Source of the DNA: Ilumatobacteraceae bacterium
GTDB lineage: Bacteria > Actinomycetota > Acidimicrobiia > Acidimicrobiales > Ilumatobacteraceae
Direction: 5' to 3'
Length of the DNA stretch: 64,000 bases
Assembly (NCBI GenBank): GCA_049696035.1
Contig: JBAVTH010000242.1
Coordinates: 4,472-68,471, forward strand
Below are positions 1 through 64,000 of this stretch, piece by piece (positions within the stretch are counted from its first letter, which is position 1; each line of letters starts with the position of its first letter). A model generated the notes under the pieces. The model was given only the letters and a program-made list of their open reading frames with translations. It ran no database searches and was not told the DNA's origin. The position numbers were made by a program, and so were the translations under genes.

Positions 1-194
1 GTACTGCGGCGCCGGCTCGGTGGTCGTGGTCGCCTCCGCAGTGGTGGTGGGCGCGTCGGTGGCGGGTGCCTCGGCCGCCGTGTCGGGCGCTGCGACGGTG
101 GTGCCACTACCGGCGTCGCCGGTGCCGCTGCCATCGTCGGATGAGCAGGTGGCTGCGAGCAGCAGGAGCGGACAGGCGAAGGCGGCGAGGCGTC

Positions 195-198
<4 letters not shown>
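1..198 (-). CDS. Lipoprotein, N-terminal fragment (gene continues past the left edge)
   Basis: Not in the ORF track because it is open at the edge. Hand translation of the minus strand from ATG 198-196 gives MRRLAAFACPLLLLAATCSSDDGSGTGDAGSGTT..., a signal peptide with lipobox LAATC followed by a T/A/P-rich linker. Its ATG overlaps the psuG stop (ATGA). Confidence 0.55.
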
Positions 199-1117
<919 letters not shown>

Positions 1118-1121
<4 letters not shown>

Positions 1122-1567
1122 CGGGCTCCCCAACTGAAGGTCTGCTTGAACAACTTGAGACAGACGAAGGCTTCGGCCTCCAGGATGTCGTCTCGACTGC
1201 GCAGTTGCGACAGCAGGCGCATCAGGTGGGCGTCGTCGTCGGCCACGACTTCGAACATCAAGTCGTACCGGCCGGTGGTGGCGACGAGGTACTCGATCTC
1301 GTCCCTCTTCTCCAGCGCTGCGGCGGTCACCTCTGCATCGCCGCTGACCCGCGCACCGATCATCGCGACACGACGCACGCCCAACGACATCGGATCGGTG
1401 ACTGCCACGATCTGCATGACACCGGCATCGGTGAGCCGTTGCACCCGCTGGCGGATGGCGCCCTCGGTGAGCCCGACTTCCGCTGCCACCTTCGTGAACG
1501 GCATGCGACCGTCGGCCTGCAAGAGCTCGATGATCGTTCGGTCCTTGTCGTCGAGCGCCGCGGTCAT
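1118..1567 (-). CDS. Lrp/AsnC family transcriptional regulator
   Basis: 149 aa. N-terminal HTH (LDDKDRTIIELLQADGRMPFTKVAAEVGLTEGAIRQRVQRL) plus a C-terminal RAM/AsnC_trans_reg-like domain. Confidence 0.9.
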
Positions 1568-1574
1568 CGCAGGG

Positions 1575-2975
1575 TCACGCCCGCGCCGCGAACTCGCGGC
1601 TGGCAGCGGTCAGTGCGGTGCGCAGGGTTGCCTCGATGAACGCGAACTCCTCCTCGCCGGCGATCAACGGGGGCGAGAGAGTGATCACCGGTTCGCCTCG
1701 ATCGTCGGCTCGGCAGATGAGACCCGCGTCGTACAGACGCGGCGAGAGGTAGCCGCGCAGCAGCCACTCGGCCTGCTCGTCGGTGAAGAGACCGCGGGTG
1801 GCCTTGTCGGGCACGAGTTCGATCGCGAGGAAGTACCCGTCGCCGCGCACGTCGCCGACCAGCGGGATGTCCAGCAGCCCCTCGATGAGCTGCTTGAACC
1901 GGCCCTCGTTGGCCAACACATGACTGCAGATGTCTTCGCGCTCGAAGATGTCGAGGTTGGCGTTGGCGACTGCGCACGACACCGGATGGGCGCCGAACGT
2001 CTGTCCCTGCAGGAAGGTGTGGGTGTCGTTGAGGAAGGGCTCGGCGATGCGGTCACTGATCATCACACCACCCAACGCTGAGTAGCCGGAGGTGACCCCC
2101 TTGGCGAAGGTGATCATGTCGGGCTGGTAGCCGTAGCGCTCGCTGCCGAACATGTGCCCGAAGCGACCGAAGGCGGCGATCACTTCGTCGCTGACCAGCA
2201 GGATGTCGTTGTCGTCGCAGATCTGGCGCACGCGCGCCCAGTAGCCGTCGGGTGGGGTGAACGCCCCGCCGGTGTTCTGCACGGGCTCCATGAACACGGC
2301 CGCGATGCTGTCGGCGCCCTCCATCTCGATGCGCAGGGCGAGGTCGTCTGCGCAGCGCAACGTGCAGCCGTCGAGATGGCTGCAGTCGTTGCAGCGGTAC
2401 CGGTACGGCGTCTGCACCTTGATCGCGCCGGGCATCAGCGGCTCGAACGGCGTCTTGATCGAGGGCACGCCGGTGAGGCTGAGGGCGCCCATGGTGGTGC
2501 CGTGGTAGGCGAGGTAGCGGGAGATCACCTTCGTCTTCCCGTGCTGACCGCGCAGCTTCCAGTACTGCCGAGCCAACTTGATCGCGGTCTCCACCGCGTC
2601 GCCTCCGCTGGGCGTGAAGAACACTCGGTTCAGGTCGCCGGGGGCCAGCGCGGCGAGCCGGGTGGCCAGTGTGATGGCAGGTTCGTGGGCGAACGACCAC
2701 ACCGGGAAGTAGGCGAGCGTCTCGGCTTGGTGACGGGCGGCTTCGGCGATCTCCTTGCGGCCGTGGCCGACCTGCACGGTGAACAAGCCGGAGAGGCCGT
2801 CGAGGTAGCGCTTGCCGGCCTGGTCGTACACGTAGCAACCGTCCCCGCGGGCGATCACGGGCACGCTGCTACCTGCAGCCGAACCGAGGCGGGTGAAGTG
2901 CATCCACAGGTGCCGCTGTGCGTCGTCCGACAGCGTGGATGGATGACGCGATGCGTCATCGGAGGTGAAGCTCAC
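1575..2975 (-). CDS. Class-III (omega-type) PLP aminotransferase
   Basis: 466 aa, GTG start. Motifs FTPSGGDAVETAIKLAR, LVSDEVIAAFGRFG and ITFAKGVTSGY (PLP lysine). GGAG RBS 6-9 nt upstream. Confidence 0.9.
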   Translation of the reverse strand: MSFTSDDASRHPSTLSDDAQRHLWMHFTRLGSAAGSSVPVIARGDGCYVYDQAGKRYLDGLSGLFTVQVGHGRKEIAEAARHQAETLAYFPVWSFAHEPAITLATRLAALAPGDLNRVFFTPSGGDAVETAIKLARQYWKLRGQHGKTKVISRYLAYHGTTMGALSLTGVPSIKTPFEPLMPGAIKVQTPYRYRCNDCSHLDGCTLRCADDLALRIEMEGADSIAAVFMEPVQNTGGAFTPPDGYWARVRQICDDNDILLVSDEVIAAFGRFGHMFGSERYGYQPDMITFAKGVTSGYSALGGVMISDRIAEPFLNDTHTFLQGQTFGAHPVSCAVANANLDIFEREDICSHVLANEGRFKQLIEGLLDIPLVGDVRGDGYFLAIELVPDKATRGLFTDEQAEWLLRGYLSPRLYDAGLICRADDRGEPVITLSPPLIAGEEEFAFIEATLRTALTAASREFAARA

Positions 2976-2985
2976 GAGGGACTCC

Positions 2986-3014
2986 GATTGTCGTAGCGAT
3001 TGACTACGACAATC
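2986..3014. promoter_or_regulatory. Perfect 11-bp inverted repeat (GATTGTCGTAG-N7-CTACGACAATC) in an AT-richer 48-bp spacer
   Basis: Read directly from the sequence. It lies between the stop of lipoprotein gene 3024..3617 and the RBS/GTG of the aminotransferase gene. Could be a terminator/attenuator hairpin or an operator. Confidence 0.5.
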
Positions 3015-3023
3015 GTAGCCGAT

Positions 3024-3617
3024 TCAGCTGATGCCGCAGTACGCGTCGAGGTTCGCTCCGGCGGCGTCGATCTCGCTGGCGCTCATCGCCGTCTGGATGG
3101 CCGGGTCGTCGAAGGCGGCATTCATGTCCCAGCCATTCTTGCGCAGGCTGGCGATCAGGGTGTCGTAGAGCGAGGCGATCGTCGCGACGTCGGCGGTCAG
3201 CTCGTCGGGCGTGGCCGCCTTCAGGCGGTTGAACATGTCGGCGAAATCGGTCTCGAAGTAGGCCTGCACCTCGTCGGGTGGTGCCGAGAACGGATCGAAG
3301 TCGTCGTTGTTCAACTCGTCGCTCACGCTGCAGAACTCGGTACCGATGCCGGGTGCGTTGGGGTCGACGGAATCCGACGGGAACGTGTCGTCCACGAACG
3401 TGTCGTCCACGAACGTGTCGTCCACGAACGTGTCATCGACGGACGTGTCGTCCACCATCGTGTCGCTCACCACCGTGTCGTCGGAACCACCCGCCGGCTC
3501 GGTGGTGGCCGGTGCCGCTGCGTCGTTGCCGGTGGATGAGGTGGTCGACTTCGAGTCGCTCCCGCACGCCGCCAGGCCCAGCAGGGCGACGGTCGCGACC
3601 AGAGCGAGCCGGCTCAC
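3024..3617 (-). CDS. Secreted lipoprotein of unknown function (paralog A) with a DDTFV tandem repeat
   Basis: 197 aa, GTG start overlapping the upstream stop (GTGA). Signal peptide with lipobox LGLAACGSDSK. The C-terminal half aligns by eye with the neighbouring gene product (shared Cys...DVAT...YCGI pattern). Confidence 0.75.
   Translation of the reverse strand: MSRLALVATVALLGLAACGSDSKSTTSSTGNDAAAPATTEPAGGSDDTVVSDTMVDDTSVDDTFVDDTFVDDTFVDDTFPSDSVDPNAPGIGTEFCSVSDELNNDDFDPFSAPPDEVQAYFETDFADMFNRLKAATPDELTADVATIASLYDTLIASLRKNGWDMNAAFDDPAIQTAMSASEIDAAGANLDAYCGIS
3381..3485. repeat. 15-bp tandem repeat inside the lipoprotein A CDS (3 perfect and about 4 degenerate copies of GAACGTGTCGTCCAC)
   Basis: Perfect units at 3381-3395, 3396-3410 and 3411-3425, followed by diverged units. 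On the minus strand it encodes VDDTF repeats (DTMVDDTSVDDTFVDDTFVDDTFVDDTF). Confidence 0.9.
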
Positions 3618-4078
3618 GGTGCGCCCGTGGTGTCGACGATGCCGCAGGTCGTCTCGGAGTAGGTCTTCAGTCGATCGCTGGCCGCCTGCATGTCGGCGCC
3701 GTCGAGGTCGTTCTGCAACGTCGCGAACTCAGGTGCCGAGGCGAGGGCGACGAAGTCCCACTTGTACTGGCTGAAGATCTTCACGACGCTGTCGATGGCC
3801 GTGGTCATCGTGGCGACATCGGCCTTGATCTCGGCAGGCGCATCGGAGTTCAGGTCGTGCACCATCGTCTGCATCGTGGTGAATGCTGCCTCCACCTTCG
3901 GTGCCTCGGGCGTGCCGGCGAACACCGAGTCGAGCTCGTCGGACTTGGCCTTGTATGCGGCGATCTTGGCGCAGTACTTGGCGGTGGAAGTGCCGCCGGA
4001 CTTCGAGTCGCTGCTGCAACCGGCGAACAGGCCGACCGTCAGTGTGGCGCCGAGGACGAGGGTGGTGGAACGCTTCAT
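3614..4078 (-). CDS. Secreted lipoprotein of unknown function (paralog B)
   Basis: ORF 3614..4222 trimmed to the ATG at 4078. The product starts MKRSTTLVLGATLTVGLFAGCSSDSK (signal peptide and lipobox). Its C-terminus is similar to paralog A. Confidence 0.75.
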   Translation of the reverse strand: MKRSTTLVLGATLTVGLFAGCSSDSKSGGTSTAKYCAKIAAYKAKSDELDSVFAGTPEAPKVEAAFTTMQTMVHDLNSDAPAEIKADVATMTTAIDSVVKIFSQYKWDFVALASAPEFATLQNDLDGADMQAASDRLKTYSETTCGIVDTTGAP

Positions 4079-4176
4079 CAGGAATCTCCCGTTCGTGAGG
4101 TTGCAGCGAGCGTAGTGGCCGAGCTGCGGTCCGCCGAAGGTCCGTCGTGTGACACTTGTTCGCGTAGCCTTTCGGC

Positions 4177-4941
4177 ATGCTGCTCGCGCATGAACTGATC
4201 GGCCACGCCGACGACCCCGCACTGATCCTCATCCACGGCATCACCGACAGCCGCCGCATGTGGCACCCACTGCTGCACGAGCTCTCAGCGCAGCACCTGG
4301 TGCTGGCAGTCGACCTGCGCGGGCATGGTGAGAGCGACTCCGACGACGGGTACGACCCGATCAGCTATGCATCCGACGTGGTGGAGACAGCAGCTGCGCT
4401 CGGCGTGCAGGATGCGATCGTCGTCGGTCACTCGCTCGGCGGTGTGGTGGCCAGCGCGTTCGCTGCCATCGCGCCGTGCCGAGCAGTTGTGAACATCGAC
4501 CAGCCGTTGCGCCTGTCCGGGTTCAAGGAGGCACTCGGTCAGCTGGAACCGATGTTGAAAGCCGACCGGCAGACGTTCGAGCAGGGGCTGGAACTGATGT
4601 TCAGCGCGATGGACGGGCCGCTGTCAGCCCATGAGCAAGCTCGCCTGCGCGAGCACCGGCGCGCCGACCAGCACGTCGTGCTGGCCACTTGGGCCTCCGT
4701 GTTCGAGTCCACCGAGGCCGAGCTGGACGCCACCGTCGAGGCGCTGGCCGCCGGCATCACCGTGCCGTACCTCTCGCTGCACGGAATCGACCCCGGTGCC
4801 GACTACGCCCTCTGGCTGCAGCGCCTGGTGCCCACCGCGGTCGTGGAGGTCTGGCCCGACATGGGTCACTACCTGCATCTTGTCGACCCGCGACGCTTTC
4901 TCGACCGCCTTGCCGCGTTCGAGGCGCAGGTGCGCGCGTGA
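4177..4941 (+). CDS. Alpha/beta-fold hydrolase
   Basis: 254 aa. HG oxyanion motif (LILIHGITDS), nucleophile elbow GHSLGG, C-terminal His (DMGHYLH). Confidence 0.85.
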   Translation: MLLAHELIGHADDPALILIHGITDSRRMWHPLLHELSAQHLVLAVDLRGHGESDSDDGYDPISYASDVVETAAALGVQDAIVVGHSLGGVVASAFAAIAPCRAVVNIDQPLRLSGFKEALGQLEPMLKADRQTFEQGLELMFSAMDGPLSAHEQARLREHRRADQHVVLATWASVFESTEAELDATVEALAAGITVPYLSLHGIDPGADYALWLQRLVPTAVVEVWPDMGHYLHLVDPRRFLDRLAAFEAQVRA

Positions 4942-5720
4942 GCGACGGCGACCTCCTGGTAGCCATCGACGGTGCCGTCGCCACCATCACACTGAACCGG
5001 CCGGCCAAGCGCAACGCCGTCACCTTCGACATGTGGGTGGCACTCGGCGCAGCCTGCCAGCGCCTCGCAGCCGACCCTGCCGTGCGGGTGGTCGTGCTGC
5101 GCGGTGCCGGCGATCACTTCTGCGCCGGCGCCGACATCACCGAGCTGCTCGCCGAGCGTCCGGCGGGCACCGCGTCGTTCATGGACGCCAACATGGCCGC
5201 GGAACATGCGTTGGCGGCCTTGCCCAAACCGACGATCGCAGTGGTCCAGGGCGATTGCATCGGGGGCGGCTGCGCGCTGGCCATCGACTGCGACTTCCGG
5301 CTGGCGGTGGCCGGCGCGAGGTTCGGCATCACGCCCGCCAAGTTGGGCATCGTCTACCCACCATCGTCGTTGGAGCGGTCGGTGCGGTTGCTGGGGCCCG
5401 CGGCGAAGCGCCTGCTGTTCACCGGTGATCTGATCGACTCCACCGAAGCCCACCGCATCGGGCTGGCCGACGAGCTGCTGGCGGCCGATGCGATCCAGGA
5501 GCGTCTGGGCGAACTCTGCGCGACGTTGGCCGAACGATCGTTGCTGACCCAGGCAGCCACCAAGGAGATGATCGCGGCAGTCATGGAGCACGGTGTCGTG
5601 TCGGCCGACCTGGCCGAGACCTGGTCTCGTGAGGTCACGATGTCGGGCGAGATGACCGAAGGTGTAGCCGCCTTCCGGCAACGTCGTGCCCCGGCCTTTC
5701 CGTGGCGTGGTCGCTCGTAG
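4938..5720 (+). CDS. Enoyl-CoA hydratase/isomerase (crotonase) family protein
   Basis: ORF 4689..5720 trimmed to the GTG at 4938 (GTGA overlap with the hydrolase stop). Motifs ITLNRPAKRNA, FCAGADI and GGGCALA. Confidence 0.85.
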   Translation: MSDGDLLVAIDGAVATITLNRPAKRNAVTFDMWVALGAACQRLAADPAVRVVVLRGAGDHFCAGADITELLAERPAGTASFMDANMAAEHALAALPKPTIAVVQGDCIGGGCALAIDCDFRLAVAGARFGITPAKLGIVYPPSSLERSVRLLGPAAKRLLFTGDLIDSTEAHRIGLADELLAADAIQERLGELCATLAERSLLTQAATKEMIAAVMEHGVVSADLAETWSREVTMSGEMTEGVAAFRQRRAPAFPWRGRS

Positions 5721-5723
5721 CGT

Positions 5724-6686
5724 TCAGCCGTGGGCCGCAGGCCCCGACCAGGCGTGGGCGATGGCCGCCACGTGACGTTGATCGGTGCCGCAGCAGCCTC
5801 CGATGACCTGCAACCCCGGCAGCGCATGCCGTAGGGCGAGGCAGTCGGCAGCCAGCTCGTCGGGGTCGCCGTCGTCCAGCGTGTCCATCGCGGCCAGCTC
5901 GCCGTGGCTGAGCCGGGAAGCGTTGACTCTGAGCCCCCCGATGCGAGCGGTCCATCGCGACCCAGGTTCCAGGATGTGCGCGAAGTGCGCAGGGTGCGCG
6001 CAGTTGAGCATGTAGTGGTGTGGGTAGCCGTCGGTGGCTTCTTCGGTGCGGCCGATCGCCTCGGCGAGCGCCATCCCCGACGGCAAGCGGCCGTCCGTCT
6101 CGACCGTGAAGGAGATGACCGCGGGCAGCGCTGCGGCCTGCGCGGCGAGCGTGATGCCGATCGCCTCCTCGACGTACCCGATCGTCATCGCCGTGACCAC
6201 ATCGACCCCGGCGGCGGCCAGGCAGTCGACCTGGAACGAGTGGTAGTCGAGTGCAGCGACCGCCTCCATCGCACTCCGCGCGACGTAACCGTCTGCTCGC
6301 GGCCCGACCGTGCCGCCGATGATGAACGGCCGGTCGCTCGCCCAGCCGCCGCGCAGCTCGTGCAGCACCTGCACGCAGGCGAAGATCAAGACCCGGAGCA
6401 TGGCGTGGTCGTGCCCCAGCTTGGCGGCCCAGTCCGGGTTGGCGCGCCACGTGGCGGAGTCGAGCTCGACGGCGGTGCCCAACGTGTCGGCAATGGCGAG
6501 GTAGTGCTGGAAGTACTCGCGCAGCACCCGACGCCCGTCGTCGGTGGCTGCGAGCGGGTAGGCGGCGAACTCCGGCAGCTCGATGTGCTGCTGGAAGGCG
6601 AGCCACGTCTCGATCCCTGCGTCGGTGACGGTGAGCGAGCCGGTCGGCCAGGGGGTTCGTGAGTGGCGGGGCGTCATCGCCGCCAT
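5724..6686 (-). CDS. Homocysteine S-methyltransferase family protein
   Basis: ORF 5724..6890 trimmed to the ATG at 6686 (MAAMTPRHS...; 6677 is an alternative). Zn-ligand motifs NCAHP and IGGCCGT are typical of the Pfam S-methyl_trans family. Confidence 0.8.
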   Translation of the reverse strand: MAAMTPRHSRTPWPTGSLTVTDAGIETWLAFQQHIELPEFAAYPLAATDDGRRVLREYFQHYLAIADTLGTAVELDSATWRANPDWAAKLGHDHAMLRVLIFACVQVLHELRGGWASDRPFIIGGTVGPRADGYVARSAMEAVAALDYHSFQVDCLAAAGVDVVTAMTIGYVEEAIGITLAAQAAALPAVISFTVETDGRLPSGMALAEAIGRTEEATDGYPHHYMLNCAHPAHFAHILEPGSRWTARIGGLRVNASRLSHGELAAMDTLDDGDPDELAADCLALRHALPGLQVIGGCCGTDQRHVAAIAHAWSGPAAHG

Positions 6687-6780
6687 GGCAGCACGTCCGG
6701 TCGGGCGACGCTGTCGCCTTGCCGACGAAGCCGGTCGCCGGCGGTGGTGGCCCAACAGCGGGCGCGGCGGCCGGTGGGCG

Positions 6781-7161
6781 TCACTCGTACACGTCGGGGT
6801 GTTCCAGCGGGTGGTGCAGCCAGCTGAGCATCTGGCGCAGCTGGTGATAGGCGGCCAACCGAGCGTTGTCGGTGTCGAGGCGCTCGGCATCCGCGCACAC
6901 GCCGTGGAGGCGACGTGTCATGGTCGGGCCCAGCTCCAACAACCCGGAGGCTCCCTCGCTTGCCCAGCGGGCGAGCACGTAGCGCACGATCGCACCTTCG
7001 GGGACATCGATCGACTCGGACAGGCCGCGGATGGTGCGCATCGGGTCGGTGTGGGAGTACAGCGCGATGTCGGCCTTCAGGTTGGCGTCCTTGTCGCCGT
7101 CGGGCCACGGACCGCGCCAGCGGGTGAGGTGCACCATCGGTTCGTCGGGTGTGCCGTCCAT
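6781..7161 (-). CDS. Conserved hypothetical protein (126 aa)
   Basis: Clean ORF with normal amino-acid composition (MDGTPDEPMVHLTRWRGPWPDGDKDANLK...), in contrast to the Arg/Pro-rich shadow ORFs around it. No motif I can name. Confidence 0.55.
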   Translation of the reverse strand: MDGTPDEPMVHLTRWRGPWPDGDKDANLKADIALYSHTDPMRTIRGLSESIDVPEGAIVRYVLARWASEGASGLLELGPTMTRRLHGVCADAERLDTDNARLAAYHQLRQMLSWLHHPLEHPDVYE

Positions 7162-7216
7162 GGTGGCCGACTCTAGGTTGCGTGCGAGCGGGCCGGTGTG
7201 CCGACAGTGGGCGGCC

Positions 7217-7774
7217 TCAGGCCGAATGAGTGCCCTGTTCCCCCGAGTCGTGCTGGGTCTCGATCAGCAGCGCTCGGGCCTGAGTGCCGAGAACGGACCG
7301 GTAGCGGTGCGGAAGGTCGGCAGGGTAGGAGAGGAAGTCGCCGGTGCCCAGCGTGGTGCACCGACCGTCGACGTCGACTTCCACCGGCCCGACCAGCACG
7401 TACAGCGCTTCGAAGCCGCGGTGCCGCCACGGCTCGAGGAACTCGGTGGCCAACCCGACGAGTTCGACCACGTGAAAGGGGGCGTCACCTGGCAACAGCA
7501 GCCGCCGCAACGATTCGCCGTCGGTCTCGATGGCCGGCACCTCGTCATCGCCGGCGCGGGCCAGCGTCGGCTCGGCAGCGCTGGATGCGCCACCGAACAA
7601 CGCCTGGGGTGTCGTGCCCAGGGCGCTGGCGATGCGGTACAGCGAGGTCATCGAGGGCCGAGCGCGGCCGTTCTCCACCTGCGAGAGGAATGGCTGGGAG
7701 AGCCCGGCGCGTTCCGCCAGTTCGACGAGAGTGAACGGCTGAGCCACACGGCGTTCCTTGATGGCCCGCCCCAT
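7217..7774 (-). CDS. XRE-family HTH regulator with a C-terminal cupin domain
   Basis: ORF 7217..7846 trimmed to the ATG at 7774. HTH LVELAERAGLSQPFLSQVENGRARPSMTSLYRIASALG, followed by a cupin-like beta region. Confidence 0.85.
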   Translation of the reverse strand: MGRAIKERRVAQPFTLVELAERAGLSQPFLSQVENGRARPSMTSLYRIASALGTTPQALFGGASSAAEPTLARAGDDEVPAIETDGESLRRLLLPGDAPFHVVELVGLATEFLEPWRHRGFEALYVLVGPVEVDVDGRCTTLGTGDFLSYPADLPHRYRSVLGTQARALLIETQHDSGEQGTHSA

Positions 7775-7862
7775 TGCGGCCCAGCGGTCGGCGTCGGATG
7801 CCGGGCCAGCGTGAGCTGGCGGGTGCGCGTCGGGTGCCCTGCCCACGTCGGGGTGCCGTGCC

Positions 7863-9023
7863 TCAGGACACCAGCGGCATCACTTCGTTGACGAAGCGGC
7901 CCATCTGCTCGACGGCTTTGCTGTAGGGGTCGCCCACGAGGTGCGGGAAGATGGTGAGGTACTCCATGCCGAGCAGGTCCTTGTAGGCCTGCACGCCCGC
8001 GGCCACCTCCTCGGGGGTGCCGACGAGGATCGTCTGCTGCTTGATCGACTCTTCGAGTGAGGGGATCAGGCCCGGCCCGACCGGCTTGCCGTCGTCGCCC
8101 ATGTAGCCGCGGCTCCAGCCATAGGGCCCGAGGAACTTCCAGAACTCGTCGTGGCCGTTGCGTGCAGTGCGCATGGCCTCCTCGTGGCTGTCCTCCACGC
8201 GCACGCTGAGCACCAGCATGCGCTTGTCGCCCGCGGACAGGTTGCGATGGTGATGCTGCTCGTGCAGTTCGCCGTAGCGGTCCCACATGCGCTTGATGAA
8301 CGCGGGGTTCTGATTCCAGAACACGGCGCCGTGGTCGACGCTGGGTGCGTACTCCACCGTGGGCGGGCTGGTGACGGCCTGCCAGATCTCGTACGGATGC
8401 AGCGGCCTGGGTACCAGGGTGAGGCGCTGGACGGTCTCGCCGCGGTCTGGGATGCCCGGCTGGGGCAGCTGGAAGTACTTGCCGGTGAAGGAGAACCACT
8501 CGTTGTCGAGCGCGGTGCGAATGACCTCCATCGACTCTTCGAAGTACTCGCGGTTCTTCTGGTCGTCGGCGGCCTGGTCGGGGTTGTCGTGAGAGCCGAT
8601 CGACACGTGGAAGTCGTTGAGGTGCAGGATCTCGCGCGGCACGGTGCCACGCCCGACGCCCATGATGCCGCGACCGCCACTGAGGTTGTGCATGGTGGCG
8701 AAGTCCTCCGCCAGACGAAGCGGGTTCCACTGCGGGACGACGTTGGTCATCGTGCCGATCTTGATCCGCTTGGTGCGGGCGGCGATCCAGGCGGCGATCA
8801 GGATGCCGTTGGGGATGACCTCGTAGCCTTCGTACTGGAAGTGGTGCTCGGTGGTCCAGAAGCTCTCGTAGCCCAGTTCGTCGGCCGCCACGGCGGCAGC
8901 GATGTACTTCTCCGTCGCATCCCAGCAGGCGGCGTTGTCGTAGTAGCGGTCCATCGGAGCCGGCGCGCCGGCACCCGCGTCGGGCATCTCGACTCCACCG
9001 AAGAAGAACGCTCCCAGTTTCAT
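7863..9023 (-). CDS. LLM-class (luciferase-like) flavin-dependent oxidoreductase
   Basis: ORF trimmed to the ATG at 9023 (MKLGAFFFGG...). Motifs FWTTEHHF, IKIGTMTNVVPQWNPLRLAEDFATMHNLSGGR and MGVGRG. Confidence 0.85.
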   Translation of the reverse strand: MKLGAFFFGGVEMPDAGAGAPAPMDRYYDNAACWDATEKYIAAAVAADELGYESFWTTEHHFQYEGYEVIPNGILIAAWIAARTKRIKIGTMTNVVPQWNPLRLAEDFATMHNLSGGRGIMGVGRGTVPREILHLNDFHVSIGSHDNPDQAADDQKNREYFEESMEVIRTALDNEWFSFTGKYFQLPQPGIPDRGETVQRLTLVPRPLHPYEIWQAVTSPPTVEYAPSVDHGAVFWNQNPAFIKRMWDRYGELHEQHHHRNLSAGDKRMLVLSVRVEDSHEEAMRTARNGHDEFWKFLGPYGWSRGYMGDDGKPVGPGLIPSLEESIKQQTILVGTPEEVAAGVQAYKDLLGMEYLTIFPHLVGDPYSKAVEQMGRFVNEVMPLVS

Positions 9024-9091
9024 GTGTGCACCCTTTCGTCGAACGGCGCTGCGCGGCGCCATCGTGTCGCGTCACCGACGACCGTAGCAGA

Positions 9092-9110
9092 ATATTGATG
9101 AGATCAATAT
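9092..9110. promoter_or_regulatory. AT-rich palindrome ATATTGAT-GAG-ATCAATAT, candidate operator
   Basis: Perfect 8+8 inverted repeat in one of the most AT-rich spots of the window. It lies 69-87 nt upstream of the LLM gene start and abuts the MFS stop codon. Confidence 0.5.
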
Positions 9111-18719: not shown

Positions 18720-19844
18720 ATGCCTGAACGCGTCGTCATCACCGGAACCGGCCTCTACACGCCGCCGTTCTCCATCTCGAACGAGGAGTTGGTCGCTTCG
18801 CTGACGATCGCGGTCGACGAGTGGAACGCGGAGCACGCCGCGGAGATCGCCGACGAAACGCTGGTTGCACGGCCCGTTCCCGACGCGGAGTTCATCGAAC
18901 GAGCCTCGGGCATCAAGAGCCGCTACGTCGTCGAGAAGACCGGCGTGCTCGACCCGCGCCGCCTGCGACCACACCTGCCGACGCGCACGGAGGACGAGTT
19001 GGGTCTGCAGGCGGAGATGGCGCTGCCTGCGATTCACGAGGCGCTCGCCCAGGCCGGCCGCCGCGCCGACGAAGTCGACTGCGTGATCGTCGGCTGCTCG
19101 AACCTGCAGCGTGCCTACCCGGCTGTCGCCATCGAGATCCAGCACGCCCTCGGTGCCGGTGGTTGGGCGTACGACATGAACGTCGCCTGCTCGTCGGCCA
19201 CGTTCTCGATGCAGGCCGGCGTCGACGCCCTGCTCAACGGTTCCGCCAACTGCGTCGTCGTAGTGCACCCCGAGATCACCTCCGGTCACAACAACTTCGG
19301 TGCCCGCGACCACCACTTCATCTTCGGCGACGCATGCACCGCGGTCGTGCTGGAACGCGCCGCCGGCGCCGCCGCCGACGAGCAGTGGGAGGTGCTGCGC
19401 GGCCGCCTGGTGACGAAGTTCTCCAACAGCATCCGCAACGACTTCGGGTTCCTCAACCCCTCGGAGACCACACCTCGCGACTCGCAGGAGCTCGTCTTCC
19501 GCCAGCGCGGCCAGCAGGTGTTCAAGGAGGTCTGCCCGATGGTGGTCGGCCACATCAACGAGCAGCTGACCGCTCTGTCGCTGGAGGCCTCGCAGATCCG
19601 TCGCTTCTGGCTGCACCAGGCGAACCTGAAGATGAACCAGCTGATCGCCAAGGGCGTGCTCGGCCGGGTGCCCGACACCGACGAGGCGCCGGTGATCCTC
19701 GACCGCTATGCGAACACGTCGTCGGCAGGTTCGGTCATCGCGTTCCACTTGCACCGCGACGATCTGGTCTCCGGCGACATCGGCGTGCTGTGCAGCTTCG
19801 GCGCCGGCTACAGCATCGGCAGCCTGGTCATCCGCAAGGTCTGA
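18720..19844 (+). CDS. Beta-ketoacyl-ACP synthase III (FabH-like, long form)
   Basis: 374 aa. Active-site Cys in NVACSSATF, His in WLHQAN, Asn in YANTSSAGS, C-terminal FGAGYS. Confidence 0.9.
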   Translation: MPERVVITGTGLYTPPFSISNEELVASLTIAVDEWNAEHAAEIADETLVARPVPDAEFIERASGIKSRYVVEKTGVLDPRRLRPHLPTRTEDELGLQAEMALPAIHEALAQAGRRADEVDCVIVGCSNLQRAYPAVAIEIQHALGAGGWAYDMNVACSSATFSMQAGVDALLNGSANCVVVVHPEITSGHNNFGARDHHFIFGDACTAVVLERAAGAAADEQWEVLRGRLVTKFSNSIRNDFGFLNPSETTPRDSQELVFRQRGQQVFKEVCPMVVGHINEQLTALSLEASQIRRFWLHQANLKMNQLIAKGVLGRVPDTDEAPVILDRYANTSSAGSVIAFHLHRDDLVSGDIGVLCSFGAGYSIGSLVIRKV

Positions 19845-19872
19845 GCGGGTCCATCCGCTTGGGCCGGGCACG

Positions 19873-20037
19873 GCTTCTGGGTCTGATCGGTCTCCCCCTC
19901 CGGGACATTTCGAGCGGTACTCGACAGCGCAACCTTCCGTCGAAGCTCGCTGCGGTCGCAAGTGATCACGCGTCTGTCCCGCACTCGGAGACGAAACAGC
20001 CCCAGAAGCCTCGATGGAACGAAACAGCCCCAGAAGC
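19873..20037. repeat. Three copies of a 13-15 nt element (CAGNCCCAGAAGC): one inverted and two direct
   Basis: GCTTCTGGGTCTG at 19873-19885 is the reverse complement of CAGACCCAGAAGC. CAGCCCCAGAAGC occurs at 19997-20009 and 20025-20037; the two direct copies are part of an 18-bp perfect repeat, CGAAACAGCCCCAGAAGC. All lie in the 215-bp convergent spacer. Confidence 0.85.
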
Positions 20038-20059
20038 GGTGGGGTCGTGCGCCTTCGGA

Positions 20060-22558
20060 TCAGGCTTTGATGCGGGCGTTGCTGGGGTCGTAGAAGGGGC
20101 GCAGCGAGACCATCGCGGGGTACTGCTTGCCGTTGATCTCCACCGTCCACGAGCCCGCCGCCAGCCAGGTGGGGGTGATCTCGGCGCCATGGCCCTCGAC
20201 CATCGCCAGGCCGACCGCACCGCCCAGCGTGTGGCCGTACGACGCCGCACGCAGGTAGCCGACTGCGATGCCGTCGCGGCGCAGCACCTCTGCGTGGTAC
20301 ATCAGCGGCTGCGGGTCCTGCACCAGCACCGACACGAGTCGACGCTCCAGCGGGCCGGCGGCACGGCGCGCCGCGACGGCCTCCTTGCCGATGAACCCGC
20401 CCGGCTTGTCCATCGCGAGCGCGAACCCGAAGCCGGCTTCCAGTGGGCCGTCGGTGTTGTCGATGTCGTGGCCGTAGTCGCGGTAGCCCTTCTCCAAGCG
20501 CAGGCTGGCCAGCGCCTTCAGGCCCGCGTGGCGCAGGCCGAACGCCGGCCCCGCGGCGACGATGCGGTCGTACACGTGGACGGCCTGCTCGGTGGGCACA
20601 TGCAGCTCGTAGCCCAGTTCGCCTAAGTAGGTGATGCGCACGCACAGCAAGCGTGCGAAGCCGAGGTCGATCTCGCGTGCCGTGCGGAACGGGAACGCCT
20701 CGTTCGACAGGTCGACCGTGGTCAGCGTCTGCAGCAGCTCGCGCGACCGGGGACCCTGCACGTTGATCTGTGCGAAGGCGCCCGTGACGTCGGTGGCGAA
20801 CGCGTGGCCGGCCGCGGCGCACGCGCGCTGCAGGTGCGATTCCACGTGGCGGTGCGCCGTGTCGGTGGCCACCACGAAGAACGAATCGTCGGCCAGCTTG
20901 GTGACGGTGAGGTCGGCCTCGAGCGTGCCGCGGTCGTTGAGCCACTGGGTGTAGGTGATCTCGCCGCCAGCAGGTGTGAGGGGGCCGTTGACGGCGTTGC
21001 CCGACAAACGATCCAGTACGGAGCCGGCGTCGCGGCCCTGCACGCGGAACTTCGACATGAAGCTCATGTCCATCACGATCACGCCTTCGCGGCAGGCACG
21101 GTGCTCGGCGGCCCAGGTCTCGAACCACGACGGGCGGCCGAACGTGAGCGGGCCGCCCTCGGCCACCTGGCCCGGCCCGGCGAACCAGTCGGCGGCCTCG
21201 AAGCCGCTGACGTCGCGGAAGTACGCCCCCTGCTCGACCAGCCGTGCATGCAGCGGCGACAGCTTTGCGCCGCGGGCCGTCTGCAGCGCCTTGTTCGGGT
21301 AGTGGCACTGGTACACCATGCCCAGCGATTCCACGGTGCGGGTGCGGCGGTACTCGGGGTTGGCCTGGTACGGCTGCAGGCGGGCGGGGTGCATGCCGGT
21401 GACGTCGGCGCCAGGGTCGCCGTCGACGATCCAGTGCGCCACCAGCCTGCCCAGCCCACCGCCGGTGAGGATGCCGATCGAGTTGAGGCCGGCGGCCACG
21501 AAGTAGTTGCGCACCTCGGGGGCGGGTCCGATGATCGGGCGCAGGTCGGGGGTGAAGCTCTCCGGCCCACAGAAGAACGTGCGGATGCCCGTGTCGGACG
21601 ACAGCGGCACGCGCGACATCGCAGCCTCGACGTAGGGCCCCATCCGGTCCCAGTCCGGCTGGATCGACGTGAACGACGAGTCGGCCGGAATCGCGCCGAC
21701 GTTCCAGGGGGCGCACTCCTTCTCGAACAGGCCGATCATCAGGCCGCCGACCTCTTCGCGGTAGTAGCCGTAGTTGGCAGGGTCCTCGATCACCGGCCAC
21801 GACGGGTCGAGGCCCTCCATGTGCTCGGTGATCAGGTAGTAGTGCTCGGCCGCCTGCAGGGGGATCGACACGCCGGAGCGGGCGCCCAGCTGCCGGGCCC
21901 ACATGCCGGCCGCGTTCACCACGTACTCGCACTCGATCGTGCCGTGATCCGTCACCACGCCGCACACCGCGCCGTCGCGCGTCAGCACGTCGATCACCGA
22001 CACACCCTGAGCGATCCGGACGCCCGTCTGGCGGGCGCCCTTGGCCATCGACATGGTCGCGTCGACGGGGTTCACGCGGCCGTCGCCGGCCACGTAGAAA
22101 CCGGCCAGCAGGTCGTCGGTGCGGGCCAACGGGAACATGTCGGCCACCTCGCGCGGCGACAGCTCGTGCACGTCGACGCCGCAGTAGCGGTTGAACGTGG
22201 AGACGCGGCGGTATTCCTCCAGGCGCCCCTCGTCGGCGGCGAGTTCGATGAACCCGACCGGCTTGAAGCCGGTGGCCAGGCCGGTCTCCGCCTCCAGGTT
22301 CGTGTAGAGGTCGCGGGTGTACTTGCGCAGCTCGGTCGATGTCTCGGAGGTGGAACCGAACGTCACCATCAGCCCGGCCGCGTGCCACGTCGTGCCCGAC
22401 GTCAGCTGGTCGCGCTCGACCAGCACCGTGTCGGTCCAGCCCAAGTGGCCGAGGTGGTACGCGATCGACGTGCCGATGATGCCGCCGCCGATGACGACAA
22501 CGCGGGAGCGCGAGGGGAGAGGCGAAACGGGCTGGCTCACGGTCAGCCATTGAACCAT
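20060..22558 (-). CDS. Dimethylglycine/sarcosine-dehydrogenase-like protein (FAD oxidoreductase fused to a GcvT aminomethyltransferase domain)
   Basis: ORF 20060..23386 trimmed to the ATG at 22558 (MVQWLTVSQP...). Dinucleotide fold VVVIGGGIIGTSIAYHL, TSGTTWHAAG, and a C-terminal folate-binding GcvT-like region (RLEKGYRDYGHD). Confidence 0.9.
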   Translation of the reverse strand: MVQWLTVSQPVSPLPSRSRVVVIGGGIIGTSIAYHLGHLGWTDTVLVERDQLTSGTTWHAAGLMVTFGSTSETSTELRKYTRDLYTNLEAETGLATGFKPVGFIELAADEGRLEEYRRVSTFNRYCGVDVHELSPREVADMFPLARTDDLLAGFYVAGDGRVNPVDATMSMAKGARQTGVRIAQGVSVIDVLTRDGAVCGVVTDHGTIECEYVVNAAGMWARQLGARSGVSIPLQAAEHYYLITEHMEGLDPSWPVIEDPANYGYYREEVGGLMIGLFEKECAPWNVGAIPADSSFTSIQPDWDRMGPYVEAAMSRVPLSSDTGIRTFFCGPESFTPDLRPIIGPAPEVRNYFVAAGLNSIGILTGGGLGRLVAHWIVDGDPGADVTGMHPARLQPYQANPEYRRTRTVESLGMVYQCHYPNKALQTARGAKLSPLHARLVEQGAYFRDVSGFEAADWFAGPGQVAEGGPLTFGRPSWFETWAAEHRACREGVIVMDMSFMSKFRVQGRDAGSVLDRLSGNAVNGPLTPAGGEITYTQWLNDRGTLEADLTVTKLADDSFFVVATDTAHRHVESHLQRACAAAGHAFATDVTGAFAQINVQGPRSRELLQTLTTVDLSNEAFPFRTAREIDLGFARLLCVRITYLGELGYELHVPTEQAVHVYDRIVAAGPAFGLRHAGLKALASLRLEKGYRDYGHDIDNTDGPLEAGFGFALAMDKPGGFIGKEAVAARRAAGPLERRLVSVLVQDPQPLMYHAEVLRRDGIAVGYLRAASYGHTLGGAVGLAMVEGHGAEITPTWLAAGSWTVEINGKQYPAMVSLRPFYDPSNARIKA

Positions 22559-22603
22559 GTGTTCGCATCGTCCGCCCGACGATCGGATCGCTACGGTGCC
22601 GTC

Positions 22604-23338
22604 ATGAACGATCAGGAACTCGTCGCCACCGCCTGCCCCATCATCAAAGACGCCGGCTGGGCCTTCTACTTCACGCCCGCCACTGGCGAGCGGGGAGCGG
22701 CCCTCGGGCTCGACCCGTACCAGTTCTACGCGATGGGTCGCGGTGGAGTGTTGGGTGATGTCGAGCCGGCCGTGGTGTCGGCTGCCTTCGGGTACTTCAA
22801 CCCCGGCCTGGTGGCTGGGCTCTGGAACGCAGGCAAGGCGATCGTCGCGCCCAGGGTGGCCGGAACTGCGTACATGGAGGCGAGCGGCGAGCACGGCCGC
22901 CTGAAGCTGTCGAACGTGGAAGGGCTCGAGGCGTTCGTGGCCGCCGCCGAGAAGGTGCTGGCCGCCGCCGACCTCGATGGGTTCAGCCTGTTCGCCGGCG
23001 TCGCCGCCGAGCCCCGAGCCGACGACCTGCCCGCGCGGGCGATGCAGCTCGTCACCGTGTTGCGCGAGTACCGGGGCAGCGCCCATCTGGTCGCCGTCCG
23101 TGCCGTGGGCCTCACCACGAAGGTCGCGCACTTCGCCAAGCGCCCCGACGACATCGCGATGTTCGGCTGGACAGCGGACGATGCCCCGGTCGTCGATGCC
23201 GCGGTGCATGCTCAGATGGAAGCAGCCGAAGCGCTGACCGATCGCTTGGTCACACCTGCCTACGCCGTGCTCGATGATGGTGAGCGGGCGGCCTTCGTCG
23301 CCGGCTTGCAGGCCATCGAAGTCGCGCTCAGCGCCTGA
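22604..23338 (+). CDS. Conserved actinobacterial hypothetical protein (resembles the family NCBI names SCO6745)
   Basis: ORF 20804..23338 trimmed to the ATG at 22604 (MNDQELVATACPIIKDAGWAFYF...). The family name is from memory and unverified. Confidence 0.6.
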   Translation: MNDQELVATACPIIKDAGWAFYFTPATGERGAALGLDPYQFYAMGRGGVLGDVEPAVVSAAFGYFNPGLVAGLWNAGKAIVAPRVAGTAYMEASGEHGRLKLSNVEGLEAFVAAAEKVLAAADLDGFSLFAGVAAEPRADDLPARAMQLVTVLREYRGSAHLVAVRAVGLTTKVAHFAKRPDDIAMFGWTADDAPVVDAAVHAQMEAAEALTDRLVTPAYAVLDDGERAAFVAGLQAIEVALSA

Positions 23339-23395
23339 ACACGCTGGTCGCGTGGGGTTCACCATCGGCGTCGCTGAGCGCGCCATGATTGCCCG

Positions 23396-25522
23396 ATGAC
23401 CACTCGCCGCCGTCGCATCGTCATCGTCGGTGGGGGCCCGGCTGGGCTGTCCGCGGCGCTCTCACTGACCGATCCCTCCCTGCACCCGAACTGGCAGGAC
23501 GAGTACGAGGTCACCGTGGTGCAGATGGGATGGCGGATGGGCGGAAAAGGTGCGACGGGACGCGGTGGCGAACCACGGCTGGTGGACGGCCAGTGGCGCT
23601 GCACCGGCCCGGCGCGCATCGAAGAACACGGCATCCACCTGTTCGGCAACATGTACGTCAACTCGCTGCGAACGCTCGACACCTGCCTGGGGGAGTTGCA
23701 GCGCAGTCCGGGCGAGCCTGCGACCGGCATGCACACCGACCTGGTGCCCAGCAACTACATCCAGTTGGCCGACTACCTTGACGGCAGGTGGCACCTCACG
23801 CCGCAGCACCTTCCGCACAACGATCTGCAGCCGTGGGGCAGCGCCGACTACCCCGATGCAACGGTGCTGATCCGCGAACTGCTGCGACTGGCGGTGGAGC
23901 TGTTGGAGGAGGCGCTCGGCTACTCCGGCGACGGCAACCTGCACCATCGTGGGCTGATCGACCGGCTCCGCATGCTGCACCGGCTGCACCACGAACAGCC
24001 GCACCTGCCCGACGAAGCGGTACACGCGCCCGTGGTGCACGAGCTCTGGGGCGCCGCACACGCGGTGGAGGCCATGCTGCGCGAGAGCCCAGAGGAGCAT
24101 GCCGCGCTGTTGCGCTCGGTGTGCTGCCAGCTCGAGCTGTATGCGACCGTGGCCCGTGGTGTGATCGCCGACGAGATCTTCACGCGTGGCATCGACAGCG
24201 TGGACGGCGAGAACTTCATGGATTGGTGTCGCCGCCACGGCATGAGCGAGACGGCAGTCAACAGCAGCCCGGTGCAGATGCCGGCCGAGATGTGCTTCCA
24301 GTTTCCGAACGGCGACACCACCCGCGACCCTCAGTTCAGCGCAGCCGGCTTCCTCTGGTTCACCCTGCGGCAGATCCTCGCCTGCGGCCAGGCCACGTAT
24401 TGGTTCCACCGCGGCACCGGCGACACGGTGATCGCTCCGTTCTACCGGGTGGCGGTGCAGCGCGGTGTGCAGTTCGAGTTCTTCCGCAAGGTGGAGCACA
24501 TCGGGCTCGGCGACGACGGTGTCAACGTTGCATCGATCGACCTCGCAGTCCAGGCGACCACGATCGGCGACGAGCCCTACGAACCGCTGGTCCGGATGGA
24601 GGACGGCACCTTCGCGTGGCCGAACGCACCGATCTACGGCCAGCTGGCGCAAGGCGACCAGCTGCGCGAGGAGCGCATCGATCTCGAGTCGTGGTGGTCG
24701 CCGTGGCAGCCGGTTGCGCACGAGACATTGCATGTCGGGGTGGACTTCGACGAAGTGGTCCTGGCCGTTCCGTTGCCGTGCCTACCGCACATCGCGCCCG
24801 AGCTCGTGGCTGCCGCGCCGTGGGCGTCCTCGGTGTCCGGCATGGGAGGCCTCGCCACGCTCTCGTCGCAGATCTGGACGAACCGAACGTCGAGCGAACT
24901 GGGTCTGCCGGCGCTCGCCGGCACCGACCGCGTGTGCGGCGGCGCCGCTGTGCCACCGCTGGGTTTCGCCGACATGACAGACGTGCTCGGCGCCGAGCAA
25001 TGGGCGGAGTACGGCCAGGCCGCACCGCGGGCCGTCTACTACTTCTGCGGGCCGCTCGAGCACGAAGGCCCGTGGCCGGCATTCGAAGCCCACGACACCC
25101 CGGCGGTGCAGAAGGAGCGCGCTCGCGCCACCGTCGTCCAGTGGTTGCGCACGGCGACCTCGGTGTTCCCCGCAGCGGGCACCCTGTCGGTCGCGTCGCA
25201 GTCCTTCGACTTCGACGCGCTGTGGTGCCCCCCGGCGGCGAATGCCCAGGGCGAGGCGCGGTTCCAGCACCAGTACTGGCGTGCGAACATCGACCCCAAT
25301 GAGCGCTACGTGCCCTCACCTCCCGGGTCGGTCGCGTTCCGTCCGAAGGCGTGGGAAAGCGGCTTCGGCAACGTCGTGCTGGCGAGCGATTGGATCTTCA
25401 CGGGCATCAACATCGGTTCTTTCGAGGGTGCGGTGATGTCGGGGCTGCTGGCGTCGTATGCCCTCACCGGAGCTCCGCTGCCGGCCGACATCTCCGGCTA
25501 CGACTTCGGACGGCCCTGTTGA
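23396..25522 (+). CDS. FAD/NAD(P)-binding oxidoreductase of the amine-oxidase/phytoene-desaturase superfamily (708 aa)
   Basis: N-terminal RIVIVGGGPAGLSAALSL Rossmann motif. C-terminal FTGINIGSFEGAVMSGL is typical of the flavin-amine-oxidase fold. Substrate unknown. Confidence 0.8.
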   Translation: MTTRRRRIVIVGGGPAGLSAALSLTDPSLHPNWQDEYEVTVVQMGWRMGGKGATGRGGEPRLVDGQWRCTGPARIEEHGIHLFGNMYVNSLRTLDTCLGELQRSPGEPATGMHTDLVPSNYIQLADYLDGRWHLTPQHLPHNDLQPWGSADYPDATVLIRELLRLAVELLEEALGYSGDGNLHHRGLIDRLRMLHRLHHEQPHLPDEAVHAPVVHELWGAAHAVEAMLRESPEEHAALLRSVCCQLELYATVARGVIADEIFTRGIDSVDGENFMDWCRRHGMSETAVNSSPVQMPAEMCFQFPNGDTTRDPQFSAAGFLWFTLRQILACGQATYWFHRGTGDTVIAPFYRVAVQRGVQFEFFRKVEHIGLGDDGVNVASIDLAVQATTIGDEPYEPLVRMEDGTFAWPNAPIYGQLAQGDQLREERIDLESWWSPWQPVAHETLHVGVDFDEVVLAVPLPCLPHIAPELVAAAPWASSVSGMGGLATLSSQIWTNRTSSELGLPALAGTDRVCGGAAVPPLGFADMTDVLGAEQWAEYGQAAPRAVYYFCGPLEHEGPWPAFEAHDTPAVQKERARATVVQWLRTATSVFPAAGTLSVASQSFDFDALWCPPAANAQGEARFQHQYWRANIDPNERYVPSPPGSVAFRPKAWESGFGNVVLASDWIFTGINIGSFEGAVMSGLLASYALTGAPLPADISGYDFGRPC

Positions 25523-28500
25523 CGGCGCTGACACTGCCCGGCTATCGCGACCTGCAACCTGCCGCCGGCGACGGCGACCTGTCGACATGGATCGGGGCCG
25601 ATGCGACCGGTCGTCGGGTGGTCGTGCGCACCCATCGAACCGATCTCCCGACGCCGGCCATCCGAGAGCGGCTCGCGGAGCACGCCGACATCGTGAGCGA
25701 CGTGAGCCATCCGGCCATGGCGTCGCTGATCGAGCTCATCGACCTTCCCACTCGGTCGGCATTGGTGGTCGCCCATCCCGAGGGTTCGCCGTTGTCGGAG
25801 GTGCTGCCCACGTCGCTGGCGGTCACCGATGTGTTGGCGATCGCGCTGGACGTCGTCCCTGCACTCGCGGAGCTGCACGTGCGCGGCCTCGGTCACGGCG
25901 CGGTGGGGGTCGACGCCGTCTGGGCGGCCGGAGCCACGGCGATGCTGACGAGCCCGTGGTACGACGGGCTGCGCCCGTTGCCCAGCGACGATCAGCCAGC
26001 GCTCGCTCGAATGGTGGAGACTCTCGTTCGGCGTTCCGGCGCGCAGATGCCGGAGGGTGTGCGCGCAGTGCTCGATGTGGCGACCGACCCCGACCCGGGC
26101 CGGCGCTATCGATCGATCGTCGGTCTGGCGCACGACCTTGCGCGCTGCCGAGACCAACTGCTCGCATCCGGACGGTGCGAACAGTTCCCGCCGGCGGTCG
26201 ATCGTTTCGCGCTCGATTGGCGCGACCCCTCGCTGGCGCTCGGCTGTGGGTCGAGCCTGGAGGTGCTGTCGGCTGCGCTCCGCACGGTGGTCGTGTCAGG
26301 CGCGCCGCTCGTGCTCGTCGTCGAAGGGCCCACCGGCGCGGGCCGCTCGACGGTGCTGCGCGAGTTCGGCGTCCACCTGGCGGGCCACGGCGTGCTGCAC
26401 GGAGCAGCGCAGTTCGCCCCCGGTCGCGACAGCGAACCGTTGTTGGCGCCGCGGCAGGTCGTGGCGGGTGTGGTGGAGCGCCTGCTCTCGGGGCCACCGG
26501 CGACCCGTGATCACGTCGCGCGGTTGCTCCGCGACCGCGTTGGATCGAATGGGGCGGTGGCCGTGCGGCTGGCACCGTCGCTGGAACGGATGTTCGGCGC
26601 ACAGCCGGACGTGCCGGAGGGTGCGGTGCTGGACACCGTGGCACGTGTCGAGGCGTCCGCCCGCGCCGTCATCACCGCGTTCGGCGAGGCCTCGCCCCCG
26701 TTCGTCGCCCTGTTCGACGACGCGGAGCGAGCCGACGCGGCTTCGCTGGCAGCGTTCCGCGGCTTGTTGACGATGCGCTCGCCGGTGCTGGTCGTGCTCG
26801 CCCGCCGCACCGACGCGGTCGAGGTCGGGCTCAGCGAGTTGCTCGACGTGCTGCGCGGCGACGGCGTCACGGTGCGCTCGTGGACGGTCCCGCCGCTGGA
26901 GCGGTCGGCCGTGCGAGAGATGATCGGTGCGGGACTCGGCCTGCCGGATGGCATCGCCGCGCCGCTCGGGGATGCGCTGTGGGTGCGATCCGGCGGCAAT
27001 CCGGGGCTGGCCATCGCCGACCTGCACCGGCTCGTCGCCGACGGCGATCTGGCGGTGGATCCACCCACCGCAGCGTGGACGTGGTCCGCTCGGTCGTTGG
27101 GCGAACTGGTGCCGAACGGAGTCGCAACGGTCCATCGCGAGCGGCTCGAGCGCGTCGCTCCATCGCATCTCCAGGTGCTGTGTGCTGCCGCGGTTGCCGG
27201 TCAGGTCGCCACGCCGACGGTGCTCGCCCTGGCGCTCGACCGATCGCTGGAGACGACGTCGGCAGTGCTCGACCGTCTGGCGGCCGACCAGCTGCTGGAA
27301 TGGCGTCGGTCCGGAGTGGTGCAGTTCCATGAGGATGGCATCCGGCGGGCGGCGGTGGATCGCCTCGACGGCCCCACCCGTGGCGCGCTCCGCCTGCGTG
27401 TGGCGCGGGTTGTGTTGGCCGGCGGGGCAGGCGAACTCATCGCAACGGAAGGAGTTCGCTTCGAGGTGTTGCAGCTGCTCGACGGGCAGGAGCACGCACT
27501 CTCCGAGCCGGAGGCGACGCTCTTCGTCGAGTGGTGCGACAGCGCGGCACGCACAGCTCACCGTTCGGGAGGTTTCGAGGCGGCCCTCGAGTTGCAGTTG
27601 CGACAACTCGGCATGACCGGCCCGATGGGGTGGGCGACCGACCCCGACCGGATGTTCGACCTTCACCTGCGCGTCGCCGAGAACGCACTGATCGTCGGCC
27701 GCACCTCGCTCGTCGACCAGATGCTGGATCAGGCCTGGGCGCACGAGCCATCTGCGATGCAACGCGTGCGCGCGCTGCGTCTGCTGGGCAACCGGTGGTG
27801 GACACGGCAGGACCAGTCGGGTGGACTGGCCGAGATGCAGGCCATCCTGCGCGAGCTGGGCGAACGGTTCCCGACTCGCCCGACCATCTCTCACGTCGCT
27901 CGCGAGTACGCGGCGACTCGCATCGCTCTGCGGGGTCGCACGCCTCAATCGTTCCTCGAGGCACCCGAGCTCACCGATGAGAGGGTGCGGGCCACACTCG
28001 ACACCATGCTCAGCGCCGTGCACCTGGCCTACACCGCCGAGCCGCTCACGCACATGCTGCTCGTGCTGCGCGGCATGCGCCTCACCGCTCGGCACGGCAG
28101 TTGCGCGGCGAGTGCCTACTTCGTTGCCGGATACGGCCTGCTGCTGTGCGGTCTCGGTCGCGACCTGCAGCGGGGCATTGGCTTCGGGCGCGCCGGAATG
28201 GCCCTCGCCGACCGTACCGGCGGGGCCGTGCGCACGATGGTGTGCTTCGCCTACAACGGCTTCATTCACCACTGGGGCGAACCACTGGCTGCAACCGTCG
28301 AACCGCTCCTCGACGAGTACCGAAGGGGTCTGTCGGCAGGACGCGGTGGCTACGCCCACACGTCCGGCACGTTCGCTGCCCTTCACTCGTTGCTGAGCTC
28401 CCGGCCGCTGCCACGAGTCGACGAGCTGGCGCGTGGAATGACCGGCGATCTGCAGCGCCTCGGCGAGGGCGCGTTTGCCCAGCGGGTGAAGTTGGTGGGT

Positions 28501-29094
28501 CAGGCGGTGTCGGACCTCCGGGTCGGCATCGAGGGACGATCTCCGCTGAACGGTGAGCTGTTCTCCGTGGGCGCCTGGTCGTCGGCCAAGTTGCGGCGAG
28601 GCGAGTTCGCGATGATCGTGTACACGTTGCGGGCCTTCGTGGCACTGGCCCACGACCGGCCCGAAGTCGCCGCCGAGGCCGTGCGTGCCGCCGCCCCGAA
28701 TGCTCGCACCGCACCCGGAGAGGCGATCGTGGGCGTGCACTGGTTCCAGACGGCGTTGCTGCACCGGCTGGGCGAGGATGTCGACCGTGGTGCTGCACGC
28801 CGCGCCGAGCGTGGCTTGCGGCGGGCGGCGACAGCGAACCCGCATGATTACGCGCATCGGATCGCCCTGATCGACGCCTTGGCCGACGGAGGGTCGGCGC
28901 AGGGCTTGGAAGCTGCGGCCGCCATCGCCCGGCAGCACGATGCACTTGCCGATCTGTGCGTCATCGCCCACGTTGCGGCCCGCCGCGCCGCCGATCCCGG
29001 CGAGGCGCAGCGCTGGCGCACCATGGCGGTGTCGGCGCTACGCGCGTGGGGCGCGGAGGGCGTCGTCTCGGAGGGTGTGGCCGGGTACGGCTGA
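25519..29094 (+). CDS. PknK-like large regulator: degenerate Ser/Thr-kinase domain, P-loop NTPase (Walker A Lys replaced by Arg), and a helical-repeat C-terminus
   Basis: ORF 25351..29094. The first part of the track ORF overlaps the FAD gene, so the start is set to the in-frame TTG at 25519 (TTGA overlap); this start is uncertain. Kinase-like strings HPAMASLIELID, LVVAHPEGSPLSEVL and DPDPGRRYRS. NTPase strings VVEGPTGAGRSTVLREF and VALFDDAERAD. Confidence 0.7.
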   Translation: MTALTLPGYRDLQPAAGDGDLSTWIGADATGRRVVVRTHRTDLPTPAIRERLAEHADIVSDVSHPAMASLIELIDLPTRSALVVAHPEGSPLSEVLPTSLAVTDVLAIALDVVPALAELHVRGLGHGAVGVDAVWAAGATAMLTSPWYDGLRPLPSDDQPALARMVETLVRRSGAQMPEGVRAVLDVATDPDPGRRYRSIVGLAHDLARCRDQLLASGRCEQFPPAVDRFALDWRDPSLALGCGSSLEVLSAALRTVVVSGAPLVLVVEGPTGAGRSTVLREFGVHLAGHGVLHGAAQFAPGRDSEPLLAPRQVVAGVVERLLSGPPATRDHVARLLRDRVGSNGAVAVRLAPSLERMFGAQPDVPEGAVLDTVARVEASARAVITAFGEASPPFVALFDDAERADAASLAAFRGLLTMRSPVLVVLARRTDAVEVGLSELLDVLRGDGVTVRSWTVPPLERSAVREMIGAGLGLPDGIAAPLGDALWVRSGGNPGLAIADLHRLVADGDLAVDPPTAAWTWSARSLGELVPNGVATVHRERLERVAPSHLQVLCAAAVAGQVATPTVLALALDRSLETTSAVLDRLAADQLLEWRRSGVVQFHEDGIRRAAVDRLDGPTRGALRLRVARVVLAGGAGELIATEGVRFEVLQLLDGQEHALSEPEATLFVEWCDSAARTAHRSGGFEAALELQLRQLGMTGPMGWATDPDRMFDLHLRVAENALIVGRTSLVDQMLDQAWAHEPSAMQRVRALRLLGNRWWTRQDQSGGLAEMQAILRELGERFPTRPTISHVAREYAATRIALRGRTPQSFLEAPELTDERVRATLDTMLSAVHLAYTAEPLTHMLLVLRGMRLTARHGSCAASAYFVAGYGLLLCGLGRDLQRGIGFGRAGMALADRTGGAVRTMVCFAYNGFIHHWGEPLAATVEPLLDEYRRGLSAGRGGYAHTSGTFAALHSLLSSRPLPRVDELARGMTGDLQRLGEGAFAQRVKLVGQAVSDLRVGIEGRSPLNGELFSVGAWSSAKLRRGEFAMIVYTLRAFVALAHDRPEVAAEAVRAAAPNARTAPGEAIVGVHWFQTALLHRLGEDVDRGAARRAERGLRRAATANPHDYAHRIALIDALADGGSAQGLEAAAAIARQHDALADLCVIAHVAARRAADPGEAQRWRTMAVSALRAWGAEGVVSEGVAGYG

Positions 29095-29159
29095 GGTGGT
29101 CTGCTCGACCGCCGTTCCACCGAGCTCTAGGCTTGCGATCGATCGGGAAGGGGATCCGT

Positions 29160-29597
29160 ATGGGTTTGATGGACAAGTCGCGCGAGTACTTCCTTGCGAT
29201 CCACCAGTACATGAGGGCGCTGTGCCCTCCGGATGATCCTCTCGTCGGCGCAATGACGGGCACCCACTCCACCGCGTTCAGCAACAAGTTCTACGCGCTG
29301 GGTGTCACCAACTACTGGTTGGTGCTGCAGCCGTTGAACCGTCGGCAGCAGCCCGAGGGTGCCCCGATCTGGTTGCGCCCCACCGACATCGCCGGCGCCA
29401 CGCTGTGGGGTCAAGGCGGTGGCTTTCGCGAGTGGTTGGCCACCAACTCCGAGTTCCAGTTGCGCTTCACCACCACCTCCGGCGACAAGTACAAGATCAT
29501 GGCGTTGGGCGGGTGGTCGATGGCGAAGATGCTGGGCCAGGAGTACATCGACGGCCTGGAGGCTGTGGCCAACTGGCTCCAGCGGGCGACGGCCTGA
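29160..29597 (+). CDS. Hypothetical protein (146 aa)
   Basis: ORF 28956..29597 trimmed to the ATG at 29160, which is preceded by GGGAAGGGG. Normal composition. No motif I can name with confidence. Confidence 0.55.
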   Translation: MGLMDKSREYFLAIHQYMRALCPPDDPLVGAMTGTHSTAFSNKFYALGVTNYWLVLQPLNRRQQPEGAPIWLRPTDIAGATLWGQGGGFREWLATNSEFQLRFTTTSGDKYKIMALGGWSMAKMLGQEYIDGLEAVANWLQRATA

Positions 29598-29690
29598 GTC
29601 GGCCTTCGCGAGCATCACGTTCTGCACCAGTGGTCGGCCGGGGCCCGACTGCTGCACCAGGTGCGGCGACATGTACCGGCCCCGCGTCAC

Positions 29691-29723
29691 GGCGGCTCCG
29701 CGCCGTGTTGGAGCGGAGCCGCC
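29691..29723. terminator. GC hairpin (11-bp stem GGCGGCTCCGC / GCGGAGCCGCC) between convergent genes
   Basis: Perfect complementarity read from the sequence, with an 11-nt loop. It lies between the stops at 29597 (+) and 29742 (-). No U-tract, as is common in high-GC actinobacteria. Confidence 0.55.
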
Positions 29724-29741
29724 GAGCGGGATCGTGGGCCG

Positions 29742-32318
29742 TCAGCGGATGACGATGATCGGGATCGGATTGCTCGATGAGCCGTTGATCGACGCGGCGC
29801 CCGAGTACTGCGCGTATGCGATGTGCACGCCGAGCGACAGCGTGCTGCCGAGTTGCAGGGATGCCGACCCGTTGAGCACGGGGGCCGAACCGACCACGGC
29901 GCCGTCGACGGTGAAGGTCACCGTGCCGGTGGCCGTGGCGTTGCTGTTCAGCCCGACGTAGGCGGTCAACTTCGGACCGGTGTGTCCTCGGCGCACCACG
30001 AACTTGTTGGTCCACAGGAACGTCGCCGACGATGCCTTGGTGACCGTGACGGTCGAGGGCGCCGAGGTGCTGCCGGCGATCGTGTTCGAGTCGGCGTAAC
30101 GGGCCACGAACACATGTGCCCCGGCGGGTGTGTCGGCGGGCAGCGTGTAGGTGGCCTGGCCGTTCACCAACGGCAACGTCCCGACCAGGACGTTGTCCTG
30201 CAGCAGTTCGACGGATCCACCCGCGACGGTGCCATCGGACAGCGTGACCGTCGCTGTCAGGGTGGCGAGCTGCGAACCGCCGAATCGTTGCGAGGTGCGA
30301 TTCGTGGTGAGCGTCGTCGTCGACACGACCCGGTTGTCGACCACGGTGACCGGGATCGTGACGGTGGTGTTCGACGGTGCTGCCACGAGGACCAGCGACT
30401 GCGCCCCCAGCGGTGTACCGGGTGGCACGAGCAGGTTGACGGAGGCTGCGCCCGCGGCCACGGCGACCGAGCCGAGGTTGACCCCGCCGAGAACGGCCGA
30501 CAGGGACGTGTTCTGCGGTGAACCTTGGCTGGTGAGGTCGAGGCCCGAGACACCGAACGTCAGGTTCTGGCCGATGGACGCGGTCGTCGGCAGGGGTGAG
30601 ACGCCCACCGCCTGGCGGGCGAAGTCGGGGTGCAGCGGGGAGTTGGCCGTGATGTACGCGATCCACGCGTCGCGGTCGATGAGACCGGAGTCGCGGTAGT
30701 TCGTGCCACTCCGGAAGACGTGGAAGTTGTCGCCGCCCTCGGCAAGGAACGAGTTCGTGCCCACGCGGTACTGGCCCACGGGGTTGATCGGGGCGCCATC
30801 GACGGTGATGGACGTGATGCGCGAACCCTCGGGCAGAGCCGCGTCGAACGTGTACGTCACGTTCTTGGAGAGACCGAGCTGCAGGTACGGCCGGGAGGGC
30901 ACGGTTCCGTTTGGTAGCCGCTGCCATTGCTGTTCGAGCAACGTCTTGAACTGGGCGCCGGTGAGGGTGATCGTCGACAGGGTGTTGGCGAACGGCAGGA
31001 CCAGGTTCGCTTCCGAGTAGAGCACCACGCCGTCGGGTGCGTACAGCAGCTCTGCGCGAAGGCCTCCTGGGTTCATGACGGCGATGGTGGCGCCACCGTA
31101 GGCAGGGTCCTTGAGCGTGTTGAGCATGGAGTCGGCGACCAACTTGCCGATGGTGCTCTCGGCGGCGCGGTTGTCGCGGGTCGTGCCGGTGTAGACGCCG
31201 TTGGTGTAGCCCCCGCCGGTGAAGGCGGTGGTGATGTCGGCTGACAGCGAACCGACCGTCTGGTTGCCGATCGTCGCTGCGAACGCGAGCGCACTGTTGA
31301 CGCCGGGTGTGACTGCAGCCACGCGTGGCAGCGTCGGGTCGGCGGTGGCGGCGCGAGGGATGATCGCCGACGCATAGCTGCTGATGGTCATCGGGTCGAC
31401 GGTGGTGTCGACGGTGAGCACGATTCTGCCGAGGTTGGTGCCGTACGACTCGGCCTGCAGGATCGGGCGCGTGCGAGTGGGATCGCCAGGGATGGGGGCG
31501 TCCCATGCGTACTTCTTGTGCGTGTGTGCCGTGAAGATGGCGTCGACCAACGGACTGGTGTCGTTGACGATGGCGGCGAAGGGCCCGCCCTTGGCCACTT
31601 CGGCGGCGAACGTGGAGATGTCGGCGCCGGTGGACGCACCGTCGTGGTACTCCGCCACCAGCACATCGGCCTCTCCGTTGGCGGCGATGCCGTCGCTGAG
31701 CTGAGCCGCTACCCGGTTCACCGCGGCAACGGGATCACCGAAGGTGAGGCCGACGACGCCGCTGGGCGAGACCATGCCGGGCGTCTCGGTGGTGACCACG
31801 CCGATGATGCCCAGCTCGACACCGGCGACGGTGACGATCTGGTACTCGGGCAGAATGGGCGTACCGCCGGAGTCGTACACGTTGGCCGCGAGGTAGTGAT
31901 ACTGCGCGTTGGCGCCGCCGTTGATCACCCGATCGCGAAGGTCGGGCCAGCCGGTGTCGAACTCGTGGTTGCCGACCGCGGAGGCGGCGACGCCGAGCTG
32001 GTTGAGCAGGTCGATGGTGGGTTGGTCCTGCTGCACCGCCGAGGCGAAGCCGCTGGCCCCGATGTTGTCGCCGGCTGAGAGCAGCACCGAGTTGCCCGCG
32101 CCGGCCAGGATGCGTTGCTGCTCGATGGTGGTGACGAACTTCAGCGTGTCGGCGTCGATCCGGCCGTGGAAGTCGTTGAAGTTGAGGAGGGTCAGGTCGA
32201 CCTGGCCTGGGCCGGCGACCGCCGGTGCGGCACTGGTCGGGGAGTGGACGACCATGAGGCTGGCCATTGCGGCGACGGCACAGCCGACGCTCCAGCGGCG
32301 GGTACGGGAGGGTTTCAT
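29742..32318 (-). CDS. Secreted 5'-nucleotidase/metallophosphoesterase (UshA-like) with three C-terminal Ig-like repeats
   Basis: 858 aa. Signal peptide, then metallophosphatase motifs NFNDFHGR, SAGDNIGAS and GNHEFD. Three beta-rich segments of about 90 aa each at the C-terminus. Confidence 0.9.
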   Translation of the reverse strand: MKPSRTRRWSVGCAVAAMASLMVVHSPTSAAPAVAGPGQVDLTLLNFNDFHGRIDADTLKFVTTIEQQRILAGAGNSVLLSAGDNIGASGFASAVQQDQPTIDLLNQLGVAASAVGNHEFDTGWPDLRDRVINGGANAQYHYLAANVYDSGGTPILPEYQIVTVAGVELGIIGVVTTETPGMVSPSGVVGLTFGDPVAAVNRVAAQLSDGIAANGEADVLVAEYHDGASTGADISTFAAEVAKGGPFAAIVNDTSPLVDAIFTAHTHKKYAWDAPIPGDPTRTRPILQAESYGTNLGRIVLTVDTTVDPMTISSYASAIIPRAATADPTLPRVAAVTPGVNSALAFAATIGNQTVGSLSADITTAFTGGGYTNGVYTGTTRDNRAAESTIGKLVADSMLNTLKDPAYGGATIAVMNPGGLRAELLYAPDGVVLYSEANLVLPFANTLSTITLTGAQFKTLLEQQWQRLPNGTVPSRPYLQLGLSKNVTYTFDAALPEGSRITSITVDGAPINPVGQYRVGTNSFLAEGGDNFHVFRSGTNYRDSGLIDRDAWIAYITANSPLHPDFARQAVGVSPLPTTASIGQNLTFGVSGLDLTSQGSPQNTSLSAVLGGVNLGSVAVAAGAASVNLLVPPGTPLGAQSLVLVAAPSNTTVTIPVTVVDNRVVSTTTLTTNRTSQRFGGSQLATLTATVTLSDGTVAGGSVELLQDNVLVGTLPLVNGQATYTLPADTPAGAHVFVARYADSNTIAGSTSAPSTVTVTKASSATFLWTNKFVVRRGHTGPKLTAYVGLNSNATATGTVTFTVDGAVVGSAPVLNGSASLQLGSTLSLGVHIAYAQYSGAASINGSSSNPIPIIVIR

Positions 32319-32416
32319 GAACTCACCTTTCAGTCTGTGCTGATGACTTCGACCCGCCTTCCGCCCCCGGTAGGTTCGCCGGTCAGAGTAGCCGCGCGCC
32401 GCATGAGGGTGGAAAT

Positions 32417-32445
32417 GGGACTGCGAGACGGGACTGCGAGACGGG
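32417..32445. repeat. 13-bp tandem duplication (GGGACTGCGAGAC x2, then GGG)
   Basis: Units at 32417-32429 and 32430-32442 are identical. It lies about 100-125 nt upstream of the 5'-nucleotidase start on the minus strand. Confidence 0.85.
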
Positions 32446-32459
32446 TTGGCCTTGTCAGC

Positions 32460-32960
32460 TCAGTCGGCGGGTGGGCCGTTGGCGACGGTCACCTCTACCT
32501 CGCGGGACGCGCCTTCCTCGAACGCGAGTGTGAGCGTGAATCGTTCGCCGACGAGCAACTGGCCGACCAGATCCGTGAGCATGATGTGCTTGCCGCCGGG
32601 TTCGAATGCGATCGCCCTGCCCGCAGGCAAGGCGACCGAGGCGAGCGGAGTCATCGTCATCTCGCCGCCTGCTGTCGTCATGTCCGGCATGTTGGGCATC
32701 GGTGACTCGCCGCCGTCGCCCATCGTCTCGTGCAGTTCTGCGCCGGCAGCCACCGATGGAGGCACCGTCACCCCCACGATCGAATCGTCGGTGGGGCTGG
32801 TGACCGTCAGGTAGACGACGCCGTTGGTGGCTCCTGCCGGAGTCGGCCGCGCCCATGCGGCCTGCACGGTGAGCTCGGTGACCCGCGGGGGATCATCGGT
32901 CGCACACCCGGTCACTGCCACGATGGCGAGCGCGGTGGCTGCCAGGCGCCGCCCGATCAT
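32460..32960 (-). CDS. Copper chaperone PCu(A)C (DUF461) lipoprotein
   Basis: ORF 32460..34607 trimmed to the ATG at 32960 (MIGRRLAATALAIVAVTGCATDD...). Copper-binding strings HETM and the Met-rich MPNMPDMTTAGGEMTM, plus EPGGKHIML. ATGA overlap with the upstream gene. Confidence 0.8.
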   Translation of the reverse strand: MIGRRLAATALAIVAVTGCATDDPPRVTELTVQAAWARPTPAGATNGVVYLTVTSPTDDSIVGVTVPPSVAAGAELHETMGDGGESPMPNMPDMTTAGGEMTMTPLASVALPAGRAIAFEPGGKHIMLTDLVGQLLVGERFTLTLAFEEGASREVEVTVANGPPAD

Positions 32961-34486
32961 CGCTGGCCGAAGGCCAGGCGCAGGCGTGGGACCTTGCGAA
33001 TGACGAACCTGTCCACTGCCAGCACCCCCAACGCGGTCACACCCCATTGCGGGAAGACGAGAGCGAGAGCGACCGAGATGACGGTGAGGTGCTTGCTCAT
33101 CCGCAGGTCGATCGGCCGGCGGGGCAGACCGAGCGTGCCCTTGCGGCGCCGTTTGAAGTACATCACCAGAGCGCTGACGATGCTCCAGATCGTGAGCACG
33201 CACAGCATCGTCATGAAGATGCGCGTGACGATGCCCCACTGAGTGCCCATGTGCCAGCTGACCATGGTGTCCATCGCGTAGGACACAGTGCCCAGGCCGT
33301 AGGCGTTCAGGTCTTGCAGGGTCTCGCCGGTGAACTGGTCCAGGGCCAGGTTCCGCGCCTCGCCGGTCTTGCGCGGCCAGTTGTTGGAGAGGTCGAACGC
33401 GCCGTACACGGGGTTGCCGGCCTCGTCCACGTCGTTGGCAGGGAAGAAGACGTAGAAGCCCGGCTTCATCCCGTTCTCGTTGCCGATGTCGACGATCGAA
33501 TCCAGCGTCATCGGCACCGGTTGCGTGCCGTCGGGAACTGTCGCGTAGCTGCTCGGGATCGGGATGTTCCCGGTGTTCCACGTGATCTGGTTGCCGAGGA
33601 TGTCGAAGTCGGAGCGGGTCACCTGGCCGCTGGCCGGCGCGTCGGGCCACACGTTGGGGCTGATCTCGTTGGCGAGTGCAGTGAAGTTGGGGCCCCAGTA
33701 GGTGGACCAACCCAACCCGGAGACGATGGTGACGAGGACGAGGCCCGACAGCACGACGCCGGGTACCGCGTGCAGATCGCGCCACTTGGCGCGGCCCTTC
33801 TTGCCCAGACGGATGTTGAACCAGCCGCGGCCGGTGCGTTCCGCTCCTCCGTGGCGCGACGTCCGCGGCCACCAGATGTAGAGGCCGGTGATCGCCAGCA
33901 CGATCGTCCACACGCCGAGGGTTTCGAGGATCAGGTCGCCGATGACGTAGTCGCGCATCACCGGCCCGTCGTCCCACAATGCCGAGACGGTGGGCAGCGA
34001 GAGCTTTCGCTGCTCGTTGTTGAGGAAAGCGTGCAGTCGATTCGAGAGGCCGACGACGCCGCGGCCCGGGTCGTTCTTGCCGAGCACTTCGCCCGTGTAG
34101 GGGTTCACGTAGGCCTGGTGCCCGCTGTCGAAGCCGAAGATGGTGGAGGTCTCGTCGTCGACCGGCAACTGGAGGAAGATCACCGTCTCCTCGGGGTACG
34201 CAGCCTCGACCGCCTTCTCCTGGGCGTCGAACGACACCCACTCGCCGACTTCCTTCACCTGGCGCAGATCGCCTTCGGTGGCGTTCTGGAGCGGCGTCGT
34301 GTAGAGGATCACCAGGCCGGTGACCGCCATCAGCAGCAGGAAGGGGATGGAGAACATTCCGGCGTAGAAGTGGATGCGCCAGACGCTTCGCCAGCGACGA
34401 CTGCCACCTCTGTCGCCGACGGGTTCGCCGACCGGCGGTGTGCTGTCGCTGAGCTCGGGCGCGTCTGGGCTCGTTGCATCGGACAT
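32957..34486 (-). CDS. PepSY-associated transmembrane protein (PiuB-like)
   Basis: ORF 32957..34525 trimmed to the ATG at 34486. RWRSVWRIHFYAGMFSIPFLLLMAVTGL is typical of the PepSY_TM family. Several TM segments. Confidence 0.8.
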   Translation of the reverse strand: MSDATSPDAPELSDSTPPVGEPVGDRGGSRRWRSVWRIHFYAGMFSIPFLLLMAVTGLVILYTTPLQNATEGDLRQVKEVGEWVSFDAQEKAVEAAYPEETVIFLQLPVDDETSTIFGFDSGHQAYVNPYTGEVLGKNDPGRGVVGLSNRLHAFLNNEQRKLSLPTVSALWDDGPVMRDYVIGDLILETLGVWTIVLAITGLYIWWPRTSRHGGAERTGRGWFNIRLGKKGRAKWRDLHAVPGVVLSGLVLVTIVSGLGWSTYWGPNFTALANEISPNVWPDAPASGQVTRSDFDILGNQITWNTGNIPIPSSYATVPDGTQPVPMTLDSIVDIGNENGMKPGFYVFFPANDVDEAGNPVYGAFDLSNNWPRKTGEARNLALDQFTGETLQDLNAYGLGTVSYAMDTMVSWHMGTQWGIVTRIFMTMLCVLTIWSIVSALVMYFKRRRKGTLGLPRRPIDLRMSKHLTVISVALALVFPQWGVTALGVLAVDRFVIRKVPRLRLAFGQR

Positions 34487-34593
34487 GTGATGGTGCTCCT
34501 CGGGGTAACCGTTCGTTCGCAGCAAGGTCGCACCTGAGTGGCGAATAGTTCCCCACGTTCGGGTGCGGCCCTGGTGCGCCTATGGTGTGCGGC

Positions 34594-36153
34594 ATGAAGG
34601 AGCTCATCTATCATCGCCTGTTCCTGCCGGCCGTTGCCTCCAACAGCGACCGACCCTGCGTCACCAACGCCGCCACCGGTGTGACCACGACGTACGCGGA
34701 GCACTTCGAGCGGGTCAAGCGCACGATTGGAGGGCTGCAGAGCCTCGGTGTGGGGCGTGGCGACCGCTTTGCGGTGATGACGCTGAACTCGCCCGAGTAC
34801 CTCGAGCTGTACCACGCGGCGTTCCTCGGCGGTGGCGTGATCAACCCGCTCAACCTGCGCTTCGCCCCCAAGGAGCTGGCGTACGTGCTGCGCGACTCGG
34901 GCACCAAGGTGTGCTTCGTCGACGCGTTCTTCGCGCCGCTCATCGATGCGGTGAAGGCTGACGCCGGGCTCGAGCACGTGGTGCTGGTGGGCGCCGGCGA
35001 CGTGCCGCATACGGTCACCCACGCCGATCTGCTCGCCTCGGCGCCATCGGTGCTGCCGGAGGAGGGCGAGGAGAGCGACCCCGTCGTGCTGATGTACACC
35101 GGTGGCACCACCGGCCTGCCCAAGGGCGTGCTGCTCGACCAGCGAGCAGAGATGCTGAACTGCTACCACGTGATGACCGGCCTCACGTTCGACCGTGGCA
35201 CCACGAACCTGATGCAGACCCCGATGTTCCACGCAGCCTCCATGTTCGGAGTGCTCGGCGGGCCCGCGCAGGGAGCGCACACCGTCATCGTCCCGATGTT
35301 CGAGCCGACGGCGGTGATGAGGGCCGTGCGTGCCTACCAGCCCACCACGACGGTGATGGTGCCGACGATGATCGGGATGACGGTGGCGCACCCCGACTTC
35401 TCGCCCGATGGCCTCGGCAGCTTCACCGATCTCGTCTACGGCGCCTCGCCGATGCCACAGGCGTTGCTGGAGAGGATGCTGGGGATGTACCCCGACATGA
35501 ACATCTGGCAGGGCTACGGCATGACCGAGAGCTCCAGCGTGCTCACCTTCCTCGGGCCCGACGAGCATCGCGCCGGTGGCAAGTTCCTGCGAGCGGCGGG
35601 TCGGCCGCTCCTGGGTGTCGTGCTGTCGATACAGGACGACGACGGCAACCTGTTGCCCGCTGGTGAACCCGGCGAGGTCTGCGCCCGCGCGGGCAACTTC
35701 ATGGTCGAGTACTGGAAGAAGCCCGAGGCCACCGCCGACGTGTTCCGCGGTGGCTGGTACCACACCGGTGACGCGGGCTACTTGGATGACGCGGGCTACC
35801 TCTACCTGGTGGATCGGGTGAAGGACATGATCGTCACCGGCGGCGAGAACGTGTATTCCACGGAGGTGGAGAACGCGCTCGCCTCGCATGGTGCGGTGTT
35901 GCAGGTTGCCGTCATCGGCATCCCCAGCGAGCAGTGGGGCGAAGCCGTGCATGCCGTGGTCGTGCTGAAGGAGGGTCTCGTCGCGACGGCGGAGGAGCTG
36001 ATCAACCACTGCCGGGAGTGGATCGCCGGCTACAAGCTGCCCAAGAGCGTCGAGTTCCGCAGCGAGCCGCTGCCCCTGTCCGGAGCGATGAAGGTGCTCA
36101 AGAAGGATCTGCGCGAGCCCTATTGGGAGGGTCGCGACCGCAAGGTCAACTGA
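34594..36153 (+). CDS. AMP-dependent acyl-CoA synthetase/ligase (FadD-like)
   Basis: ORF trimmed to the ATG at 34594 (MKELIYHRL...). Motifs YTGGTTGLPKG, GYGMTE, YHTGDAG, DRVKDMIVTGGENV and the C-terminal lysine in PLSGAMKVLK. Confidence 0.9.
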   Translation: MKELIYHRLFLPAVASNSDRPCVTNAATGVTTTYAEHFERVKRTIGGLQSLGVGRGDRFAVMTLNSPEYLELYHAAFLGGGVINPLNLRFAPKELAYVLRDSGTKVCFVDAFFAPLIDAVKADAGLEHVVLVGAGDVPHTVTHADLLASAPSVLPEEGEESDPVVLMYTGGTTGLPKGVLLDQRAEMLNCYHVMTGLTFDRGTTNLMQTPMFHAASMFGVLGGPAQGAHTVIVPMFEPTAVMRAVRAYQPTTTVMVPTMIGMTVAHPDFSPDGLGSFTDLVYGASPMPQALLERMLGMYPDMNIWQGYGMTESSSVLTFLGPDEHRAGGKFLRAAGRPLLGVVLSIQDDDGNLLPAGEPGEVCARAGNFMVEYWKKPEATADVFRGGWYHTGDAGYLDDAGYLYLVDRVKDMIVTGGENVYSTEVENALASHGAVLQVAVIGIPSEQWGEAVHAVVVLKEGLVATAEELINHCREWIAGYKLPKSVEFRSEPLPLSGAMKVLKKDLREPYWEGRDRKVN

Positions 36154-36814
36154 CCGGGCCCGGCGCCGCCGTGTCTCTCGTCGGCGCCGTGATCGGCTCC
36201 CCCGAATCGAGGATCGCACGAACCCTGGCGAAGTGATCGCGTGTCGTGTCGCGCCACGAACGCTCGACCTGTGGGGCAACGCGGGTGCCGGCCTTGAGGT
36301 CGACTTCGAGGGCCATGGTGTAGCGGCAGCCCTCGTCCAGCGGTTCGACGGTCTGGAACGAACGCACGGCGTCGAGGCGGTGTGGTGAGACCAGGCAGGT
36401 GACGGCACGGCGATACGGCTCGTACTCGATCACCTCGGAGATCAACGTGCTGCCGTCGTGCTGCTCGAGTGCCTGTCGCTCGCCGAGACCGTCGGGCGTG
36501 CCGGGCACCCGGTAACCGAACCGTAGGTTCGGATCGAGGAGTGGTGCCAGTTCCGCCGGCTTGATCAGGCCCCACACCACCTCGCAGGTGTGCCGGAGCA
36601 CGGTCGTCTCCTCCAGATGCACCGTGCGTGCCGGCCGACGAAGGCGCGGGGCGAGCCACAGCACCCAGAGCATCATGGCTGCAAGGAGGACCACGCCCCA
36701 GGCGGCGAGCACGTCGCCCTCGACCGCCAGCTTCAGTGCGACGGCGAACGCGACGACGACGACGACGGCCTGCACGGGCCTGACCCGAGTGGCCAGGACG
36801 CCGCGCACGCTCAT
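36146..36814 (-). CDS. Membrane-anchored SRPBCC (START/Bet v1-like) family protein
   Basis: 222 aa. Two N-terminal hydrophobic helices, then a polyketide-cyclase/SRPBCC-like beta-rich domain. The assignment is tentative. Confidence 0.55.
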   Translation of the reverse strand: MSVRGVLATRVRPVQAVVVVVAFAVALKLAVEGDVLAAWGVVLLAAMMLWVLWLAPRLRRPARTVHLEETTVLRHTCEVVWGLIKPAELAPLLDPNLRFGYRVPGTPDGLGERQALEQHDGSTLISEVIEYEPYRRAVTCLVSPHRLDAVRSFQTVEPLDEGCRYTMALEVDLKAGTRVAPQVERSWRDTTRDHFARVRAILDSGEPITAPTRDTAAPGPVS

Positions 36815-36871
36815 GCCGACGCACCCTACTCGCAGTCACCCAGGCGCTCGGCGGCCGGTACAGTCCGCCGA

Positions 36872-37861
36872 GTGAGGGACTGGGTGGTCGCGGCGGATGA
36901 TCGCACGGGTGCGTTCGAGGTGGCGGCGCTGTTTGCCGCGTCGGCCGGACCGGTGACAGTGACTGTCGGCCGGCCGGTCGATGGGCCCTGCGTGGTCGAC
37001 CTCGGGTCGCGTGGGCTCGACGCAGCGGTGGCGTCCGCGGCAGCGGCGGCGATCGAGTACGCGCCGTCCGGCTGGAGTGCGCACAAGATGGACTCCACAC
37101 TGCGCGGCAACTGGGTGGCGGAGGTGCGCGCTCGTCAGGCGCGGCGAGGCGGACGCGTCGTCGTGTTGCCCGGGTGGCCGGCGCTCGGCCGAACCTGCGT
37201 GGATGGCGTCGTGCATGTGCACGGTTCGCCGATCGGCAGCGTGCTCGACCACCTGCCCGAGGCATCGCTCGTGAGGACGGTGGCCGCACTGGGGGAATGG
37301 CTGGCTGGCGGCGCTTCGGTCGCCGTCTGCGACGTTCCCGACAGCGCTGCCATGCAGGCGATGGCATCCGTTGTCGCTGGCGTCGAAGGGGTCCTGATCG
37401 TCGGGCCGGCCGGCCCGCTGGGTGCTGCGTTCGCTGCACGTTGCGAGGTCACTACGCCCGTACCGACGCCGCCGCTCGACGATGCGGTCCTGGTCGTCTG
37501 CGGCAGCGCGAACCCGGTGTCGCGATCGCAGGTCGAGCGCCTCGCGGTGGCCTGCCCGGACGTGACGATCCTGACCGCCCCCGATGCGGAGGGGCCGCTG
37601 CACGTCGGCGTCGCCAACGAGCTCGCAGCGAGCTCCCACGAGGTCGCCTCGCGTCTGCGGCCCGCCACGATCGTGCTGCTCGGCGGCGACACCGCGGCCG
37701 CATACCTGGGCGATGCGCCTCGACTGGTTGGCGGCACGGTTGCGGCCGGCATGCCGTGGAGCCGCGATGCCGACGGCGGCGGGCCGCTCGTGATCACGAA
37801 GGCCGGCGGGTTCGGCGGGCCCGACGCGCTGGTCATGCTGTTCAGTCCGCGTGGTGCGTGA
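36872..37861 (+). CDS. Four-carbon acid-sugar kinase family protein (DUF1537), short form
   Basis: ORF 36590..37861 trimmed to the GTG at 36872. N-terminal VVAADDRTGAFEVA (family motif ADDxTGA) and C-terminal ITKAGGFGGPDAL (family motif KxGGFG). About 329 aa, shorter than I remember for characterised members. Confidence 0.7.
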   Translation: MRDWVVAADDRTGAFEVAALFAASAGPVTVTVGRPVDGPCVVDLGSRGLDAAVASAAAAAIEYAPSGWSAHKMDSTLRGNWVAEVRARQARRGGRVVVLPGWPALGRTCVDGVVHVHGSPIGSVLDHLPEASLVRTVAALGEWLAGGASVAVCDVPDSAAMQAMASVVAGVEGVLIVGPAGPLGAAFAARCEVTTPVPTPPLDDAVLVVCGSANPVSRSQVERLAVACPDVTILTAPDAEGPLHVGVANELAASSHEVASRLRPATIVLLGGDTAAAYLGDAPRLVGGTVAAGMPWSRDADGGGPLVITKAGGFGGPDALVMLFSPRGA

Positions 37862-38468
37862 AGAGCACTTCGCTGCAGATCGGGCGGAAGCCGGCCGCGA
37901 GGAAGGCACGCACCGACGCGGCGTTGCCGGCCGCCACCTGCGCCCACACCCATTCGCCGGCCGGTGCCGCGGCGAGGCCGGCGGCGATCAACGCCCGCCC
38001 TGCGCCACGACCGTGCTCGACCTCGTCGAACAGTTCGACGGAGATCTCCCAGCGGTCGGCGAGACCATGGCCGATGGTGACCAGCCCGCGCTCGTCGCCG
38101 TGGACGGCGACGTTGCGACGATGGTGGTACGCACGTGCGGCTCGTGGATGATCCGTTCCGATGGTCGGCAGGGTCGCGGTGCCGACGGCTCTCGCCACGA
38201 GCACGATGTCGAGTGAGCCGATGTCGTGCTCACCCGCCAGCCACAGCTGTTGCGCGGGGTGCAGCGAGCCGCCGTAGGCATCGATTCCCCGCGCGGCGAC
38301 CTCGGCGGGGGAGCGGTCGGTGAGCAGCACGGTGTGCGCGCTGAATGCGACCACCGCATGGACGTCGCCGAACGGCGACAGCAGCCGCACGGTGCCGTCC
38401 GCCGCAGGAAAGCGGCCCTCGGCCGCGGCGTGCAACACGGTGGCAAGAGGATGGGGCGAGGCGGTCAT
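37842..38468 (-). CDS. GNAT-family N-acetyltransferase
   Basis: ORF 37842..38576 trimmed to the ATG at 38468. Acetyl-CoA motif VEHGRGAGRALIAAGL. The 3' end overlaps the kinase gene by 20 nt (convergent). Confidence 0.7.
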   Translation of the reverse strand: MTASPHPLATVLHAAAEGRFPAADGTVRLLSPFGDVHAVVAFSAHTVLLTDRSPAEVAARGIDAYGGSLHPAQQLWLAGEHDIGSLDIVLVARAVGTATLPTIGTDHPRAARAYHHRRNVAVHGDERGLVTIGHGLADRWEISVELFDEVEHGRGAGRALIAAGLAAAPAGEWVWAQVAAGNAASVRAFLAAGFRPICSEVLFTHHAD

Positions 38469-38493
38469 CGGCGCGCAAGCTACCGTGCCGAGC

Positions 38494-39447
38494 GTGACCG
38501 CGCCGATCGCAATCTCGATGGGAGACGCCTCCGGTGTCGGGCCGGAGATCGTCCTGCGCAGTTTCGTCGACGGCACGCTCGGCGACGACGTGGTGGTCTA
38601 CGGCGACGCAGCAATCCTCCACAACGGGGCCGCGCTGCTCGGCATGGATGTCGACTGGGGCCGCTTCCCACTGGTCGATCTGGGCCTGCTGACTGCTGCC
38701 GACCATCGGCCAGGTGAGCTCGATGGTGCCTCCGGCGCGGCGGCCCGCGCCTACGTCGAGCGGGCCACGCTCGACTCGCTCGCCGGCACCGTCAGCGGCA
38801 TCGTGACCATGCCGATGAACAAGGAGGCCACCCAGCTCAGCGACCCTGGGTTCGTCGGCCACACCGAGTTCATCGCCCAGCTGTGCGGTGTGCAGAAGGT
38901 GACGATGATGCTCACCGCAGCCACGGCGCACGGCTCGCTCGCGGTCACCCACGTCAGCACCCACGTCTCGCTGACGACGGCGATCGAGCGCGTGCGCGCC
39001 GAGCGGGTGCTCGACGTGATCCACCTCACCAACGACGTGTTGTCCCGCTTCCTCGATCGTCCGCGCATCGCAGTCTGCGGGCTCAACCCGCACGCCGGCG
39101 AGCACGGGCTGTTCGGGCGCGAGGACATCGAGCACATCGCACCGGCGATCGAGACGGCGGTCGCCGAAGGGATCGATGCCACGGGCCCCCACCCCGCCGA
39201 CACGGTGTTCTTCCAGGCTGTGCACCGCGGCCGCTACGACGCGATCGTGTGCATGTACCACGACCAGGGTCACGGCCCGATGAAGCTGTTGGCGTTCGAC
39301 ACGGGTGTCAACGTCACCCTCGGCCTGCCGATCGTGCGCACCTCGGTCGACCACGGCACGGCCTTCGACATCGCATGGAAGGGTGTGGCGTTCACCGACT
39401 CGTTGGGCCACGCGCTCGGCGTCGCCCGCCAGCTCATCGGTCGTTGA
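38494..39447 (+). CDS. PdxA-family NAD-dependent 4-hydroxythreonine-4-phosphate / 4-phospho-tetronate dehydrogenase
   Basis: ORF 38320..39447. Start set to the GTG at 38494 (38485 and 38518 are alternatives). Motifs MGDASGVGPEI, GFVGHTE, NPHAGE, HDQGH and TSVDHGTAFDIA. Confidence 0.85.
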   Translation: MTAPIAISMGDASGVGPEIVLRSFVDGTLGDDVVVYGDAAILHNGAALLGMDVDWGRFPLVDLGLLTAADHRPGELDGASGAAARAYVERATLDSLAGTVSGIVTMPMNKEATQLSDPGFVGHTEFIAQLCGVQKVTMMLTAATAHGSLAVTHVSTHVSLTTAIERVRAERVLDVIHLTNDVLSRFLDRPRIAVCGLNPHAGEHGLFGREDIEHIAPAIETAVAEGIDATGPHPADTVFFQAVHRGRYDAIVCMYHDQGHGPMKLLAFDTGVNVTLGLPIVRTSVDHGTAFDIAWKGVAFTDSLGHALGVARQLIGR

Positions 39448-39493
39448 AACCTGACGGCGGCTCCAGCTGGCCCTTCCACGAGGGTCGCTTCGC

Positions 39494-39532
39494 GTCATCG
39501 CCCGGCGACGAGCGGCTCGGTCGGGCGATGAC
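39494..39532 (+). terminator. Stable hairpin 47 nt after the pdxA-family stop (11-bp stem GTCATCGCCCG / CGGGCGATGAC with an inner CGAGC/GCTCG extension)
   Basis: Complementarity read directly from the sequence. No T-tract. Confidence 0.5.
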
Positions 39533-39570
39533 ACGAACGCCAGTTCGGCACCGATCAACCCCGCCAGCCA

Positions 39571-39591
39571 CCGATTCGGGGACCGAATCGG
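39571..39591. promoter_or_regulatory. Palindrome CCGATTCGG-GGA-CCGAATCGG upstream of the ACAD/PKS block
   Basis: Perfect 9+9 inverted repeat. It shares the CCGATTC/GAATCGG half-site with the palindrome at 39670-39689. Confidence 0.5.
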
Positions 39592-39669
39592 CCGAGAGTT
39601 GGGTCGAAAGTCCATGCCATGTGAGGCCTGCTTACTGCATTGTTGAGAGCGTGAACAAAGCGTCGCTGT

Positions 39670-39689
39670 TGAATCGGCAGTCCGATTCA
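39670..39689. promoter_or_regulatory. Palindrome TGAATCGG-CAGT-CCGATTCA, 26 nt before the ACAD start
   Basis: Perfect 8+8 inverted repeat flanked by a further CGTCG/CGACG pair. Same half-site as 39571-39591. Confidence 0.5.
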
Positions 39690-39714
39690 CGACGCTGGCA
39701 CGTGGGGAAGACGC

Positions 39715-41370
<1,656 letters not shown>

Positions 41371-41422
41371 ACAGCGAAGCACGGCCGGGCGCGTCTCCCG
41401 GTCGAACGAAAGGACATCCGTC

Positions 41423-42817
41423 ATGGAACCAGTGGCAATCGTGGGCGTTTCGGCGATCCTGCCCGACGCGCCCGACGCTGCAACCTTCTGGGACAACGTC
41501 TCGCGCGGTCGCTACTCGATCAGTGAGGTGCTGCCCAGCCGCTGGGATCCCGCCCTGTACTTCGACGAGGACCACGATGCCCCCGACAAGACGTACTCCA
41601 AGATCGGCGGTTGGGTCCGCGACTGGGAGTGGGACCCGCTGGCGTGGAAGCTGCCGATCCCGCCGAAGGTGAGCGATGCGATCGATGACGGCCAGAAGTG
41701 GGCCATTGCGTGCACCCGCGCAGTGCTGGCAGACCACGGCAAGCCGATCGATCATGAACGTACGGCCGTGATCCTCGGGAACGCGATGGCCGGTGAGCAC
41801 CACTACCAGACGGCGCTGCGCATCGCGACTCCCGAGATCGTCCGGGAGCTGCACAGCGCCCCGTCGTTCCAGCAGCTCCCGGCGGAGATGCGCTCGGCGA
41901 TCACCGAAGAGCTGGGCATTCGGATGAGCATGAACTACCCGGAGGTCACCGAGGACACGATGGCGGGCGAGTTGGGCAACGTGATGGCGGGACGGGTGGC
42001 CAACCTGTTCGACTTCCACGGACCGAACTTCATCGTCGACGCTGCCTGCGCCTCGGCGATGGCGGCCATCGACGCGTCGATCGAAGGGCTCATCGAGCAC
42101 GAGTTCGACACCGTGGTCACCGGTGGCATCGACCGCAACATGGGCGCGTCCAGCTTCGTGAAGTTCTGCAAGATCGGTGCACTGTCCGCAACGGGCACGC
42201 GCCCCTTCGACGCCGGCGCCGACGGATTCGTGATGGGGGAGGGCGCCGCCCTGTTCCTGCTGAAGCGGTTGGCCGACGCGGAACGCGACGGCGACCGCGT
42301 GTACGCAGTGCTGCGCGGCATCGCGGGCGCGAGCGATGGCAAGGGCAAGGGCATCACTGCGCCGAACCCGGTGGGCCAGCGGCTGGCGGTGGCGCGAGCA
42401 TGGTCGGCCGCTGGGCTGTCGCCGTCGGCGTGCGGTTTGATGGAGGCCCACGGCACCAGCACCCGCGTCGGCGACGTGGTGGAGGTGACCAGCCTCGGCG
42501 AGGTGTTCGCGAGTGCCGGCCTGGCCCCGGGCGCAGTGGCGCTGGGTTCGGCGAAGTCCAACATCGGCCACCTCAAGGCGGCCGCCGGCGCGGCAGGCAT
42601 CCTCAAGGCGACGCTGGCGCTGCACCACAAGGTGCTGCCGCCGAGCCTCAACTTCTCCGACCCGAACCCGAACATCGACTGGTCGACGTCGCCGTTCCGC
42701 GTGAACACGGAGCTGCGCGAGTGGTCGTCGCCTTCGGCAGGCGGCGTGCGAACGGCCGGTGTCAGTGCCTTCGGCTTCGGTGGCACCAACTTCCACGTGG
42801 TGCTGGAGGAGCACGTG
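41423..42817 (+). other. PKS domain KS1 (PfaA/HglE/PksE-like ketosynthase)
   Basis: DAACAS (Cys209, codon 42047-42049), EAHGTST, SNIGH and GGTNFHVVLEE. N-terminal insertion KIGGWVRDWEWDPLAWKLPIPPKV. Confidence 0.9.
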
Positions 42818-45800
42818 CCGGGCCGGCTGCGGTTCAACGCCCCGAAGATGGTGGCGGTCGGTGCCGACCTCGCGAGTGCGCCGGTGACGGCGGGCGTGGC
42901 CGAGCCGGCGTCGCTCCCCGGAAAGGCGCCGCTGCGAGGTGCGCTCCTGCTGGGCGCCACCAACCAGGCCGACCTCATCGAGCAACTGCGCGGGGTCCTG
43001 GCCGCAGCCGAGTCGGGCGTCGCCCCGGCAGCCGAGCAGCCCAGCGCAGCGGCGCTGGCCGCGCCGGAGCGCCTGGCCATCGACTACGGAGATGCTCGCG
43101 ACTTGGTGGACAAGGCGACGCGGGCGCTCGCCGCCTTCGAGACACCGGCGATGTGGACGATGCTGCGCGGTCGGGGCGTGTTCCGCGGCACGGGGCCGGC
43201 TGCACCGATCGCCTTCATGTACACCGGTCAGGGATCGCAGTACGTGAACATGCTCAGCCAACTGCGCGCCGTCGAGCCGATCGTCGCCGAGCGGTTCGTG
43301 GAGGCCGATCGCGTGATGACGCCATTGCTGGGCAAGCCGCTCAGCGACTACATCTTCATCGACGCCGCCGACCCCGCCGCCGTGGACGCTGCCGAGGAGG
43401 ATCTGCGCAACACGGAGATCACGCAACCGGCAGTGCTGGCGACCGACCTGGCCCTCACCGCCTTGTTGACGGCCTACGGCGTCGAGCCCGACATGGTCAT
43501 CGGCCACAGCCTGGGCGAGTACGGCGCGCTGGTGGCGGCCGGTGCGTTGTCGTTCCCCGGCGCCCTGGAAGCGGTGAGTGCCCGTGGGCACGAGATGGCC
43601 AGCCTCACCGTCGCGGACAACGGGATCATGGCCGCGGTCTTCGCGCCGGTGGACGAGGTGCAGCGCTTGGTGGACGGCATCGACGGCAACGTCGTGCTGG
43701 CCAACGTCAACTCGAACGCCCAGTCGGTGATCGGTGGTGCCACCACGGCAGTGGAGACAGCGCTGGCGGCATGCGAGGAGCGTGGCTGGCTGACAGCGCG
43801 CCTGACCGTGAGCCACGCGTTCCACACCAGCATCGTCGCTGCCGCCAGCGAGCCCCTGCGCCGCACCCTCGAGCGACTGGAGCTGCACGCGCCGATACGT
43901 CCGATCGTCTCGAACGTGACCGGCGAGTTCTATCCGATGGGTCCCGGTGTGGGTGAGACGATGCTCGATCTGTTGGCACAGCAGGTGGCATCTCCGGTGC
44001 AGTTCGTGAAGGGCCTGCACACGCTCTACGACGCGGGCGCCAGAGTGTTCGTCGAGGTCGGCCCCAAGCGCGCGCTGCACGGGTTCGCCACCGACGTGCT
44101 CGGTGAGGACGTCACCGTGCTGTTCACCAATCATCCCAAGCAGACCGATGTCGTCGCCTTCAACCAGGCCCTGTGCGGCCTGTATGCGGCCGGCCATGGC
44201 GCGGCGCGTGACGTCGCCGCCCAGTTCGCCGGCGCACCCACCGTCGCCGCTTCGGTGACCCCTACCTCGACCGATTCCACGAAAGTGAGCAGTGCTGTGC
44301 AGACCGATCTCGGAGCGCTCTTCGACGACTTCCTCGACAAGGCCCGCTCGCTGATGGGCGTCGGCGAGAGCCGGACCCGCACGAACGACGAGCCGGTCGT
44401 GATCACGGGCGCTGCGCTCGGCACGCCCGGCACGCAGCGGGTGTTCGACGACGAGAACCTCGCCCGTTTGCTGCACGGCGAGCAGTTGATCGACGTCATC
44501 CCGGGTCGTCTGCGCAACGAGATCCTCGACAAGCACATCGTTCGGCTGACCAAGAGCGAGACCCGTGGCGCGAGCTTCGAAGCGATCGACAGCGTCGCCG
44601 ATGTGATCAAGCTGGCGGGCCGTGCCGGCTCGTTCGACCTCGCCGCCGAGTTCGGTGTCGAAGCCGACCGCCTGGCCGCCCTCGGCCGAACCACTCAACT
44701 GGCGATCGGTGCTGGGCTCGACGCTCTGCGCGATGCCGGCATCCCGATCGTGCAGCGCTACAAGACCACCCATCTCGGCACCCAGCTGCCGGAGCGCTGG
44801 GGCCTGCCCGACGCGCTGCGCGACGAGACCGGCATCATCTTCGCCAGTGCGTTTCCCGGCCTGGAGGAACTGGCCGACGAGGTGCGCCGCTACGAACAGG
44901 ACCGGGCGCGGCGGCTCGAGCTGGACGAGCTGCAAGCCGTGCGTGCCCGGGTCGCGGAAGCCGACTCGGCCAGCGTGTCGCTGGTGGAGATCGACCGTCG
45001 CATCCACGACGTCCAGCGCGAGCTGGAAGTGCATCCGTATCTCTTCGACCGACGGTTCCTGTTCCGGGTGCTCTCGATGGGTCACTCGCAGTTCGCCGAG
45101 CTGATCGGCGCACGCGGTCCGAACACGCAGATCAACTCGGCGTGCGCCAGCACCACGCAGGCGATCTCGCTGGCCGAGGACTGGATCCGCGCCGGTCGTT
45201 GCCGACGGGTGATCGTCATCGCGGCCGACGATGCGACCAGCGACGACCTGCTCGGCTGGATCGGTGCCGGCTTCCTGGCGACGGGTGCCGCGGCGACCGA
45301 CGAGGACGTGACCGAGGCGGCGCTGCCGTTCGACAAGCGCCGCCACGGCATGATCATCGGAATGGGCGCCGCCGCGCTGGTCGTGGAGAGCGCCGACGCT
45401 GCGCGTGAGCGTGGTGTGCAGCCGATCTGCGAGGTGCTCGGAGCGGTCACCGCCAACAGCGCGTTCCACGGCACCCGTCTTGATGTCGAGCACATCGGCG
45501 GCATCATGGAGGCGGTGGTGCGCCAGGGCGAAGCACGAGGTGCCGATCGCGCGGCGATCGCCAGCGAGCTGGTGTTCGTCTCCCACGAGACCTACACACC
45601 GGCGCGCGGCGGAAGCGCCGCCGCCGAGATCCACGCGCTGCGGCACGTGTTCGGCGTCAACGCCGACCGCATCGTGATCGCCAACACCAAGGGCGTCACC
45701 GGCCACCCGATGGGAGTCGGTCTCGAGGACGTCGTGGCCGTGAAGGCGCTGGAGACCGGGATCGTGCCCCCTGTCGCCAACTTCCGCGAAGTGGATCCCG

Positions 45801-48800
45801 AGCTGGGTTCGCTCAACCTCTCTCGCGGAGGCTCGTACCCGGTGCGGTGTGCCTTGCGGCTGGCCGCCGGCTTCGGCTCGCAGATCAGCATGGTGTTGCT
45901 GCGCTGGACGCCGGTTGCGGACGGCCGTCACCGGGCCCCCGACCAGCTGGGGTACGCCTATCGGATCACTGACCAGGCCAGATGGTCGGGCTGGCTGCGG
46001 AGCATCTCCGGCCAGGAGTCGCCACAGATGGAAGTGGTGCAGCGCCGCCTGCGCATCGTCGACAATGGGCCCGGCGCGCCGGCCACCCCTGCGGCGGCAA
46101 CCCCCGCCGCAGTTGCACCCGTCGCGCCGCGTGCGGTCAACGCCGACACCGCTGCGGCGCCGGTTTCTCCGGCCCCGGCGCCGGCGCCCGCCGTCGCTGC
46201 ACTCGCCGTCGAAGCCGATCCGGTGGTCGCTGCAACGCCTTCAGCGCCTGCAGGGGATGAGGTGGCGGCGACGATCTTGCGGTTGGTGGCGGAGCAGACG
46301 GGGTATCCGCCGGAGATGTTGGATCTGGATCTGGATCTGGAGGCGGATCTGGGTGTGGACACGGTGAAGCAGGCGGAGTTGTTCGCGGCGGTGCGTGAGG
46401 CGTATGGGATCGAGCGTGACGACAAGTTGAAGTTGCGTGACTATCCGACGTTGGCGCATGTGATCGGCTTCGTGCACGATCGTGCCCCGCAGACCGTGCA
46501 GCTGCCGGCCGCTGTCGACGAGCCTGGCAACCTCGATGCGAACCCTGTGGACTCCGGCGACACCCCTCGGTTCCCGCGTCGTGTGCCCGTGCCGGTGGTG
46601 CGCCCTGCACTGGAACTGTGCGAGACAACCGGTGTGGAGTTGGCCGCCGGAGACCGGGTGGTCGTCTACCCCGATACCGGAGGCGCCGCCGTCGCCCTGA
46701 CGGCTTCGCTGGCGGAGATGGGTGTCGAGGTGCTGCTGGTCGACGCTGCGCCGGATCGTGCGACCTTGGAATCGACCCTGCAGGCGTGGCGAGCGGCCGG
46801 CCCCATCAGCGGTGTCTTCTGGTTGCCGGCTCTCGATCAGGTGGACCTCGCCGGGCTCGATCCGGCCTCGTGGTCGGAGGCGTTGCGCGTGCGCGTGAAG
46901 CTGCTGGCGACCACGATGCGCGTGCTGTACGACGACATGACGGCCGGGCACTTCCTGGTCAGCGCCGTCCGATTGGGTGGAAGCTTCGGCTACGACGTAC
47001 CCGGCGCGCAGGACGTGCTCGGTGGCGCCACCAGTGGCTTCACCAAAGCCCTGGCCCGGGAGCGGGCTGATGCGCTGGTCAAGGTGGTCGACTTCGCGAC
47101 AGCGACCCCGGCCGCCGAGGTGGCCGGCCAGCTGCTGGCCGAGGTCACGCACGACCCCGGCATCGTGGAGGTGGGCCGCGCGGGCGGCCTTCGTTGGGGC
47201 ATCGGCGTCGCCGAACGCGACGTCGCGGAGGATCCTGCTCGTCTGCTCGGGCCCGACGACGTGATCGTCGTCACCGGCGCCGCCGGCAGCATCGTCAGTG
47301 CGATCACCACCGACCTCGCAATGGCCTCGCGTGGCACGTTCCACCTCATCGACCTCACTCCCGAGCCGTTGGCCGACGACCCGGACCTGGAGCGCTTCGT
47401 CCACGATCACGACGGTCTCAAGGCCGACATCGCTCACCGCATCACCGAGCGCGGCGAGCGGGCGACTCCGGCGCTGGTCGAACGCGAGCTCGCCCGGCTG
47501 GAGCGGTCGCGGGCGGCGCTGGACGCGATCCAGGCCGTGCAGCGCGCCGGTGGCACCGTCCACTGGTACCAGGCCGATCTCACCGACTTCGCAGCAGTGC
47601 ACGCGGCCGTCGAGCAGATCGTCGCGAGGTCGGGACGGGTCGATGTGCTGCTGCACTGCGCAGGTCTCGAGATCAGCCGCTTCCTGCCCGACAAGACGGA
47701 TCGCGAGTACGACCTCGTCTTCGACGTGAAGAGCAACGGCTGGTTCCACCTGTTGCATGCGTTGGGCGACACCCCGCTCGGCGCCGCTGTCGTGTTCAGC
47801 TCGATCGCCGGCAGGTTCGGCAACGGCGGCCAGACGGACTACAGCGCTGCCAACGATCTGCTGTGCAAGAGCATCTCCGCCTTCCGTTCATCGCGGCCGG
47901 CGACACGAGGCGTCGCCATCGACTGGACAGCGTGGGCGAGCATCGGGATGGCGAGCCGTGGGTCCATCCCGAAGATGATGGCGATGGCCGGGATCGACAT
48001 GCTGCCACCGGAGGTCGGCATCCCGGTGGTCCGTCACGAGCTGACGGCCGCGGGCGCAGGCGGCGAAGTGGTGGTCGCCGGTTCGCTCGGGATCATGTTG
48101 GAGGAGTCGCCGACCGGTGGTCTCGACGCCGTGGCGGCAACCGCCGCGCTGGCGGGCAGCGAGTCGGGACCGATGATCGGCGAGATGGTCGCCTGCACCC
48201 TCCGCGACGGTTTGGTGGTGCGCACCACGCTCACCGCCGGCCAGCCGTTCCTGGACGATCACCGCATCGACGGCACCCCGGTGCTGCCGGGCGTGATGGG
48301 CATGGAGGCCTTTGCCGAAGCTGCCGCAGCGCTCGTGCCGGGGTGGGAGGTGCACTCCCTGAGCGACGTCGAGTTCCTTGCCCCGTTCAAGCTGTATCGC
48401 GACGACTCGCGTGTTGCCGAGATCCGTGCCCGGCTGCTGTGCGGTGAAGGAGGCTCGATCGTCGCCGAGTGCGCGCTGGTCGGTCGCCGGAGCCTCCCCG
48501 GCCAGCCCGAACAGGTCACCACCCACTTCGTCGGCAACGTGGTGCTCGCGCCGGCGGGCAGCGCCCGTCCGGCAGCGAGCGCGCCGGGTGCCACGGCCAA
48601 GAAGCCGCCGGCGTCCGCGGTCGCCGCCGGCAGCATCTACGAGATCTACTTCCACGGTCCCGCCTACCAGGTCCTCGACCAGGCGTGGGCCGAGGATGAG
48701 GTCGTCGTCGGCGCGACCCCGGCCGCGCTGCCGGCCAACCATCAGCCTGACGGCCGGCCGTTGCTGGCCTGGCCACGGCTGGTGGAGCTCTGCTTCCAGA

Positions 48801-49111
48801 CGGCCGGAGTCCACGAACTGGGCACTACTGGCTCGATGGCACTACCGGCCAAGGTCGGGCGTGTCGACATCGTCAGACCATCGAGCGGTGGCACCGGTTC
48901 GCTCGCTGGCGCTCGTGCCGTGGTGACCAGGGCAGGTGGTGGCGACGATGCAGTCGTCGTCGACGCCAAGGGCAAGGTGGTGCTGCACCTCAGTGGCTAC
49001 ACGACCACCGTGCTCCCCGGGGGCCCCGACGATGCGCTCCTGATGCCATTGAGGGCGGCGATGGTGGCAGCCGAGGCGGATCCCGCTCGCGGCCGGCGCA
49101 GCAGGAAGTGA
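41423..49111 (+). CDS. Iterative-type type I polyketide/secondary-lipid synthase with domain order KS-AT-KS-carrier-KR-DH (2562 aa)
   Basis: ORF 41261..49111 trimmed to the ATG at 41423 (MEPVAIVGVSAILPDAP...), with a GAAAGGA RBS at 41408-41414. See the domain entries. Confidence 0.95.
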   Translation: MEPVAIVGVSAILPDAPDAATFWDNVSRGRYSISEVLPSRWDPALYFDEDHDAPDKTYSKIGGWVRDWEWDPLAWKLPIPPKVSDAIDDGQKWAIACTRAVLADHGKPIDHERTAVILGNAMAGEHHYQTALRIATPEIVRELHSAPSFQQLPAEMRSAITEELGIRMSMNYPEVTEDTMAGELGNVMAGRVANLFDFHGPNFIVDAACASAMAAIDASIEGLIEHEFDTVVTGGIDRNMGASSFVKFCKIGALSATGTRPFDAGADGFVMGEGAALFLLKRLADAERDGDRVYAVLRGIAGASDGKGKGITAPNPVGQRLAVARAWSAAGLSPSACGLMEAHGTSTRVGDVVEVTSLGEVFASAGLAPGAVALGSAKSNIGHLKAAAGAAGILKATLALHHKVLPPSLNFSDPNPNIDWSTSPFRVNTELREWSSPSAGGVRTAGVSAFGFGGTNFHVVLEEHVPGRLRFNAPKMVAVGADLASAPVTAGVAEPASLPGKAPLRGALLLGATNQADLIEQLRGVLAAAESGVAPAAEQPSAAALAAPERLAIDYGDARDLVDKATRALAAFETPAMWTMLRGRGVFRGTGPAAPIAFMYTGQGSQYVNMLSQLRAVEPIVAERFVEADRVMTPLLGKPLSDYIFIDAADPAAVDAAEEDLRNTEITQPAVLATDLALTALLTAYGVEPDMVIGHSLGEYGALVAAGALSFPGALEAVSARGHEMASLTVADNGIMAAVFAPVDEVQRLVDGIDGNVVLANVNSNAQSVIGGATTAVETALAACEERGWLTARLTVSHAFHTSIVAAASEPLRRTLERLELHAPIRPIVSNVTGEFYPMGPGVGETMLDLLAQQVASPVQFVKGLHTLYDAGARVFVEVGPKRALHGFATDVLGEDVTVLFTNHPKQTDVVAFNQALCGLYAAGHGAARDVAAQFAGAPTVAASVTPTSTDSTKVSSAVQTDLGALFDDFLDKARSLMGVGESRTRTNDEPVVITGAALGTPGTQRVFDDENLARLLHGEQLIDVIPGRLRNEILDKHIVRLTKSETRGASFEAIDSVADVIKLAGRAGSFDLAAEFGVEADRLAALGRTTQLAIGAGLDALRDAGIPIVQRYKTTHLGTQLPERWGLPDALRDETGIIFASAFPGLEELADEVRRYEQDRARRLELDELQAVRARVAEADSASVSLVEIDRRIHDVQRELEVHPYLFDRRFLFRVLSMGHSQFAELIGARGPNTQINSACASTTQAISLAEDWIRAGRCRRVIVIAADDATSDDLLGWIGAGFLATGAAATDEDVTEAALPFDKRRHGMIIGMGAAALVVESADAARERGVQPICEVLGAVTANSAFHGTRLDVEHIGGIMEAVVRQGEARGADRAAIASELVFVSHETYTPARGGSAAAEIHALRHVFGVNADRIVIANTKGVTGHPMGVGLEDVVAVKALETGIVPPVANFREVDPELGSLNLSRGGSYPVRCALRLAAGFGSQISMVLLRWTPVADGRHRAPDQLGYAYRITDQARWSGWLRSISGQESPQMEVVQRRLRIVDNGPGAPATPAAATPAAVAPVAPRAVNADTAAAPVSPAPAPAPAVAALAVEADPVVAATPSAPAGDEVAATILRLVAEQTGYPPEMLDLDLDLEADLGVDTVKQAELFAAVREAYGIERDDKLKLRDYPTLAHVIGFVHDRAPQTVQLPAAVDEPGNLDANPVDSGDTPRFPRRVPVPVVRPALELCETTGVELAAGDRVVVYPDTGGAAVALTASLAEMGVEVLLVDAAPDRATLESTLQAWRAAGPISGVFWLPALDQVDLAGLDPASWSEALRVRVKLLATTMRVLYDDMTAGHFLVSAVRLGGSFGYDVPGAQDVLGGATSGFTKALARERADALVKVVDFATATPAAEVAGQLLAEVTHDPGIVEVGRAGGLRWGIGVAERDVAEDPARLLGPDDVIVVTGAAGSIVSAITTDLAMASRGTFHLIDLTPEPLADDPDLERFVHDHDGLKADIAHRITERGERATPALVERELARLERSRAALDAIQAVQRAGGTVHWYQADLTDFAAVHAAVEQIVARSGRVDVLLHCAGLEISRFLPDKTDREYDLVFDVKSNGWFHLLHALGDTPLGAAVVFSSIAGRFGNGGQTDYSAANDLLCKSISAFRSSRPATRGVAIDWTAWASIGMASRGSIPKMMAMAGIDMLPPEVGIPVVRHELTAAGAGGEVVVAGSLGIMLEESPTGGLDAVAATAALAGSESGPMIGEMVACTLRDGLVVRTTLTAGQPFLDDHRIDGTPVLPGVMGMEAFAEAAAALVPGWEVHSLSDVEFLAPFKLYRDDSRVAEIRARLLCGEGGSIVAECALVGRRSLPGQPEQVTTHFVGNVVLAPAGSARPAASAPGATAKKPPASAVAAGSIYEIYFHGPAYQVLDQAWAEDEVVVGATPAALPANHQPDGRPLLAWPRLVELCFQTAGVHELGTTGSMALPAKVGRVDIVRPSSGGTGSLAGARAVVTRAGGGDDAVVVDAKGKVVLHLSGYTTTVLPGGPDDALLMPLRAAMVAAEADPARGRRSRK
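43205..44120 (+). other. PKS domain AT (malonyl-type acyltransferase)
   Basis: GQGSQ, GHSLGE (Ser696, codon 43508-43510) and SHAFHT. Confidence 0.9.
44390..45907 (+). other. PKS domain KS2 (FabF-like ketosynthase with a charged helical insertion)
   Basis: NSACAS (Cys1241, codon 45143-45145), SHETYTP and NTKGVTGHPMG. Insertion at about 44850-45060. Confidence 0.85.
46256..46490 (+). other. PKS carrier-protein-like domain with Thr at the phosphopantetheine-serine position
   Basis: LDLDLEADLGVDTVKQAELF. ACG (Thr1647) at 46361-46363 occupies the position of the canonical DS(L/I) serine. By hand translation the roughly 78-aa domain has no Ser at all. Confidence 0.75.
46520..48110 (+). other. PKS domain KR (structural and catalytic subdomains)
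   Basis: VIVVTGAAGSIV (from 47261), SSIAGRFGNGGQTDYSAAN (Tyr2140, codon 47840-47842). Confidence 0.85.
48170..48990 (+). other. PKS domain DH (polyketide-synthase-type double hotdog)
   Basis: LDDHRIDGTPVLPG (His2280, codon 48260-48262), YFHGPAYQVL and ELCFQTAG. Confidence 0.8.
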
Positions 49112-50300
49112 CCGAGATGGCGACCATCACCCGACTGGCCATCGTCAATCGCGGCGCCGCCGCGATGCGGCTGATCAACGCTGCCCGCGAATACGCCGCC
49201 GAGTTGCAGCGCGACCTGCAGATCGTCGCCGTTCACGTCGATGCCGACGCTCGCTCCCTGTTCGTGCGGGAAGCCGACTTCGCGGTTCGGGTCGACGGCC
49301 CGATCTCCGTCGACAACCTCGATGCGCTGGAGGAGGCACTGAGGCTGGCGGAGGTTGACGGCGCATGGGTCGGTTGGGGTCCACTCGCGCAGCAACCGGC
49401 GTTCGCGGAGATGTGCGTGCGGATGGGCATCACCAACGTCGGCCTCGGCGCGGACACGCTGAGGAGCATCGCCGATCGCTCGCTGCTGCAGGCCGCGGCC
49501 GAGTCTGCCGGCGGTCGCCTCTCGCCGTTGGAGATCGTCGAGCGCGGATACGCCCGCCACATCGAGGTGCTCGTGGCCGGCGACCGCTTCGGCGACGTGT
49601 GGGCCGTCGGCGTCCACGATGGCACCCTGCAGCGGCGCTCGGAGAAGGTGCTGGTCGAGTCGGCAGACGAGCGGTTGATCGGGGTGGCCGGCGATCTGCT
49701 GCGTTCGGTGGCCGTTCGCGTGGCCTCACTGACGGGTGTGGTGGGTGCGGCCACGATCGCATTCGTCCGCGAGGACCTCGCTGCCGATGTGTCGCTCCTC
49801 CGCATCAGCGGCGGTCTTCCCCTTGGTCATGGCGTCACCGAGATCGCCGGTGGCATCGACCTGGCGAAGCTGCAACTGCACATCGCCGAAGGCGGACGCC
49901 TCGTCGGGGCCGCGCCGATCGGTGACGGGCATGCGATCGCGGTGCGTCTCAACGCCGAGGATGCCGAGTTGGGTTTCGCCCCGGCTCCGGGGCGCGTCCT
50001 GCTGCTGCAGGTGCCCACCGGCCCCGGCCTGCGCATCGACCCGGCCGTTTCGGAGGGTGATGTCGTGCGCCCCGGCGACGACCCGACGCTGGCGGAGGTG
50101 GTTGCCTGGGGTCGTGATCGGGACGAGGCGCGGGTGCGGCTGCGTCGTGCGCTCGCCCAGCTGCCGGTCGTCCTGGACGGTGGAACGACGAACAAGGGCT
50201 TCCTGCTGGATCTGCTCGACCGCGCGGAGGTGCGCGCCGGTCAGTACGACACCGGCTGGCTCGACCGGCTGGCTGCCGCGGGTGAGACCGCAGGCCGCGA
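49108..50300 (+). other. Degenerate biotin-carboxylase (ATP-grasp) domain
   Basis: By-eye alignment to E. coli AccC. About 60-65 residues carrying the glycine-rich lid are absent, and the Mg/ATP/bicarbonate residues are substituted (see finding). Confidence 0.65.
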
Positions 50301-53300
50301 GCACGGTGACAAGGCGGTGCTGATGGCCGCGGTCGACGCCTACGACGAGCGGCAGCGGAGCAGTCGCGCCCGTCTGTTCGCCACCGCGAGACGCGGCCGG
50401 CCAGAGGTGTCGAGTGAGCTCGGGCATCGCGTCGAGCTGTGTCACCGAGGCAACGAGTACGGGGTCTTCGTGCGCCGCACGGGCCGCCGGCAGTACCGGG
50501 TGGCCGTCGACGGTGTCGAGATCGGTCTGGTCGTCACCCGCCTCGGCCGTTACCAGAGCCGGCTCGACGTAGGGGGCCGGTCGCACCGCATCGTGTCCGC
50601 CATTCAGGCCGGCGACCACTTGGTGGAGGTGGACGGAGTGCCGCACCGGCTCTCGCGGGGCGACGGCGGCATCGTTCGATCCGGGCTGCCCGGTGTGGTG
50701 GTTGCCGTCCACGTCCAAGTCGGCGACGAGGTCGCGGTGAACGATGCGCTCGCCACCATCGAGAGCATGAAGATGGAGAGCCCGGTGCTCGCCCCGTTCG
50801 CCGGGAGGGTTCGCCAGGTCTGCATCGGCACCAACGTCCAGGTCGACTCGGGTGCGCCGCTGGTGCATCTCGAGCCGATCAGCCACGGCCGGGCCGCGCT
50901 CGGGGAGTCGCGATGCACGTTCAGCGCCCCCGACGACCCTGCCCTTCCGTCGGTGGCGAGCCGCTTCGCGGCGAACCTCGACACGCTGACGCGGCTGATC
51001 ATGGGGTACGACGTGGCCGTCGCGGCGACCAAGCGTGTCGCCGCCGAACAGGTGGACATCGCTCGCGAGTTGGGCGCCGATGCGCCCGAGCGCGTCGTCG
51101 GTGAGCTGCGCCTGCTGGATGTCTTCGCCGACGTGCGCGCTCTGTTCCGCAGTGAACGCGATCCGAGCGGCAACGACCTGGAAGAGGCCGATCTGCTGGT
51201 GACCAGCCCGCAGGAGTACATGCACGCCTTCCTGCGGGCGCCGGGCCCCAACGTGGAAGGGGTGCCGCAGCGCTATCTCGAGGCGCTCGGTCGCGCGCTC
51301 GCCCACTACGGCATTCGCTCCCTCGAGCACACCGAGGCGTTGGAGGAGGCGCTCTTCTGGATCATGCAGTCCCGCGGTCGCATCGACGCCCAGGTGCCCG
51401 TCATCGTGGCGGTGCTGAACCACTGGCTGGACCGCCCGGCCGTCGGTGTCGGCGAACAGTTGCGCGAGACGCTCGACCGTTTGGTGGCAGCGACACAACG
51501 CGACCATCCGGTGATCGCCGATCTCGCGCGGGAGGTGCGCTTCACCGCCATCGACCGGCCCATCGTGGATGCTGTCCGGCGCGACGTGCTGACGGCCGCC
51601 CTTGCGCATCTCGACGATCTGGTGGCAGGCAACGGCGACCGTGCGGGTCATCTGGAGGCGATCGTCGCCTGCGCGGAACCGTTGGAGTTCGCCTTGCTCG
51701 ATCGGGCCCGCTCCGGGACCGTGGCCACTGCCGATGCCGTCGCTGAACTGCTGACTCGCCGGCACCACCGGTGGGGCACCTTCGGTGAGTTCACCCGACT
51801 CGGGCACGCGCCGGTGGCGATGGCCGTTGATCACGTGGCAGACGACGGCGCCACCGTTCGAATCGTTGCCGCCTGCGCACCCTTCTCGTCACTGACGGCG
51901 GCGGTCGCGGCTGTGCTCGATCATGCTCGCGACAGCGCGACGCCCGTGCAGGCCGAGGTCTACACATGGCTGGACGACGGTGATGTGGACGACGACGCGG
52001 TGACGGCTGCCGCCGAGGCTGCACTGGCGCATCACTGGACGGGCGACGCCGACACCTCCGTGCAGTATGCGGTGATCGCGGTGGCGGGGACGTCGGAGGA
52101 CTCGGACCTGGGTGATCGGCGCGTGTTGCACGTGACGTTCCGGCCCACGCTCGAGGGTTTGGTCGAGGATCGGTTCCTCCGCGGATTGCACCCGATGATG
52201 GCCGAGCGGTTGCGCCTGTGGCGCCTCTCGAACTTCAACTTGGAGCGCCTTGCCTCGACCACGGGGGTGCACCTGTTCCGTGGCATCGGTCGAGACAACG
52301 CGAGCGACGAACGTCTCTTCGCAATCGCCGAAGTGCGCGACCTGACGCCGGTGCGCGATGACGGCGGCCGCATCGTCGCGCTCCCGGAGCTGGAGCGCAC
52401 CCTGCTGGCGGCGATGGAGGCCATCCGCCGCGTCCAGGCGCCGCGTCCGTTGGGTCAGCGCCTGTGGTGGAACCGGATCGTGCTGCGGGTGTGGCCGCCG
52501 GTGACGTTCAGCCCCGAGGAGATCGGGCGTCTTGCCGCCGAGCTCGCCGGGGCGGCGACAGGGCTTGGGTTGGAGGAGGTGCACGTGCTGTGCTCCCGTG
52601 TCGATGCCGCCACCGGGGCGAAACGCGACGTCGCGCTGCGGTTCACGAGCACGACGGGCTCGAGCTTCGTGCTGCGCGAGACCGAGCAGCCCACCGAGCC
52701 CCTGGTGCCGCTCGACGAGTACTCGAGGAAGGTCGTGCAGAGCCGCCGCCGAGGGACGATCTATCCCTACGAGCTGATCCGTGGGTTGGTGGCGCCGCAT
52801 GCCGGCGGCCGGTCCGAGATCACCGGTGGCGGCTTCACCGAGTACGACCTGGGCGAGACCGGCGCGCTCGTGCCCGTGCACCGACCACCGGGGCGAAACG
52901 TCGCCAGCATCGTCGTGGGAGTGGTGACCAACACGTCCGACCGATACCCGGAGGGCATGATCAGGGTCGCGTTGCTCGGCGACCCGACACGAGCCCTCGG
53001 CGCCTTGGCAGAGCCCGAGTGCGTGCGGATCATGGCCGCCATCGATCTCGCGGAGCAGATGGGAGTGCCGGTGGAGTGGTATGCGCTGTCGGCCGGCGCC
53101 AAGATCGCGATGGACAGCGGTACCGAGAACATGGACTGGATCGCCGACGTGCTGCGGCGCATCATCGAGTTCACCCAGCAGGGTGGGGAGATCAACGTCG
53201 TGGTCACGGGCATCAACGTCGGTGCCCAGCCGTACTGGAACGCCGAGGCGACGATGCTGATGCACACCAAGGGCATCTTGGTGATGACGCCGTCGAGTGC

Positions 53301-54468
53301 GATGGTGCTCACCGGCAAGCAGGCGCTCGACTTCAGCGGTGGTGTGTCGGCGGAGGACAACCACGGCATCGGCGGCTACGAGCGGGTGATGGGGCCCAAC
53401 GGCCAGGCCCAGTACTGGGCGGCCGACGTACCGGCCGCCTGTGGTGTCTTGCTCGCGCACTACGCCCACAGCTACTCGGCGCCCGGCGAACGCTTCCCGC
53501 GACGGGCGGCGACGTCCGACCCGTTCGACCGAGACGTCCGCTCGGCGCGGCATCACCTGGAGGGCTCCGACCTGGCAACCGTCGGCGACATCTTCAGCGA
53601 GCACAGCAACCCGGAACGCAAGAAGCCCTTCGACATCCGCTCGGTCATGCGGGCCGTGCTCGATGCCGATCACCAGCCGCTCGAACGGTGGGCCGACCTC
53701 GCGGAGAGCGACACAGCGGTGGTGTGGGACGGCCAACTCGGTGGTATCCCCGTCTGTGTCATCGGCATCGAGGCCCACGCACTCGCCCGTCAAGGTCGTC
53801 TGCCTGCTGACGGCCCCGATCAGTGGACATCAGGCACCCTCTTCCCGATGTCGTCGAAGAAGATCGCCCGGGCGGTCAACGCCACGAGCGGCAGCCAGCC
53901 GCTCGTCGTGCTCGCGAACCTGTCCGGTTTCGACGGCTCTCCCGAGTCGATGCGGCGCACCCAGCTCGAGTTCGGTGCCGAGATCGGCCGTGCGGTGGTG
54001 AACTTCCGCGGCCCGATCGTGTTCTGCGTGGTCAGTCGCTTCCATGGCGGAGCGTTCGTGGTCTTCAGTCAGAAGCTGAACCCGATGCTCGAGACGCTGG
54101 CCGTCGAGGGGTCGCACGCCTCGGTGATCGGCGGGTCGCCGGCGGCGGCGGTGGTCTTCGCCGGGGAGGTGGAGAAGCGCACCCGTGCCGATGCCCGCGT
54201 CGTGGAGCTGGAGGCGCGGATCGCATCTGCGGCGCCGGGTGAGCGCGCCACGTTGCGCAGCGAACTGGTGACGACGCTTGCACAGGCGCACTCGGATCAA
54301 CTGGGCGCGGTGGCGGCCGAGTTCGACGCGATCCACAGCGTGGAGCGTGCGCTGGCGGTGGGATCGGTGAGCCGGATCATTCCGGCCGCACAACTGAGGC
54401 CGTTGCTGATCGATGCGGTGGAACGTGGGATGAGCCGTGCGGTCGAACGGTCGAGTGGGGAGATGTGA
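49108..54468 (+). CDS. Single-chain multidomain biotin carboxylase-like protein with eukaryote-style layout (BC-like, BCCP, central region, carboxyltransferase); 1786 aa
   Basis: The GTG at 49108 overlaps the PKS stop (GTGA); the ATG at 49117 is an alternative. BC-like N-terminus (IVNRGAAAMRLI..., ARHIEVLVAGD, QRRSEKV). Biotinyl motif IESMKME (Lys555, codon 50770-50772). CT strings SAGAKIAMDSG, LGGIPVCVIGIE and LANLSGFDGS. Confidence 0.9.
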   Translation: MTEMATITRLAIVNRGAAAMRLINAAREYAAELQRDLQIVAVHVDADARSLFVREADFAVRVDGPISVDNLDALEEALRLAEVDGAWVGWGPLAQQPAFAEMCVRMGITNVGLGADTLRSIADRSLLQAAAESAGGRLSPLEIVERGYARHIEVLVAGDRFGDVWAVGVHDGTLQRRSEKVLVESADERLIGVAGDLLRSVAVRVASLTGVVGAATIAFVREDLAADVSLLRISGGLPLGHGVTEIAGGIDLAKLQLHIAEGGRLVGAAPIGDGHAIAVRLNAEDAELGFAPAPGRVLLLQVPTGPGLRIDPAVSEGDVVRPGDDPTLAEVVAWGRDRDEARVRLRRALAQLPVVLDGGTTNKGFLLDLLDRAEVRAGQYDTGWLDRLAAAGETAGREHGDKAVLMAAVDAYDERQRSSRARLFATARRGRPEVSSELGHRVELCHRGNEYGVFVRRTGRRQYRVAVDGVEIGLVVTRLGRYQSRLDVGGRSHRIVSAIQAGDHLVEVDGVPHRLSRGDGGIVRSGLPGVVVAVHVQVGDEVAVNDALATIESMKMESPVLAPFAGRVRQVCIGTNVQVDSGAPLVHLEPISHGRAALGESRCTFSAPDDPALPSVASRFAANLDTLTRLIMGYDVAVAATKRVAAEQVDIARELGADAPERVVGELRLLDVFADVRALFRSERDPSGNDLEEADLLVTSPQEYMHAFLRAPGPNVEGVPQRYLEALGRALAHYGIRSLEHTEALEEALFWIMQSRGRIDAQVPVIVAVLNHWLDRPAVGVGEQLRETLDRLVAATQRDHPVIADLAREVRFTAIDRPIVDAVRRDVLTAALAHLDDLVAGNGDRAGHLEAIVACAEPLEFALLDRARSGTVATADAVAELLTRRHHRWGTFGEFTRLGHAPVAMAVDHVADDGATVRIVAACAPFSSLTAAVAAVLDHARDSATPVQAEVYTWLDDGDVDDDAVTAAAEAALAHHWTGDADTSVQYAVIAVAGTSEDSDLGDRRVLHVTFRPTLEGLVEDRFLRGLHPMMAERLRLWRLSNFNLERLASTTGVHLFRGIGRDNASDERLFAIAEVRDLTPVRDDGGRIVALPELERTLLAAMEAIRRVQAPRPLGQRLWWNRIVLRVWPPVTFSPEEIGRLAAELAGAATGLGLEEVHVLCSRVDAATGAKRDVALRFTSTTGSSFVLRETEQPTEPLVPLDEYSRKVVQSRRRGTIYPYELIRGLVAPHAGGRSEITGGGFTEYDLGETGALVPVHRPPGRNVASIVVGVVTNTSDRYPEGMIRVALLGDPTRALGALAEPECVRIMAAIDLAEQMGVPVEWYALSAGAKIAMDSGTENMDWIADVLRRIIEFTQQGGEINVVVTGINVGAQPYWNAEATMLMHTKGILVMTPSSAMVLTGKQALDFSGGVSAEDNHGIGGYERVMGPNGQAQYWAADVPAACGVLLAHYAHSYSAPGERFPRRAATSDPFDRDVRSARHHLEGSDLATVGDIFSEHSNPERKKPFDIRSVMRAVLDADHQPLERWADLAESDTAVVWDGQLGGIPVCVIGIEAHALARQGRLPADGPDQWTSGTLFPMSSKKIARAVNATSGSQPLVVLANLSGFDGSPESMRRTQLEFGAEIGRAVVNFRGPIVFCVVSRFHGGAFVVFSQKLNPMLETLAVEGSHASVIGGSPAAAVVFAGEVEKRTRADARVVELEARIASAAPGERATLRSELVTTLAQAHSDQLGAVAAEFDAIHSVERALAVGSVSRIIPAAQLRPLLIDAVERGMSRAVERSSGEM

Positions 54469-55166
54469 CGCACACGGCGGCCGCCGTCGTCCACTGGCTG
54501 CAACGAAGGTTGCACGACCTGCCGGACGGGGATGGGTGGCTCTCGACACGTGAACGCACGGTGCAGGACCGTCTGGTGGTGCCGAAGCGGCGGGCGGATT
54601 GGCGCCTCGGTAGATGGACGGCGAAGGCTCTTGTAGCGGCGGTACTCGATGTGGAGGTGGTGCGAGTCTCGATCATCGCCGCCCCCGACGGCGCCCCGGA
54701 GGCCCTCGTGGACGAGTTGCCTGCACCGATCTCGTTGTCCATCAGCCATCGAGCCGGGGTCGGGTTGGCCGCGGTGGGTGAGCACGTCGTGGTCGGTGGT
54801 GATCTGGAGGTGATCGAGCCCCGGTCGCCGGCATTCGTGCGCGAGTGGTTCGGCGAGCACGAGCAGGCGTTGATCGCCGAGATCCGCGATCCCCGGCGGC
54901 GCGACGAGCTGACGTGTCTGCTGTGGTCGGTGAAGGAGGCCTCGGCGAAGGTGCTGCGGGAGGGTTTGCGACTCGATCCGCGAGGCGCGTCGGTGGTCCT
55001 GGACGACGACCGGGTGCCCGACGAACCGAGTGGTCACTGGCAGCGCTCGACGGTGCGGTGGGCCACGGAGGGCCGTGTCGTCTCCGGGTGGTGGCGCGTC
55101 GACGGGTCGTTCGTACGAGCGATCGCGGGTGATCGGCCCACCGACGTACCTCAGGAGCTGCGGTGA
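54465..55166 (+). CDS. Sfp-type 4'-phosphopantetheinyl transferase
   Basis: 233 aa. The GTG at 54465 overlaps the carboxylase stop (GTGA). Motifs SISHRAG, VGGDLE and WSVKEASAK. Confidence 0.85.
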   Translation: MTHTAAAVVHWLQRRLHDLPDGDGWLSTRERTVQDRLVVPKRRADWRLGRWTAKALVAAVLDVEVVRVSIIAAPDGAPEALVDELPAPISLSISHRAGVGLAAVGEHVVVGGDLEVIEPRSPAFVREWFGEHEQALIAEIRDPRRRDELTCLLWSVKEASAKVLREGLRLDPRGASVVLDDDRVPDEPSGHWQRSTVRWATEGRVVSGWWRVDGSFVRAIAGDRPTDVPQELR

Positions 55167-55188
55167 CCGGCGCAGGTCGTTCGGCGTC

Positions 55189-56199
55189 TCACGTGCTGAG
55201 CAAGTCGTTGAGGCATCGGTACAACGGCCACGCCCCCTCCGTGGTGTTGGAGATGACCGTGTGGGTGACCTGCCGCGCCCGGTCGTGCACCGTTGCACAC
55301 GACACGCCCGCGTCGTAGCCCTGCAGCATCAGCGCACCACTGCTCTGCAGCCAGACCCCGAGGCCGTAGCCGCGGGCCGTGGCGGTCGGCGCCGTGTGCG
55401 GGACGAGCATCTTGGCGACCATGTCCGGTGAGACGATCTGGCCGCCCATGAACGCGGACCACAGCCGATGAAGGTCGTCCACCGTCGAGTACAAGCCGCC
55501 ATCGCCGCTGCCGGTCACGGGGAGGTGCAACACGTTGGTCCGCAGGCCGCCTGTGTGCAGGTATCCGATGGCCGTGTTGCCATCCAGCTCGTCGCTGCGA
55601 GTGAACGCGGTGTCGTGCAGCTTCGCGGGTTCGCACACGCGTTGGCGCACGAGCTGGTGGAACGCCACGCCGCTCGCCCGTTGGGCCAGTAGGGCGAGCA
55701 CGACGAAGCCGCCGTTGCAGTATGCGAAGCCGGCACCCGGTGCGAACTTCGATGGATGACCGACGAGCATGGGCAGGTAGCGCTCGACGTCGTCGAGCAG
55801 GTCGACGTGCACGGTCATCGCGCGATCGAGGACGTCGCCGCCGGCGTCCTCGTCGAGGTAGTCGCCGATGCCGCTGCGATGGGCGAGGAGTTGTTCGACC
55901 GTGACGCCGTCGTCGATCAGGGGCAGATCGTCGCCGAGCAGGGAGCGTGCTGTGGTGTCGAAGGCGAGGACACCATCGTCGATCAGCGATGCGACCGTGA
56001 GCGCGGTGAAGCCTTTGGTGATGCTGGCCACGCCGAATCGGGTGGACATGGTGTTCTGCACGTGGTGGCCTCGGTCGGCGAGACCGAAGGCGCGAGCGAG
56101 TGTGGTGCGCCCGTCGAGGTCGACTCGAACCGCGCCGGAGAAGCCGGTCGCAGTTGCGAGCTCGTCGATGGCCGTTGCGATGTGGTCCACGCTGGGCAC
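55189..56199 (-). CDS. Beta-lactamase-family serine hydrolase (esterase/DD-peptidase fold)
   Basis: ORF 55189..56391. SxxK motif in FGVASITKGF. The start is uncertain: GTG at 56199 chosen, with 56190 and 56259 as alternatives. Confidence 0.75.
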   Translation of the reverse strand: MPSVDHIATAIDELATATGFSGAVRVDLDGRTTLARAFGLADRGHHVQNTMSTRFGVASITKGFTALTVASLIDDGVLAFDTTARSLLGDDLPLIDDGVTVEQLLAHRSGIGDYLDEDAGGDVLDRAMTVHVDLLDDVERYLPMLVGHPSKFAPGAGFAYCNGGFVVLALLAQRASGVAFHQLVRQRVCEPAKLHDTAFTRSDELDGNTAIGYLHTGGLRTNVLHLPVTGSGDGGLYSTVDDLHRLWSAFMGGQIVSPDMVAKMLVPHTAPTATARGYGLGVWLQSSGALMLQGYDAGVSCATVHDRARQVTHTVISNTTEGAWPLYRCLNDLLST

Positions 56200-56274
56200 G
56201 CTACCGCTGGCCGGGTTGGCGACCGGCAGCTCGCTGCACCAGCAACAATGGGCGGACACTGGAGGAGGTGGCCG

Positions 56275-64000: not shown

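What the first reader, a model, noticed from the sequence alone, without database searches (positions are those of the whole stretch)
46256..46490. Carrier domain without any serine ([13 protein letters not shown]) sitting in a sharp codon-usage island
Seen: the only carrier-like domain of the PKS reads [78 protein letters not shown]. The position of the phosphopantetheinylated serine (canonical D-S-L/I) is ACG, Thr (46361-46363), and by my hand translation there is no Ser anywhere in the domain. The same ~235 nt switch codon style. By hand count there are about 7 TTG Leu and no CTC; 4 CGT Arg and no CGC; 3 TAT Tyr and no TAC; 6 GAT against 4 GAC; and 9 of 10 Ala as GCG. The rest of the gene and window strongly prefers C-ending codons (GAC, CGC, TAC, CTC/CTG, GCC). 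Established: Sfp-type PPTases modify a conserved Ser. Inference: there are three possibilities. (a) The co-translated PPTase modifies Thr, which would be a non-canonical linkage. (b) The domain is a pseudo-carrier and the synthase needs a trans ACP that is not in this window. (c) The segment was imported or gene-converted from a donor with different codon usage, or it is under an mRNA-level constraint.
Basis: partly seen in the sequence, partly recalled or inferred. Interest (0 to 1): 0.75.

Follow-up and report, generated by a model that had tools for sequence, protein, structure and literature searches.

The report
Threonine-site acyl carrier domain family
The carrier domain of this lipid/polyketide synthase has threonine where all known carriers have the serine that holds the phosphopantetheine arm; this holds across hundreds of bacterial genomes that always keep a dedicated transferase, so it may be an undescribed threonine-linked cofactor attachment, and its DNA also has an extreme, unexplained G-versus-C strand bias.

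Summary
Both observations are real. ACG (Thr) at 46361-46363 sits where profile, pairwise and structural alignments place the phosphopantetheinylated Ser. The domain has no Ser or Cys, and the 64 kb window holds no other carrier.

The Thr is not an error. It is invariant in 547/547 carriers of 120 full-length homologues and in 274/276 copies in 75 loci. Among 150 diverse representatives the position is Thr 412 times, Ser 8 times, and nothing else.

The gene is the pfaA-like synthase of the uncharacterised "Type R" secondary-lipid cluster (Shulse & Allen 2011). It lies in a conserved operon: ACAD-like, synthase, single-chain carboxylase, Sfp-type PPTase. In many relatives the PPTase is fused to the synthase.

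The most likely reading, untested, is a functional ACP whose arm is attached to Thr by the dedicated PPTase.

The codon island (46217-46462) has 12/78 C-ending codons against 37.6±3.6 expected, z≈−7. It is not foreign DNA. Actinobacterial relatives carry near-identical tandem carriers with extreme GC skew of either sign: G/T-ending here, C/A-ending in close relatives. mRNA folding does not explain this, and the cause is unknown.

Caveat: the single-carrier count may be an assembly collapse.

The parts
39715..41370 (+). Acyl-CoA dehydrogenase-like gene (551 aa, with a ~165-aa C-terminal extension). It is the first gene of the conserved operon and a possible stand-in for the missing enoyl reductase (inference).
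   Evidence: Pfam PF02771/PF02770/PF00441. NCBIfam nearest is acryloyl-CoA reductase, below cut-off. It lies upstream on the same strand in 52 of 53 loci with full flanks.
41423..49111 (+). pfaA-like iterative synthase: KS, AT, second KS, carrier, KR, DH.
   Evidence: Pfam domains. 100% identical to an NCBI MAG Ilumatobacteraceae protein of 2562 aa. TIGR02813 PfaA scores 807.8 bits, below its cut-off of 1010.1.
44948..46060 (+). Second ketosynthase-like domain, called 'CLF' in the 2011 classification. By eye it keeps Cys (ACAST) and two His (SHETYTP, GVTGHP).
   Evidence: Second PF00109/PF02801 stretch and PF08545 hit at ORF residues 1291-1326. Motifs read from the translation; not tested further.
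46256..46489 (+). Carrier (ACP-like) domain of the Thr type, motif [20 protein letters not shown].
   Evidence: PF00550 E 7.3e-9. AF2 model plus Foldseek matches to ACPs. Family conservation profile.
46361..46363 (+). ACG codon: Thr at the position of the phosphopantetheinylated Ser.
   Evidence: Thr in 547/547, 274/276 and 412/420 family copies; the remaining 8 of the 420 are Ser.
46217..46462 (+). Codon-usage / GC-skew island: G3 0.66, C3 0.10, T3 0.21, A3 0.04.
   Evidence: Maximum-scoring segment 30.2 against a null maximum of 14.7. Resampling test. GC skew +0.34 to +0.40 in 150-nt windows.
47333..47938 (+). Ketoreductase domain.
   Evidence: PF08659 E 8e-27.
48170..49027 (+). PKS-type dehydratase domain with the HxxxGxxxxP motif (DDHRIDGTPVLP).
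   Evidence: PF21089 and PF14765. Motif read.
49108..54468 (+). Single-chain biotin carboxylase / BCCP / ACC-central / carboxyltransferase protein, the presumed malonyl-CoA supplier. Its GTG start overlaps the synthase stop (GTGA).
   Evidence: Pfam. Junction sequence. Present in 47 of 53 complete loci.
54465..55166 (+). Sfp/HetI-type 4'-phosphopantetheinyl transferase. Its GTG start overlaps the carboxylase stop (GTGA).
   Evidence: PF01648 E 2.4e-12. Family alignment has invariant H95, D113, E115, W154, K157, E158 and K162. The family profile hits Sfp 1qr0/4mrt at 8.5e-8. Junction sequence. Present downstream in 52 of 53 complete loci.

Best explanation
Thr carrier. The domain is a working acyl carrier domain of an iterative PfaA-like ('Type R' secondary-lipid) synthase. 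In this family the 4'-phosphopantetheine arm is attached to an invariant threonine instead of serine. The arm is installed by the Sfp-type transferase encoded at the end of the same operon, which is translationally coupled here and fused to the synthase in many relatives.

Pathway. The carboxylase supplies malonyl-CoA. AT loads the carrier. The two KS domains, KR and DH, perhaps with the ACAD-like flavoprotein acting as reductase, build an unknown lipid.

What is shown and what is inferred.
- Shown: fold, alignment of the Thr to the attachment site, family-wide invariance, Ser as the only alternative residue, operon conservation and PPTase fusion, and intact PPTase catalytic motifs.
- Inferred: that the Thr hydroxyl is actually phosphopantetheinylated.

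Codon island. It is a separate, DNA-level property of the carrier cassette. In actinobacterial members the carriers form tandem arrays homogenised to 96-100% nucleotide identity. These arrays have drifted or been driven to extreme GC skew of either sign. This lineage carries the G/T-ending form, and the single copy here is a remnant, or an assembly collapse, of such an array. The driving force is not established. A strand-asymmetric C-to-T mutation pressure acting on a recombining repeat is my leading guess.
For: Attachment site.
- PF00550 match.
- The Thr aligns to the Ser of solved ACPs.
- The Thr caps helix II in a pLDDT-81.6 model whose best Foldseek matches listed (top 50) are all ACPs.

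Invariance.
- 137/137, 547/547 and 274/276 copies have Thr.
- In 150 representatives at 34-70% identity there are 412 Thr, 8 Ser (P0296, P0384, P0328) and no other residue.
- No conserved Ser or Cys occurs elsewhere in the domain.

Carrier-like behaviour.
- Arrays of 1-7 copies, with a mode of 5, as in PfaA, where productivity scales with the number of active-Ser ACPs (PMC5067506).
- No other ACP in the window.

PPTase.
- Downstream on the same strand in 52 of 53 complete loci.
- GTGA start/stop overlaps at both junctions.
- A C-terminal PPTase-like motif, taken as a fused PPTase domain, in 24 of 64 long relatives, including the Ser-type P0296.
- Catalytic H, DxE and WxxKExxxK are invariant, and the family profile matches Sfp, AcpS, AASDHPPT and EntD.

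Cluster identity.
- The Type R description in PMC3098273 matches the domain order, the downstream PPTase and the intervening ACC gene.

Codon island.
- Significance.
- Opposite dialects in the same clade: window and L081 are G/T-ending; L002, L082 and L007 are C/A-ending.
- The same codon is used at conserved residues in 0.15 of carrier positions against 0.57 in the rest of the gene (window versus L002), and in 0.80 against 0.58 (window versus L081).
- Linker amino acids follow the bias: Val-rich in L081, Thr/Pro/Gln-rich in L002.
- Tandem copies are 92-100% identical in Actinomycetota against 74-91% in the other phyla sampled (mostly Acidobacteriota), which show no island.
Against: Against Thr modification.
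- No direct evidence that any PPTase modifies Thr. In my searches of the held library no paper describes Thr-linked phosphopantetheine.
- E. coli ACP S36T is used in the field as a phosphopantetheine-site mutant and loses arm-dependent binding (PMC13343975).
- The PPTase shows no obvious active-site novelty in the motifs I could read.

Against the cassette model of the island.
- Three actinobacterial loci (L078, L005, L021) have about 100% identical repeats but little skew, so homogenisation alone is not sufficient.
- A replication-strand explanation is not supported. The window's + strand looks like the leading strand, but C/A-type L082 also gives a positive estimate, from one gene.
- At four-fold sites C is replaced mainly by G (31 G, 5 T, 2 C; derived from the codon counts), which a pure C-to-T pressure does not predict without added selection for GC-ending codons.
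Confidence: 0.6

Rival explanations
1. Pseudo-carrier. The Thr domains are not modified. They serve as structural spacers or docking modules, and the synthase uses a Ser-type ACP encoded elsewhere, which is also the PPTase's real substrate.
For: Thr is not a known PPTase acceptor, and S36T is treated as a dead site in E. coli ACP. In PfaA, inactivated ACPs still raise productivity by a structural effect (PMC5067506). Only 64 kb of this genome, and about 20 kb of the others, could be inspected.
Against: A position that no longer needs a nucleophile should drift to Ala, Gly or Asn. Instead only Thr (412) or Ser (8) is seen, and the flanking DLGxD-VKQAE motif is invariant across phyla. No Ser-type carrier lies in the operon or in the window. 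The PPTase is fused to synthases whose only carriers are Thr-type. All KS/AT/KR/DH partners sit in cis, as in carrier-dependent megasynthases.
Confidence: 0.13
2. Other chemistry at the Thr hydroxyl. It might be used for direct O-acyl (oxoester) tethering of intermediates, or carry another phosphodiester-linked group. The PPTase homologue would then have a changed donor or acceptor.
For: The strict hydroxyl requirement (Thr or Ser only) fits any O-linked chemistry. As a single sequence the PPTase is too divergent to hit any PDB chain, and it scores far below the HetI equivalog cut-off (33.6 against 370 bits).
Against: The CoA/Mg-binding and catalytic motifs of Sfp-type PPTases are all invariant, and the family profile matches Sfp and AcpS. 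KS, KR and DH domains of this class act on thioesters held on a long arm, and a direct ester on the helix cap could not reach the active sites (established knowledge of type I FAS/PKS; inference here).
Confidence: 0.07
3. Selection on the mRNA. The codon island would be selected for low secondary structure, or for slow translation through rare codons (TTG, CGT, TAT, GAT) that aids co-translational folding or modification of the carrier.
For: Both dialects raise the share of locally rare codons: T-ending here, A-ending (GAA, AAA, CAA) in L002. C/A-type arrays are much less structured than synonymous recodings, z +2.7 to +4.9. Synonymous sites in the island are more alike between the window and L081 (0.80) than in the rest of the gene (0.58).
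Against: The window's own carrier RNA is as structured as its recodings (z +0.2), and so is L023 (-0.1). Acidobacterial members and three actinobacterial members have no island although the protein is the same. The bias spills into linker amino-acid composition, which points to a compositional force rather than a translational one. No Rfam family matches.
Confidence: 0.15
4. Recent import. The island would be a horizontal import or gene conversion of the carrier segment from another organism or paralogue.
For: The boundaries are sharp. The carrier DNA is closest to the more distant Acidimicrobiales loci L023 (87-88% nt) and L003 (82%) and least like the closer relative L002. Dialect does not follow the phylogeny of the rest of the gene.
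Against: At the protein level the carrier follows the gene tree: 97% to L081 and 87% to L002, against 86% to L023. L081, the nearest relative, has the same dialect. No known genome-wide codon usage has C3 near 0.1 with G3 near 0.65. The similarity to L023 can be explained by a shared bias.
Confidence: 0.1

Closest known systems
Tandem ACP domains of PUFA synthase subunit PfaA (e.g. Shewanella, Photobacterium)
   Same: ACP fold. LEADLGIDxxK-type helix-II motif. Tandem arrays of 3-7 copies separated by Ala/Pro-rich linkers. The arrays lie between the KS-AT region and the KR-DH region. A dedicated Sfp-type PPTase (PfaE) is encoded in the cluster.
   Different: PfaA ACPs have an 'active Ser' (PMC5067506), whereas here the residue is Thr in essentially every copy. 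The synthase also carries the second KS in the same polypeptide. There is no PfaB/C/D set. TIGR02813 scores below its cut-off.
'Type R' secondary lipid synthase gene cluster (Shulse & Allen 2011, PMC3098273)
   Same: One pfaA homologue with KS-MAT-CLF-ACP(3-6)-KR, followed by a PPTase gene. An acetyl-CoA carboxylase gene lies between them in Koribacter. The cluster is spread over Acidobacteria and other phyla, and its product is unknown. Korobacteraceae loci are among the relatives found here.
   Different: The paper does not mention threonine (0 occurrences), the upstream ACAD-like gene, or any codon or GC-skew feature. The 'CLF' here keeps Cys/His/His by eye. Actinomycetota members were not in the 2011 set.
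Sfp / HetI / PfaE group II phosphopantetheinyl transferases
   Same: Two-lobed ACPS fold family (PF01648 plus PF17837). Invariant His, DxE and WxxKExxxK motifs. Encoded next to its megasynthase substrate.
   Different: All characterised members transfer to Ser (established knowledge). This subfamily is consistently paired or fused with Thr-type carriers. It is divergent: the single sequence has no PDB hit and scores far below the HetI cut-off.
E. coli ACP S36T mutant
   Same: The same Ser-to-Thr exchange at the cap of helix II.
   Different: In E. coli the mutant is used as a phosphopantetheine-site variant and loses arm-dependent binding (PMC13343975). Here Thr is the natural, conserved state in a system that keeps its own PPTase.
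Concerted evolution of tandem repeats, and strand-asymmetric (GC-skew) mutation as seen on replication leading strands or R-loop-prone regions
   Same: Near-identical tandem copies. Mirror-image G+T against C+A enrichment, as expected from one process acting on either DNA strand.
   Different: The skew is confined to a 0.25-1.5 kb intragenic block. It reaches |0.35-0.56|, changes sign between relatives, and could not be tied to replication direction. I know of no described precedent; this is a resemblance, not a tested membership.

Membership tests
Acyl/peptidyl carrier domain (Pfam PF00550 PP-binding) | Sequence match to the family profile above the curated cut-off | tested here: met
   36.2 bits against a cut-off of 20.8 for the excised domain, and 29.5 bits within the whole protein.
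Acyl/peptidyl carrier domain (Pfam PF00550 PP-binding) | Helical-bundle ACP fold with the attachment residue at the N-terminus of helix II | tested here: met
   AF2 model with pLDDT 81.6. DSSP lists three helices of 4 or more residues (8-21, 42-56, 72-82) plus a short turn at 66-68, read as the usual short helix III, and Thr42 is the first residue of helix II. Foldseek matches ACPs at TM 0.63-0.86 (the best-fitting at rmsd 1.4-1.8 A).
Acyl/peptidyl carrier domain (Pfam PF00550 PP-binding) | Conserved Ser (D-S-L/I) as the phosphopantetheine attachment site | tested here: not met
   Thr (ACG 46361-46363) occupies that column. Thr is found in 547/547 and 274/276 family copies. Ser occurs in only 8 of 420 copies among distant representatives.
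Acyl/peptidyl carrier domain (Pfam PF00550 PP-binding) | Covalent 4'-phosphopantetheine on the domain | not testable with these tools
   Needs mass spectrometry of the protein. It is only inferred here, from PPTase linkage and fusion.
Type R secondary lipid synthase cluster (Shulse & Allen 2011) | A single pfaA homologue with KS-MAT-CLF-ACPn-KR | tested here: met
   KS, AT, second KS-like domain, carrier, KR and DH in one ORF. Relatives have 1-7 carriers.
Type R secondary lipid synthase cluster (Shulse & Allen 2011) | PPTase gene downstream, optionally with an ACC gene in between as in Koribacter | tested here: met
   ACC at 49108-54468 and PPTase at 54465-55166. The same order is found in 46 of 53 complete loci, and the PPTase alone in 52 of 53.
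Type R secondary lipid synthase cluster (Shulse & Allen 2011) | The proximal KS falls in the Type R clade of their KS tree | not tested
   Their reference sequences (Koribacter, Solibacter, Roseiflexus, Elusimicrobium) were not retrievable by name. Korobacteraceae and Solibacteraceae MAG loci are among the homologues, at 64-67% KR identity.
PUFA synthase PfaA (NCBIfam TIGR02813) | Whole-protein score above the curated cut-off | tested here: not met
   807.8 bits against a cut-off of 1010.1, and the best matched stretch covers only the KS-AT part.
Sfp-type (group II) 4'-phosphopantetheinyl transferase | ACPS-superfamily domain plus the N-terminal 4PPT lobe | tested here: met
   PF01648 scores 47.3 bits against a cut-off of 25. 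PF17837 scores 25.9 against 27, just below. The family profile hits Sfp 1qr0/4mrt at 8.5e-8 and AASDHPPT at 1e-6.
Sfp-type (group II) 4'-phosphopantetheinyl transferase | Catalytic and Mg/CoA-binding motifs (His; D-x-E; W/F-x-x-K-E-x-x-x-K) | tested here: met
   H95, D113, E115, W154, K157, E158 and K162 are invariant in 28 family members.
Sfp-type (group II) 4'-phosphopantetheinyl transferase | Transfers phosphopantetheine from CoA to a carrier Ser | not testable with these tools
   Needs an activity assay. The only carriers available in cis have Thr.

The most novel reading that the evidence does not exclude
A large, multi-phylum superfamily of PfaA-like lipid synthases uses O-(4'-phosphopantetheinyl)-threonine, not serine, as its natural carrier linkage. 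The superfamily has at least 516 species-level genomes in one capped scan, and thousands of representative proteins match at E<=1e-30 (an upper bound, since some are probably generic KS/KR hits). The arm would be installed by a co-evolved Sfp-type PPTase subfamily that is adjacent to or fused with the synthase. This would be the first natural exception to the Ser rule for carrier proteins. In addition, the carrier arrays of the actinobacterial members would be subject to an undescribed strand-asymmetric hypermutation or conversion process that recodes them wholesale into G/T-ending or C/A-ending forms.
Probability: 0.5. Interest if true: 0.85.

Novelty: new variant of a known kind. Interest (0 to 1): 0.76.

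Why it matters
The Ser-linked phosphopantetheine arm is treated as universal for fatty-acid, polyketide and non-ribosomal peptide synthesis. Annotation rules, active-site mutagenesis (Ser to Ala) and carrier-tagging technology all assume it.

If Thr is the acceptor:
- The known chemistry of PPTases would widen.
- New orthogonal carrier/PPTase pairs would become available for labelling and pathway engineering.
- A more beta-elimination-resistant or phosphodiesterase-resistant linkage is one possible rationale (speculation).
- A specific handle would exist on an abundant soil-bacterial lipid pathway (Acidobacteriota, Acidimicrobiia, Thermoleophilia) whose product has been unknown since 2011.

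The question is directly testable with one co-expression and one mass spectrum.

If Thr is not modified, the family would be an example of megasynthases whose tandem 'carriers' are all inactive, which would be equally unexpected.

The GC-skew dialects matter for two reasons. They are a clean natural case for studying how tandem coding repeats evolve at the DNA level. They also show that such arrays are mis-assembled and mis-called in metagenomes.

Tried and rejected
Rejected.
1. Sequencing error at the Thr codon: rejected by family-wide invariance and by the independent assembly L081.
2. A second canonical ACP in the gene or window: none found by Pfam or by six-frame phmmer with E. coli AcpP, a type II PKS (actinorhodin-type) ACP sequence entered from memory, and the Thr carrier itself.
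3. An alternative attachment residue: the domain has no Ser or Cys, and no conserved Ser or Cys column exists in 547 copies.
4. Selection for unstructured mRNA as a common cause of the island: rejected for this window and for L023 (z +0.2 and -0.1), although it holds for C/A-type arrays.
5. A structured RNA or a repeat element in 45800-46900: no Rfam match at E<=1, no direct repeats, and only weak inverted repeats.
6. Antisense ORFs over the island (e.g. 46241-47758 on the minus strand): treated as high-GC artefacts and not pursued.

Inconclusive or negative.
7. Replication-strand orientation as the determinant of skew sign: the window's + strand looks like the leading strand, but the 20 kb loci hold too few opposite-strand genes, and the one usable C/A-type locus (L082) argues against the idea.
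8. Single-sequence PDB search with the PPTase: no hits. The family profile was needed.
9. Literature: ten searches, covering Thr-linked phosphopantetheine, Ser-to-Thr carriers, later work on Type R, and the motif strings GIDTVK, GVDTVK and DTVKQAE, found nothing relevant beyond Shulse & Allen 2011. A 2026 survey of PUFA-synthase hybrids has none of the five terms I searched in it (threonine, Acidobacteri-, carboxylase, acyl-CoA dehydrogenase, Type R).
10. My first ORF-based codon table was distorted by frameshifted assemblies and was replaced by tblastn-anchored counts.


Full report
WHAT IS THERE

The window is high-GC DNA from an Ilumatobacteraceae (Acidimicrobiia) metagenome-assembled genome. 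The synthase is 100% identical to an NCBI MAG protein of 2562 aa.

ORF 41423-49111 encodes, in order: KS, AT, a second KS-like domain, one PP-binding domain, KR and a PKS-type DH. Two genes follow it. The first is a 1786-aa single-chain biotin carboxylase / BCCP / carboxyltransferase (49108-54468). The second is a 233-aa Sfp-type PPTase (54465-55166). Both junctions are GTGA start/stop overlaps. An acyl-CoA-dehydrogenase-like gene (39715-41370) precedes the synthase.

- PF00550 matches the excised domain at 36.2 bits against a cut-off of 20.8.
- Pairwise HMMER alignments to solved ACPs (PigH 5y08, 2ehs, 2cnr) put the Thr on their DS(L/I) serine.
- An AlphaFold model built on 31 family sequences (pLDDT 81.6) shows the ACP helical bundle with the Thr as the first residue of helix II. 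The best Foldseek matches listed (top 50) are all ACPs, with TM 0.63-0.86.
- No other ACP-like sequence exists in any frame of the 64 kb window.

- Against synonymous resampling with the window's own codon usage, the domain has 12 C-ending codons where 37.6 +/- 3.6 are expected. None of 200,000 resamples was as low.
- It has 51 G-ending codons where 30.5 +/- 3.4 are expected.
- Its GC skew is +0.35 (z = 8.4).
- No other 78-codon window in 25 genes of the window goes below C3 = 0.23.
- A maximum-scoring-segment analysis bounds the island at 46217-46462.

THE THREONINE IS A FAMILY HALLMARK

A search with the 92-aa carrier returned 1096 proteins. The best 120 hold 137 copies of DLG[IV]DTVK, all with Thr.

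The full-length search returned 120 homologues at 59-80% identity. They come from Acidimicrobiia, Thermoleophilia, Acidobacteriota and Binatia, and they hold 547 carriers, all with Thr. Most proteins have 4-6 tandem copies.

In the 75 of the 80 retrieved loci, plus the window itself, in which carrier copies were detected, 274 of 276 copies have Thr and 2 could not be read because of gaps.

Column-by-column conservation is extreme. About 25 of 78 positions are invariant, giving the consensus [19 protein letters not shown][VI]DTVKQAE...[11 protein letters not shown].FV. No Ser or Cys column is conserved.

An exhaustive HMMER search of 1.84 billion representative proteins gave 3329 hits at E<=1e-30. 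In the best 150, at 34-70% identity and with several architectures, the position is Thr 412 times and Ser 8 times. The Ser copies are in P0296, P0384 and P0328, within otherwise typical family motifs. No other residue occurs. A ninth 'Ser' match lies in the DH domain and is not a carrier.

A position that tolerates only the two hydroxyl amino acids is what one expects of a site whose hydroxyl is chemically used.

THE PPTASE BELONGS TO THE CARRIERS

- In 52 of 53 loci with complete flanks a PPTase homologue lies downstream on the same strand. In 46 of them the full four-gene order is kept: ACAD-like, synthase, carboxylase, PPTase.
- In 24 of 64 long representatives a PPTase-like motif sits in the last 260 residues. 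The six C-termini inspected also carry the other PPTase motifs, so I read these as PPTase domains fused to the C-terminus of the synthase. This group includes the Ser-type P0296.
- The PPTase family keeps the His, D-x-E and W-x-x-K-E-x-x-x-K motifs without exception.
- As a profile it matches Sfp, AcpS, human AASDHPPT and EntD. The single sequence is too divergent to hit any PDB chain.

WHAT IT IS CALLED

The cluster fits the 'Type R' secondary-lipid synthase type of Shulse & Allen (PLoS One 2011, PMC3098273). That type has one pfaA homologue with KS-MAT-CLF-ACP(3-6)-KR, a downstream PPTase, an ACC gene in between in Koribacter, and an unknown product. The paper does not mention threonine.

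In canonical PfaA the carriers have an 'active Ser', and output scales with the number of active carriers (PMC5067506). E. coli ACP S36T is used as a phosphopantetheine-site mutant (PMC13343975).

I found no paper describing Thr-linked phosphopantetheine or this motif. The library does not cover most subscription journals.

MOST LIKELY MECHANISM

The carrier is functional, and its arm is attached to Thr by the operon's own PPTase.
- Shown: fold, site alignment, invariance with Ser as the only alternative, multiplicity like functional PUFA ACPs, absence of any other carrier, and PPTase linkage, fusion and intact motifs.
- Inferred: the modification itself.

I put this at about 0.6. A pseudo-carrier served by a distant ACP gets about 0.13, and other O-linked chemistry about 0.07. 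Both remain possible.

THE CODON ISLAND IS PART OF A LARGER, STRANGE PATTERN

Using tblastn-anchored, in-frame carrier DNA from all loci, the Acidobacteriota and other moderate-GC members show no difference between the carriers and the rest of the gene. The high-GC Actinomycetota members show strong deviations in either direction.

G/T-ending forms:
- This window: G3 0.65, C3 0.15, T3 0.19, A3 0.00.
- L081, its nearest relative at 85% aa identity overall: G3 0.56, C3 0.13, T3 0.31. L081 also has a Val-rich linker.
- L023 and L003 share this form more mildly.

C/A-ending forms:
- L002 and L082 belong to the same clade as the window (87-90% identical in KS2), and L007 is another Ilumatobacteraceae locus. 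They have the mirror image: C3 0.74-0.79, A3 0.13-0.19, G3 0.02-0.10, T3 about 0.
- They use GAA, AAA and CAA where the genome prefers G-ending codons. L002 has Thr/Pro/Gln-rich linkers.
- In L002 the block of GC skew, -0.3 to -0.56, covers the whole 1.5 kb array.

Codon sharing at conserved residues:
- Window versus L002: the same codon in 15% of carrier positions against 57% in the rest of the gene.
- Window versus L081: 80% against 58%.

Repeat identity: the tandem copies are 92-100% identical at the DNA level in Actinomycetota, but only 74-91% in the other phyla sampled (mostly Acidobacteriota).

The island is therefore a property of a concertedly evolving cassette, not an import from a genome with another codon usage.

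WHAT DRIVES THE SKEW IS NOT SETTLED

- mRNA structure is not the common factor. The window's native carrier RNA folds as stably as its synonymous recodings (z +0.2), and so does L023 (-0.1). Only the C/A forms are less structured (z +2.7 to +4.9).
- The mirror symmetry (G+T against C+A), the TTG-for-CTG usage, and the Ala-to-Val or Ala-to-Thr drift of linkers all fit C-to-T pressure on one or the other DNA strand.
- However, four-fold sites go mainly to G rather than T (counts derived).
- Three loci with identical repeats lack skew.
- I could not link the sign of the skew to replication direction.
- No RNA family or repeat element explains it.

I report it as unexplained, with strand-asymmetric mutation or biased conversion in a recombining array as the leading idea.

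CAVEAT ON COPY NUMBER

Near-identical 330-bp tandem repeats are collapsed or fragmented by short-read assemblers.
- Many of the short 'proteins' are out-of-frame fragments of carrier repeats.
- L082 contains frameshifted extra copies.
- Loci whose contig names indicate k-mer (short-read) assemblies tend to show 1-2 carriers, while MFD-labelled loci, which I take to be long-read, show 3-5.

The single carrier in this window may therefore be an under-count.

VERDICT

- The Thr carrier is a new variant of a known kind. It is widespread, apparently unreported, and testable with one mass spectrum.
- The GC-skew dialects are a second, independent curiosity.
- Interest is 0.76.

Noticed in passing
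L002:7825-9400; L082:10900-11800; L007:1582-1929; L081:7265-7560: Carrier arrays of actinobacterial relatives have extreme intragenic GC skew of either sign (-0.56 to +0.40). Wholesale synonymous recoding separates close relatives, and linker amino acids follow the bias (Thr/Pro/Gln-rich versus Val-rich). The cause is unknown.
   Followed up: partly
window 46256-46489 (copy number); loci L003, L007, L017, L063, L066 versus L002, L009, L044, L078: Loci whose contig names indicate k-mer (short-read) assemblies show 1-2 carriers. MFD-labelled loci, which I take to be long-read (not verified), show 3-5 copies that are nearly identical. The single carrier in this window may be an assembly collapse of a tandem array.
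   Followed up: partly
P0001-P0120; L082:10909-11560: Many database 'proteins' of 80-160 aa are fragments of carrier repeats that run into out-of-frame translations, for example ...WTWIWIWRRIWASTR. In L082 the called gene reads through two frameshifted carrier copies as a Ser/Thr/Pro-rich pseudo-linker. Gene calls across these arrays are unreliable.
   Followed up: partly
window 44948-46060: The second KS-like domain, termed CLF in the 2011 classification, appears to keep the Cys-His-His triad (ACAST, SHETYTP, GVTGHP). It may therefore be a second active ketosynthase rather than a chain-length factor.
   Followed up: no
window 39715-41370: The ACAD-like gene is conserved immediately upstream of the synthase in nearly all loci and has a ~165-aa C-terminal extension with no Pfam match. 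The synthase has no ER domain, so this flavoprotein might act as the enoyl reductase.
   Followed up: no
P0277, P0281, P0287, P0290, P0292, P0294, P0296 and others (C-termini); P0284, P0292, P0293, P0298 (N-termini): More distant Thr-carrier synthases carry a fused C-terminal PPTase domain. Some also have large N-terminal extensions, and a few have carriers both before and after the KS-AT region (P0254, P0258). The Thr-carrier superfamily is therefore architecturally broader than 'Type R'.
   Followed up: partly
L001 (CAYZFZ010000072.1): The closest KR match (91%) lies on a contig labelled 'uncultured Bifidobacterium sp.'. It has the same ACC, PPTase and beta-lactamase-like gene order as the window, so the contig is probably mis-binned Acidimicrobiia DNA.
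   Followed up: no
window 1-64000: Four-fold-site GC skew is -0.03 for + strand genes and -0.18 for - strand genes, and T exceeds A on + strand genes. This suggests that the + strand, which is the synthase sense strand, is the replication leading strand.
   Followed up: partly
window 46304-46350: The [12 protein letters not shown] stretch is encoded as GAT CTG repeats. This gives four GATC sites within about 45 nt, and L081 has a similar pattern. I did not examine whether it is of any significance.
   Followed up: no

Follow-up and report, generated by a model that had tools for sequence, protein, structure and literature searches.

The carboxylase encoded beside a PKS in the window (the whole 64-kb stretch of DNA that was analysed) begins with a conserved pseudo-biotin-carboxylase: its N-terminal 390 residues keep the biotin carboxylase (BC) fold, and the MgATP and bicarbonate residues are gone. 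That the enzyme is unable to use ATP and bicarbonate to carboxylate its own biotin is a prediction strongly supported by the sequence. As the BC is dead throughout the clade and the carboxyltransferase (CT) and biotinyl (BCCP) domains are intact, CO2 is therefore obtained or passed on by a route not described for this family. We favour charging of the biotin in trans, with the live BC encoded at another site in the genome and malonyl-CoA still being made, over ATP-independent transcarboxylation; this preference is tentative, and we would put it at somewhat less than an even chance.

The carboxylase and its cassette

The protein is encoded by the ORF at 49108..54468 (all features described here lie on the + strand) and corresponds to MGB8859532.1 (NCBI), from an Ilumatobacteraceae MAG. 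It has 1786 residues, counted throughout from the GTG start at 49108; the NCBI start is the ATG at 49117, which gives 1783 residues. Its domains, among them the dead BC, stand in the SACE_4237-type order BC-BT-BCCP-central-CT within one ACC-like polypeptide of ~1800 residues. Pfam domains are, from N to C terminus, PF00289, PF02786 (partial), PF02785, PF00364, PF08326 and PF01039, and identity to intact family members is 45-57% over the full length.

The cassette starts with an acyl-CoA dehydrogenase-family gene (39715..41370, 551 residues; Pfam Acyl-CoA_dh_N/M/1), which directly precedes the PKS gene in every cassette examined, whether its BC is dead or intact. Next comes a PfaA-like iterative type I PKS (41423..49111) with the organization KS1-AT(malonyl)-KS2-ACP-KR-DH, recognized with Pfam and with the NCBIfam model omega_3_PfaA (809 bits), KS2 being found by phmmer against the PDB. 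It carries the AT motifs GHSLGE and HAFH, the KS1 cysteine and the KS2 Cys/His residues. The mechanical ORF of the PKS opens at 41261; its likely start is the ATG at 41423, which follows the stop codon of the dehydrogenase gene and an AAGGA ribosome-binding site. The PKS stop overlaps the ACC start (GTGA), and the ACC stop overlaps in the same way (GTGA) the start of the gene for the PKS-activating enzyme, an Sfp/HetI-type 4′-phosphopantetheinyl transferase (PPTase, 54465..55166; PF01648, PF17837, NCBIfam HetI).

The conserved order acyl-CoA dehydrogenase, PfaA-like PKS, ACC, PPTase is that of the 'Type R' secondary-lipid cluster. This synteny is held in the window, in five more loci of the dead clade and in ~50 intact-BC loci; L091, a separate and more eroded dead-BC locus, shows it as well. 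Dozens of genomes from Acidobacteriota and Actinomycetota contain the cassette, and those of Acidobacteriota, of Solirubrobacterales and of some Acidimicrobiia (P0155) have an intact BC in the cassette ACC. The cassette of the window is otherwise identical to those carrying an intact ACC: the KS1 Cys, KS2 Cys/His and malonyl-type AT HAFH residues do not differ between dead and intact cassettes. The malonyl-CoA supply role is therefore still needed. No BC gene was found within 10 kb of nine dead-BC loci or elsewhere in the 64-kb window, showing that a dedicated partner is not encoded locally.

Loss of the lid and of catalytic residues in the BC domain

E. coli residue numbers can be used safely, because the AccC sequence on which they are based equals PDB 1bnc_A at 449/449 residues. 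The initial annotation, made by eye, had claimed that NRGE, K116, E276 and the E288/N290/R292 motif are replaced, that the B-domain lid is reduced to about 12 residues, and that the equivalents of H209, K238 and R338 are kept. All of this was borne out, and changes at E87, Q294 and E296 were found in addition.

The relic of the N-terminal (A) domain (49126..49452, aa 7-115; PF00289, 66 bits) reads NRGA instead of NRGE at aa 14-17, with alanine at the E12 position, and WVGWGPLAQ instead of WVGWGFVAE, with glutamine at the E87 position. It is followed by the scar of the deleted B-domain lid (49453..49551), where aa 116-148 stand in place of ~95 residues of an intact BC. Within the scar, K116 is replaced by the arginine of IADR (aa 121-124), and exactly 12 residues (RLSPLEIVERGY) separate AAAESAGG (aa 129-136) from ARHIEVLV (aa 149), whereas 78 residues lie between KKAGVP and PRHVEIQ in E. 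coli AccC. Only 11 residues of the protein align with E. coli positions 131-204, as compared to 73 in 148 intact relatives. The glycine-rich loop (GGGGRG in E. coli) and K159 are absent. Profile alignments gave the same picture: PF00289 stops at aa 115, and PF02786 (profile length 211) aligns at positions 92-208 only, with aa 149-265. Positions 206-446 of the NCBIfam AccC models align to aa 149-390, and in phmmer alignments with PDB BC chains, residues 116-148 face ~138-211 of those chains.

The BC central-domain relic (49552..49902, aa 149-265) retains the equivalents of H209, E211, Q233 and K238, the last in QRRSEKV. The E276 position is an alanine, in IAFV (aa 217) for FEFL. The Mg/bicarbonate motif FMEVNARLQVEHPVTE is remodelled into LLRISGGLPLGHGVTE (49795..49842, aa 230-245), with the changes E288 to R, N290 to S, R292 to G, Q294 to P and E296, the general base, to G; the replacement residues are invariant across the dead clade, with R or H for E288. 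The MgATP ligands K116, E276, E288 and N290 are thus R, A, R and S, and in the bicarbonate/biotin set R292 and E296 are both glycines while K238 and R338 are retained. The BC C-terminal domain (49942..50265; PF02785, 87 bits) is well conserved, with equivalents of R338 (in AVRLNAED), D382, R366 and R401. ATP-dependent self-carboxylation is not to be expected because the lid, the glycine loop, K159, both Mg ligands, N290, R292 and E296 are all missing, and because deletion of the lid alone inactivates a related biotin enzyme: an engineered B-domain deletion in M. flagellatus pyruvate carboxylase abolished activity, yet left assembly and biotinylation intact (PMC5059739).

The dead-BC state was found in 32/32 cluster representatives of the clade, which belongs to aquatic actinobacteria. 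These clusters, defined at 90% identity, comprise 185 sequences from NCBI, ENA, JGI and Logan assemblies, which argues against an assembly artefact. K116 (R/P/E), E276 (A/T/S), E288 (R/H) and N290 (S) are each changed in 32/32 members, whereas the 148 intact relatives, which are overall at least as divergent, retain every BC position examined; the losses are therefore far beyond chance.

The BC relic is a folded domain under selection

The AlphaFold2 model of the BC relic has a pLDDT of 88.8 and a pTM of 0.85. With Foldseek, its top matches were all BC structures (E ~1e-37, TM 0.75-0.80), and the best target coverage was obtained with the lid-less chains 5ks8_A and 5mlk_B. The fold of the A and C domains is retained. 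Within the dead clade, the BC central domain is 65% identical, as compared to 50% for the central region. The relic has a dN/dS of 0.18-0.30 (nearer pairs), similar to that of BT+BCCP, and every ACC domain lies far under 1. The equivalents of E23, R366 and R401, at the E. coli BC dimer interface, are invariant. Overall, the data show purifying selection on the BC relic, the BCCP tether, the central region and the CT alike.

The BCCP and CT domains are preserved

The BCCP domain (50683..50871; PF00364, 50 bits) carries the biotinyl Lys555 (codon 50770..50772) in ESMKME, as initially annotated, and the (A/S)MKM motif is near-invariant in the dead clade. The central, non-catalytic region (50893..52857) is of the type found in eukaryotic ACCs (PF08326 ACC_central, 44 bits, aa 1009-1146). 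The CT domain (52915..54204; PF01039, 103 bits) contains the loops SAGAKIAMDSG and HGGAFVVFS. Conservation was then expressed over the columns invariant in the 148 intact enzymes. The CT retains 185/195 of them in at least 90% of the dead clade, with one lost, in agreement with the intact CT of the initial annotation; the CT of the window ACC itself retains 184/187. The BCCP retains 9/11 with none lost and the central region 37/50 with one lost, as compared to only 20/47 in the BC central domain. The swinging-arm tether is likewise unchanged, with 47 residues from BT to the lysine in both groups and 76 versus 77 from the lysine to the central region. Judging from these motifs, the CT is apparently fully functional and the BCCP live, parts that would be compatible with the chemistry of BC-less biotin transcarboxylases or decarboxylases.

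Dead-BC/live-CT forms were also seen in several other lineages and contexts. About ten further dead-BC clusters retain the biotinyl lysine, the MKM motif and ~95% of the CT invariant columns. Other dead-BC lineages have also lost K238 and R338, with differing signatures, and the BC relic is kept as a folded domain in all of them. A second dead-BC lineage is KSIII/PhaC-linked, adjoining a malonyl-consuming KSIII-type enzyme. In Nitriliruptoraceae MAGs, an intact multidomain ACC that is not PKS-linked (L035) occurs along with members of the dead clade, a co-occurrence at the family level only.

Possible sources of the carboxyl group

The options first proposed (a trans-acting BC, a transcarboxylase or decarboxylase, a scaffold) still cover the live candidates. 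If the biotin is charged in trans, BT, biotinylated BCCP, central region and CT would form the working carboxyltransferase half of a SACE_4237-type ACC, dedicated to the adjoining malonyl-CoA-consuming PfaA-like synthase, and malonyl-CoA synthesis would persist. The most plausible donor BC would be that of an intact multidomain ACC paralogue dimerised with the window ACC; the BC relic would then provide the BC-BC dimer contact, and every composite CT site would be built to one half from the CT of the window ACC. Alternatively, primary metabolism may provide the donor, as an AccA-type BC-BCCP alpha subunit. The relic would be kept as architecture, to make the dimer contact and to position the swinging arm, and not as a catalyst.

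Charging in trans accounts for a dead BC beside a live CT and BCCP, for a folded relic that is not decaying freely, and for the unchanged tether lengths and invariant dimer-interface residues. It is also consistent with an unchanged PKS whose need for malonyl-CoA persists, and the recurrence of dead-BC/live-CT forms is as expected for a duplicated subunit of a dimeric enzyme. The L035 ACC is a possible partner at the family level. Against this reading, no BC gene lies near the loci, and a SACE_4237-like homodimer would place a relic-relic contact at the interface that a foreign BC needs. Moreover, cross-charging in a heterodimer is conjecture, because in yeast ACC each BCCP probably uses the BC of its own protomer. 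There is nevertheless an actinobacterial precedent, in which the PKS-cluster CT MccB works with a primary-metabolic alpha subunit (PMC5187497).

An ATP-independent transcarboxylase is the next candidate, although a rather unlikely one. The biotin would be loaded at the CT from a carboxy-acyl-CoA such as methylmalonyl-CoA, with acetyl-CoA as acceptor at the same site (ping-pong). By the same doubtful reading, the PKS would get malonyl-CoA without ATP, and BC relic, BT and central region would be a scaffold for folding and stability. Such an enzyme needs only the intact CT and BCCP, and being self-contained it suits the absence of a BC gene near the nine loci. Natural biotin enzymes known without a BC (transcarboxylase, Na+-decarboxylases) all load biotin from the CT side, which favours it over charging in trans. 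Its recurrent origin would be easy, because every ACC already catalyses malonyl-CoA/acetyl-CoA exchange. In addition, SACE_4237 takes acetyl-, propionyl- and butyryl-CoA, so one CT could serve donor and acceptor (PMC6491548). However, a BCCP that never leaves the CT gives no reason for selection on exact tether lengths or on the relic, the BT and the central region. A second module able to accept or discharge the carboxyl group (5S-type CT, membrane beta subunit) was not found by Pfam among the large ORFs of the window, and only 1/195 CT invariant columns changed, so that nothing indicates that the CT has adapted to another substrate. A dedicated acyl-CoA:acyl-CoA transcarboxylase of this kind is not known to have been described, and we found none in the literature. 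If the transcarboxylase reading were true, pseudo-BC single-chain ACCs would make up a class of ATP-independent acyl-CoA:acyl-CoA transcarboxylases that is widespread and has evolved repeatedly, a proposal that we consider possible but doubtful. Both the enzyme activity and the mode of extender-unit supply would be new, the PKS receiving malonyl-CoA built with CO2 from another carboxy-acyl-CoA at a single promiscuous CT site.

It is improbable that the protein is a non-catalytic subunit, comparable to the plant BADC pseudo-BCCPs, that scaffolds or regulates the PKS or a live ACC and does not turn over its own biotin. Live enzymes are often regulated by pseudoenzyme paralogues and the relic is kept folded in all lineages, but conservation of the biotinyl lysine, the MKM motif and ~95% of the CT invariant columns over deep divergence is hard to understand without carboxyl-transfer chemistry. 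'Scaffold only' thus fits the BC relic and not the whole protein.

Slightly less probable still is a biotin-dependent malonyl-CoA decarboxylase, in which the CT would pass CO2 to biotin and the carboxybiotin would be discharged, yielding an acetyl primer or controlling malonyl-CoA. Biotin decarboxylases are known in soluble and membrane forms, the window ACC has an intact CT and BCCP, and the dead clade retains the equivalents of R338, K238 and D382, residues that in the E. coli enzyme contact biotin and bicarbonate. However, K238 and R338 are lost in other dead-BC lineages, so the relic holds no new active site of convergent origin. Acetyl-CoA is not in short supply and the AT is specific for malonyl; destroying an extender unit beside its consumer makes little sense. 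Production of acetyl starter units from malonyl thioesters, put forward in the initial annotation, is the least attractive of its options, because the PKS sites and malonyl-specific AT match those of intact-ACC cassettes. The unchanged PKS, together with the KSIII/PhaC-linked lineage, points to a supply role and not a destructive one.

Finally, that the BC is active through non-canonical residues, or that we are dealing with a decaying pseudogene or an artefact of assembly, is scarcely credible: beyond the retained H209, K238 and R338 nothing favours it, the lid, glycine loop, Mg ligands and general base are missing where an engineered lid deletion alone is inactivating (PMC5059739), and the unbroken frame of 1786 codons, the dN/dS well below 1 and the 185 sequences from independent assemblies led us to reject decay or artefact.

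Comparison with known systems

No published precedent was found in the literature. The closest relative in architecture is SACE_4237 of Saccharopolyspora erythraea (Livieri et al. 2019, PMC6491548), a eukaryote-like multidomain acyl-CoA carboxylase from a bacterium with all domains in a single chain. Both are actinobacterial chains of ~200 kDa with the order BC-BT-BCCP-central-CT and an ACC_central domain, in a homodimeric family. SACE_4237 is an essential, ATP-dependent housekeeping enzyme, whereas the window ACC lacks the lid and the MgATP/bicarbonate residues and is linked to a PKS operon. This operon resembles the 'Type R' PfaA-like cluster of Koribacter versatilis, in which an ACC lies between pfaA and pfaE homologues (Shulse & Allen 2011, PMC3098273): a PfaA-like KS-MAT-KS/CLF-ACP-KR(-DH) synthase is followed by an ACC and a PPTase, the window adding a 5′ acyl-CoA dehydrogenase. 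Unlike the Type R cassettes of Acidobacteriota, Solirubrobacterales and P0155, with their intact BC, the clade of the window has a dead one.

The lid deletion has a counterpart in PDB 5KS8, the Methylobacillus flagellatus pyruvate carboxylase with BC residues 131-201 swapped for a short linker (Choi et al. 2016, PMC5059739). There too the fold is kept without the lid, and few structures match the relic model as well as 5KS8 does (TM relative to target 0.86). It is, however, a laboratory construct with its other catalytic residues intact, whereas the deletion in the window is natural, ancient and selected, and the catalytic residues are replaced.

Natural biotin enzymes without BC include the Propionibacterium transcarboxylase and the Na+-translocating oxaloacetate, methylmalonyl-CoA and glutaconyl-CoA decarboxylases. 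Like the parts left in the window ACC, they run CT and biotinyl-BCCP chemistry without an ATP step; unlike it, they have no BC relic and take up or discharge the carboxyl group with a further module, a 5S CT or a membrane beta subunit, of which none was found among the large ORFs of the window. A dead paralogue of one ACC component is also retained in plants, as BADC, BCCP-like pseudo-subunits of heteromeric ACC without the biotinyl lysine. There the dead module is the BCCP and the role inhibitory, whereas in the window ACC the BC is dead and the BCCP intact. A PKS-associated CT is known in mycobacteria, where AccD4 adjoins Pks13. MccB, the CT of the stambomycin cluster, borrows the housekeeping BC-BCCP alpha subunit (PMC5187497). 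As in the window, these CTs are encoded beside a PKS for its extender unit, and they outsource the ATP step to primary metabolism; yet they are free-standing beta subunits using the BCCP of the alpha subunit, whereas the CT of the window has its own BCCP, BT, central region and BC relic.

The biotin carboxylase domain of the window ACC lacks its lid and most of its catalytic residues

Biotin carboxylases (BC) are textbook two-step machines. The BC studied here forms the 5′ end of an open reading frame of 1786 codons (49108..54468, + strand). This ORF is identical to MGB8859532.1 from an Ilumatobacteraceae MAG, for which NCBI places the start at ATG 49117 and which is annotated there as a 'carboxyl transferase domain-containing protein'. 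Pfam matches ran from Biotin_carb_N (aa 7-115), the second half only of the ATP-grasp PF02786 (aa 149-265) and Biotin_carb_C (aa 279-386) to Biotin_lipoyl (aa 526-588), ACC_central (aa 1009-1146) and Carboxyl_trans (aa 1270-1699). The domain architecture is the same as that of SACE_4237, the first characterised bacterial 'eukaryote-like' single-chain acyl-CoA carboxylase (PMC6491548). Judging from this architecture, the biotinyl motif and the conservation of the carboxyltransferase (CT), the window protein can be assigned to the SACE_4237-type multidomain ACC family.

The BC region was compared by alignment with E. coli AccC and 120 homologues. The AccC sequence used is identical to PDB 1bnc_A (449/449 residues); therefore, the classical residue numbers can be used. 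All the motif strings quoted in the initial annotation were found where it had placed them in the window ACC. The six substitutions that it had described were recovered in the alignment (E12A, K116R, E276A, E288R, N290S and R292G). Three further changes had been overlooked: Q294P, E87Q and E296G, the last of which removes the general base. The B-domain lid (E. coli 131-204) is reduced to 11-12 residues, as compared to 73 aligned residues in intact relatives. Therefore the glycine-rich loop and K159 are gone, as had been claimed, and the profile alignment bears this out, PF02786 being matched at positions 92-208 of 211 only. H209, K238 and R338, previously listed as kept, are indeed retained, together with E211, Q233 and D382. 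When examined for the features of an active biotin carboxylase, the window protein passed for the fold only and failed on every other count. The initial annotation had doubted that the protein could carboxylate its own biotin with ATP; with the lid and most of the catalytic residues missing, ATP-dependent self-carboxylation is predicted to be absent and can be regarded as excluded.

Decay is selective and the BC relic is conserved

Among the 120 best database relatives, 32 cluster representatives, standing for 185 sequences, carry the identical deletion and replacement residues (32/32) and are referred to as the dead clade. Identity among them is 54-100%, and their lengths are 1744-1821 aa (1776-1821 aa for all except one). 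Genomes of the clade include CP064997.1, which encodes QQS24527.1, and JAWKJK010000001.1 of GCA_041393815.1. The complete canonical BC residue set was present in 148 other relatives, including loci fetched from genomes (intact enzymes). NCBI labels within the dead clade include Ilumatobacteraceae, Candidatus Nanopelagicales and Nitriliruptoraceae, and its proteins carry ordinary-carboxylase names there, such as 'fused acetyl/propionyl-CoA carboxylases'.

An alignment column was scored if its invariance among the 148 intact enzymes reached 97%, and it was counted as kept if 90% or more of the dead clade retained it. The BCCP and the CT, both judged intact in the initial annotation, are so across the clade, with 9 of 11 columns kept and none lost for the BCCP, and 185 of 195 kept and 1 lost for the CT. 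The central region kept 37 of its 50 columns and lost 1. For the BC central domain, 20 of 47 columns were kept and 17 lost, and all 14 columns of the lid were lost by deletion. By this sequence measure, the decay of dead-clade ACCs appears selective, not general.

The replacement residues R, S, G, P, L and G in LLRISGGLPLGHG are invariant throughout the dead clade. Mean pairwise identity within the clade was 65% for the BC central domain, 65% for the BCCP, 50% for the central region and 78% for the CT, placing the conservation of the relic at the level of the BCCP and above that of the central region. dN/dS values (Nei-Gojobori, nearer pairs), which are only rough because dS is near saturation, were 0.18-0.30 for the relic, 0.22-0.31 for BT+BCCP, 0.34-0.52 for the central region and 0.12-0.21 for the CT. 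An AlphaFold2 model of aa 4-453 (pLDDT 88.8, pTM 0.85) matched BC structures with TM values of 0.75-0.80. Its best target coverage was obtained with lid-less chains: 5ks8_A, an engineered B-domain-deleted pyruvate carboxylase, and 5mlk_B, an AccA3 chain. Invariance also extends to the positions corresponding to E23, R366 and R401, which lie at the dimer interface of E. coli BC. Tether lengths are 47 aa from BT to Lys in both dead and intact groups, and 76 vs 77 aa from Lys to the central region. Column retention, identity, dN/dS and the predicted structure together argue that the N-terminal module is a stable, folded pseudo-BC and no decaying remnant.

Dead and intact versions of the same PKS cassette

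The ACC gene overlaps its neighbours at both ends, its start with the stop of a type I PKS gene (2.6 kaa; GTGA) and its stop with the start of an Sfp/HetI-type PPTase gene. NCBIfam identifies the PKS as PfaA-like (omega_3_PfaA, 809 bits); its domains run KS1-AT-KS2-ACP-KR-DH, and its AT motifs GHSLGE and HAFH are a malonyl-CoA signature. KS2, a second full KS after the AT (44162..46000, PKS aa about 1040-1560), keeps the active-site Cys and both His, so that it is no Gln-type chain-length factor; its motifs are conserved in every cassette, in Acidobacteriota and Actinomycetota alike. An acyl-CoA dehydrogenase (ACAD) gene lies upstream (39715..41370), and its end is overlapped over about 110 nt by the mechanical PKS ORF (from 41261). 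The true PKS start is probably ATG 41423, which is preceded by AAGGA and coincides with the beginning of the KS Pfam match; in the mechanical ORF, the first 54 codons are likely untranslated.

This four-gene cassette was found in the window and in 5/5 other readable dead-clade loci. Its counterpart in the literature is the secondary-lipid synthase cluster named 'Type R' by Shulse & Allen (2011), according to whom the ACC gene of Koribacter lies between the pfaA and PPTase homologues (PMC3098273). A literature search for the product of the Type R cluster found no paper identifying one. At L088 and L089, the loci of the dead-clade proteins P0008 and P0027, the PKS was called in several fragments with the carboxylase intact, and L089 lacks the PPTase as well. 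This fragmentation could be explained by frameshift errors in long reads or by real PKS decay.

The remaining genes of the window belong to unrelated metabolism; neither a second BC nor a 5S-type CT nor a decarboxylase beta subunit was found among them. A PdxA-family dehydrogenase stands beside a four-carbon acid sugar kinase-like protein (SBD_N/NBD_C) immediately before the cassette (36590..39444, + strand), a pairing typical of threonate/erythronate-type catabolism and probably unrelated to the cassette. At 15638..18637 (- strand), an APH-type phosphotransferase, a peptidase M23 domain and a class-III aminotransferase are fused in an unusual protein of 999 aa. A dimethylglycine/sarcosine dehydrogenase-like DAO + GCV_T fusion (20060..23383, - strand) and, beside it, a 708-aa flavin amine-oxidase-like protein (23396..25519, + strand) are unrelated to the BC.

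The same cassette carries an intact-BC ACC in dozens of genomes of Acidobacteriota (Terriglobia), Solirubrobacterales and others, and in an Acidimicrobiia MAG (protein P0155, locus L090). These intact-BC cassettes were brought out by a genome-collection scan with the full protein and generic patterns (e.g. TIESMKME), which kept 80 loci, almost all of them intact relatives. When the relic alone served as query, the homologues retrieved were all short or fragmentary and the full-length clade was not among them; this search yielded further lid-less fragments and P0155. With the BC region left out of the NJ tree, the dead clade was monophyletic, adjoined intact PKS-linked actinobacterial sequences and showed no rate acceleration outside the BC; the deep branches of these trees are very short and carry no support values, and the trees were used for clade monophyly and scatter, not for loss counts. 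A protein grouping next to the dead clade, P0062, which also appears to be cassette-linked, keeps the lid and has already lost K116, E276 and N290, a state that hints at stepwise decay of the BC. The catalytic motifs of the PKS are identical in dead and intact cassettes. The intact cassettes, the tree and the shared PKS motifs indicate that the ancestral state is a complete, dedicated ACC feeding a malonyl-CoA-consuming synthase, and that in one actinobacterial lineage the ATP step alone was lost.

Dead-BC forms recur in the family

Lid-less or substituted BC regions are also scattered elsewhere in the family (proteins P0038, P0053/P0095, P0117, P0123, P0137, P0138 and P0187, and locus L036), with differing deletion boundaries and residue signatures. 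Dead forms occupy at least five or six separate places in the NJ tree, which carries no support values. An exhaustive HMMER search was performed with the first 600 residues against 1.84 billion cluster representatives. Complete BC regions were present in 117 of the best 150 matches; 85 of these look intact, 6 have the lid with at least two catalytic substitutions, and 26 are lid-less and heavily substituted, a share inflated by the query, which is lid-less too. In nine full-length lid-less representatives, 10-12 of 12 invariant BCCP columns (including the biotinyl Lys) and 174-183 of 187 CT columns were present, as in intact controls, with only 42-69 of 106 BC columns. These scattered forms, with BCCP and CT kept, argue that the dead-BC/live-CT single-chain ACC is a recurrent and stable state.

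One of the most eroded forms, P0335, in which K238 and R338 are also gone, belongs to the same ACAD-PKS-ACC-PPTase cassette (locus L091, contig_5869 of ERZ25039600, 10001..15379). PF02786 is undetectable in it, and 183 of 187 CT columns are kept. Genes for a glycerol-3-phosphate dehydrogenase, a 4HBT thioesterase and an AMP-binding/ACP/acyltransferase_3 protein follow this cassette, hinting at a glycerolipid-type product. P0095 lies between the genes of a 649-aa KSIII-type condensing enzyme and a PHA synthase. On the metagenome contigs carrying it (L084/L085, 8077..17075), the KSIII-like gene overlaps the ACC start, the PhaC gene flanks it, and SDR and patatin genes are nearby. A malonyl-CoA-dependent route to PHA using a dead-BC carboxylase is possible at this locus. 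Others of the scattered dead-BC forms do not lie beside a PKS.

Possible sources of carboxybiotin

We infer that the biotin must still cycle, so that carboxybiotin comes from outside the dead site. Our favoured reading, tentative and given somewhat less than even weight, is that a live BC charges the biotin in trans; the donor would be a multidomain paralogue with its BC intact, or else an alpha subunit of the AccA type. If the dead ACC formed a heterodimer with a live paralogue, this would account for the kept relic fold and dimer contact, for the retention of the central region, of the exact tether geometry and of composite CT sites, and for the repeated origin of the dead-BC state after duplication. 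In actinobacteria, BC-BCCP alpha subunits already serve more than one CT, and the PKS-cluster CT MccB is an example (PMC5187497). An intact non-PKS multidomain ACC (locus L035) was found in Nitriliruptoraceae, a family with dead-clade members, and is thus a possible partner at the level of the family. Counting against charging in trans, tblastn with E. coli AccC detected no further BC gene in the window nor within 10 kb of 9 dead-BC loci, so that a dedicated partner is not encoded locally there. An adaptation to a foreign BC might have shown itself in longer BCCP linkers, but dead enzymes had none as compared to intact ones.

A lid supplied in trans was also considered. An intact B domain gave no tblastn match in the window. 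At L001, a locus of the Nanopelagicales MAG JAWKJK010000001.1, a gene convergent to the dead ACC (15476..16765, - strand) encodes a 429-aa protein with a weak ATP-grasp-like signature, GYPLYMKPFDGGGWRGV. This protein has no significant Pfam match and is absent from the window and from locus L003; the candidate, a weak match to an unrelated gene, was rejected as a conserved partner. A new catalytic site in the relic pocket was likewise rejected: independent dead lineages differ there, several also without K238 and R338, and the lack of a convergent residue pattern argues against a new function.

ATP-independent transcarboxylation, with biotin loaded at the CT site, is the main, though less probable, alternative to charging in trans. 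The reaction is chemically latent in every ACC, the C2-C4 promiscuity of the family makes it plausible (PMC6491548), and CT-site loading is the mode of all known BC-less biotin enzymes. However, it leaves the conserved swinging-arm architecture unexplained, an acyl-CoA:acyl-CoA transcarboxylase has no described precedent, and a search of the literature library for a PKS-linked transcarboxylase found none.

The ATP step has been dropped naturally, repeatedly and stably, with the biotin arm, the CT and the swinging-arm architecture all retained; that such proteins act as non-catalytic regulators is improbable. Correlated changes in the PKS (KS2 Cys-to-Gln decarboxylase, altered AT specificity) were sought in dead cassettes and none was found, and a role as malonyl-CoA decarboxylase or in primer supply seems slightly less probable still. 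Residual BC activity, or an artefact behind a deletion common to the whole dead clade, is hardly credible.

Significance and relation to known systems

A full-text search of the literature library for a natural ACC with a pseudo-BC domain found no report. Public annotation treats these proteins as ordinary carboxylases; therefore, in metabolic reconstructions of Ilumatobacteraceae, Nanopelagicales and Nitriliruptoraceae, which are abundant aquatic Actinomycetota, they are assigned an ATP-dependent activity that they almost certainly lack. Where the carboxybiotin comes from is a sharp question, directly testable with the natural dead/intact cassette pairs, and either outcome would be new for the family: a pseudoenzyme/enzyme partnership in a eukaryote-like ACC, or an ATP-free malonyl-CoA route. 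Dead and intact ACCs in otherwise identical cassettes also offer a clean system for BC-BCCP-CT communication in single-chain ACCs and may help find the lipid of the widespread 'Type R' synthase. As compared to BC-less transcarboxylases and decarboxylases, the window protein is alike only in its absent ATP step and differs in having no second carboxyl-handling module.
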